Origin: Candidatus Poseidoniales archaeon
Lineage (GTDB): Archaea; Thermoplasmatota; Poseidoniia; Poseidoniales; Poseidoniaceae
Assembly: GCA_038110525.1 (NCBI GenBank)
Contig: JAYNJV010000001.1
Span: 32,355-96,354, forward strand
Length of the DNA stretch: 64,000 nt
Direction: 5' to 3'
The position numbers and the translations under genes are program-made. Below the pieces are notes generated by a model. That model had not been told where the DNA came from and made no database searches. It saw only the letters and a program-made list of their open reading frames with translations. Below are positions 1 to 64,000 of this stretch, in pieces; position 1 is the stretch's first letter; each line of letters begins with the position of its first letter.

Positions 1-8
1 GAACAATT

Positions 9-689
9 CTAAGAATGATAACGCAAGATGATACCCGCCCCTCGTCGTTCTGCTGCTTTTAAGATGGAAATTAGATGTCGAATCGCATCCGCAAGACCAC
101 CATCGAGGGGTTCATCTTTACTGACTGTCCACACTCTCGATGCCAAATGGAGTCGTAATGATTGCACTTCAGTTTCATTGAGAAATCCACTGATATGAAG
201 GCCACCACTGCCATGTGTGAAATGTTCATGTCCCACAAATGAATCTGTACATCTGTGTGCCAATTGCTCCAGCAATGATGCAAGTTCATCATAAATCTCA
301 TCCTCTTCTTTGCTTCGGTTTTTGTGTTCAGATGGACAGATGTTAGCGAGGATGTATTCCATCGTTGAACCTCCTGGATGGGGGAATCGTCCAAACCTTT
401 CCCTAGTTTTTTGGTCACCGAGTTGAAGTGGAGTACCATCTTTTGATAGAATTAATGTGCATGTGAAAAATAACACTGCTTCATCCCATGGGATATTCGA
501 TAATTCGGTTGGTTCTTGAATTCCTTGTGATTCAAGTCGAAGTTTCAATGTTTCATTTTGAACCACAAGCCTTCGCCAATCTTCATCAGGTTGTGCAGAA
601 TTGGTCAATACTTCATAGATCTGAGTAGCAAGTTCGCCATGAATTGCATCAAGTGTAGCGAATGGGCTTGTTGTGCTCAATGCATCCAT
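9..689 (-). CDS. hypothetical protein
   Basis: 226-aa ORF, clearly the longest frame in this interval. The composition looks like a soluble acidic protein. I recognise no family motif. Confidence 0.5.
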   Translation of the reverse strand: MDALSTTSPFATLDAIHGELATQIYEVLTNSAQPDEDWRRLVVQNETLKLRLESQGIQEPTELSNIPWDEAVLFFTCTLILSKDGTPLQLGDQKTRERFGRFPHPGGSTMEYILANICPSEHKNRSKEEDEIYDELASLLEQLAHRCTDSFVGHEHFTHGSGGLHISGFLNETEVQSLRLHLASRVWTVSKDEPLDGGLADAIRHLISILKAAERRGAGIILRYHS

Positions 690-730
690 TGTATGAAGTC
701 GAATGGCAAGTAAACATAAGGATTTGTGTA

Positions 731-3700
731 TTATTTTTCATCAAAAAACTTCTTCATGCGATCTTCAATACTGCCTTGTCGATTTGCTTCGATTGAAGGG
801 TCCATTTCCTCACGGATAAATTTGAGCCTGCTGCTTGCATCTTGTTCCTTGCCAGGAAGATTTCCGGTGTGTTCTATCAGCATTTCACTCAAGAATTCGT
901 CATTGCTATCATCAAATGGTTCATCCATCACGGAAGTGCCCGGGTCATCAATGACTTCGAGCGACAAGTCATCCTCAATATGTTCTTTTTCGGAAGATTT
1001 TTCACTTTGTTTTGTAGATGATGCCTTGTCTTTGTTTTGTTTGTGAACAATATTCACCTTTGATTGACGTGGTCCAGCAATGAATCCCGTTAACCAAGCT
1101 AAGAGAATCAATACAATCGATGTTGAAAACATCCAAATGAGTTTTGACGAGGTCATGCCATCGAAAGATGATTGCTTGTAAAATGTAGATTTGATGTTAT
1201 CATTGGGATTATCATCTATATCGTAAGGAGAAGAACATCGAAGTGTAGCTGTAATTTTTTCATCATTTTCGAGAACGCCTGGATTTTCAATGATGATGAT
1301 TGGGGCGTAAGCAGAAGAGGTAATATCAACAAATTTTGTAAATGACCAGCCCAATTCAGATTCAAATGAAATTTCACAATATTCCTCTTCCAACACTTCA
1401 TAGCCAGGCCTGAGAATACCAATTTCTAAATCCCCATCTGCGGTGAATGATTGTATTCCAATATTCCAACCTGTAGGACGTATGATAGCATCAATGGCTT
1501 CAGTCTCAACGATTTTTCCAAGTTGATCGATAATTCTCAATTGAAATGTCAACTGGCCTTTGGAAAAAGTGGTGCTTGCCATACTAAGATTCATGGTTTG
1601 GGTAGAATTTCCATCGATTGTATATTGGCTAATGCCAAGTTTGTATTCGATACCATATTGGTCTGAGAGAAGGGCACTGAACCTTTGAATATCGTTCTCA
1701 AAGTTGGTAAATTCACATGTTGCAAAGGTTCCATTGGATGGGTTTGTTGTAAGGCTATTGAAGAAATCCGAAATAAATCGACAACTCACCTCTGCTTCAG
1801 GATACGTCCATGTCGTGACAAACATAGTCAAGTTAAATGATTCATCGGCGGTGACAAAATCAAGTGTAATCTGGCCGTTGTTCGAACCATGTGAAATCAA
1901 GATCTTATTGTTGTTGTTTGTAGTTTCAAGCCGAATTCCGCTTTGGCTCGAAGCGAGAATGATATTGTCTACTTCACTTAGGTGAATCATCGAATCAAGC
2001 GATTCATAATTCGAAACAACGGGGCTACTTTGCCAAGTTAAATTTGATTGTTTAACCAGTATGGAGCGCACTTCTGGAGGGAGTTCAGGATGAGTGACCT
2101 TGATTTGTGCTAAGAATTCAAATCCATTCCAATCCGAGGGTGGAATGAGTTCAATTTGAATCCCTTGCAATTCATGGGGGGCAAGTGTCATTTGAAGAGG
2201 GCCACGTGTACTCCAATCAGAAGGAAGACCTTCAATCTCTATCGCAATTTGGGCAATATCATTTCCATAATTCACAATCCATGCTGCAGGAAAACCTCCT
2301 CCGTCAGAGACCTTCCAGTGGCCTCTTGCATCGAGTGAAATATTTGGTTTTGATGCAACTCTGAATGGAATCGATTCTATTGAGGCACCTGAACCATCGT
2401 TGTCTGATATTTGTAGTAATATCTCTTCAATTTCACCAGCAAAAGCATTGGGTGGTGGTGTGACATGTACCTGGATTTCAACAGTTCCGAATGGTTCGAC
2501 GGAAGAGGTCATATTTTCAACAATGATAGTCCAGCCACTGCTGAATTTGTAAACGAATGGAACCTCGGGGCTATTGCCTTGATGATCAATTCTCAAACTG
2601 ATGTTCGAACCATCGGGTTCAACCTCTAAATTCATTCCAGTGAGGTTAAATTTCCATCCCGATTTTTGCAGGACGGTAAATGTGATACTCTTTGTTTCAA
2701 GAATAAATCCTTCTGAACTAAAGGCGACGCTAAATTCAACCGAAGTACCAGCCCAAGCCTTCTCTGGCACATGGAAGGCGACGTCGATGGTTGTGGTGTT
2801 GTTGACATCCACGAATACCGTCGTTGCGTCTTGCGTATCCCAAAGTTGGTCATCTTGACCGTTGTAAAAGTAGGTGAGTGAGGTGGAAGTCGTTAATTGG
2901 TCGGGGGCATTTCCTAAATTTTGCAATAGAAATTGTATAGAATCAGCTTCGCCGGGAAGAATCCCTCTTTCCCCTTCTCCTTGCAAGGAAATATTCCAAG
3001 CTCTATTTGGTGCAGCATTGAGATAGAGAATTGCTGTATTGGTGACTGCTTGATTGCCAAGAGATGTTGATGAAAATTCAATCTTAAAGGTTACAAGAGC
3101 TGGCAACTCATTTGAGAGGGTGATATCCACTGACGCTACCCCACTGCTCCTTGCGTCAATATTCTTTGTGGAAGTAAGGAAGTCAATTGTTACAAATTCA
3201 TCAAGCGATTCCCCTTCAAGTGAACTTGCAATAGCACTCAACACGAATGTATCTTCTCCGTTACCTGGATTTTCGATACCGAGCAATATTCTATGTTGTT
3301 CAGAAACATTGTATGATGATGGTTCTTCCACGGATGTATCTGCTGGTGATAAAATTTGGATACTGGTCCTAAATTGTTGCAAGACTTGAAGAGAGAAATT
3401 GATCGGGATGCCTCCATCATTTCCGTTAAATGAGTGCCTCATTGGCGGTGCGTAATCGGGTAAGCTAAGCACAAGCGTTCCAGTAACGACATCGTTTGAA
3501 TTACCAGTAAATGACATGGTTGTTGAAGATACGATGAGGTCGCCTGATGAATTCCATTCCCAACCTGAATTCAACATCGAAGCTGATGCCATATTCCAAG
3601 AAACTGAGCCGTCAGATGGTAATTCGCCAACGATTGTCCACTGAAGTGTTCTATCTGGGAGAGAGCGTTGATGATGGGGCGTCATCGTAAACTGCTTCAC

Positions 3701-6496
3701 AATAAACGTAATTTCAATCTCAGCACAAGTAAGTTCAGAACCACTTCCAATACAAATAGTGAGTTCAGTTGTTGTGGAGTCGTCATAATTTGCTGTTGCT
3801 GGTACATCTATTTCTGCGAACAATTCTTGGCTTTCTCCTGGCCCAAGTTGAAGGTTAAAAATTTCAACCCCATTTGAATTTTTTAATTTTGGAGTTGTTC
3901 CCCATGTCGTCGAGGTCCAGTCAAGCGTTGTCGTCGTTTCTTGTGCATTTCCAATGTTTTCAATCACCATCCACGCTTGGGCAATATTTCCAATTCTGCC
4001 TTGACCTGTTGTGTGTTGAATCCCACTCGGGCCAAGCAAAGAAAGACCCCTTGTTCGAAATACTTCGATTTGCAAATCAAACTGTTCTGAAATGTTTACA
4101 TTTGAATCTAATGTAAGCGTGAAATGGACAAGCCCGTTTTCATCGCCAAGTGCTGTTTCTGGTATCGATACTTGAAATTCAACACTTCTTTTCTGCATAT
4201 ATTCGAGCAAGAATGTTGGTTGAGACGAATCCACAGGCAGAAATGTCCATCCTTCAGGCAAATTCGTATCGTCCCAACTCAGCGTCCAATCTTCAGTTTG
4301 TGAACCGATTGACATGAGATTGATTTCGACAATATCAGATTGGCCAGGGACAATTCGAGGAGGGTTATCAGGTCCGAATATCTCGGCAACGTATGGTTCA
4401 ACGACAATTAAATTCCTTTGTGCATGATTATTGTCTTCTCTCGCCTCAGTCACATTGTTGAAAATGTCGAGAACAAGTTCTACGGAATGAATGCCCAAAT
4501 CTGCAGTCACGGTTGCAGTAATTGTCAACGGCCCACCGCTGCCAGAAGGTGCTGCTGGGCTTACCTCAGTGAACCGCTGTCGGGCAATTTCAACTCCATT
4601 GAGGAGAAGCATCACGTCCACATTTGCATCAGGGTCCTCTGTTCCAACATTTGAAAATTGACCAGTGATGGTCACCTCTTGGCCGGGATTGGCTTGATTT
4701 GGATTAAATGATATACCTCTACCGTCACTGGTTGGTTCCAAATCAGCTCGTGCTTCAGAGACCAGCGTGTCTCCAATGAGAATGTCAATTGCACCATCAC
4801 CATCGACATCTGCAATCGCAGGTGCAGCCCAAGTTCGATGGGGCATACCAAGGGGTGTGGACCATCCGTCAGAAGCATCAGCAGATGAGCCTGTATCTCC
4901 ATCAAATGCATACAATCTTTTCCCGAATGCGACGAGAATTTCAGGCGTTGAGTCACCGTTGATATCCATCCAAAATGGAGGTGATACGGCAATTTCATCA
5001 TTGTCATTACCTCCTCCACGCTGGAGGTTCCGAGTCCATTCTTGAGATGGATTCTCATTACTTATATCGTGGCAGCCAAGCATTCCTTCACGATTGAAAT
5101 TAAATGCTGATTCTGAGTACCATGTCACCCAACATAATCGGTCATGCCTTCCATCTTCATCGATATCGATGGCAACAGGTTGGGTATCAGCAAATCCATT
5201 CGGTGCTCGAAATGAAAAAATCTCATCGGTCGAAGTAATTTCCATTCCAATGAATTTTGCTCCGGTTCCCGAAGTTCTTCCGGTTGGGTCTGTTGGTATA
5301 GTGATCACCATTTCGGGAGCACTATCAGAATCAAGTTGAACAATCACGGGTCCAGGCAATCTCAAACGAGGTGCTTCATCGTCACCCGTATCAGTCCCTT
5401 GTACAGCGACACGTTCCCACAAGATGCTCCCAGTTGCTCCTTCAATCTTCCATATCCACATATTTCCCGAATTCGAATCAATTGTTGTCAAGAGAACGAC
5501 AGTGTTCGAACTATCAAGTTGTGCAAAAACTGGGTCAGATGGATGTGAACCTCTGTCTAAACTGACGGACCATTTTGGAGTTGTAGGAGTGTTCATTGTT
5601 AAATCAAATGCTGTTAATTCAGGCATTGGATTGTTATCGGGGTCGTCTACAAGGGCTACAATCAAATTTGGAGAACCATCCAAATCAAGGTCAGCAAGAA
5701 GAGGTTGTGTCACGGCGTAGTGCCCACTTTCCCTTGTGGGTAGGTGTGGCAATGTAGATGAGATTCGAACATCAGAGTTTGAGTAGGACCAAATAAGTTC
5801 GTTCGAGTGTCCGCTTTCTTCCCAAGTTGAATTTGTGCATGTTAACTCGGGTGACCAAACATCAATGTGAAATGCAGAATCTGTGTCGTAAGCCACAATA
5901 ATTTCTGGTTTATTGTCTCCGTTAATGTCATGGATGATTGGTGTAGCTCTTACCTCACGTGTTTGTCCGATTTCACCCTCCCAAGCAATTCTTGCATCAT
6001 CACCTGAAACGATAGAAATTGTACTGATGAGATTGCCATTTGAAACTTCACTTGTAATCATAACAGGGAACAGCGTGTTGTTCCCGCAACGCTCTTTTGC
6101 TTGTTCAGGGGCAGAAATACTCTGGGAAAAATCGCCAATGACAGAACCATATGAATCTGCTTCATTGGATTCAAATGCCTGCCAGTTGATCACTGGAGTT
6201 ACAATGGCGTCCAACACTTCGACATCAGAAACAGCACCTTGGCCAGGCCCTCCATCTGGATTGTGGACTGGAATCGGTCCGTTGTGTGATGGGGTGCCTC
6301 CGAATTGGGCCCACGGTTGTTCGTAAGGATCCCATGCCTCGATATGATTCGACAGATCGATTGGATTAGAATCAAGTTGTTTCGTATCGCCCAATGGAGC
6401 ATCGATGATTTGATTTTGCAAGGAAACAAAAATGAACAACAAAGCCATCATTATTGATGGCAAGCGCCTTGGTTCATAGGCTCCGCTCTTCATCAT
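731..6496 (-). CDS. giant cell-surface protein with an FG-GAP/VCBS-type propeller, a CARDB-like domain, a long Ig-like array, a C-terminal TM anchor and a cytoplasmic tail
   Basis: 1921-aa ORF with an N-terminal signal peptide (RRLPSIMMALLFIFVSL). Repeated FG-GAP-like calcium motifs are present: DINGDNKPEIIV, DLDLDGSPNLIV, DIDEDGRHD, DINGDSTPEILV, DVDGDGAIDILIGD. A CARDB-like segment reads NPGQEVTITGQFSNVGTED...DNNHAQRNLIV. A TM helix (LIWMFSTSIVLILLAWLTGFIAG) lies near the C-terminus, followed by a ~115-aa K/E/D-rich tail. GGAGG lies 11 nt upstream of the ATG. Confidence 0.85.
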   Translation of the reverse strand: MMKSGAYEPRRLPSIMMALLFIFVSLQNQIIDAPLGDTKQLDSNPIDLSNHIEAWDPYEQPWAQFGGTPSHNGPIPVHNPDGGPGQGAVSDVEVLDAIVTPVINWQAFESNEADSYGSVIGDFSQSISAPEQAKERCGNNTLFPVMITSEVSNGNLISTISIVSGDDARIAWEGEIGQTREVRATPIIHDINGDNKPEIIVAYDTDSAFHIDVWSPELTCTNSTWEESGHSNELIWSYSNSDVRISSTLPHLPTRESGHYAVTQPLLADLDLDGSPNLIVALVDDPDNNPMPELTAFDLTMNTPTTPKWSVSLDRGSHPSDPVFAQLDSSNTVVLLTTIDSNSGNMWIWKIEGATGSILWERVAVQGTDTGDDEAPRLRLPGPVIVQLDSDSAPEMVITIPTDPTGRTSGTGAKFIGMEITSTDEIFSFRAPNGFADTQPVAIDIDEDGRHDRLCWVTWYSESAFNFNREGMLGCHDISNENPSQEWTRNLQRGGGNDNDEIAVSPPFWMDINGDSTPEILVAFGKRLYAFDGDTGSSADASDGWSTPLGMPHRTWAAPAIADVDGDGAIDILIGDTLVSEARADLEPTSDGRGISFNPNQANPGQEVTITGQFSNVGTEDPDANVDVMLLLNGVEIARQRFTEVSPAAPSGSGGPLTITATVTADLGIHSVELVLDIFNNVTEAREDNNHAQRNLIVVEPYVAEIFGPDNPPRIVPGQSDIVEINLMSIGSQTEDWTLSWDDTNLPEGWTFLPVDSSQPTFLLEYMQKRSVEFQVSIPETALGDENGLVHFTLTLDSNVNISEQFDLQIEVFRTRGLSLLGPSGIQHTTGQGRIGNIAQAWMVIENIGNAQETTTTLDWTSTTWGTTPKLKNSNGVEIFNLQLGPGESQELFAEIDVPATANYDDSTTTELTICIGSGSELTCAEIEITFIVKQFTMTPHHQRSLPDRTLQWTIVGELPSDGSVSWNMASASMLNSGWEWNSSGDLIVSSTTMSFTGNSNDVVTGTLVLSLPDYAPPMRHSFNGNDGGIPINFSLQVLQQFRTSIQILSPADTSVEEPSSYNVSEQHRILLGIENPGNGEDTFVLSAIASSLEGESLDEFVTIDFLTSTKNIDARSSGVASVDITLSNELPALVTFKIEFSSTSLGNQAVTNTAILYLNAAPNRAWNISLQGEGERGILPGEADSIQFLLQNLGNAPDQLTTSTSLTYFYNGQDDQLWDTQDATTVFVDVNNTTTIDVAFHVPEKAWAGTSVEFSVAFSSEGFILETKSITFTVLQKSGWKFNLTGMNLEVEPDGSNISLRIDHQGNSPEVPFVYKFSSGWTIIVENMTSSVEPFGTVEIQVHVTPPPNAFAGEIEEILLQISDNDGSGASIESIPFRVASKPNISLDARGHWKVSDGGGFPAAWIVNYGNDIAQIAIEIEGLPSDWSTRGPLQMTLAPHELQGIQIELIPPSDWNGFEFLAQIKVTHPELPPEVRSILVKQSNLTWQSSPVVSNYESLDSMIHLSEVDNIILASSQSGIRLETTNNNNKILISHGSNNGQITLDFVTADESFNLTMFVTTWTYPEAEVSCRFISDFFNSLTTNPSNGTFATCEFTNFENDIQRFSALLSDQYGIEYKLGISQYTIDGNSTQTMNLSMASTTFSKGQLTFQLRIIDQLGKIVETEAIDAIIRPTGWNIGIQSFTADGDLEIGILRPGYEVLEEEYCEISFESELGWSFTKFVDITSSAYAPIIIIENPGVLENDEKITATLRCSSPYDIDDNPNDNIKSTFYKQSSFDGMTSSKLIWMFSTSIVLILLAWLTGFIAGPRQSKVNIVHKQNKDKASSTKQSEKSSEKEHIEDDLSLEVIDDPGTSVMDEPFDDSNDEFLSEMLIEHTGNLPGKEQDASSRLKFIREEMDPSIEANRQGSIEDRMKKFFDEK

Positions 6497-6543
6497 TTTT
6501 CATGTGCCTCCTTAGGGTAATTATGGGTTATGCTTCTTTTGTA

Positions 6544-6564
6544 GTAAAAAAGGGCTCTTTTTAC
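6544..6564. promoter_or_regulatory. A/T-rich palindrome in a divergent promoter region (candidate bidirectional TATA/BRE element)
   Basis: GTAAAAAAGGGCTCTTTTTAC forms an imperfect inverted repeat (GTAAAAA / TTTTTAC). On the minus strand it sits ~50 nt upstream of the giant-protein ATG, the right distance for TATA, then TSS, then SD. It also faces the rpo7 operon. Confidence 0.3.
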
Positions 6565-6604
6565 ATGCATCATTTGATTCAGTGCATGTTCTTATCCGCT
6601 TTGG

Positions 6605-6615
6605 TTAAATATAAG
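6605..6615 (+). promoter_or_regulatory. candidate TATA box for the rpo7-spt4-S24e-S27ae operon
   Basis: TTAAATATAAG resembles the TTAAAT elements found 26-31 nt upstream of both tRNAs in this window. It would imply a ~85-nt leader before the rpo7 ATG. Confidence 0.3.
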
Positions 6616-6725
6616 CCGTCGGTGGCCAAACTGACTACGGTCAATTCTCTCCTGAGGTGGAAACCGGTGAAGGACGGAATCTACGATTCCTTCTTTACCC
6701 CATCAATGGAAAGGTGGTGACAAAA

Positions 6726-7286
6726 ATGTACAAAGTCGTAACAAAAGAAGACACGATTCGAATCCCTGCAGAGTATATGCGAAGAGGCCAATCGTTGGAT
6801 CAATACATCGACCGATTGTCGATGACTGCCTTTGAGGGAAGATTCGATGAGGAGAACAGATTCATTCTCGTCACAACAAACCATCAGCCAATTGGCAGAG
6901 GAAGAATCATTCACGGAGATGGTGCTATTTACCAACGAGTTCGTTTCGATGCGGTTCTTTTTTGTATGGATGATTATGAAGTCGTTGAAGGTGCTGTCTC
7001 AGAAATCAATGAATTCGGAGCCTTCGTTCGAATAGGGCCTATGGAGGCTCTACTCCACAAATCACAAATCATGGAAGATTCAGTCGATGTAAACCCAGGT
7101 GCAGGACATATTGAAGGAAAGCAAACTGGACGAAAAATTGGTGTTGGTGATTCGGTTCGGGGACGTATTGTATCCTTGTCTTACGACACGACAGACCCAC
7201 GAAGGTCCAAAATTGGTTTGACAAGTAAACAAACTGGATTGGGATGTCATCGTTGGATTGATGAAGATAACAACAAAGGTGAGTAA
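6726..7286 (+). CDS. rpoE: DNA-directed RNA polymerase subunit Rpo7 (RpoE')
   Basis: The internal Met at 6726 gives the N-terminus MYKVVTKEDTIRIP, typical of archaeal Rpo7. An S1-like OB segment is present (VEGAVSEINEFGAFVRIGPMEALLHKSQI). AGGTGGTGA Shine-Dalgarno lies at 6712-6720. This is the first gene of the conserved archaeal rpo7-spt4-S24e-S27ae cluster. Confidence 0.9.
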   Translation: MYKVVTKEDTIRIPAEYMRRGQSLDQYIDRLSMTAFEGRFDEENRFILVTTNHQPIGRGRIIHGDGAIYQRVRFDAVLFCMDDYEVVEGAVSEINEFGAFVRIGPMEALLHKSQIMEDSVDVNPGAGHIEGKQTGRKIGVGDSVRGRIVSLSYDTTDPRRSKIGLTSKQTGLGCHRWIDEDNNKGE

Positions 7287-7288
7287 TA

Positions 7289-7495
7289 ATGGTGAAAAAT
7301 CCGTTTGCTTGCGGTGAATGTCGCCTTATTTTGTCCGACGGGGTTGACCAATGTCCACGTCACCCATCTGCTAAAGTTTCTTCAGATTGGCAAGGATATG
7401 TGATCATTCGAAATCCCGAACGATCTGAAGTTGCAAAGCGTCTTGAAATTGATGTTCCCGGTACATATGCACTCAAAGTCATCATTGGAGGTTGA
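7289..7495 (+). CDS. spt4: transcription elongation factor Spt4 (RpoE'')
   Basis: 68 aa with a zinc ribbon (CGEC...CPRH). The start lies 2 nt after the rpo7 stop, with AAAGGTGAG SD inside the rpo7 3' end. The position in the cluster is canonical. Confidence 0.85.
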   Translation: MVKNPFACGECRLILSDGVDQCPRHPSAKVSSDWQGYVIIRNPERSEVAKRLEIDVPGTYALKVIIGG

Positions 7496-7499
7496 AAAC

Positions 7500-7886
7500 A
7501 TGGAAATTGAACGATACGAAAATAAACTTCTCGACAGAATTGAACTTACTTTTACTCTCCGTCATCATGGAAAATCGACACCATCTCGAAAACAAATTCT
7601 TCATGCAATTCTCGACCATGAAAAGGTCAAAAATCCAGATTTGGTGATTATTAAAAATTGCAATACAAGATTTGGCCAAGCCTTGACGTCAGGGCTGGCA
7701 TATATTTACCAATCAGAGGAAGCAATGAAGGTTGAGCCAAACTATATTCACAAGAGACATGAAAGTCTGCGAGAATCAGAACCAGAACCTGAGGTCGAAG
7801 AACCTACAGAAAGTCAAGATGCTGCTGAGGAGGAAGTTGAGCAGTCAATCGAAGAAACCTCAGAAGAAGACGGAGGTGATGAATGA
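7500..7886 (+). CDS. rps24e: 30S ribosomal protein S24e (acidic C-terminal tail)
   Basis: The N-terminus [33 protein letters not shown] matches the S24e pattern. GGAGGT SD overlaps the spt4 stop. The tail is E/D-rich. Confidence 0.9.
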
Positions 7887-8065
7887 TGGGAGATGGACCA
7901 AATGCGCATTCAAAACACACCAAGTATTCCATTCAAGATGGTCAACTCGTTCGTGCCGAACATTGTCCATATTGCGGCCCGGGTATCTTCCTAGCTGTTC
8001 ACAAAGACCGAATGTCTTGTGGTCGATGTGGTTATTCAAATCTTGAAAAAGAAGAAGAAGAATAA
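7883..8065 (+). CDS. rps27ae: 30S ribosomal protein S27ae
   Basis: 60 aa with a C4 zinc ribbon (CPYCGPG...CGRCG). The ATGA start/stop overlaps S24e, preceded by GGAGGTGAT. Confidence 0.9.
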
Positions 8066-8992
8066 TCAATCCACGTTGTAGATTCTACCATCATTGAGAA
8101 TCACATATCTTTGATGTTCATTTTGCCATATTGAATTGCAAATGTCATCATACTTCCGCAAAACCACCTCATCTGCACCTAAGTGAATGTATTCCCTCCA
8201 TCCAGCAATAGACCAACTTGAAGTTTTTGAGTCCCAGAATGCATCTTGAACTGGACCTTTGAGTTGATATTCCTTCAATGTTTTACCTTCATTCATCCAA
8301 ATGGCTTTGTAATTTGATGTGATGCATAGATGTTGACCATTCGAATAAAAATGTCGTGAGAGTGAATAACCCTTCATGAGAATTTCACTTGATAGCATTG
8401 TTCCATCCTGTTTTGAGAATTCTGCAATGCCGCCTCCTTTTGAACTTACTAAAATTGAGCTCTCATTATCATGTATTGAAATAATTTGTTCTCCTTGAGG
8501 GATTTTTTGGAGTGATGGCCATGTCGGTAAAGGCGTACGCCATTCTTCTTGTGCTGTGGCTGATAATTTATACAAACCTCGTTTCCAAAGGGCAAACACG
8601 ATTGAATCCTCAATGGTTGCCATGCCTAATACATCTGCATTCAGTGAATGCGACCAAAGACTTCCTTGAGGGTGGAGTTCACGTGATGCTTGAGCCATGG
8701 ACTTGCGAACCTCGCTTTTCGTAGGTCCCATTTGGAGAGAATTCGATAGGTCAATTGCAGCCATTCTACCAATCAAAAGATCATAATCCAACCAAGTACC
8801 GATGAGTTGGTTTTGAATGATGCAAGCATGCGTGATTTTGCAGGGAAACGGTGTGACAATATCTTGTATATGCTGACCCCGATGATCAAGAATTGTTACT
8901 TCGCCATCGACACCCAATGCGATAATGTTGTTTTTCCATGGAAGAATTTTGAAAGGAGCAAATCCAATGTTTGCCAACAATTCACCTTCCAT
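8066..8992 (-). CDS. hypothetical protein (possibly a beta-propeller repeat protein)
   Basis: 308-aa ORF with the GGAGGCACATG start context. Recurrent W/G-containing beta-strand-like segments occur, but no diagnostic motif. Its stop abuts the S27ae stop (TAATCA). Confidence 0.6.
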   Translation of the reverse strand: MEGELLANIGFAPFKILPWKNNIIALGVDGEVTILDHRGQHIQDIVTPFPCKITHACIIQNQLIGTWLDYDLLIGRMAAIDLSNSLQMGPTKSEVRKSMAQASRELHPQGSLWSHSLNADVLGMATIEDSIVFALWKRGLYKLSATAQEEWRTPLPTWPSLQKIPQGEQIISIHDNESSILVSSKGGGIAEFSKQDGTMLSSEILMKGYSLSRHFYSNGQHLCITSNYKAIWMNEGKTLKEYQLKGPVQDAFWDSKTSSWSIAGWREYIHLGADEVVLRKYDDICNSIWQNEHQRYVILNDGRIYNVD

Positions 8993-9066
8993 GTGCCTCC
9001 GATATACTCTCTATTGTCAAACCTTGTTATCGATGTTGCTAAATCAAATCGAAAGAACGCTATGAT

Positions 9067-10047
9067 GTGAACGGCAAATTGGTGACGCTGATCGCTGTCA
9101 GTCAAGGCGACATCGCATCCCGGATTCAAGGAGAGGCACTTCTCAAGAAATTGGTATGGAATGAATGTGCCTCGGTTGAAGGTTACAAAGCTTATGCCAT
9201 CCATAATGTTCGACTTTGGCTTTTACCTGACAAAATTTTGTGGGAGGACCACCTCGACCATCGTTGGGAGAGTTCAACAGGTGAAATGGTTCGTGAAGTA
9301 ATTTTTCCATCAAGACATTCAGCGGCAAGTGGTCGACCATCACTTACCCTACACCCAATTGGAATTCCACAGGTGAGACTCGATGAGGAGATTCCATATG
9401 GTGGTAAGGCAGGATGTGCTGTTCCACCTAATCCACGAATAAGTGAGTGGTGGAAGCTTTTCCATCAAACGATTTCGAATCACCCAAATTTGTGTGATTT
9501 TGAATTGACATTGGAAGTCACTCATCACGGCCCTTTTCTTAACGCACCTTCGATGTTTATCGAAATTGGTTCGACTTCTGAGACATGGGGGAATTTGGAT
9601 GCTGCGGATTTCTTATCGAATATTATGATTGAAGGATTAGGCCTCAACGGTTCTAGTGAAATTGGGGCATGGGATGACTCCACTGCGCATGAAGAGTTGG
9701 TCGTGATGACATTAGGAGGAGGTCATTATGCTCCAAGAGCGAATCATGTTGGTCTTTTGCCTAAGGTTAGAATTGGACACATGCTCGCTACATATGCCCT
9801 TCCCTTTGGGACCCAAGAGCATCAAGATGAGCAATGGAAAACTTCTCTAAAAAGCGCATTTACATCAACAAAAAATGCGTTTCCTCATGGACGAATTGTT
9901 TGTATGATTGAGAAAAAGGCATTCAAGGGGTGGCAACGTGATTTACTCAAACAATACTGCGAAGAATTGGGCATCCCAATTTTTCGAAGAAATGATGTAG
10001 AGGCATTTTCTAATGCAAGCAACGACAAAGAAAGGGTCAAAGATTGA
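9067..10047 (+). CDS. dtdA: D-aminoacyl-tRNA deacylase, archaeal DTD2 type
   Basis: Family motifs are recognisable: FPSRHSAASGRPSLTLHPIG and LEVTHHGPFLNAPSMFIEIGSTSETWGN. GTG start. It carries a C-terminal extension relative to the ~270-aa forms I remember. Confidence 0.85.
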   Translation: MNGKLVTLIAVSQGDIASRIQGEALLKKLVWNECASVEGYKAYAIHNVRLWLLPDKILWEDHLDHRWESSTGEMVREVIFPSRHSAASGRPSLTLHPIGIPQVRLDEEIPYGGKAGCAVPPNPRISEWWKLFHQTISNHPNLCDFELTLEVTHHGPFLNAPSMFIEIGSTSETWGNLDAADFLSNIMIEGLGLNGSSEIGAWDDSTAHEELVVMTLGGGHYAPRANHVGLLPKVRIGHMLATYALPFGTQEHQDEQWKTSLKSAFTSTKNAFPHGRIVCMIEKKAFKGWQRDLLKQYCEELGIPIFRRNDVEAFSNASNDKERVKD

Positions 10048-10064
10048 ATCCTGCTGGAGAGTCT

Positions 10065-11042
10065 ATGGTCAGTTGGTTCTCGAAGCTCGTCGTTTCGATG
10101 ACCATTCGCATGCCTCGATGGTTTGTGCGTTGGGTCAGCCGAAGGTATGTTGCTGGACCAAACCTTGCTGACGCAGTGAATATCATGACGCGATTGAAAA
10201 AGGAAGGAGCCTGTTTTACAATTGACGTCTTGGGAGAAGAAATTACAACTTTTGACGAAGCACTCGATTTTTACAATGAATACGAGAAAGTCATCTCGGC
10301 CATTGCTGAGAACAAACTTGACGCAAATATTAGTATCAAACCGACAGCCTTTGGAATCCATATCGATTATGAACAAGGTGCAGCACTTATTGAAAAATTG
10401 ACAACCTATGCAAACCAACATCAAATGTTTGTTCGTTTGGATATGGAAGATCATAGAGTCACTGATGATACCATTAACATCGTGATTGACCTTCATCAAA
10501 AAGGAATCAAAAACATTGGTACTGTTTTGCAAGGAAGACTTCATCGAACGCTTGGCGACATCGAAACACTTCGAGAAAAATTAGGTTCAGATGCTGATTA
10601 CAGAATCTGCAAAGGAATATACCTTGAACCTGAAAACATCGCTCACACTGGTTATGCAGAGATTGTTCATGCTACCAACAAAGCTATTGACACCATGTTT
10701 GATGCAGGTGCTTATGTTGGTATTGCTACACACGATAAACCAGTCATTTTGCACACGATAGAAAAATTGAATCAATTAAACATGGGCCCTGGAAAAAAAG
10801 ACACCAGAGAACATGCGAGTGGTATTCGGCAAGGAAAAGGACCAGGTTATGAATTTCAAATGTTACTGGGTGTTCGTGGACCTCTTCGAAGGAAACTACT
10901 CAAAGAAGGACATCGGGTTCGGGTGTATATTCCATATGGCGAGAAGTGGTATGAATACAGTATACGCCGTTTGAAAGAAAATCCGACCATTGGTACTCAT
11001 GTAGCTAAAGCATTCTTGATGCCGTGGACAAATCGTCCTTAA
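10065..11042 (+). CDS. proline dehydrogenase
   Basis: The pattern YVAGPNLADAVNIMTRLKKEGACFTIDVLGEE plus later ...ICKGIY...IATHD... fits the monofunctional proline dehydrogenase family. I chose ATG 10065, which is preceded by GGAGAG. The ORF is open from TTG 10044. Confidence 0.75.
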   Translation: MVSWFSKLVVSMTIRMPRWFVRWVSRRYVAGPNLADAVNIMTRLKKEGACFTIDVLGEEITTFDEALDFYNEYEKVISAIAENKLDANISIKPTAFGIHIDYEQGAALIEKLTTYANQHQMFVRLDMEDHRVTDDTINIVIDLHQKGIKNIGTVLQGRLHRTLGDIETLREKLGSDADYRICKGIYLEPENIAHTGYAEIVHATNKAIDTMFDAGAYVGIATHDKPVILHTIEKLNQLNMGPGKKDTREHASGIRQGKGPGYEFQMLLGVRGPLRRKLLKEGHRVRVYIPYGEKWYEYSIRRLKENPTIGTHVAKAFLMPWTNRP

Positions 11043-11797
11043 GATCGATGTTTTTTATTTCGCCTTCCATGTCGCTGTTGATTCGGTTTATCATCAGAAG
11101 GCTTAGGCCGAATAGGATTTGGGTTGTAACCAAGTCGTCCCTCTTTCCATGCTTGTCGTCGTTCACGAGGTGTTTTGGGTTCAAGTTCTTTCTTGTCGAC
11201 TGGTTCGTGCAAGTAGATTCGCTTGATATCTTGACAAACGACTGTGCCTTTCATGGTTCGCCCTTTTCCAGTATGAATGGCACGAATAACCCACTCACGG
11301 TTTTGATGTTTAAAGATTGAACCTGCTTTGAATGGAGTATCATATGGAACAAATAGAACATCGGGATACGATCTTTCACCTACTGTACAAGTGAGTTTAA
11401 CCCTTATCATATCCACGCGCATTGCATTGATGGTATCGACTTCTTGAGCCTGCAAGCGCTTATGGTAGGACTTATCTTTGGCTTGAATTTGATTGATGCG
11501 CCAAATTTTTTCATCGTGTTCGAATACATCATCGAGGATGAATTCTTCATCTTTATCGACATTGATTTTTTGATGGCTTGAATGTGCTCCATCTGACAAA
11601 ATAAACGACAGAATTACTTCTGGGGGTCGCCTAAACTCCACGGTGTAAATGCGGTTGCAATCTTGACATTTTACAAGTAAATCAACACCTTCGCCTCTTG
11701 GCTTTTCATTTAGAATGTCATGTGCAGTTAAATCTGCGCAATCAGGACAATGCAACGCGTTGTCAAGAGTTTCCTCTTCCTCAAACTCGTCGTCCAT
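11039..11797 (-). CDS. zinc-ribbon protein with a basic C-terminal tail (possibly the HVO_0476-like zinc-finger family)
   Basis: An acidic N-terminus is followed by CPDC...(x21)...CQDC. The C-terminal tail is lysine/arginine-rich (KPNQQRHGRRNKKHRS). The family assignment comes from memory only. Confidence 0.6.
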   Translation of the reverse strand: MDDEFEEEETLDNALHCPDCADLTAHDILNEKPRGEGVDLLVKCQDCNRIYTVEFRRPPEVILSFILSDGAHSSHQKINVDKDEEFILDDVFEHDEKIWRINQIQAKDKSYHKRLQAQEVDTINAMRVDMIRVKLTCTVGERSYPDVLFVPYDTPFKAGSIFKHQNREWVIRAIHTGKGRTMKGTVVCQDIKRIYLHEPVDKKELEPKTPRERRQAWKEGRLGYNPNPIRPKPSDDKPNQQRHGRRNKKHRS

Positions 11798-11882
11798 GTT
11801 TAACCGCCGTGCCTTCCCCGTTTGAAATCATCGGCTCAAAGGTAGAACAAGGCTTCATACATAGAGGCGTTTAGGCGAGACC

Positions 11883-12620
11883 ATGGATGACATTGATGGT
11901 CAGTTACCACTTGATGAACTCCTTTCAATAAACGACAAACATGACAGAGAGCAACCTTTGATTTCCAATAATATTTATGAGCAGCTCAAGCATATGGAAC
12001 TTGATGCTTGGTCAATTTCTGTCAACCGGAGATTAAGAGACGCAATTTCCCGGATTCAACCACGAACAGTACTTGAGATTGGGGGGCAAATTGGATTGAG
12101 AACATCTTGGTTATTCGATCTCATTGAAAGAGATGATTGGAATCCAGAAAACTATGTCATCTTAGAGGAAGGGCCGAAATTTGGAGTCATTCTCAAACGA
12201 TTGATTCAAAGATACAATGTGATGAATCAAACACATGTTGCCATACAACATCCAATGACGTATATTGAGGAATATACTTTGTGGAAGCAAACTCAACTAG
12301 TTAAACAAGGAGATAACTCATCACATTATCTTTCACATATCGATTGTATTATTGTAGACTCGAATATTGAACACCATATTGATTTGGTGGACAAGTGCTT
12401 GAAGGTGATGGATGAAGGTGGATATCTATTTACCCTTGAGCCAACGGTTCCAACCGACGATTTGGACACCAAATTACCCGAGGTTCAACAACGCATTTCA
12501 AATTTTAATCACTGGATACGAATGATTCGTGAATCAAAGGACGAATTTGAAATTGGTTTCACTCCGCTGCATGAGGGAACAATTGTTACATTCAGGAAGA
12601 TGCATCAATCAAATTCTTAA
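11883..12620 (+). CDS. class I SAM-dependent O-methyltransferase-like protein
   Basis: Motif-I-like VLEIGGQIGLRTSW is present. The later layout (DCIIVDSNIEHHIDLVDKCLKVMDEGGYLF) resembles family-3 O-methyltransferases. The match is weak. Confidence 0.5.
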   Translation: MDDIDGQLPLDELLSINDKHDREQPLISNNIYEQLKHMELDAWSISVNRRLRDAISRIQPRTVLEIGGQIGLRTSWLFDLIERDDWNPENYVILEEGPKFGVILKRLIQRYNVMNQTHVAIQHPMTYIEEYTLWKQTQLVKQGDNSSHYLSHIDCIIVDSNIEHHIDLVDKCLKVMDEGGYLFTLEPTVPTDDLDTKLPEVQQRISNFNHWIRMIRESKDEFEIGFTPLHEGTIVTFRKMHQSNS

Positions 12621-13743
12621 TTTTTAATACACCGTATCCGTACTTGTCATCGTGGCCAGTTTGCCCTGATTTTGGTCCACTTGAATCCATGATCCATTGC
12701 TTTACCTCCTCAATACTCGAGCTTCCATCATTCGTTTCATGTTGCATTTCGGGCCTTGCTTCAAGAAGAAGTGCAATTGCTCCGCTTACATACGCAGTAG
12801 CTGCACTCGTTCCATCGACGAGTGCCCACTTACTGTCGAGACTAATCACTGGGACTGCATGTGCTGGGGCAATAACTTCTGGCTTTTTGTTTGGGTCAGT
12901 GCGAGGGATAAATGGCCAAGTTGACCGTATATTGTTGTCGCCGATTGATGACCCTGACCAACTTTCACCATTGCTCATTACCCCTCCAACACTAATCACT
13001 AATTCCTCGCTTGATGGGTGTGCAACATCTCCATCGTCATTCTCGCCACCATCATTACCGGCTGCGGCGACGACAAAAATTCCTGCATCAATTGCGTCAT
13101 TCGACGCATCACCTGATGACCTTCCACCTCCGAGCGTAAATGGTAAGATACCAGGTGCCCCTCCAAGTGAAAGTGAGATCACATCTGCACCTTTGAGTAC
13201 ACACCAATCGATGGCCTCTGCCACAATTTCATCAGAACCCTCTCCGGATTTTGAGAGGGCCTTTGCAACATATAGATTCACTTGAGGGGCTACACCTTGA
13301 AGCCAACCGTCTGCTACGATAATTCCAGCCATTGCTGTGCCATGTCCATTATCATCGTAAGGTGTAGTTTGGGCGTTGATAAAATCAAACCAACCACTTA
13401 ACACAATATGGTCGATGTCTGGGTGCGTTAGGTCAATTCCGGAGTCGACGATACACAAGTCGACCCCGTCGCCTTGAAATGAAATTTGATTTTGTTGAAT
13501 CATGTTTTGATATGTGGTGTGTCTTTCGAGTGCGTATTCAGTAGGCTTGAGTAATATTGTGCCCCCTGAGAGATACAGAATAACGAAATACGCTACTGCG
13601 GATATGAAGGCGATACTTAGGCCAATTGACACGACACGTTTTACAAAGATGATGTCGGGGTCGTCAGAGAGGTCAACATCATCCTCAAATTTCGAGTTTT
13701 GTGTCAACATGAAATCAGGTGTTGGCGGCAGGCGGTCTTCCAT
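12592..13743 (-). CDS. membrane-anchored subtilisin-like serine protease (S8)
   Basis: The catalytic triad motifs are VDSGIDLTHPDI (Asp), HGTAMAGII (His) and GTSAATAYVSGAIALL (Ser). An N-terminal TM helix is present (IGLSIAFISAVAYFVILYL). ATG 13743 is preceded by GGGTGA, which overlaps the sufS stop. Confidence 0.85.
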   Translation of the reverse strand: MEDRLPPTPDFMLTQNSKFEDDVDLSDDPDIIFVKRVVSIGLSIAFISAVAYFVILYLSGGTILLKPTEYALERHTTYQNMIQQNQISFQGDGVDLCIVDSGIDLTHPDIDHIVLSGWFDFINAQTTPYDDNGHGTAMAGIIVADGWLQGVAPQVNLYVAKALSKSGEGSDEIVAEAIDWCVLKGADVISLSLGGAPGILPFTLGGGRSSGDASNDAIDAGIFVVAAAGNDGGENDDGDVAHPSSEELVISVGGVMSNGESWSGSSIGDNNIRSTWPFIPRTDPNKKPEVIAPAHAVPVISLDSKWALVDGTSAATAYVSGAIALLLEARPEMQHETNDGSSSIEEVKQWIMDSSGPKSGQTGHDDKYGYGVLKIKNLIDASS

Positions 13744-13747
13744 ATAT

Positions 13748-14962
13748 TCACCCAAGAATGGTTAAGATTTCTTCCAATGTATCAGAAAATCGTTTCACAT
13801 CTTCTTCTGTGTTGTACAGATATGCAGATGCACGTAGCGAACCTTCAATGTTGTGTGCATGAAACCAAGAGTGGACACAATGCTGTCCGCTTCTCACCAT
13901 AACATCATTTGATTCATCAAGAAGCATTGCGATTTCGTGAGGGTCGTGCTTCTTGAGATGCAAGGATAATATCCCACCACGTAGCGAAGGTTGCTCTGGA
14001 CCAATAATTTCAACCCCATCAATATCTTTGAGTCGATTTGTCATGATACTGTTGAGCCGAACCTCGTGTTCAAAAATCTCATTCAAATCAAATGTGGATA
14101 AGTAATCAACAGCATCACCAGTGGCTTTCATTCCAGCAAAATGCCCGAGTCCTCCTTCAAAACGAGCTGGAGGTTCGGCCCATTCAAAACCATCATAGCG
14201 AGTCGATTTGACTGTTTGTCCTCCTGCTTGAATGGAACGAAGTGACCCAAGGTGTTCTTTTTTTGCCCAAAAACCACCCATGCCTGAGGGCCCACACATC
14301 TTGTGAATCGAGAAAGCGAAAAAATCAACTCCAAGGTCCTGAACATCAACAGGCTTGTGGGGTAATGACTGTGCTCCATCGACACAAACAAGGGCATCAA
14401 AATCATGGGCGATTTTGGCAATTTCTTTCACAGGTGTTGATACACCATCGAGATTACCTACATGACCAACTGAAACCATCCTCAATTTATCGCCAGCTTC
14501 ATTGCACATATTTTCAAATTCTTCAAGGTTGAAAGTGTTGTCCTCAAAACTTGGTATCACGCGATGATCGACGCCTTGTTCTTGTTCAAGTTGCAACCAA
14601 GGGACGAGATTAGAATTATGTTCTCTGTCCGTTGTAAGTACAATGTCATCTTTCTCCCAAGAAAGACCCTTAGATATTTGATTCAGTGATTGAGTTGCAT
14701 TTTTTGTGAAGACGATTTCATTCACTTCATTTGCATTGACCATACTTGATAATTTTTTTCGAGATTCAACAATCGCTTTGGATACCATTGTGCCATATTT
14801 GTGAACAGACCTACCTCCACATCCAGGACTTATTTCGTAGTAATCACGAATGGATTGTATCACTGAATTTGGGCGTAGTGTCACACATGCATTATCCAAG
14901 TATGCGGGAGCATTGTCATTGGCGAGCGTTGGAAAATCTTGCCGGATTTTTTGGACATCCAT
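13748..14962 (-). CDS. sufS: cysteine desulfurase (class V aminotransferase, SufS/CsdA-like)
   Basis: The PLP-lysine motif SIHKMCGPSG and the active-site Cys motif RSGQHC are present. MDVQKIRQDFP is a typical N-terminus. GGAGG lies 10 nt upstream of ATG 14962. Confidence 0.85.
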   Translation of the reverse strand: MDVQKIRQDFPTLANDNAPAYLDNACVTLRPNSVIQSIRDYYEISPGCGGRSVHKYGTMVSKAIVESRKKLSSMVNANEVNEIVFTKNATQSLNQISKGLSWEKDDIVLTTDREHNSNLVPWLQLEQEQGVDHRVIPSFEDNTFNLEEFENMCNEAGDKLRMVSVGHVGNLDGVSTPVKEIAKIAHDFDALVCVDGAQSLPHKPVDVQDLGVDFFAFSIHKMCGPSGMGGFWAKKEHLGSLRSIQAGGQTVKSTRYDGFEWAEPPARFEGGLGHFAGMKATGDAVDYLSTFDLNEIFEHEVRLNSIMTNRLKDIDGVEIIGPEQPSLRGGILSLHLKKHDPHEIAMLLDESNDVMVRSGQHCVHSWFHAHNIEGSLRASAYLYNTEEDVKRFSDTLEEILTILG

Positions 14963-14964
14963 GT

Positions 14965-16134
14965 TTACCAAACCTCCAAATTTGGAAAATAATCGATAGC
15001 AGGTGAGTTCATTCCACACGATTCACAATTAATTCTTGAGGGCATTTGTTGTTTACATTTCTTACATTTTGTACCAATTGGAACAAGTGTTTTGCAACTT
15101 TGTGATGAACATGGGTGTGCTATTGACCCATCATCTAATCGCACAAGAGCACTTTCAGCCCCACACTCTACGCATGCTGCTTTTTTGCTATGATGTGTTG
15201 ACCCCTGAACCAATTCCTCGCCAATGAGTTCTCCATTTTCTAATAGAAGTTCACGTTCTGCAATTCTCGCAGCTTTTGTTTGAATTGTTGTTGTTTTACC
15301 CAACATGCGTTGTGGATACCAAAGAATGGTCATCAAGAGGGGAACAGTGATGCCACCAAATAAAAGATGAAGCCCAAAAAAGAGAAGTGAATTTGTTCCA
15401 CGTTCTGCGATAAAATGTGTGCCACTCCACGATCCAATGAGCACAAAAAAGACCCAGATAAAGAACAGTGCACTCCAACCTCGAAGTGAGTGTTCTCTCA
15501 TTTCTAGTTCCATGACACGGACATCTTCATGGACGTGATTTAATTCAATGTGTAGGTCTCGAGTTTCAATAACGGCTTTCCAGAAAAAATAGAGAAAGAA
15601 TGCAACAATGAGGATGAGTAGTGTGCCCTGCATCATTTCGGAAAGTTTGAAATCGAATGGAAAGTTGCTGTTTTCTGTATGAAAAAATATCATTGCTCCC
15701 ATGACAAGGTTCCACATGAGGATAAGTGAGATTGTATGTGTTCTCATCGCAGGAAACAAAATCCATGTGTTGTAAAGGAACCATAACCATAGCAACATGG
15801 AGAGTATTAACTGAAAGTAATTTGCTCCTCCAACTTCACTGATGCCTTGTAATCCTGATAAACGTGCATTTCCGCCATCAAAAACCTCACCTGAAATTGA
15901 ACCGAGTAAAAAGGCGATGATACCAGCAAGAATAGTGGTGAGATATCCCCTATTCCAATCGTTTTTTGCAAGCTTGAAAATGAATTTCACTTCTTTTTGG
16001 ATGGAGTTGAATGAATGCAAAAACGAATGCTCTTTGAACTGAAAAAAAGGTTGCATATCGTCGAGATTGAACGGTTTTCCACCAGTTGTAAGTTCTGATT
16101 CTGAATTCAGAACTGATGGGCTCATCTCGCTCAT
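14965..16134 (-). CDS. polytopic membrane protein with a C-terminal multi-zinc-ribbon domain
   Basis: It has about 7 predicted TM helices. The soluble tail carries three CxxC pairs (CVECG..., CKKCK, CESCG). Its stop lies 2 nt before the sufS ATG. Confidence 0.6.
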   Translation of the reverse strand: MSEMSPSVLNSESELTTGGKPFNLDDMQPFFQFKEHSFLHSFNSIQKEVKFIFKLAKNDWNRGYLTTILAGIIAFLLGSISGEVFDGGNARLSGLQGISEVGGANYFQLILSMLLWLWFLYNTWILFPAMRTHTISLILMWNLVMGAMIFFHTENSNFPFDFKLSEMMQGTLLILIVAFFLYFFWKAVIETRDLHIELNHVHEDVRVMELEMREHSLRGWSALFFIWVFFVLIGSWSGTHFIAERGTNSLLFFGLHLLFGGITVPLLMTILWYPQRMLGKTTTIQTKAARIAERELLLENGELIGEELVQGSTHHSKKAACVECGAESALVRLDDGSIAHPCSSQSCKTLVPIGTKCKKCKQQMPSRINCESCGMNSPAIDYFPNLEVW

Positions 16135-16206
16135 GAAGAGTCGACGGAGGCTAAGTTATGATAACTTTGGGTTGATTTTCTTCAACATACGACCACATGC
16201 GTAGCG

Positions 16207-16214
16207 ATTAAACC
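16207..16214 (+). promoter_or_regulatory. candidate TATA box for tRNA-Ser
   Basis: ATTAAACC lies 24-31 nt upstream of tRNA position 1. Confidence 0.4.
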
Positions 16215-16237
16215 ATCAATCGCCTCGGAGGGGTGCG

Positions 16238-16323
16238 GCCGAGATCGCATAGCCTGGTAGTGCGCGCGACTGGAAATCGCGTGGGTTCGTCCCTCGGGAG
16301 TTCAAATCTCTCTCTCGGCGCCA
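16238..16323 (+). tRNA. tRNA-Ser (anticodon GGA), class II with a long variable arm and encoded CCA
   Basis: I folded the cloverleaf by hand. Acceptor GCCGAGA/TCTCGGC, anticodon stem CGCGA/TCGCG, loop CTGGAAA. The variable arm is 14 nt (TGGGTTCGTCCCTC), the T arm is GGGAG-TTCAAAT-CTCTC, and the discriminator G is followed by CCA. The region is GC-rich against an AT-rich background. Confidence 0.85.
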
Positions 16324-16354
16324 CACTTCGTTTGATAGTTGATAGAGCAAAGCG

Positions 16355-16362
16355 GTTAAATC
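16355..16362 (+). promoter_or_regulatory. candidate TATA box for tRNA-Thr
   Basis: GTTAAATC lies 25-32 nt upstream of tRNA position 1. Confidence 0.4.
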
Positions 16363-16386
16363 AAGATGTAAGGTCGCCCACTTGTT

Positions 16387-16461
16387 GCCACCGTGGCTTA
16401 GTGGTATAGCACCTCATTGGTAATGAGGAGGTCGCGAGTTCGATCCTCGCCGGTGGCTCCA
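16387..16461 (+). tRNA. tRNA-Thr (anticodon GGU), encoded CCA
   Basis: Acceptor GCCACCG/CGGTGGC, anticodon stem CCTCA/TGAGG with loop TTGGTAA, T arm GCGAG-TTCGATC-CTCGC, then T-CCA at the 3' end. Confidence 0.9.
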
Positions 16462-16553
16462 CGACAGGAAATGACATGAAATAGCAAAAATCATCCTCAA
16501 TGTATAAAAGTCGATTTTGCAGATAAGGATTTGAAGGGCAACCTTCAGATGGG

Positions 16554-16745
16554 ATGCGCGTGAACAACACAGAGAGTGACAACATAAGAATGCAAAAGAA
16601 AGTTCGAGAATTACAATCTCAGGTCAATGAACTCAAAGATTTGGTCAACACCTTGCTGAGCGTTATAGTCGATGAACCAGATGGTGTCCATTCTGGGGCT
16701 GCACCGATGCCAGAAGGCATGATTCCACGCAATCTCTGTATGTGA
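16554..16745 (+). CDS. small coiled-coil protein (hypothetical)
   Basis: 63-aa ORF with heptad-like KKVRELQSQVNELKDLVNTLLSVI. TATAAAAG at 16503-16510 sits ~45 nt upstream. Its stop abuts the rtcB stop. There is no homology support. Confidence 0.3.
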   Translation: MRVNNTESDNIRMQKKVRELQSQVNELKDLVNTLLSVIVDEPDGVHSGAAPMPEGMIPRNLCM

Positions 16746-18221
16746 TTATCCTTTGACCACGAGTTGTGGTTGGAGTCGTACGACAGGCTGGGCTAAACCA
16801 GCATTTTTTGTCATCTCAATGACTGAATCTACATTTTTGTAGGCTTCAGGAGCCTCTTCTGCAAGCACATTTGGCGTCGATGCGTGAACACGAATTCCAT
16901 TTGATTCAAGTCTTGATTTTATGACATTTGCATCCAATGTTTGTTTAGCAATTGTTCTCGAGAGCGAGCGACCTGCTCCGTGACACGATGACCCAAATGC
17001 ATCATGGTCACCTTCAGAGGAACCTGATAAAATCCAAGAGCCATGTTCCATATTTCCCGGCACAAGGACTGGTTGCCCGGTCGAATGAAATGTCGCTGGT
17101 AATTCTTGATGGCCTTTCGAAAATGCTCGAGTAGCACCTTTTCGATGAACACAGCACGAACAATCGACCCCGTTGATCGTGTGGGTTTCGATTTTTGCAA
17201 TATTATGGGCTACATCGTACAAAGTTGTTGCTTCTCCAAGTTCACCCATCTCTAATCTGAGAACATCTCTCAATCGTTGTGTTAGGGCTGAACGATTTGC
17301 AAACGCAAAATTTGCTGCAGCATTCATTGAATCAAAATAATGCTGTCCAGCATCAGAAAAAAGTGGAGCAGCCGCAAGTTGTCGGTCCGGAATTTCAAAA
17401 CCCCATCCGTCGTGCTTCCATATTCCTTCTTGAAGTTTGTATTGTTGTTCTAAATCTCGAACGTGGTCGGTACAAACTTGATGGCCAAGGCCTCTGCTTC
17501 CAGAATGTATCATCACAACCAATTGACCCTCATAGAGCCCCCATTCTTTTGCACACCTTTGGTCGACCACCTTTGAGACAGATTGAATTTCTAAAAAGTG
17601 ATTTCCACTGCCAAGTGTTCCAAGGGACTGCAGTCCTCGTGCAATAGAACGTTCCGACAAATCAGCATGTTCAGTATGAAGCATACCTTCGGATTCGAGG
17701 TGATGTATGTCATCATGATGGCCGTATCCAAAATCTGCTGCAGCCTTTGCACCACGAAACAAAATGTCTGACAGTTGTTGTTCGGTGATTTCAACACCAC
17801 CTTTCCCCGATCCACCTGCGGGAATTCTTCCCGCCAATCTGCCACCCAATTTTTTAAGGTTCGGAACATCGTCAATCGTTGCCTCTAGTGCAAGGGCACG
17901 GACGCCACAATTAATGTCAAATCCAACCCCTCCAGGAGATATAGCGCCTCCTTCGTCGCCAAAATTGGTATCGGTTGCAACAACACCACCAATTGGGAAG
18001 CCGTAGCCAAAATGCCAATCGGCCATAGCCCATGCTTCACCAACGGCACCAGGTAGACATGCAGAATTTACAAGTTGGTCAATTGCCCTCATGTCTCCGT
18101 TTTGGTCAAAATTTGATTTTGATGAGACAATTCTGGCATCAACTTTCATATGACCATGTGCTTGAATTCGAAGAGTCCCATCACCTTCATCATGGAGATG
18201 TGGCCTCCAAGGCTGGGTCAT
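16746..18221 (-). CDS. rtcB: RNA-splicing ligase RtcB
   Basis: Signature motifs are present: MADWHFGYGFPIGG, GVGFDINCGVR, GSGNHFLEIQ, HSGSRGLGHQ and HRKGATRAF. The frame is open to TTG 18272. ATG 18221 is preceded by GGAGAG. Confidence 0.9.
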   Translation of the reverse strand: MTQPWRPHLHDEGDGTLRIQAHGHMKVDARIVSSKSNFDQNGDMRAIDQLVNSACLPGAVGEAWAMADWHFGYGFPIGGVVATDTNFGDEGGAISPGGVGFDINCGVRALALEATIDDVPNLKKLGGRLAGRIPAGGSGKGGVEITEQQLSDILFRGAKAAADFGYGHHDDIHHLESEGMLHTEHADLSERSIARGLQSLGTLGSGNHFLEIQSVSKVVDQRCAKEWGLYEGQLVVMIHSGSRGLGHQVCTDHVRDLEQQYKLQEGIWKHDGWGFEIPDRQLAAAPLFSDAGQHYFDSMNAAANFAFANRSALTQRLRDVLRLEMGELGEATTLYDVAHNIAKIETHTINGVDCSCCVHRKGATRAFSKGHQELPATFHSTGQPVLVPGNMEHGSWILSGSSEGDHDAFGSSCHGAGRSLSRTIAKQTLDANVIKSRLESNGIRVHASTPNVLAEEAPEAYKNVDSVIEMTKNAGLAQPVVRLQPQLVVKG

Positions 18222-18333
18222 ATTCTCTCCACTGACCATGCTCCTATGAGGTTTTTTAGGAAATTCACTCAATTGATAGGCGAGTCTTCAAAGGGGGGTG
18301 TGTTATGGACGAAGCATCGTGGAGGAGAGGTTG

Positions 18334-21183
18334 ATGAGTCTACCAGCAATTGACCTGCCTGTCTTTCATGAAAATGGGTTCCAACGTAAAAAATGCAGAA
18401 TCACCGGCTTATGGTTTTGGACAACTGATTCCAATCGAGAAACATGTGGTGATACATTCGAAGACGAGTATACATTCATTGGAGAACCTTTGATTCCATC
18501 CTTTCCTCAACGCGGTAAAGCACTCAAGGATGCTATGCGAGAATCATTCCTCTCCTTTTTCGAATCATATCAACACCAACGCGTGGAACCTTATCCAGTT
18601 CTTGCAAGATGGCGAGATGATATTCACCTTACCATCGCATCGATAGCAGATTTTCAACCACACGTGACCTCAGGTCAATCAGAGCCTCCTGCAAATCCAC
18701 TCACCATTTCTCAACCATGTATTCGATTGACGGATGTTGATGCCGTAGGGCGGTCGGGTCGACATTTAACCACATTTGAAATGATGGCACACCATGTATT
18801 CAACCGTCCAGATGATGGCCAAGTTATCTATTGGACTGACCAATGTGTCCGATACTGCCATGAATTATTCACACACAAACTTGGCATTGACGGAAATCAA
18901 ATTACGTATGTCGAAAATCCATGGTGCGGTGGAGGTAATGCGGGAAACGCGCTTGAGGTTATCGTGGGAGGATTAGAACTTGCAACACTTGTGTTTATGG
19001 ACCTTGAAGAAGACTCAAGTGGCGAAATTGAACTAAAAGGTGACCGATATTCTACAATGCCTCTCCAAATAATTGATACTGGATACGGTCTTGAACGATT
19101 TTGTTGGGCTGCAGCAGGAACACCAACAATTTACGAAGCAATTTATCCTGAGTCCGTTCAATGGTTGAAAGAACTATCAAATTTCCCTAGAGTTTTGGAA
19201 CATTGGCCAGAGCTTGAATTGGATTTGATTTTATCAGAATTAAGTCGACTCAACGGCATTATGAATATTGAGATTGGAACCGACGCTGAGGAATTACAAA
19301 GCATCATTTTGGACAAATTAACCGAACGTGGCGTACATCTTACATCTGAACAATATGTTTCAATCACTGAACCCCTTTCAAGAATTTACGCCATCCCTGA
19401 CCACATGCACGCTATTTCTCACATGTTGGGTGATGGCCTTGTTCCCTCAAATGCAAAGGCCGGTTATCTGGCACGCATGTTAGCAAGAAGAGTTCTACGG
19501 ATGCGAGATGACCTTGGTTTGACTGTAAGTCTACGAGAACTTGGTGCGCATCATCTCGAATGCAATCTTGTTGGTGAAGTTCAGAAGCAAACACATGAGG
19601 GAATTTTGCATATATTAGATCTTGAAGAAACTCGTTATGAAGAAATGATGAGAAAGGGATCTCAAGTCATGTTAACGATGCTACGTGAACTTTCTAAAGA
19701 TGCGACGATAATCCCCGATGAAATTCTCTTTCAACTCAATGATTCGCATGGCATTCCACCCGATATTGCCATTACACTCGCTATCAAATCAGGTTGGTCT
19801 CATGTACAATTAAGAACAGGTTTCAATGCTGAAATGGCGGAACGTCATGCGAAATTAGCAAAACAAGCAGCTCTTCAAGAATCATCGTCAAAGAAATTAG
19901 ATTTAGAAGGAATTCAACCAACCGAACCCTTGTTTTACGATGATGTGTATTGCGTCGAATTCGATTCCAAGGTCCTAAAAACAATTGTTCTTGAATCAGG
20001 ATTTCATTCGATTGCAACTCACTGCGTTATTCTCGAATCAACGCTCTTCTATCCTGAAGGGGGGGGTCAGGAATCCGATAGAGGTCACCTCACGCAATCG
20101 GGAAGTCGTATCGAGGTCATGGATGTTCAAAAGCAAGGTGATATCATTTTGCATTTTACAAATGGACCTGTGGATGAACATCAAGAAATTAGTGGGGCTA
20201 TATCTTGGGAGCGAAGAAAGCAGTTGATGGACCATCACACCTCCGTCCACATTGTTGGTGGTGCCGCCAGAATACTTTTGGGACCTCACATCTTTCAAGC
20301 AGGTGCCAACAAATCCGAGGAAATGGCGCGACTTGACATTACTCATTACGGGCGTCTAACGCGTGAACAACTCGACGAAATAGAAGATTTGGCTAACCGA
20401 GCAATGAAGGAAATCGATGAAACCCAGAAAACCATTCTGAGTCGAAAAGATGCAGATGCAACACATGGATTCGATTTGTATCAAGGTGGTGCACCAAAGG
20501 GCGATGTCATTCGAGTTCTGAAAATTGGTGAACATGATACTCAAGCGTGTGGTGGAACTCATCACGATTATCCAGGTCAAATCGGCTTGATTCGAATCGT
20601 TCGTTCAACGGCCGTTCAGGATGGTGTTGAACGATTGCACATTGTTGCAGGTGAGGCAGCACGCAAGCATCTAAGGCAACAAGAAAAATTACTTTCCCAA
20701 ACATCTGATATTTTTGGCATTCAATCCTCAGAATTACCAAAAACAGCTGATAGATTCTTCAAGGAGTGGAAAGAACAGAAAAAGAGGATTGAGCAACTAG
20801 AGGCAGAGATTGTTCGATTACGAACCAGTGGCGGAGGAGATGCAACATCATCAATCGATGGTGTTCGCTGTGTGGTGATGGAGACCGATGGTGATCTCAA
20901 ACAAATGACAACGATGCTCAAAGAATTGACTTTGGATCCAACAACGCCCACACTTGCAATTTTGGCATCTTCGACTGGAGGTCCTAAATTGATGGTTGCA
21001 TTAACTGAAAATTCAATTGCGAGTGAACGCTACAATGCGGTCGAGATTCTCAAGGTTATGACCCCTCATATCAAAGGGGGAGGGGGAGGTAAACCCACTT
21101 TTGCGCAAGCCGGTGGATCGGATGCAACTGGATTACAAAACGCCCTCGAAGCGGGAAAATCATTTCTTGGACTCGGCGAATGA
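18334..21183 (+). CDS. alaS: alanine--tRNA ligase (archaeal type)
   Basis: About 950 aa. An N-terminal FWTTD...CGD segment is typical of archaeal AlaRS. The editing-domain HxxxH (HTSVH) ...CGGTH motifs and a C-terminal DHHA1-like GGGGGKPTFAQAGG are present. GGAGGAGAGG SD lies upstream of ATG 18334. Confidence 0.92.
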   Translation: MSLPAIDLPVFHENGFQRKKCRITGLWFWTTDSNRETCGDTFEDEYTFIGEPLIPSFPQRGKALKDAMRESFLSFFESYQHQRVEPYPVLARWRDDIHLTIASIADFQPHVTSGQSEPPANPLTISQPCIRLTDVDAVGRSGRHLTTFEMMAHHVFNRPDDGQVIYWTDQCVRYCHELFTHKLGIDGNQITYVENPWCGGGNAGNALEVIVGGLELATLVFMDLEEDSSGEIELKGDRYSTMPLQIIDTGYGLERFCWAAAGTPTIYEAIYPESVQWLKELSNFPRVLEHWPELELDLILSELSRLNGIMNIEIGTDAEELQSIILDKLTERGVHLTSEQYVSITEPLSRIYAIPDHMHAISHMLGDGLVPSNAKAGYLARMLARRVLRMRDDLGLTVSLRELGAHHLECNLVGEVQKQTHEGILHILDLEETRYEEMMRKGSQVMLTMLRELSKDATIIPDEILFQLNDSHGIPPDIAITLAIKSGWSHVQLRTGFNAEMAERHAKLAKQAALQESSSKKLDLEGIQPTEPLFYDDVYCVEFDSKVLKTIVLESGFHSIATHCVILESTLFYPEGGGQESDRGHLTQSGSRIEVMDVQKQGDIILHFTNGPVDEHQEISGAISWERRKQLMDHHTSVHIVGGAARILLGPHIFQAGANKSEEMARLDITHYGRLTREQLDEIEDLANRAMKEIDETQKTILSRKDADATHGFDLYQGGAPKGDVIRVLKIGEHDTQACGGTHHDYPGQIGLIRIVRSTAVQDGVERLHIVAGEAARKHLRQQEKLLSQTSDIFGIQSSELPKTADRFFKEWKEQKKRIEQLEAEIVRLRTSGGGDATSSIDGVRCVVMETDGDLKQMTTMLKELTLDPTTPTLAILASSTGGPKLMVALTENSIASERYNAVEILKVMTPHIKGGGGGKPTFAQAGGSDATGLQNALEAGKSFLGLGE

Positions 21184-21948
21184 TTGAAGAGCCTCGATAT
21201 CAAAGTGTGATACTGCGAGAGAAATCGCCTTTGAAAGTGGAAACCAACGTACATCTTCGATTTCTTCTTCGAGTGGTTTTAATTCAGTAATTTCTCCATT
21301 CCATTCACATGAGTATGTGAAGGATACAAACGAAATTCCTTCTTGATGAAACACACGTTGTGTAATTTTTTCAAGACCGTCAGTTGATTGTAATTTGAGA
21401 CCAAGTTCTTCAAAAGTTTCTCTCAAACATCCTTCTTCCGGATGCTCGTCATGGTCCATATAACCACCTGGAAGTGACCAATATCCTTTGAAATGGCCGC
21501 GATTAATTTTTGCCATGAGAACCTCATTTTTTTGATTGTGAAGAATTAATTTTGACACAAGGCGATGCACTGAACGATAAATCGATTCTTTAACGATCAC
21601 ATGGACATTGGCTGGTATGAATACATCATCCTTCCAAATCCAATGTTCTGGCCAATCGATTTTTGGGTATGCTTTGGTGACTTGGATCCCCCTTGAAAGA
21701 TACTGAACTTGAAATGTAGATTTCTCATCAAATTCGATTCCTAAGTTCAAAACTTCTGCAACAGTTGGAAACCTATACATTGATTCGGTTGAATTTGAAA
21801 ACATCGATTTCGTCATTGGTCCGTTACCATCTTGGTCGACAAGCAAGACTTTTCCGTCATGCTCCAAGTAGACGACATGCATAGGGTGCACAATATCTCC
21901 TCCATGATGTTGTTGAAGAAGGTATGCCCAATTCGTCAAAACACCCAT
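21160..21948 (-). CDS. NUDIX hydrolase with a ~130-aa N-terminal extension
   Basis: The Nudix box is GGYMDHDEHPEEGCLRETFEELGL (GX5EX7REUXEEXGU). I do not recognise the N-terminal domain. Confidence 0.8.
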   Translation of the reverse strand: MGVLTNWAYLLQQHHGGDIVHPMHVVYLEHDGKVLLVDQDGNGPMTKSMFSNSTESMYRFPTVAEVLNLGIEFDEKSTFQVQYLSRGIQVTKAYPKIDWPEHWIWKDDVFIPANVHVIVKESIYRSVHRLVSKLILHNQKNEVLMAKINRGHFKGYWSLPGGYMDHDEHPEEGCLRETFEELGLKLQSTDGLEKITQRVFHQEGISFVSFTYSCEWNGEITELKPLEEEIEDVRWFPLSKAISLAVSHFDIEALQSFAESKK

Positions 21949-21986
21949 GTATCAAAGTTGAAAATGGATGAGGTTATCGTCGGAGC

Positions 21987-22697
21987 ATGCGAGTTCATGA
22001 GTTCCATCCTGAAATTTGGGCAAAAGCCTACGGACTTGTATGTGATGAGACGAAATCGATCATTTTAATTGACCCAGTATATGATTACATAGAGCTTTAC
22101 GAGTCTTATCTTTCCGAGCATTCGCTGAACTTACATGCAGTTATTGCAACACATACACATGCAGACCATATCACTGCTTGCTTTACTCTCAAAAATAATT
22201 ACCAGTGCGATTACATTATGCATGAATCAACCGCAAGTTTGGGCGTAACTACTTTTGTTAACGAAGCATCCTCTATTCAATTTGGTGGTCATTCGATTTG
22301 TTTTCACCATGTTCCTGGCCATACCAACGATTCAATGATTGTGGATACTGGGCGTCACCTCTTTACTGGCGATTTTCTTTTCACTGGCGAAGCAGGTGTT
22401 GGACGAGATGACCTTCCAAGTGGAAGGATGGAACACCATTGGAACTCGCTTGCAAAGATGAACAGTCTCAACGGCGAGTCCATCATGTACACCGGACACG
22501 AACCTCCTCATACTGAAATGAAAACATTGGCTTGGAATATGGACAATAATCCAATCTTGAAAATGTCATCTTTTGAGGAATTTGAGCATTGGCAATTTGA
22601 AACAATTGCAAAACTTGGTTCTGTATCGAAAATTAAAACTGCGCTTCCTGCAAATTTATTTGGTGAAGTTCCAGACCACATCCCTTGGTTATCTTAA
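21987..22697 (+). CDS. MBL-fold metallo-hydrolase
   Basis: The HxHxDH motif (ATHTHADHITA) and the downstream His/Asp ligand pattern (HVPGHTNDS, TGDFLF, GH) are present. Confidence 0.8.
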   Translation: MRVHEFHPEIWAKAYGLVCDETKSIILIDPVYDYIELYESYLSEHSLNLHAVIATHTHADHITACFTLKNNYQCDYIMHESTASLGVTTFVNEASSIQFGGHSICFHHVPGHTNDSMIVDTGRHLFTGDFLFTGEAGVGRDDLPSGRMEHHWNSLAKMNSLNGESIMYTGHEPPHTEMKTLAWNMDNNPILKMSSFEEFEHWQFETIAKLGSVSKIKTALPANLFGEVPDHIPWLS

Positions 22698-22716
22698 ACA
22701 AAGTGAGGATGCTTGT

Positions 22717-25251
22717 ATGCAATTCAAAAAACGTTCAAGGTGTGCTCCAATAACAATCTCATTCATCTTTGTCTTGTTGTGTTTAGCACCAATTTCAGGA
22801 TTAGCAAATCCAATAGGTGACCTTAGCAAGATAGACCCGTATCTTCTTTCAGGTTTTGAATCAAATGAAGATGATTCGTTCGAAGTCATCTATCAATTTG
22901 AACAGCATTATTCTGCTCGTGGCGATGAATTTGCCCATCTTAAGATCGAACATTTGGGAGATGCCCCCCTTATCAATGGAGGGCTAATCCTTGCGACAGA
23001 AGAGTCAATTCGAGCAATTTCAACATGGTCAGAAATAAAATATCTTGAACTCAATCGACCATTAGAATTCTTCTACCTACCCCCTTCTTTCGGCGGACAA
23101 GAAGATACCGATTCAGGAATTATGATGCACGAAACAACCCATGTTGTCAATGCAACGACAACATGGAGTCGAGGAATTATCCAACCTGATGGAACGATTG
23201 CATTTGACACAGACCATGCATTTACAGAATGGGATGGTGACGGGACAGCAATTGTCGATTTGGACACTGGGGTTGACGCAGGCCATCCTGATTACGATTA
23301 TCTCGGTCCATGGACCGGTGAAAAGACAATTTATTCAGCAAAATGGAATGGAGTTTGGTCTGAAACGACAAACTCAGACACATCATCGGGGCACGGAACT
23401 CACGTTGGTGGCACCATTGCGGGTAATGGCGATGCATCTGCAGGTCGAAGGGCGGGCGTCGCTAAAGGAGCACAACTCGTTGCATTAGGCACTGGTGATG
23501 GGGCATCTATCTTTGCGGCAGAACAGGGTCTTGAATGGACCTTTATGCACTCCATACCGGGTCAGAATGAGTTTCACATTCGCGTTGTTTCAAATTCTTG
23601 GGGGACAGATGGTGATTACAATCCACAAGGAGCCATTGCAACCATTACTGACAGACTCGTTTTTGAAAATGGAGTTGCAGTTATTTTTGCAGCCTCAAAT
23701 TCCGGAGGGAGCGGTGATGAATGCTCAGGTGGTTTGCGCACCAACGTGTATGCCAATACGCCCTCTGCAATTTCTGTTGCGGCGATGACCCATGACGGTT
23801 CACAAATTACATCCTTCTCTTCTCGTGGTTGTAAATTACAACAACACACCTGGCCGGATGTTGGTGCTCCCGGAAGAAATATTTGGGCAACAGCACCACG
23901 AGGAACTGCAATTGATGCACTGACCAAAGTTCAAGGACAAAATGACCTTTACTACATGTCAATCTCTGGTACAAGTATGGCCACACCACATGTTGGTGGA
24001 ATGGCTGGTATCATTCTTGATGTTGCTCCATCGCTTGGAGTGGCGAATTATCACCGAGAAGACCATGACGAAGGAAGTAGTCTTGTGGGAGGAGATGGCA
24101 CAGCATCCTATGGTCAATATTCTGATTGGGAGACCGCAAATTATTCGAGAGTTCATGAACTTGAGTTGATTCTGGAGTTGACCGCACAGTATGAAACTCG
24201 TCAGAATGCTTGTGAAGATGGAAACGATGAGGACTCATGCAATGATATTCCAAAAGAATGTTATCTTTCAAAAACTGGCCAATGCCATGATTGGAGAATC
24301 GGTCACGGATTAACAAATGTTGACGCAGCTGTTGGTCTTGCAAGGACGCTTCAATTGATGAGAGATCAGAACCATGATGGAATTGTTGACCATCCTGAAT
24401 ATACTGTTTGGGATGCTTTTGAAATCTATGATTCTATATTTTCAACCAAAGAAATTCCATTGGAAACCGACAGATTAAGACATGAATGGAAAGGTGATTG
24501 GAATCATTTTAACAATGGAAATTCTGGAACAGGAATCTTCTCTACAGATGACCGTCATTATGTTTGGATTCCAAATGGAACTTCCACATTGCTCGCTCAT
24601 TTCACACCTACTGAAGTGGATATTGATACTGCTCAGATAGGAAGTTTACAACTTGAAATTGACCTCGGTAGTGATGGTTCAAACGATGCACAAGGGCAAG
24701 GAAGTCGTGTTTCAGATAGTTGGATTTACGACCTCGATGTTGGTTCAGAATATTGGAACACATGGGTTGAATTTGATGTATCTGGTCAGGCGATGACATT
24801 CCTCGGATTTATTGAAGATGCTGAATTTTTTGAATCGAGCATTCCATACACCGTCGATGTGGTATTGACTCTAGATTTATCAAGTCCAGTCACTGTTGAA
24901 ATCCCTCAAAAACCCGACTACTATTCTGACCTTGATCCAACGACGCCATCTGATGCATGGGATGATTCGTATTCTGGTCAATTAATTTACATTCGTCAAG
25001 TGTATGACCAGCCAGCAGTGATTGAGCGAATCCAACCGTTAAGTTCCGAAACTACTGATTCAGAATCATTTTTTAGTGCACTTGGCAATTTGCTTTCTGA
25101 GCATACATTCGCCTCATTTTTCAGTTTCCTTCTTCTCATTGCCATTCTTCTTGGTGTTGCTTTCCTCAATCAAAAAATCCGGACTGAAGAACCCGGTCGA
25201 TTGAATCTTGATATCTTGGAAGGCGAACTTCAAGATGATTCGTCCAATTGA
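22717..25251 (+). CDS. large secreted subtilisin-like serine protease (S8) with a C-terminal TM anchor
   Basis: Signal peptide MQFKKRSRCAPITISFIFVLLCLAPISG. Triad motifs VDLDTGVDAGHPDY, HGTHVGGTIAGNG and GTSMATPHVGGMAGIIL. The C-terminal helix FFSFLLLIAILLGVAFL is followed by an acidic tail. GTGAGGA SD lies upstream. Confidence 0.85.
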   Translation: MQFKKRSRCAPITISFIFVLLCLAPISGLANPIGDLSKIDPYLLSGFESNEDDSFEVIYQFEQHYSARGDEFAHLKIEHLGDAPLINGGLILATEESIRAISTWSEIKYLELNRPLEFFYLPPSFGGQEDTDSGIMMHETTHVVNATTTWSRGIIQPDGTIAFDTDHAFTEWDGDGTAIVDLDTGVDAGHPDYDYLGPWTGEKTIYSAKWNGVWSETTNSDTSSGHGTHVGGTIAGNGDASAGRRAGVAKGAQLVALGTGDGASIFAAEQGLEWTFMHSIPGQNEFHIRVVSNSWGTDGDYNPQGAIATITDRLVFENGVAVIFAASNSGGSGDECSGGLRTNVYANTPSAISVAAMTHDGSQITSFSSRGCKLQQHTWPDVGAPGRNIWATAPRGTAIDALTKVQGQNDLYYMSISGTSMATPHVGGMAGIILDVAPSLGVANYHREDHDEGSSLVGGDGTASYGQYSDWETANYSRVHELELILELTAQYETRQNACEDGNDEDSCNDIPKECYLSKTGQCHDWRIGHGLTNVDAAVGLARTLQLMRDQNHDGIVDHPEYTVWDAFEIYDSIFSTKEIPLETDRLRHEWKGDWNHFNNGNSGTGIFSTDDRHYVWIPNGTSTLLAHFTPTEVDIDTAQIGSLQLEIDLGSDGSNDAQGQGSRVSDSWIYDLDVGSEYWNTWVEFDVSGQAMTFLGFIEDAEFFESSIPYTVDVVLTLDLSSPVTVEIPQKPDYYSDLDPTTPSDAWDDSYSGQLIYIRQVYDQPAVIERIQPLSSETTDSESFFSALGNLLSEHTFASFFSFLLLIAILLGVAFLNQKIRTEEPGRLNLDILEGELQDDSSN

Positions 25252-26456
25252 ATTGGATTATCTGGTCCCAATGGATGAGGTTTTGCCTGTGGGAGTTTTT
25301 GTAACTCCTCGAATGATTGTTGGTTTTTGGCTTCAACAAACATGTTATCGAGGCGACCACGCATGTTGGTTTTCATCGTGAGTGAGATTTGACCTTTGAT
25401 TCGTGTCAGGTCGTATGAGAGTGGGTCCATTATGTCCACTGCTAGTTGTGAGAAGTTTGTTCGTACCACTTTGCCTCTCCATGATGAATAGCCCCACCTA
25501 AAAGAGATGCCGATGACGCTTGCGGCATACAAGAGGAGAATAACAACGACTGAAAAAAGAACCGGATTACCTCCATTACGTGCTTCCTCCAATAAATTTC
25601 TACCAAGCAAAAACAGAAGACCAATGCCTACAATTGGTTTGAGAATACTGTCCAACCACTGGTCAACAGGAACCAGGCGCCCCTTCGCTGGGTCAACAAA
25701 GACCAAATCTGATTCGAAAGCAGTATTGAGCACGCTTAGAATGGACAAGAAAATCATGTAAAACACGCCAGCGATGAGAATCTCATATTCCCACGAGTCC
25801 AAATTCAAAACCCAATGGACGATTAACCATGCGAATAACCCAAGAAACGCAGCCTGTGGAACATGGCTAAAATGGACGATTTGTTGAGACAACTCAGTTA
25901 ATCGAGCATCTTTGTTTTCTGATGAGCGGTGAGGTCTCGGAATATGGATAATTTGCCAATGAAAAAATCGTTCCGCGTTCTTGAGTGAATAGATGACAAT
26001 CTTTTGTCGAATCAGCAACCACTCCATGAGGAGCATGAACGGAAACCCAACTAAAATGACTGGCAAAGCGATAAAGAATGTGAGTGGAAGAATAAACAAA
26101 GAAGGAAGCAACAAGAAATGCGATAGAGTAAGTGGATGAAGAATATCGGCTTCGATGAGTCTTTGTTTTGAAGGGGCAAGCCTCAATTGTCTTGCAATGT
26201 CATTAAGCGCATCTCGAAACTCGGAAACTTGATGGCCTGAATCGATAATTTGCCGTACATTTTGTTTGTACTCAGAGGCCTCATGGCCAGAACCAACAAA
26301 CAATTGCCATGCCAGTCTCATTGGCAGTGCAAGCAGTAGTGGAATCAAAAGGATGACAAGACCATATCCAAAACCAGTCGAATCCATGGCGTCGTCGCTC
26401 CCGAAGGAGCCTAATCCACCTGTTGTTTGAAGTTGCCGTAGCATACGAATATTCAT
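25230..26456 (-). CDS. polytopic membrane protein (hypothetical)
   Basis: It has multiple hydrophobic helices and no recognisable motif. The ORF is open to 26573, but that would overlap the divergent serA start, so I prefer an internal Met (26456 or 26444). Confidence 0.55.
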   Translation of the reverse strand: MNIRMLRQLQTTGGLGSFGSDDAMDSTGFGYGLVILLIPLLLALPMRLAWQLFVGSGHEASEYKQNVRQIIDSGHQVSEFRDALNDIARQLRLAPSKQRLIEADILHPLTLSHFLLLPSLFILPLTFFIALPVILVGFPFMLLMEWLLIRQKIVIYSLKNAERFFHWQIIHIPRPHRSSENKDARLTELSQQIVHFSHVPQAAFLGLFAWLIVHWVLNLDSWEYEILIAGVFYMIFLSILSVLNTAFESDLVFVDPAKGRLVPVDQWLDSILKPIVGIGLLFLLGRNLLEEARNGGNPVLFSVVVILLLYAASVIGISFRWGYSSWRGKVVRTNFSQLAVDIMDPLSYDLTRIKGQISLTMKTNMRGRLDNMFVEAKNQQSFEELQKLPQAKPHPLGPDNPIQLDESS

Positions 26457-26481
26457 GACCCGAATTTTGTAGTCAAGCATC

Positions 26482-27468
26482 ATGGCACGAATTGCAATTA
26501 CAGATGGCATGGAAGAAAAAGCGATTTTATTGTTTGAAAAGGCCGGCCATGAGGTGATAGACAAAACGTACACTCCTGAAGAATTACTTCAAGGTGCACT
26601 TGATGGAGTCGACGCAATTGTTGTTCGAAGTGCTACGAAATTAACGAAAGAAGTCATCGAAGCATCTTCCAGTTCTCTCAAGGTCATTGCCCGTGCCGGT
26701 GTTGGCGTCGACAACATCGACCTCGAAGCAGCCGGTGCAATGGGTGTCTTTGTCGTCAACGCCCCTCAAGCCAGCACACAATCGGTGGTCGAACTTACCT
26801 TGAGCCATCTACTTGCAAGCCTTCGGTTTCTACCAAAAGCGAATGAAGGATTAAAGCAAGGTAAATGGGAAAAAAATGCCTTGAAGGGAACTGAGTTAAG
26901 CGGAAAGGCTCTCGGTCTCATCGGTTTTGGTCGCATAGCTCAAGGTGTTAGCCGAGTAGCACAGGCCTTTGGAATGGAAGTTCATGCTTTTGACCCATAT
27001 GTGCCCGAGCGTGTTGCAAAATCAGAAAACACAAGATTGCATAAGTCAGTCGACTCCCTGTTTTCTGCATGTACACATATTTCCATTCATTGCAACTTAA
27101 CTGATGAAACCCATCATCTCGTCAATTTGGAAAGGATTCGACTCATGCCGACCATTGGATCTGATGGGATTCCATGTGGCAATCATATCGTGAATTGTGC
27201 TCGTGGAGGTATTGTCGACGAAGATGAGGCCTTTGCAGCACTTCAATCTTCTGAACTCACAAGCCTTGCTTTAGATGTCTTTGAAATTGAACCAGTTCCC
27301 GCAGACCATGCTTTACTTCAACATCCCAACTTTCACGGCACACCTCATATTGGGGCCTCAACACTCGAAGCACAACTTCGTGTTGGATTGAATATTGTTG
27401 ATTCTGTTCTTGATATTCTTGATGGCAAAGATTGTGATTTCGTGGTGAATCGCTCTTTTTTGCAATGA
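26482..27468 (+). CDS. serA: D-3-phosphoglycerate dehydrogenase-like 2-hydroxyacid dehydrogenase (no ACT domain)
   Basis: NAD-binding GLIGFGRIAQ, catalytic-region NCARGGIVDE and TPHIGAST are present. The length fits the short form. Confidence 0.8.
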   Translation: MARIAITDGMEEKAILLFEKAGHEVIDKTYTPEELLQGALDGVDAIVVRSATKLTKEVIEASSSSLKVIARAGVGVDNIDLEAAGAMGVFVVNAPQASTQSVVELTLSHLLASLRFLPKANEGLKQGKWEKNALKGTELSGKALGLIGFGRIAQGVSRVAQAFGMEVHAFDPYVPERVAKSENTRLHKSVDSLFSACTHISIHCNLTDETHHLVNLERIRLMPTIGSDGIPCGNHIVNCARGGIVDEDEAFAALQSSELTSLALDVFEIEPVPADHALLQHPNFHGTPHIGASTLEAQLRVGLNIVDSVLDILDGKDCDFVVNRSFLQ

Positions 27469-27528
27469 CTTTTACTTTGTTTCATCTCCGAACACAAGTT
27501 AAGCAATCCGATGTGTTTGCTATGAGTC

Positions 27529-27807
27529 ATGGGTCGAAGCGTACCAACATGGCGTCGTCGAATTGAATATGAATTGGACCGATTGCAACCCTTTCGTCGT
27601 GCATTACCCAATCACGAAAAAGAAATATTTGACTCAATGATGAATTCGATTCGGCAAAGAAGGTCATCGGGAGGATTACTTCCAAGTCATGACATTGTGC
27701 TTCCTCTTGTTCTTTCTCTTCTTCTCGAAGCATGGGGTAAAATTCACTCGTTGGAACGATCATTGCAGCAACTGGAGTCCACTCAGCAGGGTGAACATGT
27801 TGATTGA
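27529..27807 (+). CDS. small arginine-rich helical protein, translationally coupled to polB (hypothetical)
   Basis: 92-aa ORF whose last 11 nt overlap the polB ATG (27797). It is basic (WRRRIEYELDRLQPFRR...). I recognise no homologue. Confidence 0.4.
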   Translation: MGRSVPTWRRRIEYELDRLQPFRRALPNHEKEIFDSMMNSIRQRRSSGGLLPSHDIVLPLVLSLLLEAWGKIHSLERSLQQLESTQQGEHVD

Positions 27808-30229
27808 AGGCTATCTTTTTGATGTCCATCCTTCGTCATGCAGTACCCACATGATTGCATGGATACTTGATGCGCATGGGTCTGCACATCGATGCCCATG
27901 TCCTTGGCGACCAACGTTGCAAGTATCAGGCCAATATCGAGATCTCAAGAATTTGGAATTGTGGCTCGAGCAGCCTGAGATTCAGACAAAATATAGCATC
28001 TGCAGCACACGTTATATCAAGGCACGACTCGACCTTGAGGAATATGAAATCCACAAGGTTCTCGAGATTGAAGTTTCTTCGGGGCGAATTCTCAAACATT
28101 TAGGGCAACACATCGAGCATAAAGGAGATTTCACCAAATTTACTCTCTATTCATTGGACGCAAATTTAGTTCAACGATTTCTCAACGCATCTCAAGTTTC
28201 ACTTTTTGAACGAGTTATTTGGAGATGTGATTCGAATTGTTTGAGTCGAGCTGAGCATACCTCACGCCTAAAATTACGAGCAATCGAATTGGCAGTCATC
28301 TTTGACACGCCAACTGGTTTTCGTACTTTATCAACGCCTATTGCATCTGTTGAATTCCGCCCTCTTGAATATGAAAGGGAACTGATTGAATCTGCAGTGA
28401 GTACCATAATTACCGTGGATTTTACTCACTCTTCATCCCTTGAAGAGGCTCTTTTGTCCGTGCAAAAACAACTTCGCCGTATTGACCCAGATATTGTATG
28501 TACTCGTTCTGGAGACAAAATCGAATTTCCTGCTTTACTCAATGCAGCACAGTCCGTTGGAATTGACCTTTACTTTGGTCGTGATGATTCACCACTTGTC
28601 GCTCTTAGTCAAGCACGAACAGTGTGGTCGTATGGGCAGGCCTTGAGAAAGAATGCGTATCATCCACTTCGTGGACGTATTCATCTTGATATCTCATCAA
28701 GTTTCATAGTTCGTGAGGGTGGCATCTCGGGTCTCATCGAACTCGCTCGGTTATCAAATCAATCTGCACAAGATATATCTCGATTATCGCCAGGTTCGGT
28801 GATAAGTGCCATTCAAATAAGAACTGCGATGGACGATGGGGTACTTGTGCCATGGAAAAAAAATCGTCCTGAAGATACCAAAACGGCACTTGAACTTCTG
28901 CATTCGGACCGTGGAGGTTTGTATCTTGATAGTACACCAGGTTGTTTTTCAAATGTCATTGAACTCGATTATGCGAGTCTTTTTCCAAGTATCATTGCGA
29001 CACGAAATATCTCTTCCGAGACACTCAATTGTCCCTGCTGCGTCCCTCTTTTACGAAATGAGCATACGCTCTTCCTCCCCCTCGATGTCCAAGATGCATC
29101 GGATGAAATGAGTCGCAGGAATGTCGAACATCGATTTGGCAGTGGCTTATTTCCTCAAAGTAACGAATTTGCCCTCCGAGTACCAGGTCTAAATTTGCAC
29201 ACATGTGGTAGGAGGCAAGGTTTCCTCGGTCGCGTAGTTGGCCCAATCATACAACGTCGTCGTGAACTCAAACGCCTTCGAGTCTTCAAAAAAGACCGAT
29301 ATGATTTGCAACAAAATGCCCTCAAATGGTTACTCGTGACATGTTTTGGCTATACCGGTTATCGAAATGCACGATTTGGACGTATAGAAGCACACGAGGC
29401 CATCTGTGCATGGGCCCGAGAAATTCTACTTTTTACCATCGAAGAAGCACAAAACGCAGGTTGGGAAGTGTTGCATGCCGTTGTTGATAGCGTGTGGATT
29501 CGAGATGTCCGGGGAAGAAGTCGAGATGAACAACTTCAGGCGGCCTACAACTTTGCAAGTGATATCTCCCAGAAGGTCGGGATTCCTCTCGAGTTTGAAG
29601 ACATGTATCGTTGTATTGCATTTGTTCCGAGTCGAGTTCACAAATCGGGTACCCTAACAAAGTACTGGGGGTGGAATGGAAGTGATTTCAAAATTAGGGG
29701 TATTGAACTACGTCAGCATTCAACATGCAAATGGACAAGCACACTTCAATCGAAAGGGTTAGCCCTTCTTGTCGAACATTTGGAGGCTGGTGAACATCTG
29801 CCTTCATACAGGCAACAGCGTGAAGTTCATGCACTTTTTCATACAGAATATGATGCCATTTTGAATTCAAAGGTCGACCTCAATGCCTTCGTTGTTTCAC
29901 GGAGAATAACAAAGACTCGACAACAACGAACGGTCATGAATTTGACACATGCAGCATTATTGCGAGCAGAAAAGTACGGGATGGAAATACCAGCGGGAGG
30001 ACGAATTCATTTTGTCGTCATCGACCAAAGCGATGAGGTCCCAATACATCGAATCATCTTGCAAGAAGAGCTTTCAAGCGAAACGAGGGGAAGAGTAGAT
30101 GCGGCATTTTACATTCAGGATGCAAATCGAGCGCTCTGGTCTATCTTAAGTCCATTCGGATGGTCGGAGGGAAAGATTGAGAGGAAAAACATTCAATGTA
30201 GTTTAAACGATTTTGTCCATTCCATTTGA
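27797..30229 (+). CDS. polB: family B DNA polymerase, divergent (PolB2-like; exonuclease and motif C residues degenerate)
   Basis: Motif A is LDYASLFPSII, motif B KWLLVTCFGYTGY, and motif C region LHAVVDSVWI (canonical YGDTDS). A KIRGIELRQHS segment corresponds to the archaeal GLE.VRRDW region. The Exo I-equivalent is RAIEL (canonical DIE) and the Exo II-equivalent is SGDKIEFPAL. Confidence 0.85.
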   Translation: MLIEGYLFDVHPSSCSTHMIAWILDAHGSAHRCPCPWRPTLQVSGQYRDLKNLELWLEQPEIQTKYSICSTRYIKARLDLEEYEIHKVLEIEVSSGRILKHLGQHIEHKGDFTKFTLYSLDANLVQRFLNASQVSLFERVIWRCDSNCLSRAEHTSRLKLRAIELAVIFDTPTGFRTLSTPIASVEFRPLEYERELIESAVSTIITVDFTHSSSLEEALLSVQKQLRRIDPDIVCTRSGDKIEFPALLNAAQSVGIDLYFGRDDSPLVALSQARTVWSYGQALRKNAYHPLRGRIHLDISSSFIVREGGISGLIELARLSNQSAQDISRLSPGSVISAIQIRTAMDDGVLVPWKKNRPEDTKTALELLHSDRGGLYLDSTPGCFSNVIELDYASLFPSIIATRNISSETLNCPCCVPLLRNEHTLFLPLDVQDASDEMSRRNVEHRFGSGLFPQSNEFALRVPGLNLHTCGRRQGFLGRVVGPIIQRRRELKRLRVFKKDRYDLQQNALKWLLVTCFGYTGYRNARFGRIEAHEAICAWAREILLFTIEEAQNAGWEVLHAVVDSVWIRDVRGRSRDEQLQAAYNFASDISQKVGIPLEFEDMYRCIAFVPSRVHKSGTLTKYWGWNGSDFKIRGIELRQHSTCKWTSTLQSKGLALLVEHLEAGEHLPSYRQQREVHALFHTEYDAILNSKVDLNAFVVSRRITKTRQQRTVMNLTHAALLRAEKYGMEIPAGGRIHFVVIDQSDEVPIHRIILQEELSSETRGRVDAAFYIQDANRALWSILSPFGWSEGKIERKNIQCSLNDFVHSI

Positions 30230-31063
30230 GACAAAATCATTGAGCGTGAGTGGTAGTTTTTCATCGATCCAAAATCCTGCTTGAGAACTCGGTTCATGAC
30301 GCAAGAAAAGTCGTTGAGTGCCTTTTTTTTCGATGATGTTGCCATGAAGTTGGCATTGTACATTTGCCTTCAAAATTTCATTGAGTATCGATTCACGGCG
30401 CGTCCGAATGTTTGAATCACCGGTTGAAACAATCATGAGTGGATGAATGATTTGCAAGGCATTGAGGATATGACATTCATGTTGGAGTAGCATACGTGCC
30501 TCGCGATGACCAACTTGGTCATCGGTGTGCATCATAAGAAGACCATCAATAAACACGAAAGGTGAACCCGTCAATTTGATTTCATCTGGTAACCGCTCTA
30601 TCTGACGAACGAGTTGATGCAATGTAAATCCCCTGCTCACATACAATCGGGAAAGACATTCTTCGACAGGTTCATTCATTTGGCGTAGTAGTCTAAGCAA
30701 GCGAGAAGGGTCCATTCGGCAAGCACCATCAATCCAATGAACTGGATATCCAAGAGCGAGAACTTGACATACCCAAATTTCAGCGACAGAGCGCATGTGT
30801 CTTCCTGCTTTGTAAGGACTTGAAAGGTGATACCATTCTCCTATTTTTGGAAAAATATGATGATGAAATTGAGATTGAGGGGGACGTTCCAATTTCATTT
30901 CAAGCAGAGAATTATCGGTTCCCGCCCCATCTCCAAATGCGATTTCAGGTTTCATGTGAATCATAGAATATGGTTGAAGTAAGTCGAGATTGTTTTCGTT
31001 AGCAGGGAAGGAAAAGTGAATGTGAGATTGTTGAGAAGGGTGAAGTTGAAACACCATAGCCAA
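30203..31063 (-). CDS. RadB/RadA-paralog-like protein with a degenerate P-loop (predicted pseudo-ATPase)
   Basis: It aligns by eye to the RadB core. SSPYKAGRH replaces GxxxSGKT, VHWIDGACRMDPSRLL replaces V.YIDTEG.F.PERL, and SPFVFIDGLLMMH corresponds to Walker B. It is convergent with polB (27-nt overlap) and divergent from dinB (23-nt gap). Confidence 0.6.
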   Translation of the reverse strand: MAMVFQLHPSQQSHIHFSFPANENNLDLLQPYSMIHMKPEIAFGDGAGTDNSLLEMKLERPPQSQFHHHIFPKIGEWYHLSSPYKAGRHMRSVAEIWVCQVLALGYPVHWIDGACRMDPSRLLRLLRQMNEPVEECLSRLYVSRGFTLHQLVRQIERLPDEIKLTGSPFVFIDGLLMMHTDDQVGHREARMLLQHECHILNALQIIHPLMIVSTGDSNIRTRRESILNEILKANVQCQLHGNIIEKKGTQRLFLRHEPSSQAGFWIDEKLPLTLNDFVSNGMDKIV

Positions 31064-31086
31064 ATATCCTTTCTTGAGGGAAGAAG

Positions 31087-32178
31087 GTGGATGAACACAT
31101 CATCATTCATTGCGATTTAGATGCATTTTTTGCAGCGGTCGAAGTTCTTCATCATGGATTTGACCCAGAAATCCCACTTGTCATTGGTTCTGACCCACAA
31201 CAAGGTAACGGTAGGGGGATTGTGTCGACATGCAATTATGCCGCCCGTCGATTTGGAATACGCTCAGCGATGCCCATATCTGAGGCATGGCGGAGATGCC
31301 CTGCTGCTCCATTTGGGCCGGCAATATACATTGGTGGAACCAGGGGTTTGTATGGAAGAGCAAGCCGAAAAGTGATGGACATTTTACGTTCATCTTCTGA
31401 CAAATTTGAGCAGGCAGGTATAGATGAGGCATACCTCGATATCACACAAAAGTGTGAGGGCGACTGGGATAACGCATATGCGTTGGCTCGAAAAATACAA
31501 CTCCAAATCAAAGAAGAAATCGGATTATCAGCTTCATTCGGAATCGCACCAACGAAAATACTTGCAAAAATGTCGAGTGAAGAAAACAAACCCAATGGAA
31601 TATTCAGGATTCTTCCGAATGAAATACCATCTTTTTTTGATGGCCGAAGTGTGAGACAGGTCCCAGGTATTGGGCCAAAGACTGCTACACAACTATCGGA
31701 ATGGGGGCTTGAAACGGTCGATGAAATGTACAGGTTAGGGATGTTAGGCCTTCAACGCCTTTCAAGCGAACGATTTGCTGCTTGGATAATCAATCTCTAC
31801 GAAGGAACGACAAGCAACCAACTTCATGCATTCCATCAACGGAAGTCCTTAGGAAAAGAGCGAACCTTTGATCGAGATACAAACGATATCGAAATAGTTC
31901 TTGAGGCTCTTGAAAAATTGCTCCTTCGATGTGTGGAATTACTCAACGAAGGACAAGCGGGTGCGCGAGTCATTGAAGTCAAAATTCGATATCAGGGATT
32001 TGAAACATATACTTTCCAAAAGAGCTTACCCGTTGCGATGGACGACCCTGATGTGTTCTTGCGATTGGCACAATTTCTATTCGCACAAAATGTGGAGCTT
32101 GACAAACCGATTCGCCTCATAGGAATCCGTTTCAGTCATTTAGAATTCATGGAATTTCGTCAAGAAAGACTTGTATGA
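31087..32178 (+). CDS. dinB: DNA polymerase IV (Y-family, DinB/Dbh/Dpo4)
   Basis: IIIHCDLDAFFAAVE (catalytic Asp pair plus Phe steric gate), GIDEAYLDIT, APTKILAKMSSEENKPNG and PGIGPKT are present. GTG start preceded by GAGGG. Confidence 0.9.
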   Translation: MDEHIIIHCDLDAFFAAVEVLHHGFDPEIPLVIGSDPQQGNGRGIVSTCNYAARRFGIRSAMPISEAWRRCPAAPFGPAIYIGGTRGLYGRASRKVMDILRSSSDKFEQAGIDEAYLDITQKCEGDWDNAYALARKIQLQIKEEIGLSASFGIAPTKILAKMSSEENKPNGIFRILPNEIPSFFDGRSVRQVPGIGPKTATQLSEWGLETVDEMYRLGMLGLQRLSSERFAAWIINLYEGTTSNQLHAFHQRKSLGKERTFDRDTNDIEIVLEALEKLLLRCVELLNEGQAGARVIEVKIRYQGFETYTFQKSLPVAMDDPDVFLRLAQFLFAQNVELDKPIRLIGIRFSHLEFMEFRQERLV

Positions 32179-34671
32179 TCATTCAAGGTTATGCATTCGA
32201 ACCAAAGTTGATGTAAATGCGGCCAATTCATCTGGGATGACGATACTTTGAATGGGTTGATTCAAGGATAGACCACTTTCCTTTTTTGCATTCCAAACCA
32301 TTCCATTGAATTCTTGGATTTGGTTCGAAAGTGCCCTCAAATTTGCTGCTCTTGTAGGGTCTTCGATGAAAGACTGTACCTGAAGCTGAGGAATTGAATC
32401 ACATTCAACTGCGGATTGACCATAAAGGACCGATGAAATGTGGTGAGTAAAGAATGGACAGATTGGACTGAACAACGTCATGAAGTCTCGAACAATTCGA
32501 TGAATCGTCCATGCAGCTTTGGCATCATCATCGTACAATCTTGATTTGACCATTTCAAGGTAATGGGACGGTAAAATACCCGTTCCAAATCCTTTGAGAG
32601 TTTGAGTTGCAGTGTAAATGTCAAGTTCATTCCATGCCTTTGACACCTTCGTCAATACATGTTGAAATTCAGATAAAATCCACTCATCTTCAATTTCGAG
32701 TTGCTCCGGCACCTCATCAAGGGAAGATGAAATTTCAAATTGACTTGCAAATCTTGATACGTTGAACAATTTTGTTAACACGCCATAATATTTCTTTTCG
32801 ATGTCTTCAGGATTGATTTGAAAATCGTCCCCTACTTGAGCATCACATGCTTTCCAAAGTCTGAAGCATTCAGATCCAATTTTATTTGCATTCAGTGTTA
32901 CTTGGGAATCAGGCCCTTTAATTTTCCATGTTGCGGTTCTGCCACCTGCCCCGCATTCGAGGACACTATCTGCATCGATCCCATTGCCAAGAGATTTGCT
33001 CATTTTTCGACCCCAAGGGTCCATACCAAGGCCATCAATCCAAACATGTTTGAAACCTGGTTGATCGAGGAGGAGAGAAGATTTGAGCAAAGTGTAGTAA
33101 AGCCATGTTCGGACGATTTCTTTTCCTTGAGGCCTCAGTGCTGTAGGAAATGCTTTCTCAAAAACTTCTGGTTCGTTGAGGTAGCCACTGGTAAACAAAT
33201 TTGAATTTGAAGAATCCATCCAAGTATCAAAGACCTTTTCTTCGCCAACAATATCAGTAAGTGTAGATTTCATCTCTTCATACATGCCTAAAAATTCACG
33301 AGTCTCCCTATCAATGACCTCTGAGCCAACAGGGGGTTCTTCTTTCCAAGGTTGTACATAAGAGCCCGAGGGGGGGAGAATGATTTTTTGGCCATTATCC
33401 GCATACCAAACAGGAATTTCAGTATGGTACCATCTCCGTCTCGAAATTGGCCAATCAATAGTGATATTCTCCATCCAATCAAGCAAAAATTGTCGGTTTC
33501 GAGGCGGATGAAATTCAATATCTTCGATGTGATTTTTCATAACATCTTGCATATCGGTTTGCTTGACATACCATTCTTTTAGAAGGATTATTTCGACAGG
33601 ATTTTTACCTCTTTCAGATATGGGAATTTCCTGCTCCCTGTCCTCGATGTTGTGAAGTCGGTTATTGGCCTCAAGCCAAGAGATCACTTCTTTTCTCGCA
33701 TCAAGAACAGACATGCCTGCGAATGGTCCAGCAATCTCAGTCATCTTTCCATCAAGGTCGATAGCTTGGAAGGGTTGCAGTCCTAATTCTCGAAATACTG
33801 CAACGTCATTTTGGTCACCGAATGAACATACCATCAATACTCCAGAACCAAATTCGCTTTTGACTGAGGGATGGGTTTGAATCACCACCGATGAATCTCT
33901 GTGTTCAACAGGAATCGGAAGCGAAATACGTTTTCCAATTAAGTGCTCATATCTAGTATCCTCAGGATGAACCATCACTACGCCACATGCACAAATGAGT
34001 TCTGGACGTGTTGTCGAAATAATGACATCGGTACCATCTTCACAAGTCCAACGTACATCAACAAGTTTGGTCATTCTTGTTGTACGCTCAACTTCAGCAT
34101 CTGCGATTGTTGTCCCTTCTACAGGGTCGTATATGTTCGGGCGGAGGTCTTCCACAATCTTACCTTGTTTGAACAGGTCAACGAAAATCGATTGTGTGAC
34201 AGACCGATAATTTGGTGCATCAGTAAGGTATTCACGGTCAAAATCACATGAGAGTCCAACCCTTCTCGCTGTTGTCCGCATTGCGTTTGTGAATTCTTCG
34301 ATTGTACTCTCGCAGAGTTGAAGAAATTCTTCTCGGTCATAGGTTTTCATTTTCCGTTTGGTGTTTTTTTCAACGGTGAATTCGATGTTGATTCCATTCC
34401 TATCAACGCCCCATGGAAAATAGACTTCTTTTCCGAGGAGTCTTTGAGAGCGTGCTAACACATCAATCATCGAATATTGTGCTACAGCACCGATGTGCCA
34501 TGTTCCCGAGGGATAGGGCGGAGGTGTATCAATAACGAAAATTTCTTTCCCTGAATCAGGCTTGAAACTATATCGTCGGGAATAAAGTTCAGCATCTGCA
34601 TAATGCTCTTCTTGAATTTGCTTCTCAAGGTCAATCGACCATCGTTTTTCAGGTAACTTTGGAGTTGGCAT
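32179..34671 (-). CDS. valS: valine--tRNA ligase
   Basis: IDTPPPYPSGTWHIGA (HIGH region), GVDRNGINIE and KMSKS are present. The ~830-aa length is typical of archaeal ValRS. ATG 34671 sits in a GTGAGGCACATG context. Confidence 0.85.
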   Translation of the reverse strand: MPTPKLPEKRWSIDLEKQIQEEHYADAELYSRRYSFKPDSGKEIFVIDTPPPYPSGTWHIGAVAQYSMIDVLARSQRLLGKEVYFPWGVDRNGINIEFTVEKNTKRKMKTYDREEFLQLCESTIEEFTNAMRTTARRVGLSCDFDREYLTDAPNYRSVTQSIFVDLFKQGKIVEDLRPNIYDPVEGTTIADAEVERTTRMTKLVDVRWTCEDGTDVIISTTRPELICACGVVMVHPEDTRYEHLIGKRISLPIPVEHRDSSVVIQTHPSVKSEFGSGVLMVCSFGDQNDVAVFRELGLQPFQAIDLDGKMTEIAGPFAGMSVLDARKEVISWLEANNRLHNIEDREQEIPISERGKNPVEIILLKEWYVKQTDMQDVMKNHIEDIEFHPPRNRQFLLDWMENITIDWPISRRRWYHTEIPVWYADNGQKIILPPSGSYVQPWKEEPPVGSEVIDRETREFLGMYEEMKSTLTDIVGEEKVFDTWMDSSNSNLFTSGYLNEPEVFEKAFPTALRPQGKEIVRTWLYYTLLKSSLLLDQPGFKHVWIDGLGMDPWGRKMSKSLGNGIDADSVLECGAGGRTATWKIKGPDSQVTLNANKIGSECFRLWKACDAQVGDDFQINPEDIEKKYYGVLTKLFNVSRFASQFEISSSLDEVPEQLEIEDEWILSEFQHVLTKVSKAWNELDIYTATQTLKGFGTGILPSHYLEMVKSRLYDDDAKAAWTIHRIVRDFMTLFSPICPFFTHHISSVLYGQSAVECDSIPQLQVQSFIEDPTRAANLRALSNQIQEFNGMVWNAKKESGLSLNQPIQSIVIPDELAAFTSTLVRMHNLE

Positions 34672-34746
34672 GTGCCTCACCGGCCCCGGCCATGTAACTT
34701 GGCGGGTCCAACTTGTCGTCACGACATGTGTTTTTGAAATCGTCGC

Positions 34747-37700
34747 ATGTTCCAAAAAATTCATGCTCAACATTGGAATTATGTCGGCAACCATTTGAAG
34801 AAGGAAGGTCTGGGTACAAATGGTGAGGATTTGAGTTCAGATTCACCTGACGAGAAACTACCTAAGCGAGGTAGTGGCCTTCAGAGGATTGGAGAAATCA
34901 CCGAAAAAAGCAAAAAACATTTTTCGAAGAAAGGGGCTGACCTTGGTCGGAAATTAAAAAAAATGGACTCAAAAACAACAATTGATGCTGTCTTAGAAGC
35001 TCCGAGACGATTTCAACGTGAGTGGCAAAAAACAGGTGCAACAGGAGCCATCACCCGATATCCAATCCCTACAGTGTTGCTATTTTTGCTCCTCACTGGT
35101 TACTTCGTTACTCAATCTGGTTTCCTTGACGACACACGTTTTGATGATGACCCCGATAACCCAGCACTCAATGTAAATGGGGACCTTGAGGTCTACCTCC
35201 CTGAGGGAAGTAAAGTTGCAGAATTGATTGGAAAAGTCGAAGAAGATTGGTCGACAAATGTGATGGTCGTCTACATTGAATCAACGGATAGGAATATTAC
35301 CGACCAGCGAATTCTCCAAGAAATTAGTTATGTTGAAAAGCAAATTAATCCCATTCAAAACGATGAATCTGATGATGTGATTTACATTTTATCACTCTCA
35401 ACGGTACTCAAGGAAGTCAATTCAAGTGCGCCAAGAATCCGAGAAGCATTCATCACTGAGTCTGGTAAACAACTCTGTCCTGGAGGGCAAACTGAAGATT
35501 GTTTGTCAGCAGACCTTGCAAAGCAACTGAATGAAGCATTTGCTTTAACAGATGAACAAATTGGTGGGGCATATGAAATTCCCAGTCAAGATACAATTGA
35601 TTTGGTCGTCAATAACATGTACGAAGATGGCAAACCGAGTGCAGGTCTTGACAAATTGGCTCGAGATGTAGCAGGGGCAGAAGATGGCGGCCCAGATGGT
35701 GTACTAGATCGGGCCATTGTAGCGATTGCAGTTACAGAAAACAGGCCAGCAAAACAAATTATTGAGGAAACTCAAGCATTGCTCGATAACATCTCCAAAA
35801 AAGAGCGTCCTTGCCAATTCAACCAAGATGGAAGTCCGGATGGAGGTCAAGTTTGCACTTGGGATGATTTAGGATTACGAATGACCTTGACAGGGCCTGT
35901 CCCAATTACGAATGCAGTGACAGAATTTTCATTTCGTTTGTTTTGGGAAATTTTTCCACTTGCGGTCGTGTTGGTCGCTATTGGTTTGTTTGTTTTTCAC
36001 TCTGATTTACTTCAATCTGGTCTCACTGGAATTCGACCAATTCAAGGTATAAAGGTCGTCATCATTGCTGGATTACCTACATTGTGTGCTGTATTTTGGA
36101 CCCTTGGAATGATTGGGGCTACCAATTATGAGGTGACGATGACCGTCATCATCGTCGGGCCAATTCTATTAGCACTTGGCGTTTCGTATGGATTACATAT
36201 CACAAATAGATACGCAGAGGAAAAGGGAGAGAAAGCAGAAAAAATGAGGGCCTCCCTTTCTTCGACAGGTCGTGCCGTATTTTTGTCAGCCGTGACCACC
36301 GTCATTGGTTTCATTAGTTTGGTCTTCACCCCCATGGCGCCTATACAAACCGTAGGAATCGCCCTCTCTCTCGGTATTGTGATCGTCTATATTTTGACAA
36401 TTTTCATGGTACCGAATTTAACACTCATTTTAGACTTGCGAAAACCATCACACCCACCATTGAAGGCATTTGATGTCATGGTCGATATTCCAGTCAAAAG
36501 AAATCGATATGTGCTCGTATTCTTTGCTGTACTTATTGCCTTGTCTGCAACAATAGGTCAAGCTAATGTTGAAGAGAACATCGATTTACTTGGCATGGCA
36601 CCTGAAGGTGAATCATCTGTTGTCAAGATGAAGCAATTCAGTAAAGAGTTTGAAGCAGGTCAAGTAGGGATGATTTTAATCGATGCACAAGTGACTGGAA
36701 ATTTGAGGGATTCCGATCCAGCAAACGATGACCCTTATGGTAATTTGGAAAAAATTGAAGGGTTGGAATTGCAACTAAATCAAATTGAAAATACATCTGC
36801 GGTATCCATTGTGTTTCTCATGAAAGCCTCAGGTGTATCTATTGGTGTTTCCTCAAGTGACGCAGCCCAACTCATCAATAACACACCATTGCCTGATGAT
36901 GTTAAGGACTTCGCAAATGCCTTATTTAACCAAAATATTGACGCGAACACCTCGTTTTGGGATATTCTCAAGGCACCTGATTTGTATGGGTTGCCCGGAG
37001 ATGCACAAACTCAAATTTTTCTCCTTGACGTGTTTTATGCTTCACTTACTGATGAGACTCGAGGAATTTTCGTCAACAGCGGGTACAATCGAACGCTTGT
37101 GTATGTTGATATGCCCTTCATCCCTGTAGCAGATACGGCAAAGAGTGTCACCTTGGTCAATGAAGCAGCATTCAATTTCAAAGGTGACCATGGCGAGTCT
37201 GCTGAAGAATTGACTGGTGTTGCTGCAACTGCCATCGAGGTGAATGAACTCATTGTTGGTTCGCAATGGACTTCACTTGGTTTTGCAATTATTCTCACAC
37301 TTATCACCCTTGCAGTTGTGTTTAAGGATATCAAATATTCAATTTGGACCACTTCACCGGTCATTGCTACTGTCGCCTTACAATGGCTTGTCATGTGGCA
37401 AATGGATGTATCACTCTCACTCGTCACCGTCATGATAGGTTCAATTCTTGTTGGGGTAGGGGTAGATTTTTCGATCCACATTGCAAACCGTATCAAAGAA
37501 TTAGGGGGCGGGATTCAAGCCATTCGAAGTGCTGCTGTAGGGACTGGAATGTCGCTCTTTGAGGCAGCCATGGTAACATCATTAGGGCTTTTCACGGCAT
37601 ACAGCATACCGATTCCAGAGATTAAGCCATTTATCACTGTCATTCTAATTTTGCTTTGGGTCGCAGCTGCCAGCGCGTTAATATTATTGCCAGCAATCTT

Positions 37701-37842
37701 TGTTACGTTAGAAAAGTTGGGCATTGGTGCTGTTGATGGTGCTCCGAGCATGGCTCGAAAGTTAGGACTTCAAAAGAAGACGGCTAAAGAATACGATGTC
37801 CTCGATGCAGAATTACAAGGGAAAATTGTTGATGCATGGTGA
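34747..37842 (+). CDS. RND-superfamily (MMPL/SecDF-like) membrane transporter
   Basis: The topology is two-fold: one TM, a large loop, five TM, one TM, a large loop, five TM. The start is uncertain (ATG 34747 or ATG 34963). Confidence 0.7.
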   Translation: MFQKIHAQHWNYVGNHLKKEGLGTNGEDLSSDSPDEKLPKRGSGLQRIGEITEKSKKHFSKKGADLGRKLKKMDSKTTIDAVLEAPRRFQREWQKTGATGAITRYPIPTVLLFLLLTGYFVTQSGFLDDTRFDDDPDNPALNVNGDLEVYLPEGSKVAELIGKVEEDWSTNVMVVYIESTDRNITDQRILQEISYVEKQINPIQNDESDDVIYILSLSTVLKEVNSSAPRIREAFITESGKQLCPGGQTEDCLSADLAKQLNEAFALTDEQIGGAYEIPSQDTIDLVVNNMYEDGKPSAGLDKLARDVAGAEDGGPDGVLDRAIVAIAVTENRPAKQIIEETQALLDNISKKERPCQFNQDGSPDGGQVCTWDDLGLRMTLTGPVPITNAVTEFSFRLFWEIFPLAVVLVAIGLFVFHSDLLQSGLTGIRPIQGIKVVIIAGLPTLCAVFWTLGMIGATNYEVTMTVIIVGPILLALGVSYGLHITNRYAEEKGEKAEKMRASLSSTGRAVFLSAVTTVIGFISLVFTPMAPIQTVGIALSLGIVIVYILTIFMVPNLTLILDLRKPSHPPLKAFDVMVDIPVKRNRYVLVFFAVLIALSATIGQANVEENIDLLGMAPEGESSVVKMKQFSKEFEAGQVGMILIDAQVTGNLRDSDPANDDPYGNLEKIEGLELQLNQIENTSAVSIVFLMKASGVSIGVSSSDAAQLINNTPLPDDVKDFANALFNQNIDANTSFWDILKAPDLYGLPGDAQTQIFLLDVFYASLTDETRGIFVNSGYNRTLVYVDMPFIPVADTAKSVTLVNEAAFNFKGDHGESAEELTGVAATAIEVNELIVGSQWTSLGFAIILTLITLAVVFKDIKYSIWTTSPVIATVALQWLVMWQMDVSLSLVTVMIGSILVGVGVDFSIHIANRIKELGGGIQAIRSAAVGTGMSLFEAAMVTSLGLFTAYSIPIPEIKPFITVILILLWVAAASALILLPAIFVTLEKLGIGAVDGAPSMARKLGLQKKTAKEYDVLDAELQGKIVDAW

Positions 37843-37880
37843 TGAGCAAATCCATAGACTATGGGCTGTGAGGGTTCTTT

Positions 37881-38354
37881 ATGGGGCAATGGCTCATGAA
37901 ATCTGAACCCGATGTGTACCCATATTCAAAATTAATTGAGGATGGTTCAACACATTGGGACGGTGTTCGAAATTATCAAGCAAGAAATTTCATGAGAGAT
38001 GATATGAAGATTGGTGATTTTGTGCTCTTTTATCATTCAAATTGTAGTCCCCCACATATTGCCGGTATTGCAAAGATAGTGAAAGAAGGCTATCCTGACC
38101 ATACATCTTGGGATTCGAATAGCAAATACTTTGATGAAAAATCAACACCTAACGACCCACGTTGGATGATGGTAGATATCGCCCCTGTCCTTGAATTCAA
38201 AGAGATTCTCTCCCTTGATGAACTCAAATTAGTACCAGAATTGGAAGGCATGTTGCTTCTTCGAAAGGGACAGCGCCTATCTGTCCAACCAGTTGAAGAA
38301 CAGCATTTCAATACAATTTTAAAATTGGCAAGGGTTTCAAAAAATGACTTGTAG
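37881..38354 (+). CDS. EVE (PUA-like, DUF55/Thy28-type) domain protein
   Basis: WLMKSEPDVYPYSKL...WDGVRNYQARNFMRDDMKIGDFVLFYHS...IAGIAKIVKEGYPD...DPRWMMVDI matches the EVE-domain pattern end to end. GTGAGGGT SD lies upstream. Confidence 0.85.
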   Translation: MGQWLMKSEPDVYPYSKLIEDGSTHWDGVRNYQARNFMRDDMKIGDFVLFYHSNCSPPHIAGIAKIVKEGYPDHTSWDSNSKYFDEKSTPNDPRWMMVDIAPVLEFKEILSLDELKLVPELEGMLLLRKGQRLSVQPVEEQHFNTILKLARVSKNDL

Positions 38355-38370
38355 TTTGAATGGTGATGAT

Positions 38371-39600
38371 ATGAACCCTCCCGCTGAACCTCTTCACGGA
38401 ACCGATCGGGCGATGAAGATTGAATATGCAATTCGAGATGTGGTCGTTCCTGCAATGAAATTAGAAAGCGAAGGTCATGAAATCATCAAACTGAACATTG
38501 GTGACCCCATAGCATACCCCGGATTGCCTACGCCTCAACATATGGTTGATGCTTTCAAAGATGCTCTTGACTCGGGGAAAAATGGTTATTCACCTTCATA
38601 TGGAATCCCAGAATTGCGAAAGGCAATTGCAAATGATGAAGTATCGAAGGGTTGGTATGCTTCTGAACATGATGTCTATGTTACTCATGGGGTGACTGAG
38701 GCATTGCAAATCATTTTTGCTGCGACATTAGAACATGGAGATGAGATTTTGGCTCCAGGTCCGCATTATCCACCATACATGGCTTACCCTCAAATGTACG
38801 GTGCATCAACAGTTGAGTATCAATTGAAAAATGACGATGGATGGAAAATGGATTTCGACGATATAGAGTCAAAGATGAACAAAAATGTCAAGCTGTTTGT
38901 ACTTATCAATCCTAACAATCCATGTGGTACGGTTTGCGGACAATCAGATATTGATAAATTGCTCACCATTCTTCGAAAATATCCCCAATGCATGTTGATT
39001 GCAGATGAAATTTATGACGGACTTGATTTTTCTGGAGAACATGTATCTGCTGCGAAGTGTAGCACCGATGTTCCGGTGTTCGTTTTGAATGGAGTCTCGA
39101 AGGTATATTTCGCACCTGGATGGAGAATTGGATATATTGCTCTTCATGATCCTCAAAAAAAGTGTGATCAAATACGTGATGGCATTGAACGAATTTTGAG
39201 ATCCAGATTATGTGCCTCAACCCCTGCACAATATGGTTATCTTGCAGGTTTGGAAGGCCCCAAGGAATGGATGCAAGATTATCATTCAAAAATATTGCAC
39301 CAGCGAGATTACTGTATTGAGCGCATCAATTCAATCGAAGGTTTGGAGGTTCAACACCCAAGAGGAGCGTTCTACATGTTTGTTAAAATCGTTCATCCAA
39401 TGTGGAAAAATGATGACAAAAGATTTGTTTTGGAACTCCTCCATAAAAAGCATGTTTTACTTGTGCATGGTAGTGGGTTTTCATTCAATTTGGGAAAGGG
39501 TCATTTCCGTTTAGTGTACTTGGCAAATGTTGAAATTTTGAAACTTGCATTTGATAAAATTGAAGAATTTCTTTCATTGAATGCTCAAGATGAACGATGA
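38371..39600 (+). CDS. pyridoxal-phosphate-dependent aminotransferase, class I (alanine/aspartate aminotransferase-like)
   Basis: INPNNPCG, the PLP-lysine region NGVSKVYFAPGWRIGY and C-terminal RLVY are present. Confidence 0.85.
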   Translation: MNPPAEPLHGTDRAMKIEYAIRDVVVPAMKLESEGHEIIKLNIGDPIAYPGLPTPQHMVDAFKDALDSGKNGYSPSYGIPELRKAIANDEVSKGWYASEHDVYVTHGVTEALQIIFAATLEHGDEILAPGPHYPPYMAYPQMYGASTVEYQLKNDDGWKMDFDDIESKMNKNVKLFVLINPNNPCGTVCGQSDIDKLLTILRKYPQCMLIADEIYDGLDFSGEHVSAAKCSTDVPVFVLNGVSKVYFAPGWRIGYIALHDPQKKCDQIRDGIERILRSRLCASTPAQYGYLAGLEGPKEWMQDYHSKILHQRDYCIERINSIEGLEVQHPRGAFYMFVKIVHPMWKNDDKRFVLELLHKKHVLLVHGSGFSFNLGKGHFRLVYLANVEILKLAFDKIEEFLSLNAQDER

Positions 39601-39631
39601 ATTCAAAAAAAGCGACGAAGAAGGTGAAACG

Positions 39632-42600
39632 ATGGGTAAGCAATTCGCATTCCCTTTAGCACTTACTTCACTGTTGCTTTTTGCCCCATCGGTCTCAGCC
39701 TCGAGTATTGTAACATCATCGGAAGGAACATTTTTCAATTATTTTCCTCTCATTTTGGCCTTTTTAACTGCCATTTTTATACGAATTTGGTTCATACCCG
39801 GTCAACTTTCTAATTTGCAAGTTGCCTTTGAGGTGGATGATAATGTGTATGAGGTACACAGAATTACACACAATGCAAAAGAGGTCAAGGAATTATTCAA
39901 AGTCGATTTAGTAAATTACGGTATCATTCTTTACCTTATGGGTCTTACAGGAGTTCTCGTCTTAATTGGTGAATTGCTCTTTGATGCCGACCAGTTTTTT
40001 GAAATAAATTTGATGTTTATCGCTCTTCTTATCGCTATTCCGGTTGTGATTTCTCCTTGGGAAACACTGAATGTCCAAATCCTTGGAAGAAGACAATCAG
40101 GTTCGACAAAACCATCCTTCACGAGCACCTTCATTCGAAGAATTGTAACGATTGGTGTACTGATTGGTGCTACATTGGCTGTGCTTTTGTATGGTCAAAG
40201 CATTGAGGGCAAAATCACACCACTTTGGCTTGCTATCGGAATTTTAGCGTTCATGGCACCTACTATCTTTGCTTATGGGCGAATCATGGGTGCATCTTGG
40301 AATATGCTTCTCATTAGTAAATGGCGGACAACTAGAGGCAAACCAAACCCAATTGACCCAGATAAAAATGGATTTGTTGGTCGATTATTTTCATTCCTCC
40401 TGGTTTTGTTCTTGATCACCATGCCGGTAACAGCACTTAATGGAATTGTGACAGTAGCCCATGTTCTCATCAATAAACCCGTAAATCAGGAAGAAGTACT
40501 CAATTACGGAGGAATCATTGGCCATGCCTTGTATTCGAACATTGATGAAATTTCAGAAATATTAGGGCAACTTGAAATTATTAAGAAACTGCCTGAAGTC
40601 TTGTCATTGTACCTAACTCTTAACATCGCAATTGTTGGCCTTGCGTTTATTTTTGAATTAACGCGTAACTTGGTTCTTGGAGGACAAACCTTTGGTGGTC
40701 TTTTTGGGGTCACTTTGGACACACCCCGTGAAATTCGAAGTGAGAAAAGTGCTCAAGCACGACAATTGACTTTCGCATTTGCTGGGTTTTCGGGATATAC
40801 TGTCTTATTGCTCATTTTGGTTTGTTACAAAGAGTTTGGGGATTTGATGCCAATGACTGATGTGCTTGAAGATCAGGGTTTTGATGAAGGCATGAGATTA
40901 CTCACCACTTGGATGTTTATAGCGGTCGGCCAAGTTATTTTCTTATTGGCTTGGGTTTTATCGATAGCTAAATTCACTTCACTTTCAAAAATATCCTTTG
41001 ATTTGGACCCCGAAACCCGTCGAGAAGGTGCAGTGAAGTTGGCAGGGGGAGACTGGTTAAGAGACCTTATTGAAGACGCTGCAGGTCAAGAAGATATTGA
41101 CATGTTGATTCGCATCCAAGAGCATGAATTTGCGGGAGACCCTTCACTCATTCGACAAGAAAAAATTCGAGCCTCGATGTGGGAAAAAGCTCTGCGGGGA
41201 TTATGGCCGCAAGCAATTGAAGAAGGGAGAAAAGTGCTGGCACAGGCCGGTGGGGATGATGACCCCGCTCGAATGGTCATCGCCACTGGATATCTTGCAC
41301 TTCGGAGGCTTGACGCAGCAAAAGAAGCGCTCAACGGTTTAGAACAAGATGAAGGATACGATGAACCTGAATTGCTATCGTTTGTTGCAGAATGGCTTGA
41401 CCCATGGCAAGGGAATGTTTCTGAAGATGATTTGTGGGATTGGGAGAACAATCCAATTATTGAGAACCTTCAAGATACATTGGAGATGTTGTCGGATTGG
41501 AGTCCAGTACCTTCCGAGATGAGACTTTCGAAGAATAGAATTACACTGATATCACAATTATCCATGGTTGGCTTGCTCAGGGCTCAACGCAGATATGATG
41601 AAGCCCTCGATCTAGCGTACAGTCTTGTTCGACAAAGTCCCACAGGTGTACGTCCACGAATTGCTGTAGCTCTTTGTTTGGTCGATATTGGTGAATGGCA
41701 TGATGCGAGGGAAATTCTTGACGAATTAATCGAAAGCGACCCTAATGACCCGCGTGTTCTTGCACTTTCAGCAATTTTCGGTTATGGTCAAAAGGGTAGG
41801 AAAGAACTTGAAGTATCAATCGTATTAGACAAAGGCAAACAACTCAAGCGATGGATAGATTTGGCTCCTACAAATGCCTTTGCTGGAATTCAATTGAAAG
41901 GGGGAATGGATGAAGCACTGACTGCCAACGTACTTATTGCTGCCCACGAATCAGTAAAACAGGGAATGCCTTCTAGATATTCAAGTGGAATATTTTCGTA
42001 CTTGTTCGTGTATGGTATGTTCTTTCCTCTTCTCATCGCTGGGTCCATTTTTTACAGCGGTATCACCACGCCAACCGAAGGGGCAGTTGCTTTCCTGATA
42101 GGATTTTCATTTTTCATCTTTCATCGAAGATTCAAAACCCAACAAGAACATATTATCCAGCATAGAGACCAAGCATTGATGATGAAGTATGCTAAGCGTA
42201 TGAAGCGGTTCAAGGTAAAACCTCAAGAGGAAAATATACCCATTGGTACCCATCTCCTTCTGTCTGGAATTCTTCTTACTGTTAACGGAGTTGTCCTCGA
42301 CATTGGATTTCCTGCTTGGATGATTCATCGATGCACCTTGGATAGCGACAAAGTTGTGCGGTCTCGACTCAAAAAACGTGCGATTAAAATGGTGAATGCA
42401 AGGCCTCCCCGCTTCCAAATCCTTGGAAAGGCTTGGTGGTTGAAAAGGCCGCGTGAGAATGAGGAAGATACGACTGTCCTTCAAAGAAATCTTGGCAATG
42501 TAGCGTACCGAGGGCGGCCTCAATACATGCAAAGAAAATTACCTGCAAGTTTGAATTCGCTCGCAAAAAGTGGAAAAGTCGAAGTGAAAGAAAGATTCAT

Positions 42601-42652
42601 TCCGAGAAATACCATCCGAAGCGAAAAGAATGTTCAACGTCTCACTGATTAA
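39632..42652 (+). CDS. large polytopic membrane protein with a central TPR-like soluble domain
   Basis: Signal-like N-terminus MGKQFAFPLALTSLLLFAPSVSASS. About 10 TM helices are followed by a ~300-aa helical-repeat region (ALRRLDAAKEAL..., YDEALDLAYSLV..., WHDAREILDELIESDPNDPRVL), then more TM helices and a basic tail. AAGGTGA SD lies upstream. Confidence 0.65.
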   Translation: MGKQFAFPLALTSLLLFAPSVSASSIVTSSEGTFFNYFPLILAFLTAIFIRIWFIPGQLSNLQVAFEVDDNVYEVHRITHNAKEVKELFKVDLVNYGIILYLMGLTGVLVLIGELLFDADQFFEINLMFIALLIAIPVVISPWETLNVQILGRRQSGSTKPSFTSTFIRRIVTIGVLIGATLAVLLYGQSIEGKITPLWLAIGILAFMAPTIFAYGRIMGASWNMLLISKWRTTRGKPNPIDPDKNGFVGRLFSFLLVLFLITMPVTALNGIVTVAHVLINKPVNQEEVLNYGGIIGHALYSNIDEISEILGQLEIIKKLPEVLSLYLTLNIAIVGLAFIFELTRNLVLGGQTFGGLFGVTLDTPREIRSEKSAQARQLTFAFAGFSGYTVLLLILVCYKEFGDLMPMTDVLEDQGFDEGMRLLTTWMFIAVGQVIFLLAWVLSIAKFTSLSKISFDLDPETRREGAVKLAGGDWLRDLIEDAAGQEDIDMLIRIQEHEFAGDPSLIRQEKIRASMWEKALRGLWPQAIEEGRKVLAQAGGDDDPARMVIATGYLALRRLDAAKEALNGLEQDEGYDEPELLSFVAEWLDPWQGNVSEDDLWDWENNPIIENLQDTLEMLSDWSPVPSEMRLSKNRITLISQLSMVGLLRAQRRYDEALDLAYSLVRQSPTGVRPRIAVALCLVDIGEWHDAREILDELIESDPNDPRVLALSAIFGYGQKGRKELEVSIVLDKGKQLKRWIDLAPTNAFAGIQLKGGMDEALTANVLIAAHESVKQGMPSRYSSGIFSYLFVYGMFFPLLIAGSIFYSGITTPTEGAVAFLIGFSFFIFHRRFKTQQEHIIQHRDQALMMKYAKRMKRFKVKPQEENIPIGTHLLLSGILLTVNGVVLDIGFPAWMIHRCTLDSDKVVRSRLKKRAIKMVNARPPRFQILGKAWWLKRPRENEEDTTVLQRNLGNVAYRGRPQYMQRKLPASLNSLAKSGKVEVKERFIPRNTIRSEKNVQRLTD

Positions 42653-42702
42653 TCAAACAAATCGAACAATCAATTCATGAACCTATTTTCTTCTCATAGT
42701 TT

Positions 42703-44013
42703 ATGACTCAAATTCCGGGGGCATGGAAACCAAGCCGTCAATTTTTAGAATATGCAGATAAAGTATTGAAAGCGACTCATGATAATGGTTCTCTCTATCG
42801 CTTCGGACTACCAATGATCGCTTCTGAAAATATCATTTCTCCCCGAGTTGCCGAAGTTGTAAACAGTGATTTGCATGGGCGTTATGCTGAAGGTTTGCCA
42901 GGAAAACGATATTACCAAGGTTGCACGGATTTTGACACAATTGAATCCATTGGCATACAATTGGCTCAGGAAATTTTTGATGCCCCATTCGCAAATATCC
43001 AATCTACCTCCGGAACAGTAAGTAATATTGGGGCACTCAAAGCACTCGCCCCATCTGGTGGAAAAATAACAGCCGTATCAACTGCGGATGGGGGCCATAT
43101 ATCGCATGCAAGAATGGGAGCAGTTGGTCTTCGTAATCTGGATTTGACCACATATCCTTGGGACGAAGAACGAATGGAGCCGGATGTTGATGCTTCATGC
43201 AAAATGATTCGAGAGGTTCAGCCGCACTGTGCACTTTTTGGTCAGTCTGTTTTCCTATTTCCTACTCCGATGAAAGAAATGGCAGATGCTGCTAAAGAAT
43301 CCGGAGCTAACGTGATGTACGATGGTGCACACGTTTTGGGACTCATTGCTGGAGGGCAATTTCAGGACCCACTTAGAGAAGGGGCTGATGTCATGACCGG
43401 TTCAAGTCACAAAACATTTCCCGGCCCTCAGGGTGGATTTTTGCTTTCCTCTTCGGAGGATGAAAGTTTTCAACGGAAACTGAATAATGCAATGTTCCCA
43501 GGGGTTTGTTCATCCTACCACTTACACCATGTTGCAGGGAAAGTTGTTGCTCTCGCTGAATTCAAAGAGTATGGGGTGGCTTATGCTAAGGATACCGTTG
43601 CAAATGCAAAGGCTCTTGCGTCTGCATTGAGTGCTGAAGGTTTTGATGTACTTGCAGAATCGCGAGGATTCACGGCTTCACATCAAATCGTTACCCGTCA
43701 CGGAGAATTGGATTCAGGTGCTGGTGCAAAAGCTGCAGATGTACTTGAAAAAGCGGGAATCATCACCAACATGAATATGTTGCCGGGAGACACGAAGGCA
43801 TTGTCTCCTTCAGGACTACGCTTAGGTGTTCAAGAATTGACTCGGGTAGGTATGTCAACCGATGAGATGCAAGATATTGCAAAATTGTATCGGCGTGTAT
43901 TGATAGACGGGGAAGATCCATCACAAGTTCGACATGCCGTTCATCAGCTGAAATCTGAATTTCAAACGGTAAGGTACTGCTTCAATGAACAAGAAATTTC
44001 TGGATATCCATGA
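42703..44013 (+). CDS. glyA: serine hydroxymethyltransferase
   Basis: LPMIASENIISP, RYYQGC and the PLP-lysine motif TGSSHKTFPGPQGG are present. Confidence 0.92.
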   Translation: MTQIPGAWKPSRQFLEYADKVLKATHDNGSLYRFGLPMIASENIISPRVAEVVNSDLHGRYAEGLPGKRYYQGCTDFDTIESIGIQLAQEIFDAPFANIQSTSGTVSNIGALKALAPSGGKITAVSTADGGHISHARMGAVGLRNLDLTTYPWDEERMEPDVDASCKMIREVQPHCALFGQSVFLFPTPMKEMADAAKESGANVMYDGAHVLGLIAGGQFQDPLREGADVMTGSSHKTFPGPQGGFLLSSSEDESFQRKLNNAMFPGVCSSYHLHHVAGKVVALAEFKEYGVAYAKDTVANAKALASALSAEGFDVLAESRGFTASHQIVTRHGELDSGAGAKAADVLEKAGIITNMNMLPGDTKALSPSGLRLGVQELTRVGMSTDEMQDIAKLYRRVLIDGEDPSQVRHAVHQLKSEFQTVRYCFNEQEISGYP

Positions 44014-44019
44014 ACCAAA

Positions 44020-45033
44020 GTGATATTTGTGACGGCATCGATTGAAGGTATCACGCACAGTGAGAATGGTACAATTTGTGACGGAGGGAACGTCCAATTT
44101 CTCGTGTTTGGTGTTCACGAATTTCAAACTTGGTTCAACCATCTCGACACATTCGCTGTAGGTCCAATTCATAGAAAATTGCTGTATGCTGCCACAGATT
44201 CGCTTGAAGGATTGGGCTATTTTGGACTTGTAAAACCGGGTCTTTTCAATCGAATGAAGAAATTCACACTATTAGTTCAAGAGCAATGGAAAAAATTCGG
44301 TTGGGGCGTGTATTTTCCGAGGGAAAAACTCATTCAGGCGAGTGTACAAAATGAACTCACCGTAGGTTTTGCATTAGCCCTTGCTGAATTTTTTGAAGGA
44401 AAGAGATTGAAATTTGAATCAAATCAACTGACTGACCAAACACTTCAACTCTCGTTCCAACCATCTGGAAAACCAATGACTCCAGTTTCAAAGATTCATT
44501 CATTCGATTGGGATTTCGAATTGGAACCACCCGTTCTTGTTGACACCGTTTTTGAGGTTGATGAAAGGAGCACTGGCTGGTATCTTGAAGAACATCGGAG
44601 TTTTCTTTTGCCTCGAGAAACGATGGCTCATTTTTTCTATGGATTGCTTCCTGTCGAATTCCAAACAAAACACCGTAAAAATGAGTTATTGGAGGTTCAA
44701 GGCGTTCAAGATCAACAAATTCATGTGATTCGAAGTGTGCTTCTTGCAAGTTCCATTGCGGAACAAGAATCCAAGGAACCGAGTTTTGTCCAAACTCAAG
44801 ATGATTGGAGCAACATACTAAATCAAACCATTTCAAATCGAGGATTTGGAACATTTCAGATTTTGAATTTCGATTTTCAAATGCGTTGTGTATCTATAAT
44901 GATAATCAGTGGCAATATACCCTACATCGTAGGAAAAGTATGGTCGAAATGGGATAAAGCAACTGGTTCATCTTCAAAATGTGTTCTTATTGTTGAAAAA
45001 TCGGGTATTTTGGTTCATTTTTCACCTCCTTAG
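44020..45033 (+). CDS. hypothetical protein
   Basis: 337-aa ORF with a GTG start 6 nt after glyA, longer than the antisense alternative. No motif recognised. Confidence 0.45.
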   Translation: MIFVTASIEGITHSENGTICDGGNVQFLVFGVHEFQTWFNHLDTFAVGPIHRKLLYAATDSLEGLGYFGLVKPGLFNRMKKFTLLVQEQWKKFGWGVYFPREKLIQASVQNELTVGFALALAEFFEGKRLKFESNQLTDQTLQLSFQPSGKPMTPVSKIHSFDWDFELEPPVLVDTVFEVDERSTGWYLEEHRSFLLPRETMAHFFYGLLPVEFQTKHRKNELLEVQGVQDQQIHVIRSVLLASSIAEQESKEPSFVQTQDDWSNILNQTISNRGFGTFQILNFDFQMRCVSIMIISGNIPYIVGKVWSKWDKATGSSSKCVLIVEKSGILVHFSPP

Positions 45034-45099
45034 TGGGCATCGAAGCACATTTTGGTCTTTGTCACACCTGCTCAGAGGGGGTGAAGTTCTATAACCGAT

Positions 45100-48000
45100 A
45101 TGAGTAGTCGGAGTGATTGCACAGATGCGCGGGGTATGTCAATGAGTTTAAGTCCTAATCAAATGGCGTATATCTCAATAGTTTCAACTTTGATTTTTGG
45201 TTCACTCTTCGTGGGCGTTTCAGGGTTTTATCAAACCAATGAAGGACTTGGTGGTTTTGACAGTGCCCTCGAAGAAAATATTCAGGGGCAAGGAGAAGAT
45301 TATTACGATTCACCTGACACTGATGGCGATGGACTTTCAGATAAACTTGAAGAAACCCAATACGGTACAGACCCCATGAATCCTGATACAGATAACGATG
45401 GTATGAGCGATGGTTGGGAGGTTGCTCATGGGCTCAATCCATTGGACAACGGAGAATCCCAAGATTTGGAAAATGACCCAACAAGTGATACAGAAACTGA
45501 TGACGCAAAGGTCGAGAATGAAACTGATTCATGGCCAGACCCTAATCAAGGGCCAAATGGGGATCCTGACAGAGACGGACTCACAAATAAAGTCGAAGAA
45601 GAACTTGGCACCGACCCTCAGCGTGCAGATACAGATAACGATGGACTCAATGATAAATGGGAATCACTTTACACTATGGTTGTCCAAACTCCGGGTGGCG
45701 ACATTACCCTCTTTAATCCACTCAATGGAAACTGGGATTGTATCCTGCTTGATTCCGCAATGCGAGAAGCATTGATGCAAAAGTATGATGGTCAAGATGG
45801 TGCGTTGAATTGGATGGACTTAGCAACAAATAATCGACATTCATGTGACATGGTTCTTGACTCCGACAACGACGGACTTGCCAACTTTGAAGAAGAAATG
45901 TATGGGACAAACCCAACTGCCCGAGATTCCGACATGGATCTTATCGATGATATCGTTGAAGTTGCAAATTCCACCATCCTCCTCAAGAAAGGTTTGGGAG
46001 AACAATGCAATAGGGGTCTTGTTGAATTTATTGAGACCACTGGTCCATTTTACGGATTCGACACATCTTGGTTTAGACAAGATATGGATGGAGATGGTAA
46101 GTTAAATGGCCCATCCGATTGGGATACTGACGGCGATGGAATGCCCGATGGCTTTGAATTCTGTTATTCAAAATCGAACCTTGCACCAAACAAAGATTCC
46201 TCAAAAACGCTTGACCCTGCAAATTCATCTGATGGATACAATGACTGGGATGAAGATGGACTCAACAATGTCGAAGAGTACATGGTGGCTCAGATTTTCG
46301 GAGAAGATAATTTCACATCTCCATGGCGTATGGATACCGATGAAGACGATATGCCTGACCAGTGGGAAGCTGCTAATGGTTTACACCCAAGGGACAGCAG
46401 CAATTTTGACAAAGACCCCGACATGGATGGGTGGGACACAGATGGTGATGGAGCTGTCCGATATGATACGCTTGAATTGACGGCTGTAGTGTACAGTGTT
46501 GATGTTATCTTAGGTCAAGAAGTCCTTGCTAATCAAACGGTTGCGAGGGCCCGAATAACTCTCGGGGGTGGCAATCAACAAATCATCCCATTGTTATCGC
46601 CAGTTGATGGTTATGTGTATGATATCAATGTCATGAACGGCGATACTGTCGAATCTCGTTTGTTCACATGGATGACCATCGTCGAAGAGCATGAGCGATT
46701 CACCAATCTCATGGAATACCAAGCACGTGACCGTGATGGTGATGGTATCCTTGATGGCAGAAGCACCAACCCTCTTGTTGCAGATACCGATGGTGACGGT
46801 CTCATCGATGGTATTGAAGTTCTTGGCTGGGAAATTCTTGTGATTAACCGGGGCGTTCAGGAGACTTGGGTGACTTCTGATCCTGGTCTCTATGATACCG
46901 ACATGGATGGACTCTCAGATTACGAGGAATTTTCATCAACATGTGATGGTGGCTCAAATGCATCGAATCCTGATACAGATTCAGACGGATTAACTGACCT
47001 CCAAGAAGCAGGTGATAATTTCCAGTGGGAGGGCGTTCCATACTCGACAAGCCCATGCATGTTTGACACTGACAATGATGGTCTCGAAGATGGTGAAGAA
47101 GTGATCGCTGGCGAAGATAATTTCTTAACACACGCAAACAAATCAGATACGGATGATGATGGTCTTGTCGATGGTCAAGAAGTTCTCTATGTACCAAGAC
47201 CTTTCCAGAATCCAACAAACCCACTCATCAATGATACAGATGCAGATGGTATGTTGGATGGCTGGGAGATGCAAGTAAAATCTGCTGAAGATAATACAAA
47301 TTCACACAGTCTTTGGGTAACGACATCAACATGGCTACGTCCAGGTTGTGAAGTTTCTCAAACTTCTTCATGCACAATGGAGCCAGGCGGCTATGTTTGG
47401 CAAAATTGGCTTGGCGGTTTCGTTCTCGAACCAAAATTCCAAGTAAGCGAAATGAATTTGACAGGTTTCTCAATGCCAAGCAATCAAAAATGTGATGGCT
47501 GTAATGGGCGTTGGGCACTTGACCCCTCGTTAGGCTCGCTTCCCGATGATGTTTTTGATGTTGATAATGATACCTTACTCAACAGTGCTGAAGCACCTGA
47601 CAGATGGAACACAAATCCGGTGGATGACGATACAGACGGAGACTTACTCCCTGATGGATGGGAAGTCTCTTACTCCGAATTAGCGTTTGATTTGGGCTTG
47701 GTTGACAATCAATCTCTAAGTGCTAATGGAGCCCGTGGTGTGATGGACCCCGCTATGAAAGATAGTGACTTAGACGGAATTAATGATGGTGAAGAGGACC
47801 CCGACCATGATGGATTGAATCGTACAGGACTCATCAAGAAATATTGTCCAGGTTACAATGATACTTCAAACTCAGAATGTAATATCGATCCAGACACACC
47901 AGATGGACAACGGTTCTATAACAACCTTGAAAATTATACCAATTTTGAAGAAATGCAAAATGGAACAAATCCTGTTCGGAATGATACAGATGGTGACGAG

Positions 48001-48225
48001 TGGAATGATGGACCCGAAGTCTATTATCAAGACCATGATGGTGATGGTATGGCAACAGGTTGGGAATATCACTTCCAATTTGATCCATACGATGCCGCAG
48101 ATAGAATGGTAGACACCGATGGAGATGGTCATGTCAATTACTGTGAGTACAAGTGGGACACAAACCCAAGAAACCCCGTATCATTCCCAGGACAAGGAGA
48201 ACTCTGCGATCCATTTGAATCATGA
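45100..48225 (+). CDS. N-terminally anchored surface protein made almost entirely of thrombospondin-type-3-like calcium-binding repeats
   Basis: The N-terminal TM is YISIVSTLIFGSLFVGVSGF. More than 25 copies of DxDxDG[LM]xDxxE follow (for example DTDGDGLSDKLEE, DTDNDGMSDGWE, DTDNDGLNDKWE, DTDGDGLIDGIE). The protein is extremely acidic. Confidence 0.8.
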   Translation: MSSRSDCTDARGMSMSLSPNQMAYISIVSTLIFGSLFVGVSGFYQTNEGLGGFDSALEENIQGQGEDYYDSPDTDGDGLSDKLEETQYGTDPMNPDTDNDGMSDGWEVAHGLNPLDNGESQDLENDPTSDTETDDAKVENETDSWPDPNQGPNGDPDRDGLTNKVEEELGTDPQRADTDNDGLNDKWESLYTMVVQTPGGDITLFNPLNGNWDCILLDSAMREALMQKYDGQDGALNWMDLATNNRHSCDMVLDSDNDGLANFEEEMYGTNPTARDSDMDLIDDIVEVANSTILLKKGLGEQCNRGLVEFIETTGPFYGFDTSWFRQDMDGDGKLNGPSDWDTDGDGMPDGFEFCYSKSNLAPNKDSSKTLDPANSSDGYNDWDEDGLNNVEEYMVAQIFGEDNFTSPWRMDTDEDDMPDQWEAANGLHPRDSSNFDKDPDMDGWDTDGDGAVRYDTLELTAVVYSVDVILGQEVLANQTVARARITLGGGNQQIIPLLSPVDGYVYDINVMNGDTVESRLFTWMTIVEEHERFTNLMEYQARDRDGDGILDGRSTNPLVADTDGDGLIDGIEVLGWEILVINRGVQETWVTSDPGLYDTDMDGLSDYEEFSSTCDGGSNASNPDTDSDGLTDLQEAGDNFQWEGVPYSTSPCMFDTDNDGLEDGEEVIAGEDNFLTHANKSDTDDDGLVDGQEVLYVPRPFQNPTNPLINDTDADGMLDGWEMQVKSAEDNTNSHSLWVTTSTWLRPGCEVSQTSSCTMEPGGYVWQNWLGGFVLEPKFQVSEMNLTGFSMPSNQKCDGCNGRWALDPSLGSLPDDVFDVDNDTLLNSAEAPDRWNTNPVDDDTDGDLLPDGWEVSYSELAFDLGLVDNQSLSANGARGVMDPAMKDSDLDGINDGEEDPDHDGLNRTGLIKKYCPGYNDTSNSECNIDPDTPDGQRFYNNLENYTNFEEMQNGTNPVRNDTDGDEWNDGPEVYYQDHDGDGMATGWEYHFQFDPYDAADRMVDTDGDGHVNYCEYKWDTNPRNPVSFPGQGELCDPFES
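45316..48175 (+). repeat. in-frame array of TSP3-like DxDxDGxxDxxE coding repeats (interrupted)
   Basis: Repeated DNA words such as gatacagataacgatgg occur at ~45379 and ~45630. The peptide repeats are listed under the CDS. Confidence 0.75.
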
Positions 48226-48241
48226 TGGAATAGTGTAACTC

Positions 48242-49732
48242 ATGGCCCGACTAAAAGTAACACTCATTCTTTTTGTGTTTCTTTTGCCTATGATTCCAAA
48301 TGGTTCTTCTGTAAATGGGCCATCCATCACATTTGAGCAAGAACATGGATATTTTATTACAAATTCAAATGTAAATTTATCGGGATTTTCAAACATTGAG
48401 ATGAAGAAAGCATCATGGAAACTTTGGGATGTGAGTAGTCCTTCATTAACAACATTGGTTGAGTCGGGAGACCACATGACGACAGTTTCACCTATCAGTG
48501 ATTATTTTTGGCAATGGAATCTACAATTTGAGGTTCAAAATTTAAATTGCACATGTTACCTCATTATTTCTGTCCCTGATGGCATTGATGTCATTCAATC
48601 AAACATCTTGTTGTATATCGGTGAAAGAAATCATCGGCCTGAAATCATGTTGCCACATTCGCTTGAATCATCTTTCACCTCACAGAACAGGATATTACTT
48701 TCAAAGCTTGATGCGATTGTAACTCTCAAAGCTTTTGTGCCTTCGGGTATGTTATCCGATGCAAATCTTGTTGCAAATATATGTGAATCACCTTATTGGG
48801 TTTGTCTCCAAGAACGAATTCAAATGCCATTGAATTTTACAACCAATGGCAATGATTTATCAATTTCTTTGAATTCAGACACATTTAATTTAGATGATGG
48901 AATTTGGGATTTTGAATTAATTCTCATCGATGAACTTCTTGTCTACTCTGCTCCTATTCATCTTCAGATTCACATCGACACTCAACTTCCTCACATTGAA
49001 CTTGAATTTGACACAAATCAAAAAGAAAATAATCAATTTTCCGTGTTTGCAAATATCGATGATGGCTACACTGGTTCAAGTGAGGTTCTCACTTGGATGC
49101 TTCGAACTCCTTCGGGTGATACTCGAGCACTATCCTCAAATGAAATTATAGACGAAAACCGCCTTGAACTGAATTTAAGCGTTCCCGGTTCGTATACTCT
49201 TGAAGTCCTTGTGCGAGATTCTGCGGGACATTTTAATCGAAGCAATAGAACATTTGTTGTTGAAGATGTTGAGCCAATTGCTGAAATATATTTTGATACA
49301 ATGAAACTTGCTTCCGGTATCACATTAGAAGCTAAATTTGGAGGAGATTGGGTTATCCAAACACAGCCAAATGGAAATCTTGATCCTATGACTGTTTCCT
49401 GGAACATACTATTTCCGAATGGTGAGGTTATGATCTATTCGGGGGAACTGATGAATTCAAGCGTTTTTACAACTGAAGGAACATATGTTCTCACTTTGCA
49501 GGTTTCTGACGACGAAGGTGGTACATCATCGTCTACGTTTCAACTGAATCTTATTCATTCCAGTAGCGATTCTTCTTCAAAAACCGTAGATGCGATGTTT
49601 GCTGGTATACTTCTTCTATCAATTGTGTTTGTTTTTCTTGTCGTGTATAATTTGAATATGAAAAAGAAAGGAAAGTCGTCAACTGAATTGCCTAAATGGT
49701 CTGGAGATGATGAGTCAAGGAAGTATAGTTGA
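48242..49732 (+). CDS. secreted Ig/PKD-like repeat protein with a C-terminal TM anchor
   Basis: Signal peptide MARLKVTLILFVFLLPMIP. PKD-like strands are present (YTLEVLVRDSAGHFNRSNRTFVV; YVLTLQVSDDEGGTSSSTFQLN). The C-terminal helix FAGILLLSIVFVFLVVY is followed by KKKGK. Confidence 0.7.
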   Translation: MARLKVTLILFVFLLPMIPNGSSVNGPSITFEQEHGYFITNSNVNLSGFSNIEMKKASWKLWDVSSPSLTTLVESGDHMTTVSPISDYFWQWNLQFEVQNLNCTCYLIISVPDGIDVIQSNILLYIGERNHRPEIMLPHSLESSFTSQNRILLSKLDAIVTLKAFVPSGMLSDANLVANICESPYWVCLQERIQMPLNFTTNGNDLSISLNSDTFNLDDGIWDFELILIDELLVYSAPIHLQIHIDTQLPHIELEFDTNQKENNQFSVFANIDDGYTGSSEVLTWMLRTPSGDTRALSSNEIIDENRLELNLSVPGSYTLEVLVRDSAGHFNRSNRTFVVEDVEPIAEIYFDTMKLASGITLEAKFGGDWVIQTQPNGNLDPMTVSWNILFPNGEVMIYSGELMNSSVFTTEGTYVLTLQVSDDEGGTSSSTFQLNLIHSSSDSSSKTVDAMFAGILLLSIVFVFLVVYNLNMKKKGKSSTELPKWSGDDESRKYS

Positions 49733-49775
49733 ACGAAAATAGAATGCAACGATTCAAAAATTGTGAGATGTTGGA

Positions 49776-51158
49776 ATGGTCATGTTCGCAGAAGCACTCG
49801 AGAGGCTGCCTCATGAGCCTGAACCCGTTCTTAATAGCGAATATCGAGGTAGGCAAGGAAAGTTGTTTTCTCATTTTTCAAGTGGTGATTTATTCATTTT
49901 GCCAGCACCACATGAGGCCACTCATTCAAACGATGTCCATTATCGGTATCGAACATCAAGTGATTTCATCTATTTGACAGGCTGGGTTGAACCGGAGGCA
50001 GTTTTCGTAGCAAGGCACGACAAGGAATCCGAAACATGGATTTCCTCGTTGTTTGTTCAACCCAAGAACACTTTGATGGAAATATGGGAAGGACGTCGCC
50101 CAGGGGTTGAAGGAGCGTTAGCAAACTACCCAATTGATGAGGCGTATTCAATCGATGATTTGCGAGAAAAGTTAAACGATTTTTTGGTCGATACGAAGAG
50201 AGTTTTTCTTCGAACCGGAGTTATTGATAACATTGATGACCTTGTTACTCATGCTATTCAAAGAAGAGATAGAAATCGGCAACATTTCGGTAGCGGGCCA
50301 ATCGGAATTGAAGACCCATCACCATATCTTGCGGAATTGCGACTCATTAAAAGTTCATCAGAAATTTCACAGATGAGGTATGCAGCACAAGTCTCAAGTT
50401 TAGCACATGAATTAGCGATGCGTTTGCAGCAACCAAATTTGAATGAACGTCATCTGCAATCAATTATTGAAGGTTTTTTCACATATGCACATTGCTCTGG
50501 ATGGTCATATCCATCTATTGTTGGTTGTGGGGAAAATGCAACAATTCTACATTACAGAGCAAACAATGCCCCATGCGAAGATGGTGATGTAGTTCTCATC
50601 GATGCTGGTTCGGAATACAGAGGATATGCAGCGGATATCACAAGGTCGTGGCCTGTCTCTGGAAAATTTACGGAAGCACAACGAAGTTTGTATCAAATTG
50701 TTTTAGATTCACAAAAAGCAGCGATTGAACAATGTGTTGCAGGAAATTCTTACACCGCTCCTCATGAAGCTGCACGACGCGTTCTCGCCCAAGGCCTAAT
50801 TGATTTGGGTATCATCGAACAATCACTTGATGATGCACTTGATCTGGAAACAGGTGAATTACGAAAATGGTACATGCACAACACAAGTCATTGGATCGGA
50901 TTAGATGTTCATGATGTTGGAATTTACAAGCCAGATGGAAGTCCACGACTGCTTGAGCCTGGCATGGTGTTGACCATTGAGCCCGGCTTATATTTTGGGG
51001 CTTGGAGACCAGATGTCGATTGTCCTCCAAAATATGCAGATATTGGTATTCGTATCGAAGACGATGTGCTAATCACCGAAAATGGACCGGATGTGCTTAC
51101 AAAAGATTGTCCCAAAGAAATTAATGAATTGGAGTCCATTATCGGTCAAGGAATTTAG
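49776..51158 (+). CDS. pepP: Xaa-Pro aminopeptidase (M24B)
   Basis: The AMP_N-like motif YRTSSDFIYLTGW is present. Metal-ligand motifs are DGDVVLIDAGSEYRGYAADITR, HWIGLDVHD, LTIEPGLY and IRIEDDVLIT. Confidence 0.9.
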   Translation: MVMFAEALERLPHEPEPVLNSEYRGRQGKLFSHFSSGDLFILPAPHEATHSNDVHYRYRTSSDFIYLTGWVEPEAVFVARHDKESETWISSLFVQPKNTLMEIWEGRRPGVEGALANYPIDEAYSIDDLREKLNDFLVDTKRVFLRTGVIDNIDDLVTHAIQRRDRNRQHFGSGPIGIEDPSPYLAELRLIKSSSEISQMRYAAQVSSLAHELAMRLQQPNLNERHLQSIIEGFFTYAHCSGWSYPSIVGCGENATILHYRANNAPCEDGDVVLIDAGSEYRGYAADITRSWPVSGKFTEAQRSLYQIVLDSQKAAIEQCVAGNSYTAPHEAARRVLAQGLIDLGIIEQSLDDALDLETGELRKWYMHNTSHWIGLDVHDVGIYKPDGSPRLLEPGMVLTIEPGLYFGAWRPDVDCPPKYADIGIRIEDDVLITENGPDVLTKDCPKEINELESIIGQGI

Positions 51159-51168
51159 GCGTGATAAT

Positions 51169-52350
51169 ATGCAGTGGCAGGAGATTCTTGCGCGGCAAGC
51201 AACATGGACAAGGGATATCAGTCAAAATCTTCGTTTGTCATCAACTGAAGCAGTTGACCTCTACACAAATGCTCCTCTCCATTCTCTCATGCAAGCAGCT
51301 CATCATCGACGAATGGTTATGCACCCAACTGGTTATGTCACATATTTAGTTGATAGAAACATCAATTACACAAACGTATGTACAATCAATTGCCAATTTT
51401 GTTCCTTCTATCGCCCACCGAAGCATACAGAAACTTACACCCAAACATATGAACAAATTTCTCAACGAATTACTGAACTTGAATCCATTGGTGGGACGCG
51501 AATTTTAATGCAAGGTGGCGTTAATCCAGAGTTACCATTCGATTGGTATACTGATTTGATTCGATTATTGAGAAAAAAGCATCCTTCGATTGACCTCGAT
51601 TGCTTTAGTCCCATTGAAATTGAGGGGATAGCAGAAGTATCTGGCAAATCAACTTTAGATGTTTTGACTTTGCTCAAAGACGCAGGTATGCACGGCCTTC
51701 CTGGCGGTGGTGCAGAGATGCTTGTTGACAATGTGAGAAAAGATGTTTCACCAAAAAAGGGTTCTCCAGCAAATTGGTTGCGAGTCATGCAAGAAGCTCA
51801 ATCGATTGGTTTGACAACCAGTGCCACAAATGTGTTTGGCTTCGGTGAAACACTTTCTGACAGAATTGAACACATGAGTAAAATTCGAGAGTTACAAGAT
51901 CATTCATTATCTCATTACGGAAAAGCGTTCACCTCATTTATTGCATGGCCAGTTCAATTGGAGGTCAACACATTTGGAAAGAGAAATCGCGGAAGAAATC
52001 GATTCGAATTGGGAGCTGGTTCAACAGAATACCTACGACACGTCGCAGTATCTCGATTATTCCTTGATAATGTCGAACACATACAGGCTTCGTGGCCGAC
52101 CATGGGAATGAAAATTGCCCAAATGGCAATGATTGCAGGTGCAGATGATGCAGGTTCAACAATGATGGAAGAAAATGTGGTTTCAGCCTCCGGAACGAAA
52201 AAAGTAGAAGCAACCGAGATCGAATTGCAAACATCAATCGTACGTTCAGGATTGAAACCGATGAAGAGAGATAGCGATTATAACCATCTTGAAACGGTCA
52301 TTTTTTCTAAATCAAGAGAAGAATTAGCTTCTCCACCGCCATCGCTTTAG
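51169..52350 (+). CDS. radical SAM enzyme of the CofH/MqnC/MqnE family
   Basis: The family-typical context is DRNINYTNVCTINCQFCSFYR (CxxxCxxC), followed by ILMQGGVNPEL and SPIEIEG. I cannot discriminate futalosine-pathway enzymes from the FO-synthase subunit by eye. Confidence 0.8.
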   Translation: MQWQEILARQATWTRDISQNLRLSSTEAVDLYTNAPLHSLMQAAHHRRMVMHPTGYVTYLVDRNINYTNVCTINCQFCSFYRPPKHTETYTQTYEQISQRITELESIGGTRILMQGGVNPELPFDWYTDLIRLLRKKHPSIDLDCFSPIEIEGIAEVSGKSTLDVLTLLKDAGMHGLPGGGAEMLVDNVRKDVSPKKGSPANWLRVMQEAQSIGLTTSATNVFGFGETLSDRIEHMSKIRELQDHSLSHYGKAFTSFIAWPVQLEVNTFGKRNRGRNRFELGAGSTEYLRHVAVSRLFLDNVEHIQASWPTMGMKIAQMAMIAGADDAGSTMMEENVVSASGTKKVEATEIELQTSIVRSGLKPMKRDSDYNHLETVIFSKSREELASPPPSL

Positions 52351-55300
52351 GTTGTTGAAGTGTAGAATACAACATAAATGACCGCTCGAATTTGTCGTTC
52401 GCCGTTTCCGACTCCATCGGAAGGCACATATTCCTGCCCATTATACAATCCACGATAATCAAGTGTGTATTGATAATTTGAATTCCCTGCTTGGGATAAA
52501 TCAAGCCAATCTGAAATATCATATCTCCATTGTTTTACATCTTGCCCTGCACACCAGCCGGCACGTCCAAAAGGCCAAGAGCCAAATTGATTTGCAACAA
52601 CACCATTGTTCACTTCATTTTCGCATCCTTCGCTTGAATATACAATCGGGTGCCACTCGTAAGCAGTATGCTGGGTACTATTGTGGGTGAGATAATAGTG
52701 GTGTTCATGGTCACAAAATTCCGCACAATTCGCATTATCTTTACCAAACCCATGGCCTGTGACCGTTGCAACAATTTCAACTTTTGTGGTCGAGGCAGGC
52801 ACTGAAAAATTCAAACTTCGAAGATATCGTGATTCATTGTTGTAGGTTCCATCGAATTGACCACCTGAAAATGCGTAAGTCGCATCATGAGACCGCTCTG
52901 CTGAGCCCCAATTACTGAATAGGAATTTTACAGTTAAATCGCCTTTGTTTGCTCCGCCATATTTGAATCGCCTATCTTGGCCGTCATCAAGCATAAACAA
53001 GTATGGGGAAATATCCGTGAGCCACTGACCTTCTCTACCATAGGTTGTAATCCATCGTACCATTTCTGTTGAACACGAAGAGGAGTTATTTTCATCACAA
53101 ATGTAGAGGTTCGCTAAATAGTCCCATTCGTGACATCCACCATACGAACCATCGCTGTTTTGGTATCGATTCTTTCGTTCAAAACATGCATGTTCGTGAT
53201 ACACCTCCAGTGTGTCATATGCAGAGATTTCATTCTCGAGGTCAATTGTTGCATTTGAAAAAGAAGAAAATCCACTTGACCAGCCACCTACGTGTCTTGA
53301 AAAATCAAAGATTGTGACCACTTCAACTGCAGGGTCGGATTCCCTCATCTTGACTGGAAATTCCGTATTCCATTGATGAGGTTCGTAGGTCAAATGTTTT
53401 GGATCATTGGATTGTGTAGTCCATGCATACAGGGAACCAGTTTCACGAGCCTGTTGGAATCGATCAATACCGAAATAGAGAGGATTGTTAAATGAAGAAA
53501 TGATGTTTCCCAGACCCCCTTGTGCATTGCTTACATCCATATCGATGTAGTGAATTCTTGAGTTCCAATGCGATTCTTCTTCTGAAGATAATGCGGTTAA
53601 GACCGCAGATTTTCTGTTGACAACATCACTATGGTATGATGAATCAAATGAGCCAAAGAACAATTGTGTATTTAATGGCAACCGTCGAATAAATGTTCCA
53701 GGATTTTGAGCCCATGTTCCTGAATTTGAATTTCCTGAGCCATCTGTATACTTGAACATGAAGAAGTATACATCATCACCAGACCACTCATTTTGAAAAT
53801 TATATGTTCCATCAAGAGTAGGTATGCTAAATTGAGGAACGATTTGCATTGGCCCATTCAAAGTTGAAGCACTTGTAAATGGAATCGATTCTTGAATCAC
53901 TGCACATCCGACAGCATTGACTGACCACCGCTGCGGAGAATTTGGACACTGATCTACATTTGAAAAGACTCCATCACCGTCAATGTCAGCACATCCTACA
54001 GCATTGACTTGGTTTCCAAAAGGCGTTCCTGGACATTGGTCTTCTGCGTCATTTACTCCATCTTGGTCAGTATCTCTTTCGACAGCTGCACAACCAAATT
54101 CATCAACATCTACTGATCCAATTGGGGTGAAAGGACACATATCCAATTGGTCTCCCGTTCCATTTACATCCGTTACCCCATCGTTATCATCGTCTAAATC
54201 CTCTTGCTGGTCGTGACAGCCATCGTTGTCAAAATCGGTTTGACTTGATGCAGTCCACCCTATGATGCCCTTTGGGCAATCATCAACCGTGTCATTGGAA
54301 TCATCATTGTCGTCGTTATCATCCTCGTCAATGTCTTCACAACCATCGCTATCCCAATCGCTGTAAAAATTTGAAGCCCAACCCGAACGACCAACAGGGC
54401 AGAGGTCATTGACATCGAGTACACCATCTCCATCGTCGTCTTCATCCTTATTCGCATCATGACAACCATCAGAATCATGGTCAGAATCAGGCGTGCTCGT
54501 CCAGCCGACATCATCTGGGCATTGGTCGTACAAATCAATGACACCGTCATTATCATCGTCATAATCTTCGTCAAAATCCCGACAACCATCCGCATCGAAA
54601 TCAGTTGATGTGGATGAAATCCATCCATCATTTTCACCAACACCCTCGGGACAACGGTCAATGGTGTCCTCTACTCCATCTCCATCTTGGTCATTGGTAT
54701 CGAATTCAGGAATAACTTGTATTGAATATTGACTTGTTTTCTGGTTTTGTGAGCCACAAGTTACCGTTAAATCAACAACAACAGATTCCTTAATTTTTGT
54801 AAAATCGAACAATGCTTTCCATCTTCCATCCTCGTCGAGCTCAATCGTGCCTTCATCACCTAAGATGGTGTATTTCAAAGTACAACTTGAAACATCAGCA
54901 TGTATTGCTTTACCTTCGATCCATACAATATCTGGCTCCTCCAAGAAGAGTGTTGCAGGATATTCAAGGAGTGGTGCATCTTGCTGGGCTTCAAGTGTAG
55001 TTATTGTGGCTAAAAAATCATAATCTTTCAAGAGCAAACCTGAGTTTTCTCCTTCTCTTATACTAATTTTGATTTGATAATCACCAACTTTCTCAGGTGT
55101 GAATTGTAGGTAATAGATGTTTGAAGTTTGAGTCCAGTTGAACTCTGTTATTTGAGAAATCGATGGACTGATAATAAGGGGCTCAACCGAAACAGTGATG
55201 ACAGGTTCAATTTGTAGTGTGAATGATAATCTTGCATCATCTCCAAGTGTCACCTCATTTGTTAAAGTAATCCAAGTAATTTCAACCGAACTTGGTTGAA

Positions 55301-55460
55301 CCTCGATTGGATCAATTTCTTTGTCAATCTCTTGCTCAACAGAAGAAGTACACCCTGCCAAAAGCATAATAGAAACGAAAAAAAGTGCTGAGGATGCTCG
55401 CCTTCCCATAATTTTGCTATGTTGTTGACGCTCATCAAGTTGTTGTTTGATGTTCATCAT
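52347..55460 (-). CDS. lipoprotein: Ig-like N-terminal region, Cys-containing TSP3-like repeats, unknown middle domain and a C-terminal PNGase F-like domain
   Basis: Lipobox signal MGRRASSALFFVSIMLLAGC. Tandem modules of the form DDDNDGVxD..CP..GW.S....D.D.DGC.D follow. The C-terminal ~320 aa carry CHEWDYLANLY, NCAEFC and GRAGWCAGQDV. These match CDEWDRYANVY, GCAEWC and DRAGWCPGMAV of Elizabethkingia PNGase F as I remember it. The start is either 55460 or Met 55409. Confidence 0.8.
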   Translation of the reverse strand: MMNIKQQLDERQQHSKIMGRRASSALFFVSIMLLAGCTSSVEQEIDKEIDPIEVQPSSVEITWITLTNEVTLGDDARLSFTLQIEPVITVSVEPLIISPSISQITEFNWTQTSNIYYLQFTPEKVGDYQIKISIREGENSGLLLKDYDFLATITTLEAQQDAPLLEYPATLFLEEPDIVWIEGKAIHADVSSCTLKYTILGDEGTIELDEDGRWKALFDFTKIKESVVVDLTVTCGSQNQKTSQYSIQVIPEFDTNDQDGDGVEDTIDRCPEGVGENDGWISSTSTDFDADGCRDFDEDYDDDNDGVIDLYDQCPDDVGWTSTPDSDHDSDGCHDANKDEDDDGDGVLDVNDLCPVGRSGWASNFYSDWDSDGCEDIDEDDNDDNDDSNDTVDDCPKGIIGWTASSQTDFDNDGCHDQQEDLDDDNDGVTDVNGTGDQLDMCPFTPIGSVDVDEFGCAAVERDTDQDGVNDAEDQCPGTPFGNQVNAVGCADIDGDGVFSNVDQCPNSPQRWSVNAVGCAVIQESIPFTSASTLNGPMQIVPQFSIPTLDGTYNFQNEWSGDDVYFFMFKYTDGSGNSNSGTWAQNPGTFIRRLPLNTQLFFGSFDSSYHSDVVNRKSAVLTALSSEEESHWNSRIHYIDMDVSNAQGGLGNIISSFNNPLYFGIDRFQQARETGSLYAWTTQSNDPKHLTYEPHQWNTEFPVKMRESDPAVEVVTIFDFSRHVGGWSSGFSSFSNATIDLENEISAYDTLEVYHEHACFERKNRYQNSDGSYGGCHEWDYLANLYICDENNSSSCSTEMVRWITTYGREGQWLTDISPYLFMLDDGQDRRFKYGGANKGDLTVKFLFSNWGSAERSHDATYAFSGGQFDGTYNNESRYLRSLNFSVPASTTKVEIVATVTGHGFGKDNANCAEFCDHEHHYYLTHNSTQHTAYEWHPIVYSSEGCENEVNNGVVANQFGSWPFGRAGWCAGQDVKQWRYDISDWLDLSQAGNSNYQYTLDYRGLYNGQEYVPSDGVGNGERQIRAVIYVVFYTSTT
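53901..54701 (-). repeat. tandem ~45-aa cysteine-containing TSP3-like coding modules
   Basis: Protein residues ~254-520. Four clear modules are followed by shorter CP/GC variants (DTDQDGVNDAEDQCPGTPFGNQVNAVGC, DIDGDGVFSNVDQCPNSPQRWSVNAVGC). Confidence 0.75.
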
Positions 55461-56592
55461 TTAACTCAATTCGACCATCATGAATTGTGATGTGGTTAAT
55501 ACTTATTTTTTCAATGGGGTAATGGACCTTTAGTGGTTGAACGTAGTACAGTGGAGCGAGTTCATTTCGATGAATTGTTATGATGCACTCCCAATGGATT
55601 CGAATGAGGTCGGTACAGGTTGTTCCAGGCCAAATGGTCGGCGGGGGAGCTAATGACAAAACTTCTCCCTCCTTCCAAGGTAAACTTTGACCTCTTTCGC
55701 AAATCCTCATTGGGCGAAGAAACAGTCCCCCACTCACCAGTCGCGAATCCATAGGGGCATCTTCACCGCCAGCAGTCCCATCATCAAGACTCGCTTCCCA
55801 ATGGTGTGGTAATTCGGTTGAAAGACCAGGTGGTGGTTGCATTTTTTCTGTTCTTTGATGTGCAGCGAGTAAAGCCTCTCTTGAGGGGGGTAATATTCCG
55901 ACTTGCCAAGATACTTCGACATCCCCCCAGTGTTCGCCCCAATATGGAAAACCAATAGAAATTTCAAGATTCGAATCCGAGGAAGTTTGTGAATGAAAAA
56001 CGATGTGTGGATTTTCGATTTCTGCCTTGAGAAATTTTTGTTGAGCCCTAAGGTCTGAAAAGTTTCCATATACTCTCATGAAAATAGGTGCAAACAGTAG
56101 CGGAACCACAAGGAATGCTAACAATGGGTAATCAAGTAAACCAAATCGGATGGTTTGAGTGCCTAAACCGGGTATTCCAAATGTTGCAAGCACTGGTTCA
56201 ATGAATAAGTACATGAGACATATCAAAAGCACAATGACAGAGAATTTAATCATCCTTCGAACCAAAGAGTGAATTGGGTGGGGATGTAAATACCAACCTC
56301 TTCTTTGGCGTTTGACGATTGTGGGAAATTTGCTTGTGTCAATAAATTGTGTTTTCCTATCGACATCAATTTTTTCCCCATTGTAGAAATATTCGTGTTT
56401 GACAAACCAAGAATTTTCATCTCCGATTTTGAATGATGGATGGACGGTTTCAAGTTTCTTTTTGACTTCCTCGATGGTTTGAAATTGACCCAAATGTTCC
56501 GTGTGAACTGCGATTGGAATGAATTCTGGATTCCAACGGGACGAATCAAAGGGGGGAAACCTAATTTTAGACACAGATTCTAAATCAACCAA
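55435..56592 (-). CDS. membrane protein (hypothetical)
   Basis: 385-aa ORF. Its central pair/trio of TM helices includes FSVIVLLICLMYLFIEPVLATF and LLAFLVVPLLFAPIFM. No motif recognised. It overlaps the start of the downstream lipoprotein ORF by 26 nt. Confidence 0.55.
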   Translation of the reverse strand: MVDLESVSKIRFPPFDSSRWNPEFIPIAVHTEHLGQFQTIEEVKKKLETVHPSFKIGDENSWFVKHEYFYNGEKIDVDRKTQFIDTSKFPTIVKRQRRGWYLHPHPIHSLVRRMIKFSVIVLLICLMYLFIEPVLATFGIPGLGTQTIRFGLLDYPLLAFLVVPLLFAPIFMRVYGNFSDLRAQQKFLKAEIENPHIVFHSQTSSDSNLEISIGFPYWGEHWGDVEVSWQVGILPPSREALLAAHQRTEKMQPPPGLSTELPHHWEASLDDGTAGGEDAPMDSRLVSGGLFLRPMRICERGQSLPWKEGEVLSLAPPPTIWPGTTCTDLIRIHWECIITIHRNELAPLYYVQPLKVHYPIEKISINHITIHDGRIELNDEHQTTT

Positions 56593-56596
56593 GTTA

Positions 56597-57865
56597 TCAC
56601 GAACCTAAGACCAATTTTACACCAGTTTTCAATGCTAATGGTCGAAATGCTGGAACATTTTTGAGAAGGGCAATGCCCAAAGGAACTGGCTTTTCGATGT
56701 CGCCTACCTTGTTAATGAGTTCAATGGTTTTCGGGTCTGCAAATGCATTGAAGTGTTTATTCAATGTCTTATCGTCACAGTCAGATACCAAGATGTTGCG
56801 TAGTTTACGTGCCCTGTCCTGTTCTTTTTTCATCTTTGACCAAGGCTTGGCAACGAGTTTTTTCAAATTCTCAATTCCCAATTGATTTTCTTGAATAAGT
56901 ACTGCAAGGGATTCTACGATTAATGAAATTTGTTCAAACCCAGGGCCAATCCCTCCTCCAGTCGTCGGTTTGGCCATTCCAGCAGCATCGCCTAAGAGCA
57001 TCACTCGATCCTTTACTGGAAATCGAACCATACCCGCTGGAATAGGGCCACAATATCGAGAAATCTCTTTCACTTGTTTGAATTTTTCAGACCATAGTGG
57101 ATGGGACAGCAATGTATTGTAATAGGATTCAATTGATTTCCCATCTTGCATGTGTTTTGCTGTCGACCAAACTCCAATTCGATGAGTATCAAAACCCGTT
57201 GGAATCACCCAAGCAAAGAAACCCGGGGCTACTTCACGACCACTGTACATTTCCAACCATCTCGCTTTCGATTGATAGCCAGTTACTTCGGTTTGAAATC
57301 CGATCATTGTTTCTTTAGGATATCCCATTTTGAATTTACGTCGAGTCCAACTATGTGCCCCATCTGCACCTATCAAAAGTTTACACTGAATATGTTTCAT
57401 CTTACCATTTTGGTTGATTTCTAATCGTACACCCTTATCTGATATATTGGCATCGATGGCTTTGGTGTTCATAGAAATAGTAGCACCGAGTTCAATTGCC
57501 TGTTGAACGACGAGCATATCGAACTTTTTTCTACATACTGAATATGTACGTATTTCACCTTCTGTTCCCACAGGAACAACAGTACCGTCTGGACCGTGTA
57601 TGAGGGCACCATCAATTTCTTGAAGAACAGATGAGTAATCCCCGATTCGTTCGATAGCACTCGGGTTGACCAAACCTGCACATTGAAAGGGCCTCCCAAT
57701 TTCGCCATGCTCTTCGATGAGATGAACAGCGACATTGTGTTCTCGAAGCAACCGAGCGGCATATCCTCCAACCGGCCCAGCCCCGATAATCACAACATCG
57801 ACTTCGTCCACGCTGTTCCGACTCCTTGCAGACCCTTCAACATTGTTCGTGCAGGAGTGTTTCAA
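56597..57865 (-). CDS. geranylgeranyl reductase family protein (digeranylgeranylglycerophospholipid reductase-like)
   Basis: FAD-binding DVVIIGAGPVGGYAARLL and the family motif LLGDAAGMAKPTTGGGI are present. The true start may lie downstream of 57865. Confidence 0.88.
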   Translation of the reverse strand: MKHSCTNNVEGSARSRNSVDEVDVVIIGAGPVGGYAARLLREHNVAVHLIEEHGEIGRPFQCAGLVNPSAIERIGDYSSVLQEIDGALIHGPDGTVVPVGTEGEIRTYSVCRKKFDMLVVQQAIELGATISMNTKAIDANISDKGVRLEINQNGKMKHIQCKLLIGADGAHSWTRRKFKMGYPKETMIGFQTEVTGYQSKARWLEMYSGREVAPGFFAWVIPTGFDTHRIGVWSTAKHMQDGKSIESYYNTLLSHPLWSEKFKQVKEISRYCGPIPAGMVRFPVKDRVMLLGDAAGMAKPTTGGGIGPGFEQISLIVESLAVLIQENQLGIENLKKLVAKPWSKMKKEQDRARKLRNILVSDCDDKTLNKHFNAFADPKTIELINKVGDIEKPVPLGIALLKNVPAFRPLALKTGVKLVLGS

Positions 57866-60600
57866 GAACGTTTGGCGAATTTATACCCAATCGACTCGTT
57901 CTTTTTGATGTAAATTACTGCTGCAAAAGGCTTACCTGCTTTGGATATGAAATCTTCAAAGGGTCCGACTTCCTTTGATTCAATAAGAACCTTGGCCTCT
58001 TCTCGCGTTAACTCCCTTCCTGATATTTGCCTTCCAATTTGGATTTTGCATTCTCCAGAATCGTCTGCAATTTGAAAATGAGTCTCGGTTTCAACGATTT
58101 CTGACTTGTGCACTGGACACAAAGCAACGACGCCCGGAGCGACTTGAAATTTAGGCAAATCATCGTTCTTTGTTCGAAGTGGAAATTCGTATCGAATGCC
58201 GTTGCCTTTGATGATAAGATATGCACTGAATTGAGTATTTTTCTTAGAAATAAAATCTTCAAATAAGTCGGATTTACCAGTTTGGAAGAGAACCTTTGCC
58301 TCCTCGGTTGAAATTTCACGATGGCACATGATTTTTTGCATACCCCTGAATTTGCAATCTTTGTTATCGCATTGGTATGATGTGCTTGATTTACGAATCG
58401 TACCACTCGAACACATTCGACACGATGCAATTTCAATGTCCTCATCACTTACAAGTTCCGTTGTCGAATTGAGTGCTGAAACGCGACCATTATTTTCTAA
58501 TTTAACATCCATCTCGTAATGTTCGCCTGAGAAATTAAAAAATCCGTGCAAATTAGAAATCTGTCGATCTTGAAGTAATCTTTTGACAGTAGTTTTGTCG
58601 TACCAACGGCCACTGGAATCCTTCCAAAGGACAAATTCACATCCCTTGCCTTTCCCAGTGTTGGCTTCGCATTGATATGACATTGTAGTTTCAATGATGG
58701 ATTGACCACAGAGCAAGCAAGAACCAACCGAATCATCTGATTGGTAGAGAGTTGACCTGTCGTGAGTTCGAATTTTAGAAACCAATTCTTCTGTTTGCTC
58801 GATAATTCGTCCCATATATTCTGATTTGGGTAGTTCACCACGCTGAACAGAAATCAGTGATGCCTCCATTTCTCCAGTTAATTCAGCGGATGTAATCCAT
58901 TCAATGGGTATTCGGCGTAAGATGTCGATAAGTTGTATTCCGTGAGCAGTCGCCGAAATTGTAGTGGATTTAGAACGGCGAATGTACGCTTTTTCAACCA
59001 ATTTTTCGATGGTTTCATTTCGGGTTGCTGGAGTTCCAAGTCCCTTATCCTTCATTGCTTCAACCAATTCTTCATCGTCCAATATTTTTCCAGCGTTCTG
59101 CATGAGGTTTAGGACCCCAGCTTCTTTGAGTCGTGGCTTTGGTTTTGTTGTTTCCTCTGAAAATTCAGAACTCGATATCGTCGCTTGTTCTGGGCATTTA
59201 CTCAAGTTAAACCAATCATCAGGTGTAGTGTTATTTTTGGGAATAACTTCCCTCCAGCCAGGAGTCGTAAGAATTTCAACTTCCTTGGTGAAGACTTCAT
59301 TTTCGATTGTTGCAAAACGTTTCACAACCGACCACTCGGATTCTGCATACCAGCTTGCCAAGAAATTTCGAACAATAAAATCATACAATTTAAGATGATC
59401 ACCAGATAATTTTACCTTCGGAGCCTCACCAGTAGGAATAATTGCAAAATGGTCTGAAACCTTTGATGAATTGAAATTTCTTTCTTGATTCACCAATCCA
59501 GTTGAAATGAGATTTTGAGAATATTGTTTGTAATTAATCTGTTGGCTTAAATTTTGAATAGTTTCCAAAATCGTATCTTTCATGTCTTCAGGTAGGTATT
59601 GTGAATCAGTTCTTGGGTAGGTAATCAGTTTGAATGAATCATACAAGTCCTGTGCAACTTTTGAAGTTCTTGTTGTTGTCCATGACCACAATGAGTTTGT
59701 TTTCTTCTGCAAGTTTGTTAAATCCAAATTTAGAGGAGGTCGTTCATTCTTTGTGCGTGTTTTTTCATCAACGATAACGGATGAATTGTTTTCAAGAATT
59801 GATTCAAGTGTTTCCTTTTCGCTTAGTTCATAAATTCTGTCTTCCTTCTGTTCTGGAGGCGTAGGTGTTGACCTCGACCATTTGCCGGTCCAAGAACCAC
59901 CTTTATGTACAAATGTTGCATTGAGTTGCCAGTAAGGTTCAGGAATGTGTGAGAGGACTTCGAGTTCATGGTCTACGATCATAGCCAATGTAGCCGTTTG
60001 TACTCTGCCAAGTGAGGTGGCAACTTTCTGCCCTTTTTTCCTTGGAAGATGTTTATTCGCAATTCTTGTTCCGTTCATTCCGATAATCCAATCGGCTTCG
60101 CTTCTTGCGTATGCAGCATCCGATAATGATTGATACTCTGAGCCATTTTTTCTTGATTCAAACGCTTGTGAGATTGCTTTTGGCGTCATTGATTGAATCC
60201 ACATTCTTGATATTTCTTTTGAAAGATTTGCGAATTCAATAATTCGTCGAAATATCAACTCACCCTCTCTAGCCGCATCACAGGCATTGACAATCTCTTG
60301 AACATCATCCTCCTTGATGAGTTTGAGGATTGCATCGAGTTGTTTTTTTGTTCGCTTTTCGGGTTGAAATTGAAATTGCTTGGGGATGTAAGGTAAATCT
60401 TCAACGGACTTTTGCCAATCTTTGAATTTTGGGTCATAGTCATCAAGCATTTTCAAACCGAGCAAATGCCCAGAAGCCCAAGTTATTTTTATGTCTGGAC
60501 TATCGTAATAGTGGTCTGTTTTTTTCGATACACCAAGAACTGATGCTATGTCTTGTGCTACACTCGGTTTCTCAGCGATGATAACAATCGACACAATCAC
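57862..60600 (-). CDS. topA: type IA DNA topoisomerase (TopA/Topo III-like) with C-terminal zinc ribbons and duplicated C-terminal repeat
   Basis: Toprim VIIAEKPSVAQDIA and active-site Tyr YPRTDSQYL are present. C4 ribbons include CLLCGQ...CE..C, CRMCSS...C..C and others. Two ~41-aa repeats have the form EEAKVL...FEDFISK...F. GTG start. There is no helicase domain, so this is not reverse gyrase. Confidence 0.9.
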   Translation of the reverse strand: MIVSIVIIAEKPSVAQDIASVLGVSKKTDHYYDSPDIKITWASGHLLGLKMLDDYDPKFKDWQKSVEDLPYIPKQFQFQPEKRTKKQLDAILKLIKEDDVQEIVNACDAAREGELIFRRIIEFANLSKEISRMWIQSMTPKAISQAFESRKNGSEYQSLSDAAYARSEADWIIGMNGTRIANKHLPRKKGQKVATSLGRVQTATLAMIVDHELEVLSHIPEPYWQLNATFVHKGGSWTGKWSRSTPTPPEQKEDRIYELSEKETLESILENNSSVIVDEKTRTKNERPPLNLDLTNLQKKTNSLWSWTTTRTSKVAQDLYDSFKLITYPRTDSQYLPEDMKDTILETIQNLSQQINYKQYSQNLISTGLVNQERNFNSSKVSDHFAIIPTGEAPKVKLSGDHLKLYDFIVRNFLASWYAESEWSVVKRFATIENEVFTKEVEILTTPGWREVIPKNNTTPDDWFNLSKCPEQATISSSEFSEETTKPKPRLKEAGVLNLMQNAGKILDDEELVEAMKDKGLGTPATRNETIEKLVEKAYIRRSKSTTISATAHGIQLIDILRRIPIEWITSAELTGEMEASLISVQRGELPKSEYMGRIIEQTEELVSKIRTHDRSTLYQSDDSVGSCLLCGQSIIETTMSYQCEANTGKGKGCEFVLWKDSSGRWYDKTTVKRLLQDRQISNLHGFFNFSGEHYEMDVKLENNGRVSALNSTTELVSDEDIEIASCRMCSSGTIRKSSTSYQCDNKDCKFRGMQKIMCHREISTEEAKVLFQTGKSDLFEDFISKKNTQFSAYLIIKGNGIRYEFPLRTKNDDLPKFQVAPGVVALCPVHKSEIVETETHFQIADDSGECKIQIGRQISGRELTREEAKVLIESKEVGPFEDFISKAGKPFAAVIYIKKNESIGYKFAKRS
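57877..58305 (-). repeat. duplicated topoisomerase C-terminal repeat module (coding)
   Basis: EEAKVLFQTGKSDLFEDFISKKNTQFSAYLIIKGNGIRYEF versus EEAKVLIESKEVGPFEDFISKAGKPFAAVIYIKKNESIGYKF, separated by a 60-aa zinc-ribbon linker. Confidence 0.7.
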
Positions 60601-60671
60601 TCCCCACAGCCTAATCTACTTGAACTCTCCTTTTACAATGTTCAAAATGTAAGAATTCTTCACGGGAGAGA

Positions 60672-61100
60672 TTAATTGAGTTCTTTTCTGTTGTTTTCCT
60701 CATTCCAATATGTACCACCTACATCTTGAATACAATCTTCACAACCTGGATAACCTGCCTGCAATAATTCTCTGCAGCAATCGAAAAATTGGATTAAAAA
60801 ATCATGACAATTCATCGGCACATAGACATAAGAAAAGTCGGATGAATCTCTTGGGGAAGCAATGATGCTACCTTGCATTGTTTGAATACTCCAATTTTGA
60901 GTTGTTGAAATTGTAAATAATGAAGAATCTATTCGAGAAGGTATATGTTCTTGAACAGCCAAATCAAACTCATGAATTTGATTTTCAAACTCTGAAGGAA
61001 AAATGAAGTTAACTTTCGATGCCTTTAGAACTCGCCTTGAAATTTCTCTCACCGCTGGCCAAAGTGGGTCTGTAATCCGCATCTGTATCGGGGAAGACAA
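60672..61100 (-). CDS. hypothetical protein (Cys-rich C-terminus)
   Basis: 142-aa ORF divergent from pyrD. NCHDF...DCCRELLQAGYPGCEDC could bind metal. No family recognised. Confidence 0.4.
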   Translation of the reverse strand: MSSPIQMRITDPLWPAVREISRRVLKASKVNFIFPSEFENQIHEFDLAVQEHIPSRIDSSLFTISTTQNWSIQTMQGSIIASPRDSSDFSYVYVPMNCHDFLIQFFDCCRELLQAGYPGCEDCIQDVGGTYWNEENNRKELN

Positions 61101-61137
61101 GACAAGTTTTCAAACATGGTTCGTATGCCTCTCAAAG

Positions 61138-62262
61138 ATGGGGCTATTTTATCGACTCTTCGTACGACCTGCCCTAAAACTTCAAGATTCCGAAAAAGCC
61201 CATCTCCGTTCACTTAAAGCCCTCCGATTAAGTGCACATTTTTTCATCACTCGGTTCATCCTCAAAGGATTATACAATCCTCACCGTGATCTAGGCATAC
61301 AACAATTTGGATTGCATTTCAACAACCCTTTTGGCGTAGCTGCGGGTATGGATAAAAGTGCTCATGCCCTTTTGGGTTGGTCAACACTTGGCGTTGGGTT
61401 CACCGAAATTGGGGGCATCACAGAACATCAACAAGATGGAAATTTGAAGCCAAGGATGTTTCGATTGGATGCACAACAGGTCCTCATCAATCGAATGGGT
61501 TTCAATAACATAGGGTCAGATGCTATGGCCAAGCATTTGTCCAATAAGGCCTCAAAAAGAAATTTGCATCATCAACCCTTATGGGCTAATATTGGGAAAT
61601 CTAAAATTACTGAACTTTCCGAAGCCAAACGGGATTATGCTACAACGATTGAAAGATTGTGGCCCCACGTTGATGTGTTTGTTATCAATGTCTCATCACC
61701 AAATACACCCCAATTGAGAGAGTTGCAAGACGAATCACATCTACTCGATTTACTTGAATATTGTGAAAAGAGAAACCAAAGCATGGCTGAAAAGTTTGCA
61801 GGTCAACGAAAACCGATGCTCGTAAAAGTAGCACCTGATTTGAACAGAACTGAATTAGAAGATATTCTCACAACGCTCATGAAAGCCAATTTTGATGGAA
61901 TTGTGTTGTGCAATTCCACAACCTCTCGTCCGTCGCCTAACAATTCAAAGGAAGAGAAAGTGTTGAGAGAAGAAGGTGGATTAAGTGGGCGATACCTCCA
62001 TGACAAGTCTGTTGAAATGATTTCTCATGCATACAAGTTCACGAAAGGTAACCTTCCAATTGTTGGGGTTGGTGGAATTATGAATTCTCAAGATGCAATT
62101 CGTTCAATTCGGGCAGGGGCCTCGCTCATTCAGGGCTACTCAAGTTTTGTGTTTTCAGGACCCAGTATTGTCAAGCACATTGTAAGGGGCGTTGAGAGTG
62201 AAATGAAAAAAGAAAACATCACACATTATCATGAACTCGTAGGTAGAGACCATGGTTTTTAA
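61138..62262 (+). CDS. pyrD: dihydroorotate dehydrogenase (quinone), class 2
   Basis: The N-terminal membrane-association helix MGLFYRLFVRPAL is present. Motifs are NPFGVAAGMDK, GFTEIGGIT, NRMGFNN, ANIGKSK, VINVSSPNTP, GGLSGR and IVGVGGI. Confidence 0.9.
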   Translation: MGLFYRLFVRPALKLQDSEKAHLRSLKALRLSAHFFITRFILKGLYNPHRDLGIQQFGLHFNNPFGVAAGMDKSAHALLGWSTLGVGFTEIGGITEHQQDGNLKPRMFRLDAQQVLINRMGFNNIGSDAMAKHLSNKASKRNLHHQPLWANIGKSKITELSEAKRDYATTIERLWPHVDVFVINVSSPNTPQLRELQDESHLLDLLEYCEKRNQSMAEKFAGQRKPMLVKVAPDLNRTELEDILTTLMKANFDGIVLCNSTTSRPSPNNSKEEKVLREEGGLSGRYLHDKSVEMISHAYKFTKGNLPIVGVGGIMNSQDAIRSIRAGASLIQGYSSFVFSGPSIVKHIVRGVESEMKKENITHYHELVGRDHGF

Positions 62263-62279
62263 CGAACGATGTACTGGCA

Positions 62280-62675
62280 ATGGTGATCGAAATGTGGTCT
62301 CGACGCAATCGTCTTCTCGTGACGGGAGGAGTGTTGACAATCTTGCTTCTTTCTACATTGCTCCTTGAAAGTCCTGAACCAACACGAACAGTGGATGAAA
62401 TCATGGTCAATCCCGACTCTTTTGTTGGTAAAGAAGTAGCACTACGTGGAGAGGTATTCGATGGAAGTTTAAGCAATGATACAATGGAATTTATTCTTGA
62501 AGGTGAATCGTCGACCATTGTAATTTCTTTCAAAAATGCAGCAGTTTCAAACGGATTAGATGACAATCGAACGGTCTATGCAGAAGGTAAAATTGTCAAA
62601 TTAAACGGTGAGTATGTGCTTGAAGCATCGATAATTAAGACATCCTGCCCCTCGAAATACGAGGCTGAATCTTGA
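62280..62675 (+). CDS. ccmE: CcmE-like haem chaperone, variant CxxxY type
   Basis: The N-terminal anchor SRRNRLLVTGGVLTILLL compares with E. coli RRKNRLWIACAVLAGLAL. An OB-fold body follows (VGKEVALRGEVFDGSL...TVYAEGKIV). The C-terminal IIKTSCPSKYEAE aligns with VLAKHDENYTPPE, so the haem-binding His is replaced by Cys. Confidence 0.65.
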   Translation: MVIEMWSRRNRLLVTGGVLTILLLSTLLLESPEPTRTVDEIMVNPDSFVGKEVALRGEVFDGSLSNDTMEFILEGESSTIVISFKNAAVSNGLDDNRTVYAEGKIVKLNGEYVLEASIIKTSCPSKYEAES

Positions 62676-62692
62676 AGGACATCACCATTGAA

Positions 62693-62701
62693 TTGAAATA
62701 T
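62693..62701 (+). promoter_or_regulatory. candidate TATA box for SRP RNA
   Basis: TTGAAATAT lies ~20-28 nt upstream of the inferred 5' end of the RNA. Confidence 0.35.
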
Positions 62702-62720
62702 GACCCTCTTGAACGAGCGT

Positions 62721-63020
62721 CGGGATAGGTGGGGAGCTCGGCGTACCCTACATCACAAATCGTCGTTATGGTGGACCGAACGCCTTGGGGCGGCGAGAGC
62801 GGGCCCTTGGTTTCCACATGCGGACGTTGATGTCTCGCCCCCACATGACCTGGGTGTCTTGAACCGTATCCGGAAGGAAACGGGAATGGAATAACCGGGG
62901 GACTAGGTCAGGCCGGGAACGGAGCAGCCCTACCTGGGGCCATGGGTGCTGTGGGGTAACGGGATGGAGAATGTGTGTGGGCTTGGCCGAGGGCAACGAG
63001 CGTCCACCTTTGGCCCTCCC
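62721..63020 (+). ncRNA. signal recognition particle RNA (archaeal 7S RNA)
   Basis: This is a ~300-nt GC-rich island in AT-rich DNA. The 5' AGGUGGGGAGCUCGGC pairs with the 3' GCCGAGG...CCACCU (helices 1/2). A helix-6-like CCGGAAGG hairpin lies at ~62870. The conserved helix-8 motif GGUCAGGCCGGGAACGGAGCAGCC lies at ~62906-62929. An ATTTT tract follows. Confidence 0.85.
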
Positions 63021-63023
63021 ATT

Positions 63024-63512
63024 TTACACATCAAAGATAACTTGGCTAATCCATGCTGGTCCAGCAATTTCAGGAATTGATTTGTCTACATGGAAATATG
63101 ATTCGTTTGCATTTAGAAAGCGAACAAAATTGTCGTGAGATGTCACTGCTTTAATTTCAGTTTCTGGGACAATCTCATTTGAATCAACGTATACTACATC
63201 TGCGAAAATCTTGCAACCATCCATTGTATGTTGAATAGAAATCTTTCCATCAAGATACAATTGGTTTTGAATTTCTCTACGAAATAATATTTCATCAAGC
63301 CATCTCAACAGAATCATTTCCTTGTCAATATGTCCGTCAAATGTGGAATTCCATTGACCCTGGCGTATTTTTTGATGGTCTTCGAGGGAGTTTAATTGGG
63401 GTGATAGAATTGACATCATCCCCTTCGTAGACTGATCTATGAGTTCTTCAAAAGTTGGTGAGAAACTAAACACACCTACATCTGCAGTCGTTGGAAATTG
63501 AATAAATCCCAA
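63024..63512 (-). CDS. archease (RtcB activator)
   Basis: The N-terminal FPTTADVGVFSFSPTFEELIDQSTKGMMSIL compares with canonical F.HTADIG..A.G.TLEELF..AA.GM. The C-terminal EIKAVTSHDNFV compares with IKAVTYH. Confidence 0.8.
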   Translation of the reverse strand: MGFIQFPTTADVGVFSFSPTFEELIDQSTKGMMSILSPQLNSLEDHQKIRQGQWNSTFDGHIDKEMILLRWLDEILFRREIQNQLYLDGKISIQHTMDGCKIFADVVYVDSNEIVPETEIKAVTSHDNFVRFLNANESYFHVDKSIPEIAGPAWISQVIFDV

Positions 63513-63520
63513 TTCATCAC

Positions 63521-64000
63521 CTATCGTTTGGAGACCTGGAGATTCCAGGCGTGTTCTCCAATTCGATGCAGTAGTTCTTCTCTTGTGATCACATAATTCA
63601 TCATTTCCTCGGCAGTGAGAATGCTTTCACAAGTTGCATTGATCAAATATGCTGTATTTTCGACATCAAAATTGTGAAACAATGCCACTGCAATTGCGAC
63701 CGCAGCCGCATCCAACAATCCGATGAGTTGTCGAACTTCTGAGAGGGTGCAAGGTGCATGAACTGAGGACTCGTTTTGAGTATAAATGGTGACACCATCA
63801 ATTCCCGATACAACAACGAGGTGAGACCAATGATACTCATTCATGAGTTGGTTCGCTGCATCCTCATCAGAATCAGCACCGATTCTTCTTCGCATCAATT
63901 CCATTCCTTGTTGTTGGAAAAGAACCCATTCCACATTTTGCGTTCGATGCAAACCCGTTAATTTTGGGTCAGCGATAATTGGAACACCATTCTTTTTTGC
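63521..64000 (-). CDS. PfkB/ribokinase-family carbohydrate kinase-like protein, C-terminal part (runs off the window)
   Basis: The frame is open to the window edge. ...VPIIADPKLTGL...VEWVLFQQQGMEL resembles the v.vDPK......litPN..E segment of RfaE/HldE-type kinases. The anion-hole motif is degenerate (LIGLLDAAAV instead of TGAGDT). Confidence 0.45.
   Translation of the reverse strand, partial: AKKNGVPIIADPKLTGLHRTQNVEWVLFQQQGMELMRRRIGADSDEDAANQLMNEYHWSHLVVVSGIDGVTIYTQNESSVHAPCTLSEVRQLIGLLDAAAVAIAVALFHNFDVENTAYLINATCESILTAEEMMNYVITREELLHRIGEHAWNLQVSKR

Follow-up and report, generated by a model that had tools for sequence, protein, structure and literature searches.

The closest described counterpart of the locus analysed here is the archaeal PolB2 mutasome, known from Saccharolobus islandicus and Halobacteria (PMC4104785, PMC11791011). 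The linkage of PolB2, arCOG07300 and an inactive RadA was reported by Makarova et al., 2014 (PMC4104785), and Timinskas et al., 2025 (PMC11791011) modelled the three proteins as a PolB2–iRadA–(PPB2)3 heteropentamer, the 'mutasome'. In the published models, iRadA, an ATPase-dead RadA core, is predicted to dock on a PolB2 beta-alpha segment (VLVPW… in the locus analysed here) as RadA subunits do in a filament, and PPB2 is predicted to trimerise, its MGR[ST] arm reaching in close to the DNA where PolB2 and iRadA meet. The Sulfolobus orthologue, Dpo2, has been characterised as an extender polymerase and is the main damage-tolerance polymerase of S. islandicus (PMC11791011); according to work cited in that paper, it is an active polymerase, damage-induced and required for targeted mutagenesis. 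Poseidoniales are already part of this literature: the supplement of PMC11791011 files Poseidoniales and Poseidonia sp. complexes as group '3b (PPB2-PolB2-iRadA)', and the models cover two Poseidoniales sets. The module is therefore already described for planktonic euryarchaea, a description of which an earlier sequence-only reading of this DNA was not aware.

The published analogy for the PolB2 mutasome is with Pol V (UmuD'2C-RecA) and Pol zeta, not with ImuA-ImuB-DnaE2 (PMC11791011). In E. coli Pol V, too, the polymerase binds a recombinase homologue via an oligomerisation-like motif, and the N-terminal arm of a small subunit is inserted near the active site (PMC11791011); Pol V differs, however, in its Y-family catalytic subunit, its use of the active cellular RecA and its small-subunit dimer, which is unrelated to PPB2.

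Gene layout and conservation of the locus

ORF calling in the window (the whole 64-kb stretch of Candidatus Poseidoniales archaeon DNA that was analysed) returned the same four adjacent genes, with the same two overlaps, that the sequence-only reading had described:

27529..27807, + strand: PPB2 (arCOG07300), 92 aa, small helical PolB2 partner with an N-terminal MGRS arm
27797..30229, + strand: PolB2, 810 aa, B-family and putatively translesion polymerase whose exonuclease domain is degenerate
30203..30964, - strand: iRadA, 253 aa from a conserved ATG, RadA/Rad51 ATPase core without the N-terminal domain
31087..32178, + strand: DinB, canonical Y-family DNA polymerase IV, a neighbour gene
30206..30241, no strand: AACGATTTTGTC and GACAAAATCATT, the arms of an inverted repeat with a spacer of 12 nt, spanning the overlap of the convergent 3' ends

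We consider it very likely (probability roughly 0.85) that 27529-30964 encodes the Poseidonia (Marine Group II) version of the archaeal PolB2 mutasome, with the same three protein families. The PPB2 and polB2 reading frames overlap by 11 nt on the same strand, which suggests translational coupling, and the 3' end of polB2 overlaps that of the convergent iRadA gene by 27 nt. Each arm of the inverted repeat encodes the NDFV of a C-terminal PIP-like tail, that of PolB2 on the + strand and that of iRadA on the - strand; in iRadA, the LNDF/LKHF tail is restricted to the window and its close relatives L001-L005.

Across the 80 Poseidoniales species loci that we compared, the order PPB2→PolB2→←iRadA was found wherever the contig has room, and iRadA was convergent to polB2 in every locus, never part of a single same-orientation operon; the genes would thus form two convergent units, PPB2-polB2 and a separately transcribed iRadA. 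Most published PolB2 mutasomes, in contrast, are same-orientation operons, whereas the Poseidoniales iRadA lies on the opposite strand, often with overlapping 3' ends. Since a convergent iRadA is filed as class 3b in PMC11791011, we read this as a variant arrangement and not as grounds for exclusion. The Poseidoniales loci also differ from the published ones in lacking an orc1/cdc6, SRAP or DUF72 neighbour, in that about half of their iRadAs keep GxxxxGK[ST], and in the presence of DinB next to the cluster in part of the order.

Hallmarks of PPB2, PolB2 and iRadA

All 77 Poseidoniales PPB2 sequences start with MGR[ST] and carry Arg9 (77/77); the window reads MGRS, with Arg3 and Arg9, and so shares the R3- and R9-bearing MGR[TS] arm of published mutasomes. 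Aligned with hhalign, the window protein matched Halalkalicoccus PPB2 over its full length (probability 98.6%, E=1.4e-15), and it is 49% identical to the L037 PPB2, which is exactly EHR76802.1, an accession in the PMC11791011 supplement. PF26485 is the precomputed assignment for the PPB2 of relatives. The AF2 monomer is modelled as all-helical (helices 8-25, 28-47 and 53-89; pLDDT 73) with a free N-terminal arm.

PolB2 matches PF00136 (E=3e-27), its best NCBIfam models, NF004418 and NF004416 ('type B DNA-directed DNA polymerase'), both fall below cutoff, and it is 30-34% identical to the PolB2 of haloarchaeal operons (E 1e-72 to 1e-85). Its motif C, V562-V563-D564, aligns to the DTD of Pyrococcus PolB, so that the first Asp is gone, as in published mutasomes; [IV]VD is the reading in 79/79 homologues, 72/72 from Poseidoniales and 7/7 from haloarchaea. 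Conservation is strict at motifs A and B, LD[FY]ASLFP[SN] included, and at the second Asp of motif C, which argues for retained catalysis. In the exonuclease domain, HMMER alignment to Pyrococcus PolB placed SGDKIE at Exo II in place of NGDxFD, and Exo III keeps neither its Y nor its D; the Exo I region was not alignable by HMMER, the correspondence of AIELAV to FDIET comes from a manual alignment, and this hexamer differs among relatives. Judged by these residues, and with a manual register at Exo I, the exonuclease is dead. The non-canonical exonuclease and motif-C residues of the sequence-only reading are thus borne out, and PolB2 would be the catalytic subunit, with palm and fingers intact. 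Its D371-R372 matches the published D(K/R) motif, which follows the conserved beta-alpha segment; VLVPW..R(P/H)E..K...L..ADRGG is kept in at least 90% of 79 PolB2 sequences, haloarchaea included, and ADRGG and the VLVPW segment are invariant across Poseidoniales and haloarchaea. At the C-terminus lies a PIP-like QCSLNDF (residues 800-806), through which PolB2 is probably tethered to PCNA. A strict PIP-like motif occurred in 42 PolB2 and 8 iRadA sequences and in both partners at none of the loci, consistent with its publication as a feature of just one large subunit.

The longest iRadA ORF runs to a TTG at 31063 (30203-31063, - strand). An in-frame stop lies upstream of the conserved MIHM in L003 and L005, and the L006 ORF begins at MIHM; translation therefore most likely starts from the ATG at 30964, leaving 122 nt of divergent intergenic sequence up to dinB, and the 23-nt gap first described holds only for the longest ORF. 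The Walker A equivalent reads SSPYKAGRH, with the P-loop and its lysine lost, and IDGAC in place of IDTEG removes the catalytic Glu, the position of which is Ala in all aligned iRadA sequences (11 and 24 sequences). GxxxxGK[ST] is kept in 40/78 Poseidoniales homologues, so the label 'inactive' is based on the missing Glu, and the iRadA of some Poseidoniales species may still bind nucleotide.

The iRadA profile reached E=4e-7 against PDB RadA/RadB/RAD51D. The AF2 model (pLDDT 81, pTM 0.79; residues 1-26 disordered) found RadA/RAD51/DMC1 cores as its best Foldseek matches (E~1e-11, TM 0.6-0.7), and hhalign against haloarchaeal iRadA gave a probability of 94%. The RadB-like protein with a destroyed P-loop had thus been described correctly as to the P-loop and loosely as to the family: it is a RadA/Rad51-family core that, like the published iRadAs, lacks the N-terminal domain and the catalytic residues. 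A euryarchaeal housekeeping RadB was also considered and rejected, given the lost P-loop of the window protein, the constant position of the gene beside PolB2 and a weak match, with an E-value of about 0.05, to RadA models.

By analogy with Sulfolobus Dpo2, the three proteins would form a translesion polymerase, induced by damage, whose main task is the extension of primer ends that are mismatched or paired with a lesion. The losses of the first motif-C Asp, the exonuclease site and the RadA catalytic Glu could instead mean that PolB2 and iRadA are inactivated relics with a part in replication regulation or stalled-fork handling, as originally proposed in 2014 (PMC4104785). We regard such a non-catalytic complex as very unlikely, in view of the strict conservation of the remaining catalytic motifs and of the activity, damage induction and role in targeted mutagenesis of Dpo2 in the work cited in PMC11791011. 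Lower still, with next to no probability, is an ordinary replicative PolB lying side by side with a housekeeping RadB, its odd residues being assembly noise. Nothing except family-level Pfam matches speaks for it; the deviations recur in 79/79 homologues from independent assemblies, which rules out the assembly noise that the sequence-only reading had itself named as a refutation. The RecA-like gene, moreover, always adjoins PolB and PPB2 always precedes it, and the RecA-like protein scores no better than E=0.05-0.07 against RadA equivalog models. The damage-tolerance 'mutasome' first suggested for the cluster stands in so far as a RecA-family protein with a dead ATPase is joined by a small partner and a polymerase outside replication; its inclusion of DinB, on present evidence, does not.

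A tandem hexamer upstream of both units

Upstream of both PPB2-polB2 and iRadA we found an element made of two tandem copies of A[CGT]TTT[CT]; that one tandem hexamer is common to both convergent units may be a new observation.

27467..27480, + strand: PPB2-polB2 upstream tandem hexamer, weak variant GACTTTTACTTTGT of the clade consensus CACTTTCACTTTCA
31011..31024, - strand: iRadA upstream tandem hexamer, CACATTCACTTTTC, of the same family as the PPB2 element

The PPB2 element abuts the stop codon of the preceding dehydrogenase gene; in 77 loci its position relative to the ATG ranges from -62 to -79, with a median of -64, and 30 of the matches are perfect. In the window, the iRadA element lies 47-60 nt upstream of its ATG; across Poseidoniales, the tandem hexamer precedes both units by about 64 nt. 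The window's own copies are weak (4 mismatches before PPB2, and a PWM score of 13.2 bits before iRadA), and across loci there are 37 iRadA-oriented sites of at least 12 bits vs ~0.3 expected by chance. In the dinB orientation, 0/53 matches to the shared motif exceeded the 95th percentile of background. The CACTTTCACTTTCA motif is also present at -64 in the iRadA-PPB2-PolB2 operons of Halorubrum and Halobaculum, where it is the sole strong match per locus. We infer that this common upstream hexamer may coordinate the expression of the PPB2-polB2 and iRadA units.

In S. islandicus, dpo2 is induced via Orc1-2, which binds ANTTTC in other damage-response promoters (PMC6061795), and the element described here, A[CGT]TTT[CT], precedes genes whose Sulfolobus orthologue is Orc1-2-dependent; the Y-family polymerase, moreover, is without the element here and without induction there. 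The Poseidoniales element differs, however, in being tandem and in its position (-64 to -51 from the ATG vs -23 to -55), and the resemblance spans different phyla and rests on a degenerate hexamer. No Orc1/Cdc6 gene was found among the ORFs scanned, those before position 55435 of the 64-kb window. That CACTTTCACTTTCA is a conserved archaeal DNA-damage-response cis-element travelling with the PolB2 mutasome is a tentative idea, and we hold it to be possible and not probable. Were it true, the element would unite the separated mutasome genes as a single regulon that excludes the adjacent dinB; were it also akin to the Orc1-2 site, an Orc1/Cdc6-type damage regulon would span Thermoproteota, Halobacteria and uncultured marine Poseidoniales.

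The neighbouring dinB gene

DinB (MEK9730169.1, annotated by NCBI as DNA polymerase IV) is as canonical as first described: it scores 264.6 bits against the Pol IV equivalog NF002677 (cutoff 256), contains both the IMS and the IMS_C domain, and keeps D10, D113 and E114, the counterparts of the catalytic residues in an alignment with Pol IV 7yll. Its upstream region carries an element of its own:

31040..31055, + strand: dinB-proximal element, tandem of T[CG]AA hexamers, GTGAAGTTGAAACACC; in other clades CATCAAGTTCAAACACC

In loci with an adjacent DinB this element is conserved, and its distance from the dinB start is constant; it is absent from the iRadA promoters of loci without DinB.

The sequence-only reading had seen in the cluster a possible archaeal counterpart of ImuA-ImuB-DnaE2. 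In concept the two are alike, each pairing an ATPase-less RecA-fold protein with an alternative replicative-family polymerase for damage-induced mutagenesis; the comparison does not extend to the parts. DnaE2 is a C-family enzyme whereas the polymerase here is B-family, the RecA-like protein descends from RadA/Rad51, and PPB2 is without an Imu counterpart. ImuB, furthermore, is an inactive Y-family scaffold; the Poseidonia DinB keeps its catalytic residues, and is therefore not ImuB-like, and the cluster can do without it, as in 18/70 loci.

DinB could nonetheless belong to a four-gene translesion supermodule, acting as a lesion 'inserter' for a PolB2 mutasome 'extender', with the two kept together and co-regulated from the iRadA-dinB divergent region; this recasts the functional link of the sequence-only reading as a pair that we liken to Pol eta or Rev1 with Pol zeta. 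Its gene lies next to iRadA, and divergent to it, in 52 of the 70 loci in which adjacency could be judged, with PolB2 identity falling as low as 48%; the short intergenic region (~120-130 nt) contains conserved elements, both repeat units of the dinB-proximal tandem hexamer change together between clades, and Dpo2 is characterised as an extender. Yet the remaining 18 loci, basal lineages among them, have the complete trio and no DinB, so that the neighbourhood conservation proposed as a check holds for the trio and in part for DinB, and the shared motif does not face dinB. In DinB-adjacent loci, ValRS (50/50) and a 2-hydroxyacid dehydrogenase (47/47) are kept beside the cluster equally strictly, which points to block synteny. 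Supplementary Table S1 of PMC11791011 tabulates IMS, without discussion, in 46/95 group-3b neighbourhoods, but beyond group 3b IMS near polB2 is rare (4/1375 in group 1a; PMC11791011 supplement). In S. islandicus, too, it is Dpo2 that serves as the main damage-tolerance polymerase, and the Y-family polymerase is not damage-induced (PMC6061795). We therefore judge the supermodule unlikely. On present evidence, DinB appears to be a separate Pol IV with intact catalytic residues, a lineage-specific neighbour and not a fourth subunit of the PolB2 mutasome; in one large part of Poseidoniaceae, dinB stands head-to-head with iRadA within a conserved housekeeping synteny block.

The PolB2 cluster of the window and its relatives

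Four ORFs lie where the sequence-only reading had placed them, and their coordinates confirm the 11-nt and 27-nt overlaps that it described:

27529-27807, plus strand: 92-aa ORF (PPB2; NCBI MEK9730166.1, labelled ‘hypothetical protein’)
27797-30229, plus strand: family-B polymerase (PolB2; PF00136, E=3e-27), overlapping the 92-aa ORF by 11 nt
30203-31063, minus strand: RecA-fold ORF (iRadA) with a weak Rad51 match, its 3′ end overlapping polB by 27 nt
31087-32178, plus strand: Y-family DinB (NCBIfam DNA polymerase IV equivalog, 264.6 bits; cutoff 256)

An ‘inactivated’ PolB2, a ~90-aa helical arCOG07300 protein and an inactivated RadA were predicted to share a conserved operon by Makarova et al., 2014 (PMC4104785). 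Timinskas, Timinskas and Venclovas gave the partners the names PPB2 and iRadA, modelled the complex as a PolB2-iRadA-(PPB2)3 heteropentamer and set out the features that diagnose it (Timinskas et al., 2025; PMC11791011). Their supplement places Poseidoniales EHR76802/EHR76801 and Poseidonia sp. MBL6742770/MBL6742771 in group ‘3b (PPB2-PolB2-iRadA)’; the accessible part of the article’s text gives no distinction between groups 3a and 3b. The PPB2 of one locus in our set (L037, CM001443) is exactly EHR76802.1, to which the window PPB2 is 49% identical. The cluster belongs to the PolB2 mutasome family, in the arrangement already published for Poseidoniales. The idea of an undescribed module falls to these two papers: both the module with its likely architecture and the fact that Poseidoniales have it are in print, and its DinB neighbourhood is already tabulated, so that as a discovery the cluster carries little weight. 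The parallel drawn with the bacterial ImuA-ImuB-DnaE2 mutasome survives in concept, but not in composition. What we add is minor: a corrected iRadA start, a promoter element shared by the two transcription units, Walker A counts and an inverted repeat encoding NDFV.

We compared 80 species-representative loci (PolB2 identity 42% to 97%), the closest of which has a 97% identical PolB2; the window genome is a Poseidonia (Marine Group II). The order PPB2→PolB2→←iRadA was found wherever the contig has room, with iRadA on the opposite strand in all loci and the polB2 and iRadA 3′ ends commonly overlapping, by 4 to 167 nt. The junction is not obligatory, since two membrane-protein genes (~2.3 kb in total) intervene between polB2 and iRadA in two loci (L034, 8413-10663; L070). 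In the window (30203-30241), the 27-nt overlap sits within an inverted repeat with 12-nt arms, which code for the NDFV found in the C-terminal tail of either protein. A T4 run is present on each strand as well, and the repeat might serve additionally as a bidirectional terminator.

The non-canonical polymerase residues noted earlier were borne out by HMMER alignment to Pyrococcus PolB: motif A is intact, motif C reads VVD rather than DTD, and Exo II and III are substituted. All 72 Poseidoniales sequences and all 7 haloarchaeal ones have [IV]VD as motif C, and a VLVPW…ADRGG segment, which by its residues corresponds to the published D(K/R) motif and the iRadA-binding beta-alpha stretch before it, is kept in at least 90% of 79 PolB2 sequences. 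The window PolB2 ends in a PIP-like QCSLNDF, through which clamp binding probably occurs here; the strict pattern Qxx[LIVM]xx[FYW] was seen in the tail of PolB2 in 42 loci, in that of iRadA in 8 and in both tails in 0, in agreement with the published statement that the clamp motif is ‘rarely in both’ subunits.

PPB2 gave no match in Pfam and NCBIfam searches with the 92-aa protein, although its homologues carry a precomputed PF26485.1 assignment. Its N-terminus is MGRS, and MGR[ST] plus Arg9 are present in 77/77 relatives; the Poseidoniales profile aligns over its whole length with a Halalkalicoccus PPB2 encoded between the iRadA and PolB2 genes (hhalign, probability 98.6%, E=1.4e-15). The gene behind the ‘hypothetical protein’ label can now be named. 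An AF2 monomer of moderate confidence (pLDDT 73) consists of three main helices with the N-terminal arm left free; Foldseek against PDB returned nothing significant for it, and the published sigma-factor-like similarity was not reproduced.

The iRadA profile matches RadA, RadB and RAD51D cores (E=4e-7), and its AF2 model (pLDDT 81, pTM 0.79; residues 1-26 disordered, N-terminal domain absent) matches RadA, RAD51 and DMC1 ATPase cores in Foldseek (E~1e-11). The catalytic Glu position of RadA ‘IDTEG’ lies in ‘IDGAC’ in every aligned iRadA sequence. Walker A is retained as GxxxxGK[ST] in 40/78 Poseidoniales sequences and as GxxxxGK in 6, and is lost in 32 including the window (window 30797-30823, compared with L010, L011, L040 and L059); at the sequence level, P-loop decay is therefore patchy within a single order. 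In relatives the iRadA reading frame is interrupted by stop codons ahead of a conserved MIHM, and the start is accordingly most likely the ATG at 30964. A TTG start is needed for the spacing of 23 nt to dinB reported earlier; with the likely ATG, the divergent spacer becomes 122 nt.

GC content is flat across the cluster (0.43-0.45), which together with housekeeping flanking genes led us to reject a recent transfer or mobile island. An Rfam scan of the window found nothing near the cluster, only an archaeal SRP RNA (62718-63024) and adjacent tRNA-Ser(GGA) and tRNA-Thr(GGT) (16238-16461). Elsewhere the window encodes a surface-type protein of 1921 aa containing FG-GAP, CARDB and NEW3 domains (731-6496) and several other large proteins of secreted type, in which TSP3, PKD and PNGase-F C-terminal domains occur; such content is in keeping with an ordinary stretch of Marine Group II chromosome.

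A promoter element shared by PPB2 and iRadA

With iRadA on a transcript of its own, making the complex requires coordination between two promoters. Upstream of PPB2 in nearly every locus we found a tandem hexamer with the consensus CACTTTCACTTTCA (30 perfect matches; also written CACTT[CT]CACTTTCA), located -62 to -79 from the ATG (median -64). The window carries it on both sides, together with a further element near dinB:

27467-27480, plus strand: PPB2-side element, a weak variant, GACTTTTACTTTGT
31011-31024, minus strand: iRadA-side element, CACATTCACTTTTC
31040-31055, plus strand: dinB-proximal element, GTGAAGTTGAAACACC, at the equivalent position in 52 DinB-adjacent loci

A position weight matrix (PWM) built from the PPB2-upstream sites was scanned over 2.09 million positions and gave 146 matches of at least 12 bits in the 80 loci: 78 training sites, 37 upstream of iRadA (all counted in iRadA orientation) and 31 elsewhere. 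As the iRadA upstream regions make up only ~0.5% of the scanned sequence, ~0.3 matches would be expected there by chance, against the 37 observed. The loci are phylogenetically related, yet the iRadA sites occur in several clades, and in clades without DinB the site is a perfect CATTTTCACTTTCA. In the loci directly compared, the two promoters also resemble each other further on, in a GGGT.TT…AAGCAT segment that lies 25-30 nt ahead of the ATG. No earlier description of the shared element was found in the literature searched. Two further candidates gave no credible extra regulon member: the best other window match (13162-13175) is inside a subtilase coding sequence, and a match recurring in three loci (L014, L015, L027) also falls within coding sequence.

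Going by the protein families, UV or other damage would induce both transcription units; PPB2 and PolB2 would come from one transcript, where the 11-nt overlap suggests translational coupling, and iRadA from the convergent one, and the three proteins would form a pentameric mutasome that PCNA recruits and that carries on synthesis from primer ends lying opposite lesions. Marine Group II archaea inhabit sunlit surface water, where such a damage-tolerance role makes ecological sense, and the PolB2 mutasome would probably be their main inducible damage-tolerance polymerase.

DinB as a neighbour of the module

Synteny of the trio with dinB across relatives, as envisaged from the sequence, was found for the trio itself in loci with room, but dinB is head-to-head with iRadA in 52 of the 70 judgeable loci and absent in 18, where the trio lies in a different neighbourhood. 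On a rough neighbour-joining tree of PolB2, for which support values were not calculated, loci with DinB adjacent fall into two clades, and those without adjacent DinB are basal lineages plus one nested clade. A partnership in which DinB inserts and the mutasome extends is possible, adjacency being the sole evidence for it; against it stand the 18 loci that have the trio and no dinB, and the equal conservation of housekeeping genes in DinB-adjacent loci (ValRS adjacent in 50/50, an upstream 2-hydroxyacid dehydrogenase in 47/47), alongside which DinB is no better conserved. Nor did any dinB-oriented match to the shared motif exceed the background 95th percentile (0/53). The published counts for group 3b are IMS (the Y-family domain) 46/95, 2-Hacid_dh_C 45/95 and tRNA-synt_1 42/95, and IMS occurs in only 4/1375 group-1a operons (Supplementary Table S1, PMC11791011). 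The window DinB retains D10, D113 and E114, in which it differs from ImuB. We conclude that DinB is probably outside the mutasome module.

The dinB-proximal element follows a tandem pattern, T[CG]AAGT-T[CG]AAAC-ACC, in which C/G switches in both repeat units together between clades; where a locus has no DinB, its iRadA promoter does not contain the element. It loosely resembles ...GGAAACACCCC upstream of haloarchaeal iRadA and cdc6 genes (L081, L086, L094).

Haloarchaeal and Sulfolobales parallels

The plasmid-borne iRadA-PPB2-PolB2 operons of two Haloferacaceae, Halorubrum sp. PV6 (CACTTCCACTTTCA; L082:2437-2450) and Halobaculum roseum (CACTTTCACTTCCA; L087:1915-1928), have the element at exactly -64 from the iRadA ATG, in each case as the sole match of at least 9 bits in a ~9-kb locus. 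This Poseidoniales-type motif occurs in only 2 of the ~9 true haloarchaeal operons; the others have a different tandem element, ...CGGAA-N-CGGAA(A/C)CACC. In Sulfolobales, Orc1-2 binds 5′-ANTTTC-3′ in several damage-response promoters, and induction of dpo2 is Orc1-2-dependent, the Y-family polymerase not being induced (PMC6061795). The Poseidoniales unit A[CGT]TTT[CT] matches that element, the hexamer being degenerate, and no Orc1/Cdc6 gene was present among the window ORFs scanned up to 55460; a relationship to the Orc1-2 site is a lead, not a demonstration.

The shared element is the single lead that we consider worth specialist attention, as a way into the regulation of the DNA-damage response, both in uncultured Poseidoniales and in tractable haloarchaea. 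For genetically tractable haloarchaea, we know of no established damage-response cis-element or regulator.

Four further plasmid PolB matches (L088, L089, L090, L092) were rejected as operons, being lone polB genes, two of which adjoin orc1/cdc6. One of them, on a Halobacterium hubeiense plasmid, has a strong match, CAGTTTTACTTTCA (L092:873-886; 19.4 bits), 65 nt ahead of a transposase gene of the IS200/IS605 type, which is itself immediately upstream of the polB; insertion of the IS element may have separated polB from a former promoter.

Follow-up and report, generated by a model that had tools for sequence, protein, structure and literature searches.

A gene of the archaeal order Poseidoniales, located on the minus strand of a 64,000-nucleotide stretch of DNA (referred to here as the window), encodes a large protein that ends in a PNGase F-type domain and carries a lipobox near its N-terminus. 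The reading preferred here, to which a probability of roughly 0.65 can be given, is that of a surface lipoprotein whose PNGase F-type head would deglycosylate exogenous glycoproteins, and whose gene would stem from a single acquisition from bacteria, earlier than the diversification of the order. Poseidoniales (Marine Group II) are uncultured and, among the archaea of the surface ocean, the most abundant. The open reading frame spans 52347..55460 (1037 aa counted from the first ATG in the ORF listing). A PNGase F-type label for the gene pre-exists in NCBI GenBank, where the identical sequence MEK9730181.1 is named "peptide-N-glycosidase F-related protein".

The PNGase F-type domain and its relatives

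The initial annotation had placed a PNGase F-like domain at the C-terminus of a lipoprotein, at 52347-53318 (aa 715-1037), and Pfam, family-profile and structural searches, together with the lipobox described below, bear this out. The HMM envelope covers aa 710-1037 (52350..53333, minus strand, with the stop codon at 52347-52349 on the same strand), and this region is confirmed as an intact PNGase F-type amidase domain made of two jelly-roll beta-sandwiches. A search with the Pfam N- and C-domain models, which had been suggested at that stage, succeeded in part: N-glycanase_C (PF09113) matches aa 877-987 with E = 7.6e-18 (65.1 bits against a cut-off of 25), and N-glycanase_N (PF09112) gives no match at E <= 1. 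The N-terminal sandwich still aligns with PNGase F residues 5-140, both through the family profile and in hhalign. In an hmmsearch of PDB sequences, the family profile recovers PNGase F (1pgs, 1pnf and 3pms) at ~4e-19 over chain residues 5-277, hhalign against PNGase F returns a probability of 98.7%, and phmmer detects the zebrafish PNGase 9lwg at 1.4e-45. The AF2 model (pLDDT 93.5, pTM 0.92) matches 3pms, 1pgs, 1pnf and 1png in Foldseek with E = 3e-17 to 4e-16 and TMt 0.71-0.74 over ~350 columns, and the top matches are all PNGases (9lwg, 3pms, 1pgs, 1pnf, 4r4x, 7zgn and 3ks7). The similarity to PNGase F is thus far above chance.

Profile and fold comparisons indicate that the nearest characterised relative is the Ngly2-type family, rather than the Elizabethkingia enzyme. 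Zebrafish Ngly2, an acid PNGase (PDB 9LWG; Honda et al., J Biol Chem 2025; PMC12753239), is the sole characterised member of the branch that combines a thioredoxin-like (Tx-like) and a PNGase domain; it is lysosomal and active at acid pH only (PMC12753239). The archaeal protein has the same order of modules, namely a thioredoxin-like domain without CxxC, then a linker helix and the two-jelly-roll PNGase domain, with a profile match of 3.4e-106 across both domains and a Foldseek E = 5e-37 (TMq 0.78). Also common to both proteins are the catalytic pair (D421/E555 of Ngly2, D780/E914 here), the histidine of the TGHG motif (H546 and H903) and an extra Cys pair in the CD..C loop. Ngly2 residues are numbered on the basis of the profile alignment and PMC12753239, the chain index being the paper numbering + 25.

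The thioredoxin-like domain and its linker helix occupy aa 521-709 (53334..53900, minus strand), as delimited by AF2, Foldseek and the family profile, whose alignment with 9lwg begins at chain residue 79. In the AF2 model, beta and alpha elements alternate and a long helix spans model residues 167-188; Foldseek pairs the model with DsbE and further thiol-disulfide oxidoreductase folds (TMt 0.45-0.54), as well as with the Tx-like domain of 9lwg. No cysteine, and hence no CxxC, occurs in aa 521-709, and the domain is predicted to be redox-inactive; its residues H637 and D666 do not vary across 66 family members or 81 Poseidoniales sequences.

The two proteins nevertheless differ in several features. 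Ngly2 carries a PA domain inserted in its Tx-like domain, which forms one wall of the substrate cleft (PMC12753239), whereas the archaeal protein lacks it: PF02225 (PA) gives no match, and the PA region appears as an insertion when 9lwg is aligned with the family profile. H422 of Ngly2 corresponds to Y781, and W480, whose Ala mutant is nearly inactive (PMC12753239), aligns with the invariant G836. Finally, Ngly2 is a soluble lysosomal homodimer that pairs through its Tx-like domain, while the archaeal protein is predicted to be anchored through its lipobox on a stalk of ~480 aa.

PNGase F itself (Elizabethkingia meningoseptica; 1PNF, 1PGS, 3PMS; EC 3.5.1.52) has the same two-domain jelly-roll fold and the conserved residues D60, E206, R248, W59 and W251, in addition to the cysteines of C51-C56, C204-C208 and C231-C252, but only ~17-22% identity. 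It has no Tx-like domain, stalk or lipobox of the archaeal kind; the archaeal protein, in turn, possesses one more conserved Cys pair (C788/C796), lacks the E118/W120 loop, escapes the Pfam N-domain model and carries Tyr for R61 and His for W191. More distant still are PNGase F-II (4R4X/4R4Z), PNGase L (7ZGN) and the putative PNGases of Bacteroides (3KS7, 4QHB), which have the superfamily fold (Foldseek E = 1e-10 to 1e-13) but differ in their low identity (11-13%, TM ~0.4), in a different N-terminal accessory domain and in the lack of a Tx-like domain.

PNGase F-type amidases had been described in the initial annotation as known mainly from Bacteroidota, which understates their range. The family comprises 561 50%-identity clusters at E <= 1e-30, its named bacterial members belong to Myxococcota and Bradymonadia, and metazoan orthologues have been reported (PMC12753239). 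The bacterial "peptide-N-glycosidase F-related proteins" of these groups (e.g. P0043 from Vulgatibacter, P0049, P0075 and P0076) have the Tx-like and PNGase module in common with the archaeal protein, with 30-43% identity over 90-100% of aa 491-1037 and identical invariant residues. They differ from it in being mostly 550-750 aa long, without the long beta-rich and TSP3 stalk, and some bear added parts, such as a PA domain (P0103 and P0118) or an EGF-like segment (P0040).

Active-site residues and predicted catalytic competence

The three catalytic landmarks initially matched to PNGase F were recovered by hmmsearch with the family profile and by hhalign, and their codons, all on the minus strand, were checked. 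GGCHEWDYLANLYI pairs with TCDEWDRYANVYV, placing D780 (motif C-H-E-W-D-Y, codon 53121..53123) at the position of PNGase F D60 and Ngly2 D421. NCAEFC pairs with GCAEWC, where E914 (motif N-C-A-E-F-C, codon 52719..52721) is the counterpart of PNGase F E206 and Ngly2 E555, and C912/C916 that of C204/C208. EGC...GRAGWCAGQDV pairs with LGC...DRAGWCPGMAV, with R966 (motif G-R-A-G-W-C, codon 52563..52565) at the position of R248, and C946/C970 at those of C231/C252. The distance of 257 aa from D780 to the C-terminus is as originally claimed and near-identical in PNGase F. Only the proposed counterpart of E118 (YTETW) has to be withdrawn: FSNW aligns instead with PNGase F I133-G136, and E118 falls on the variable G835 in the family profile, or inside a 6-residue insertion specific to PNGase F in hhalign. 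In these alignments, the E118/W120 loop of PNGase F (E118-K123) has no counterpart in the archaeal protein, and the family profile sets Y781 against R61 and H903 against W191. The absence of E118, R61 and W191 is not disqualifying, because the active Ngly2 also lacks all three.

D780 and E914 are invariant in 66/66 family members and 81/81 Poseidoniales sequences, R966 in 66/66 and in the 80/80 Poseidoniales sequences with a residue there (one is gapped), and W779, H903 and W969 in the 66 diverse family members and the 81 Poseidoniales sequences. By alignment, R966, W779 and W969 correspond to R248, W59 and W251 of the chitobiose pocket of PNGase F. Eight cysteines are invariant in the 81 Poseidoniales sequences; the aligned and conserved pairs C759/C776, C912/C916 and C946/C970 match C51-C56, C204-C208 and C231-C252 of PNGase F and are predicted to form disulfides. 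In both Ngly2 and PNGase F, replacing the corresponding Asp or Glu by Ala inactivates the enzyme (PMC12753239). The geometry attributed to the catalytic residues is the one suggested by the alignments and the global fold scores.

This conservation bears on whether the head is an enzyme at all. It could be a catalytically silent glycan-binding module, that is, a lectin or adhesin by which the cell would attach to algal surfaces or to particles rich in glycoproteins, since these archaea have many adhesion-type proteins, a TSP3-repeat stalk is typical of adhesins, other large surface proteins of the TSP3/PKD kind are encoded by neighbouring genes and the substrate-handling loops of PNGase F and Ngly2 are absent. 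Such a role appears quite improbable, because a pure lectin could lose the catalytic residues Asp and Glu, as well as the Arg counterpart of PNGase F R248, all of which persist without exception in the 66 members and in every Poseidoniales sequence covering them. An amidase that retains PNGase F-like chemistry but has a new specificity, for another amide-linked glycoconjugate, is an unlikely alternative; its targets would be small glycosylated peptides of dissolved organic matter, or bacterial or archaeal N-glycans whose linking sugar is not GlcNAc. It draws on the altered pocket: Y781 takes the place of R61 (PNGase F) and H422 (Ngly2), H903 that of W191, the E118/W120 loop is deleted and the PA domain is missing. 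H903, however, is common to Ngly2 (H546), which cleaves ordinary chitobiose-core N-glycans (PMC12753239).

Predicted membrane tether and stalk, and proposed function

The protein is probably shorter than its open reading frame, with the true start at M18 (ATG at 55407-55409) and a product of 1020 aa. This start is favoured because a 1020-aa version exists in the same 90% cluster as MEK9730181.1 (MDA0716410.1), because orthologues start ~20 aa ahead of the lipobox Cys, and because the overlap with the upstream ORF, which ends at 55435, disappears. Inspection of the sequence itself places a signal peptide with a lipobox, MGRRASSALFFVSIMLLAG-C (aa 18-37), at 55350..55409 (minus strand), with the Cys37 codon at 55350-55352. 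The lipobox, LLAGC, follows a positively charged N-region and a hydrophobic helix and agrees with the pattern [LVI][ASTG][GAS]C, so that a membrane tether through Cys37 is predicted. A lipobox of the L[AS]GC type is found at the same place in 63/80 orthologues by a strict regular expression; most of the others are cut by a contig end or carry SAGC or TSGC, and in two (L003 and L077) no lipobox is present within 90 aa of the start of the called ORF. The remaining large secreted proteins encoded in the window all lack one. The RR of the signal peptide is not conserved in orthologues, which makes Sec export more likely than Tat.

Between the lipobox and the head lies the predicted stalk. Its first part (aa 38-250, 54711..55349, minus strand) is beta-rich and of uncertain fold, with a weak BatD/DUF11-like Pfam match at aa 68-131 (E = 0.011, under the cut-off). 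The second part (aa 251-520, 53901..54710, minus strand) appears from its sequence to consist of acidic, Cys-containing calcium-binding repeats of the thrombospondin type-3 kind. A regular expression finds nine DxDxDGxxD motifs with starts between aa 257 and 463, and phmmer matches the repeats to COMP (3fby) and to a TSP3 protein of the OmpA family (5wtl); the TSP_3 Pfam match and the NCBIfam matches to TSP3-repeat proteins are all sub-threshold. The N-terminal half is 36-66% identical among orthologues and diverges more than the catalytic half.

The tether raises the question of whose glycans are cut. Trimming or turnover of N-glycans on the cell's own surface glycoproteins, in the S-layer or other envelope proteins, would suit a conserved lipobox that holds the protein at its own membrane, a single-copy gene at a conserved locus amid housekeeping genes and outside any nutrient-acquisition operon, and the absence of the E118/W120 loop and of a W480 counterpart, which would permit a core unlike the eukaryotic chitobiose. 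It seems rather unlikely, given that the ~480-residue stalk would place the head far from the membrane, that the catalytic module is also present in many bacteria not known to make N-glycoproteins, and that W779, R966 and W969 of the chitobiose pocket are kept.

Most likely, then, the protein would be an extracellular amidase that removes N-glycans from exogenous glycoproteins. It would be exported through its Sec-type signal peptide, tethered by the lipobox Cys at the end of this peptide and raised on a stalk of ~480 residues made up of beta-rich sequence and calcium-binding TSP3-like repeats, with the redox-inactive thioredoxin-like domain, the helix and the PNGase F-type domain forming the distal head; an extracellular location fits because the domain is disulfide-rich. 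D780 would act like D60 of PNGase F and E914 like E206, in a chitobiose pocket lined by R966, W779, H903 and W969. Cleavage of the Asn-GlcNAc amide bond would free the whole N-glycan and convert Asn into Asp. The targets may be exogenous glycoproteins and glycopeptides, for instance from phytoplankton, which would become exposed to the extracellular peptidases of the organism, and the freed glycans may perhaps be supplied to it as well. Counting against this proposal is the absence of two substrate-contact elements of characterised enzymes (the E118/W120 loop of PNGase F and W480 of Ngly2), of the PA domain, of a PF09112 match and of a glycan operon, as well as the restriction of Ngly2, the one characterised member of the branch, to lysosomes and acid pH.

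A broader and more tentative version, somewhat doubtful as a whole, holds that all Poseidoniales carry a surface-tethered, active PNGase with its own specificity and a neutral/alkaline pH optimum, both attributed to the Y781/H903 pocket and to the lack of the E118/W120 loop, as their entry step to phytoplankton N-glycoproteins. If true, this would be the first archaeal enzyme of the PNGase class and would provide a new reagent-grade PNGase; the turnover of organic nitrogen and carbon in the sea would then include a quantitatively relevant route that had gone unrecognised.

Genomic setting, distribution and origin

An archaeal SRP RNA at 62718-63024, less than 10 kb from the PNGase gene, supports an archaeal origin for the window, which also encodes a family-B DNA polymerase, RtcB and geranylgeranyl-reductase-like proteins. 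Each of the best 80 matches among GTDB species representatives is labelled either as Poseidoniales or at a higher archaeal rank, and their gene order is identical wherever flanking DNA is present. They include AH-287-P07 and AG-461-G23, which we take to be single-cell genomes from their isolate names. Among these 80 matches, the catalytic half is 53-98% identical, similar to the neighbouring radical-SAM (60-97%) and topoisomerase I (46-75%) genes, and a divergent second archaeal clade (P0022) occupies the same locus. The gene is therefore not peculiar to one genome, but is found at the same locus across the order.

The inter-domain transfer proposed in the initial annotation agrees with the phylogeny. 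In a neighbour-joining tree of 295 columns, the archaeal clade is monophyletic in 100/100 bootstraps and is nested among bacterial sequences in 98/100, most sequences in the tree being without a taxon label. A near-sister sequence, P0035, has a bacterial context with an OmpA-domain gene, a GH1 and an acetylesterase. Archaeal monophyly and the nesting among bacterial sequences point to a single ancient acquisition rather than a recent one, followed by vertical inheritance, and the constant gene order in the best 80 matches together with the second clade at the locus suggests that the transfer predates the diversification of Poseidoniales.

Bacterial contamination of the archaeal bin, or else horizontal acquisition by one strain in the very recent past, might be suspected in a family otherwise bacterial and metazoan (PMC12753239). 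The chance of either is close to nil, and both are refuted by the SRP RNA within 10 kb, the synteny in the best 80 GTDB matches, presumed single-cell genomes included, and the bootstrap support for archaeal monophyly; the GC content of the gene (0.416) also matches that of the window (0.425).

The adjoining genes have housekeeping functions, further neighbours encode the large TSP3/PKD surface proteins, and no glycan-uptake or glycosidase operon occurs among the neighbouring genes. An S8 subtilase is also encoded within the window, and was taken as support for a proteolytic lifestyle.

The PNGase domain and its active site

The PNGase gene is an ORF of 1037 aa on the reverse strand (52347..55460), whose 3' third corresponds to the feature (52347-53318) in which the initial annotation had recognised a PNGase F-like domain at the C-terminus of a lipoprotein. 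The exact protein is present in GenBank (MEK9730181.1, 'MAG: peptide-N-glycosidase F-related protein [Candidatus Poseidoniales archaeon]'), and PGAP automatic annotation had already named it correctly, with that same identity. Profile and structure evidence assigns the PNGase domain to aa 710-1037. Pfam N-glycanase_C (PF09113) matches aa 877-987 (E = 7.6e-18); of the two Pfam models proposed as a check this is the one that responded, as N-glycanase_N has no match in the protein, nor has any PNGase model of NCBIfam, and the N-terminal sandwich is established from the profile and structural comparisons. In a single-sequence search of PDB sequences, aa 708-1033 match the zebrafish protein 'Si:dkey-256h2.1' (9lwg, 1.4e-45). 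A family profile of 66 homologues (alignment A1) matches 9lwg at 3.4e-106 and Elizabethkingia PNGase F (1pgs, 1pnf and 3pms) at about 4e-19, in the latter case over chain residues 5-277, so that both jelly-roll domains are covered; hhalign gives a probability of 98.7% against PNGase F. In a Foldseek search of the PDB, the top matches of the AlphaFold2 model of aa 521-1037 (mean pLDDT 93.5, pTM 0.92) are PNGases throughout, headed by 9lwg (E = 5e-37, TMq 0.78) and PNGase F (E ~1e-17, TMt 0.71-0.74), with PNGase F-II, PNGase L and putative PNGases from Bacteroides next in the list.

The motif pairs by which the domain had originally been recognised are all reproduced in the profile and hhalign alignments: D60, E206 and R248 of PNGase F correspond to D780, E914 and R966, and the disulfide cysteines C204/C208 and C231/C252 to C912/C916 and C946/C970. 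The alignments also pair W59 with W779 and C51/C56 with C759/C776, and the distance from D780 to the C-terminus is 257 residues, as first stated. The equivalence proposed between FSNW (aa 848-851) and the E118 motif of PNGase F (YTETW) proved wrong, as FSNW aligns with I133-G136. E118 itself lies opposite the variable position 835 in the family profile or, according to hhalign, within a loop of six residues (E118-K123), present in PNGase F and missing from the family that combines a thioredoxin-like (Tx-like) and a PNGase domain. D780, E914, W779 and H903, together with eight cysteines, do not vary among the 81 Poseidoniales sequences, nor does R966 among the 80 of those with a residue at that column. 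The catalytic core of the archaeal protein is thus intact as far as sequence can tell, the geometry of its residues being judged from the alignments and the global fold scores. It is very unlikely that the domain serves as a non-catalytic lectin or adhesin head, a role that the invariance of the catalytic residues argues against.

Among characterised proteins the nearest relative is zebrafish Ngly2 (9LWG), identified as the acid PNGase long sought in fish eggs. It is built from a Tx-like domain (lacking CxxC), a protease-associated (PA) domain and a PNGase domain, and forms a homodimer via the first two (Honda et al. 2025, PMC12753239). Its active-site residues D421 and E555 are common to PNGase F, and their alanine mutants lose all activity, while W480A is nearly inactive (PMC12753239). 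Once the offset of 25 between the PDB chain index and the numbering of the paper is taken into account, W480 aligns with G836, which is invariant in the archaeal proteins, and its equivalence to W813 is ruled out. H546 of Ngly2 corresponds to H903, also invariant in the archaeal set, whereas H422 is replaced by Y781 in the archaeal protein and by an arginine in PNGase F. By these residue equivalences, the core is intact and the specificity-determining surroundings of the active site are unlike those of both studied enzymes. Cleavage of a different amide-linked glycoconjugate is an unlikely reading, second among the alternatives to N-glycoprotein deglycosylation.

Export signal, stalk and thioredoxin-like domain

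Two start codons can be considered within an ambiguous stretch (55407-55460, reverse strand). Translation from the first ATG (M1) places 17 extra residues before the canonical signal peptide and produces a 26-nt overlap with the upstream ORF. Translation from M18 yields a standard 20-residue lipoprotein leader, in agreement with the orthologues and with a 1020-aa GenBank version that begins at M18 and falls in the cluster of MEK9730181.1. Hence, M18 (55409) is likely the true start. The signal peptide, as read from the sequence, is MGRRASSALFFVSIMLLAG, followed by Cys37 in a textbook lipobox, and an L[AS]GC cysteine after a short charged and hydrophobic leader is found in nearly all full-length orthologues from other genomes. 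The lipobox is absent from the other large secreted proteins of the window. The twin arginine of the signal peptide varies among orthologues, for which reason Tat export was rejected and export by the Sec pathway appears more likely.

The lipobox is followed by a stalk in two parts, of which the first (aa 38-250) is beta-rich and gives only a weak BatD-like match in Pfam, and the second (aa 251-520) carries nine DxDxDGxxD motifs of thrombospondin type-3 (TSP3) calcium-binding repeats. A Tx-like domain comes next (aa 521-709), which has no cysteines, ends in a long linker helix and aligns with the Tx-like domain of 9lwg in the family-profile search. The archaeal protein shares with Ngly2 the arrangement of Tx-like domain, linker and PNGase domain, although it lacks the PA domain. 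Within the Tx-like domain, H637 (53550-53552, reverse strand) and D666 (53463-53465, reverse strand) are invariant in 66 of 66 family members, bacterial and archaeal, as well as in 81 Poseidoniales sequences, and this invariance suggests a conserved functional site or interface beyond a scaffold role.

Genomic context and evolutionary history

The DNA of the window is archaeal, as seen from an archaeal SRP RNA (62718-63024, forward strand, 123 bits) and from core genes that include a family-B DNA polymerase, RtcB and a geranylgeranyl-reductase-like flavoprotein. The tRNA-Ser(GGA) and tRNA-Thr(GGT) at 16238-16461 (forward strand) are ordinary and were used together with the SRP RNA to confirm the domain of life. 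One flank of the conserved gene order comprises topoisomerase I, the geranylgeranyl-reductase-like gene and a conserved 385-aa membrane protein before the PNGase gene; the other, convergent flank contains a CofH/MqnC-like radical-SAM gene, an M24 aminopeptidase, a PKD protein and a large TSP3 protein. The 3' ends of the radical-SAM gene (51082-52350, forward strand) and the PNGase gene overlap by four bases (52347-52350), so that no intergenic terminator would fit between them. The 385-aa ORF (55435-56592, reverse strand), which lies directly upstream of the PNGase gene in the same orientation and may be transcribed together with it, matches no Pfam model and shows apparent hydrophobic segments that may span the membrane; of the 80 Poseidoniales loci, 70 have it at this position (32-70% identity).

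In a scan covering one genome per GTDB species, 491 relatives were found. The best 80 of them are all labelled Poseidoniales or with higher ranks (e.g. Methanobacteriota, Thermoplasmatota archaeon) and show 53-98% identity across the whole 517-aa module; some presumably derive from single-cell genomes, judging by isolate names. In these best 80 GTDB loci the catalytic half is about as conserved as the housekeeping neighbours, and every one with flanking DNA keeps the gene order of the window. A second, more divergent archaeal clade (43-47% identity) includes one protein labelled Thalassarchaeaceae, and one of its members, P0022, occupies the same locus. The Tx-like and PNGase family as a whole is of modest size, with 561 clusters at 50% identity (E <= 1e-30) among 1.84 billion representatives.

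The PNGase domain was placed in a neighbour-joining tree of 107 sequences over 295 columns, rooted on PNGase F, in which most metagenomic sequences are unlabelled. All 100 bootstraps recover the archaea as a single clade, and 98 of the 100 place it within the bacterial sequences, those with names being from Myxococcota and Bradymonadia. The bacterial relative P0035, from the neighbouring clade, lies in a compact context (locus L082, 1-14226) with an OmpA-domain gene, a GH1 glycosidase and a pectin-acetylesterase-family gene, and with a Laminin_G_3 protein and an IgGFc-binding-like protein near the PNGase-related gene. This neighbourhood is glycan-degradation-like, in contrast to that of the archaeal gene, around which there is no glycan-utilisation operon, only topoisomerase, geranylgeranyl-reductase-like, radical-SAM, M24 aminopeptidase and surface-protein genes. 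The suggestion of inter-domain transfer in the initial annotation is supported, the event being ancient and no peculiarity of one genome. On these sequence comparisons, the simplest history would be a single transfer from a bacterium to an archaeon before the diversification of Poseidoniales, after which the gene would have been inherited vertically under purifying selection. That the gene arrived recently, or is a contaminant of the bin, is refuted, with negligible probability left to it, by the GC content (0.416 in the gene vs 0.425 in the window), by synteny, by the occurrence of an archaeal SRP RNA on this contig and by the monophyly of the clade.

Proposed role and other proteins of the window

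Marine Group II archaea (Poseidoniales) are uncultured and abundant, and are thought to live on phytoplankton proteins and lipids; to our knowledge, their handling of glycosylated proteins has not been described. What is observed is an exported-type lipobox protein with a long repeat stalk and an intact PNGase core, conserved in every Poseidoniales sequence recovered. In the proposed mechanism, Cys37 would be lipid-modified and tether the protein to the outer side of the membrane, with the stalk pushing the head outward. By analogy with PNGase F, the head would hydrolyse the Asn-GlcNAc amide of N-glycoproteins or glycopeptides, with the Asp as primary catalytic residue and the Glu stabilising the intermediate, roles established by mutagenesis in PNGase F and Ngly2 (cited in PMC12753239). 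Deglycosylation of exogenous, probably phytoplankton-derived, glycoproteins would make them digestible by peptidases. We assign a probability of about 0.65 to this reading as a lipobox-held, stalked surface PNGase acting on exogenous glycoproteins; action on the cell's own glycoproteins is unlikely, even as the foremost of the alternatives.

The domain family, its fold, its chemistry and the protein's name were known already. The paper defining the Ngly2 family cites bacterial orthologues and no archaeal ones (PMC12753239), no open-access paper was found that links PNGase or PF09113 to Marine Group II archaea, and the literature searched yielded nothing on archaeal PNGase F-type enzymes. Absent from that literature are an Ngly2-type module in Archaea, its occurrence at one shared locus in all Poseidoniales genomes recovered, and its lipobox-anchored, stalked surface form. 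As the family is well known and the protein correctly named, this is no surprise in kind, but a solid, directly testable lead on glycoprotein handling by the most abundant planktonic archaea: a surface PNGase with strict catalytic residues at the same locus order-wide offers a concrete, testable handle on their substrate range. It also illustrates cleanly an ancient gene transfer from bacteria to archaea that has entered the core genome, and PNGases of possibly new specificity or pH behaviour could be drawn from the prokaryotic Tx-like and PNGase branch, so far untapped as a source.

At 22573-25251 (forward strand) the window encodes an 892-aa subtilase (Peptidase_S8, 2e-38) with an internal hydrophobic leader, a candidate extracellular protease whose action could follow deglycosylation. 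The 1041-aa protein (45100-48225, forward strand), with bacterial-type TSP3 repeats (PF18884, 4e-28), and the 496-aa PKD-domain protein (48242-49732, forward strand) lie in the same syntenic block throughout Poseidoniales; both are without a lipobox and are probably further surface or adhesion proteins. The 1921-aa secreted giant protein (731-6496, reverse strand), with FG-GAP, CARDB and NPCBM-associated (NEW3) domains, is another large surface protein, with a possibly glycan-related module. A further ORF of the window (34747-37842, forward strand) encodes an MMPL/RND-type transporter of 1031 aa that has a sterol-sensing-like segment.
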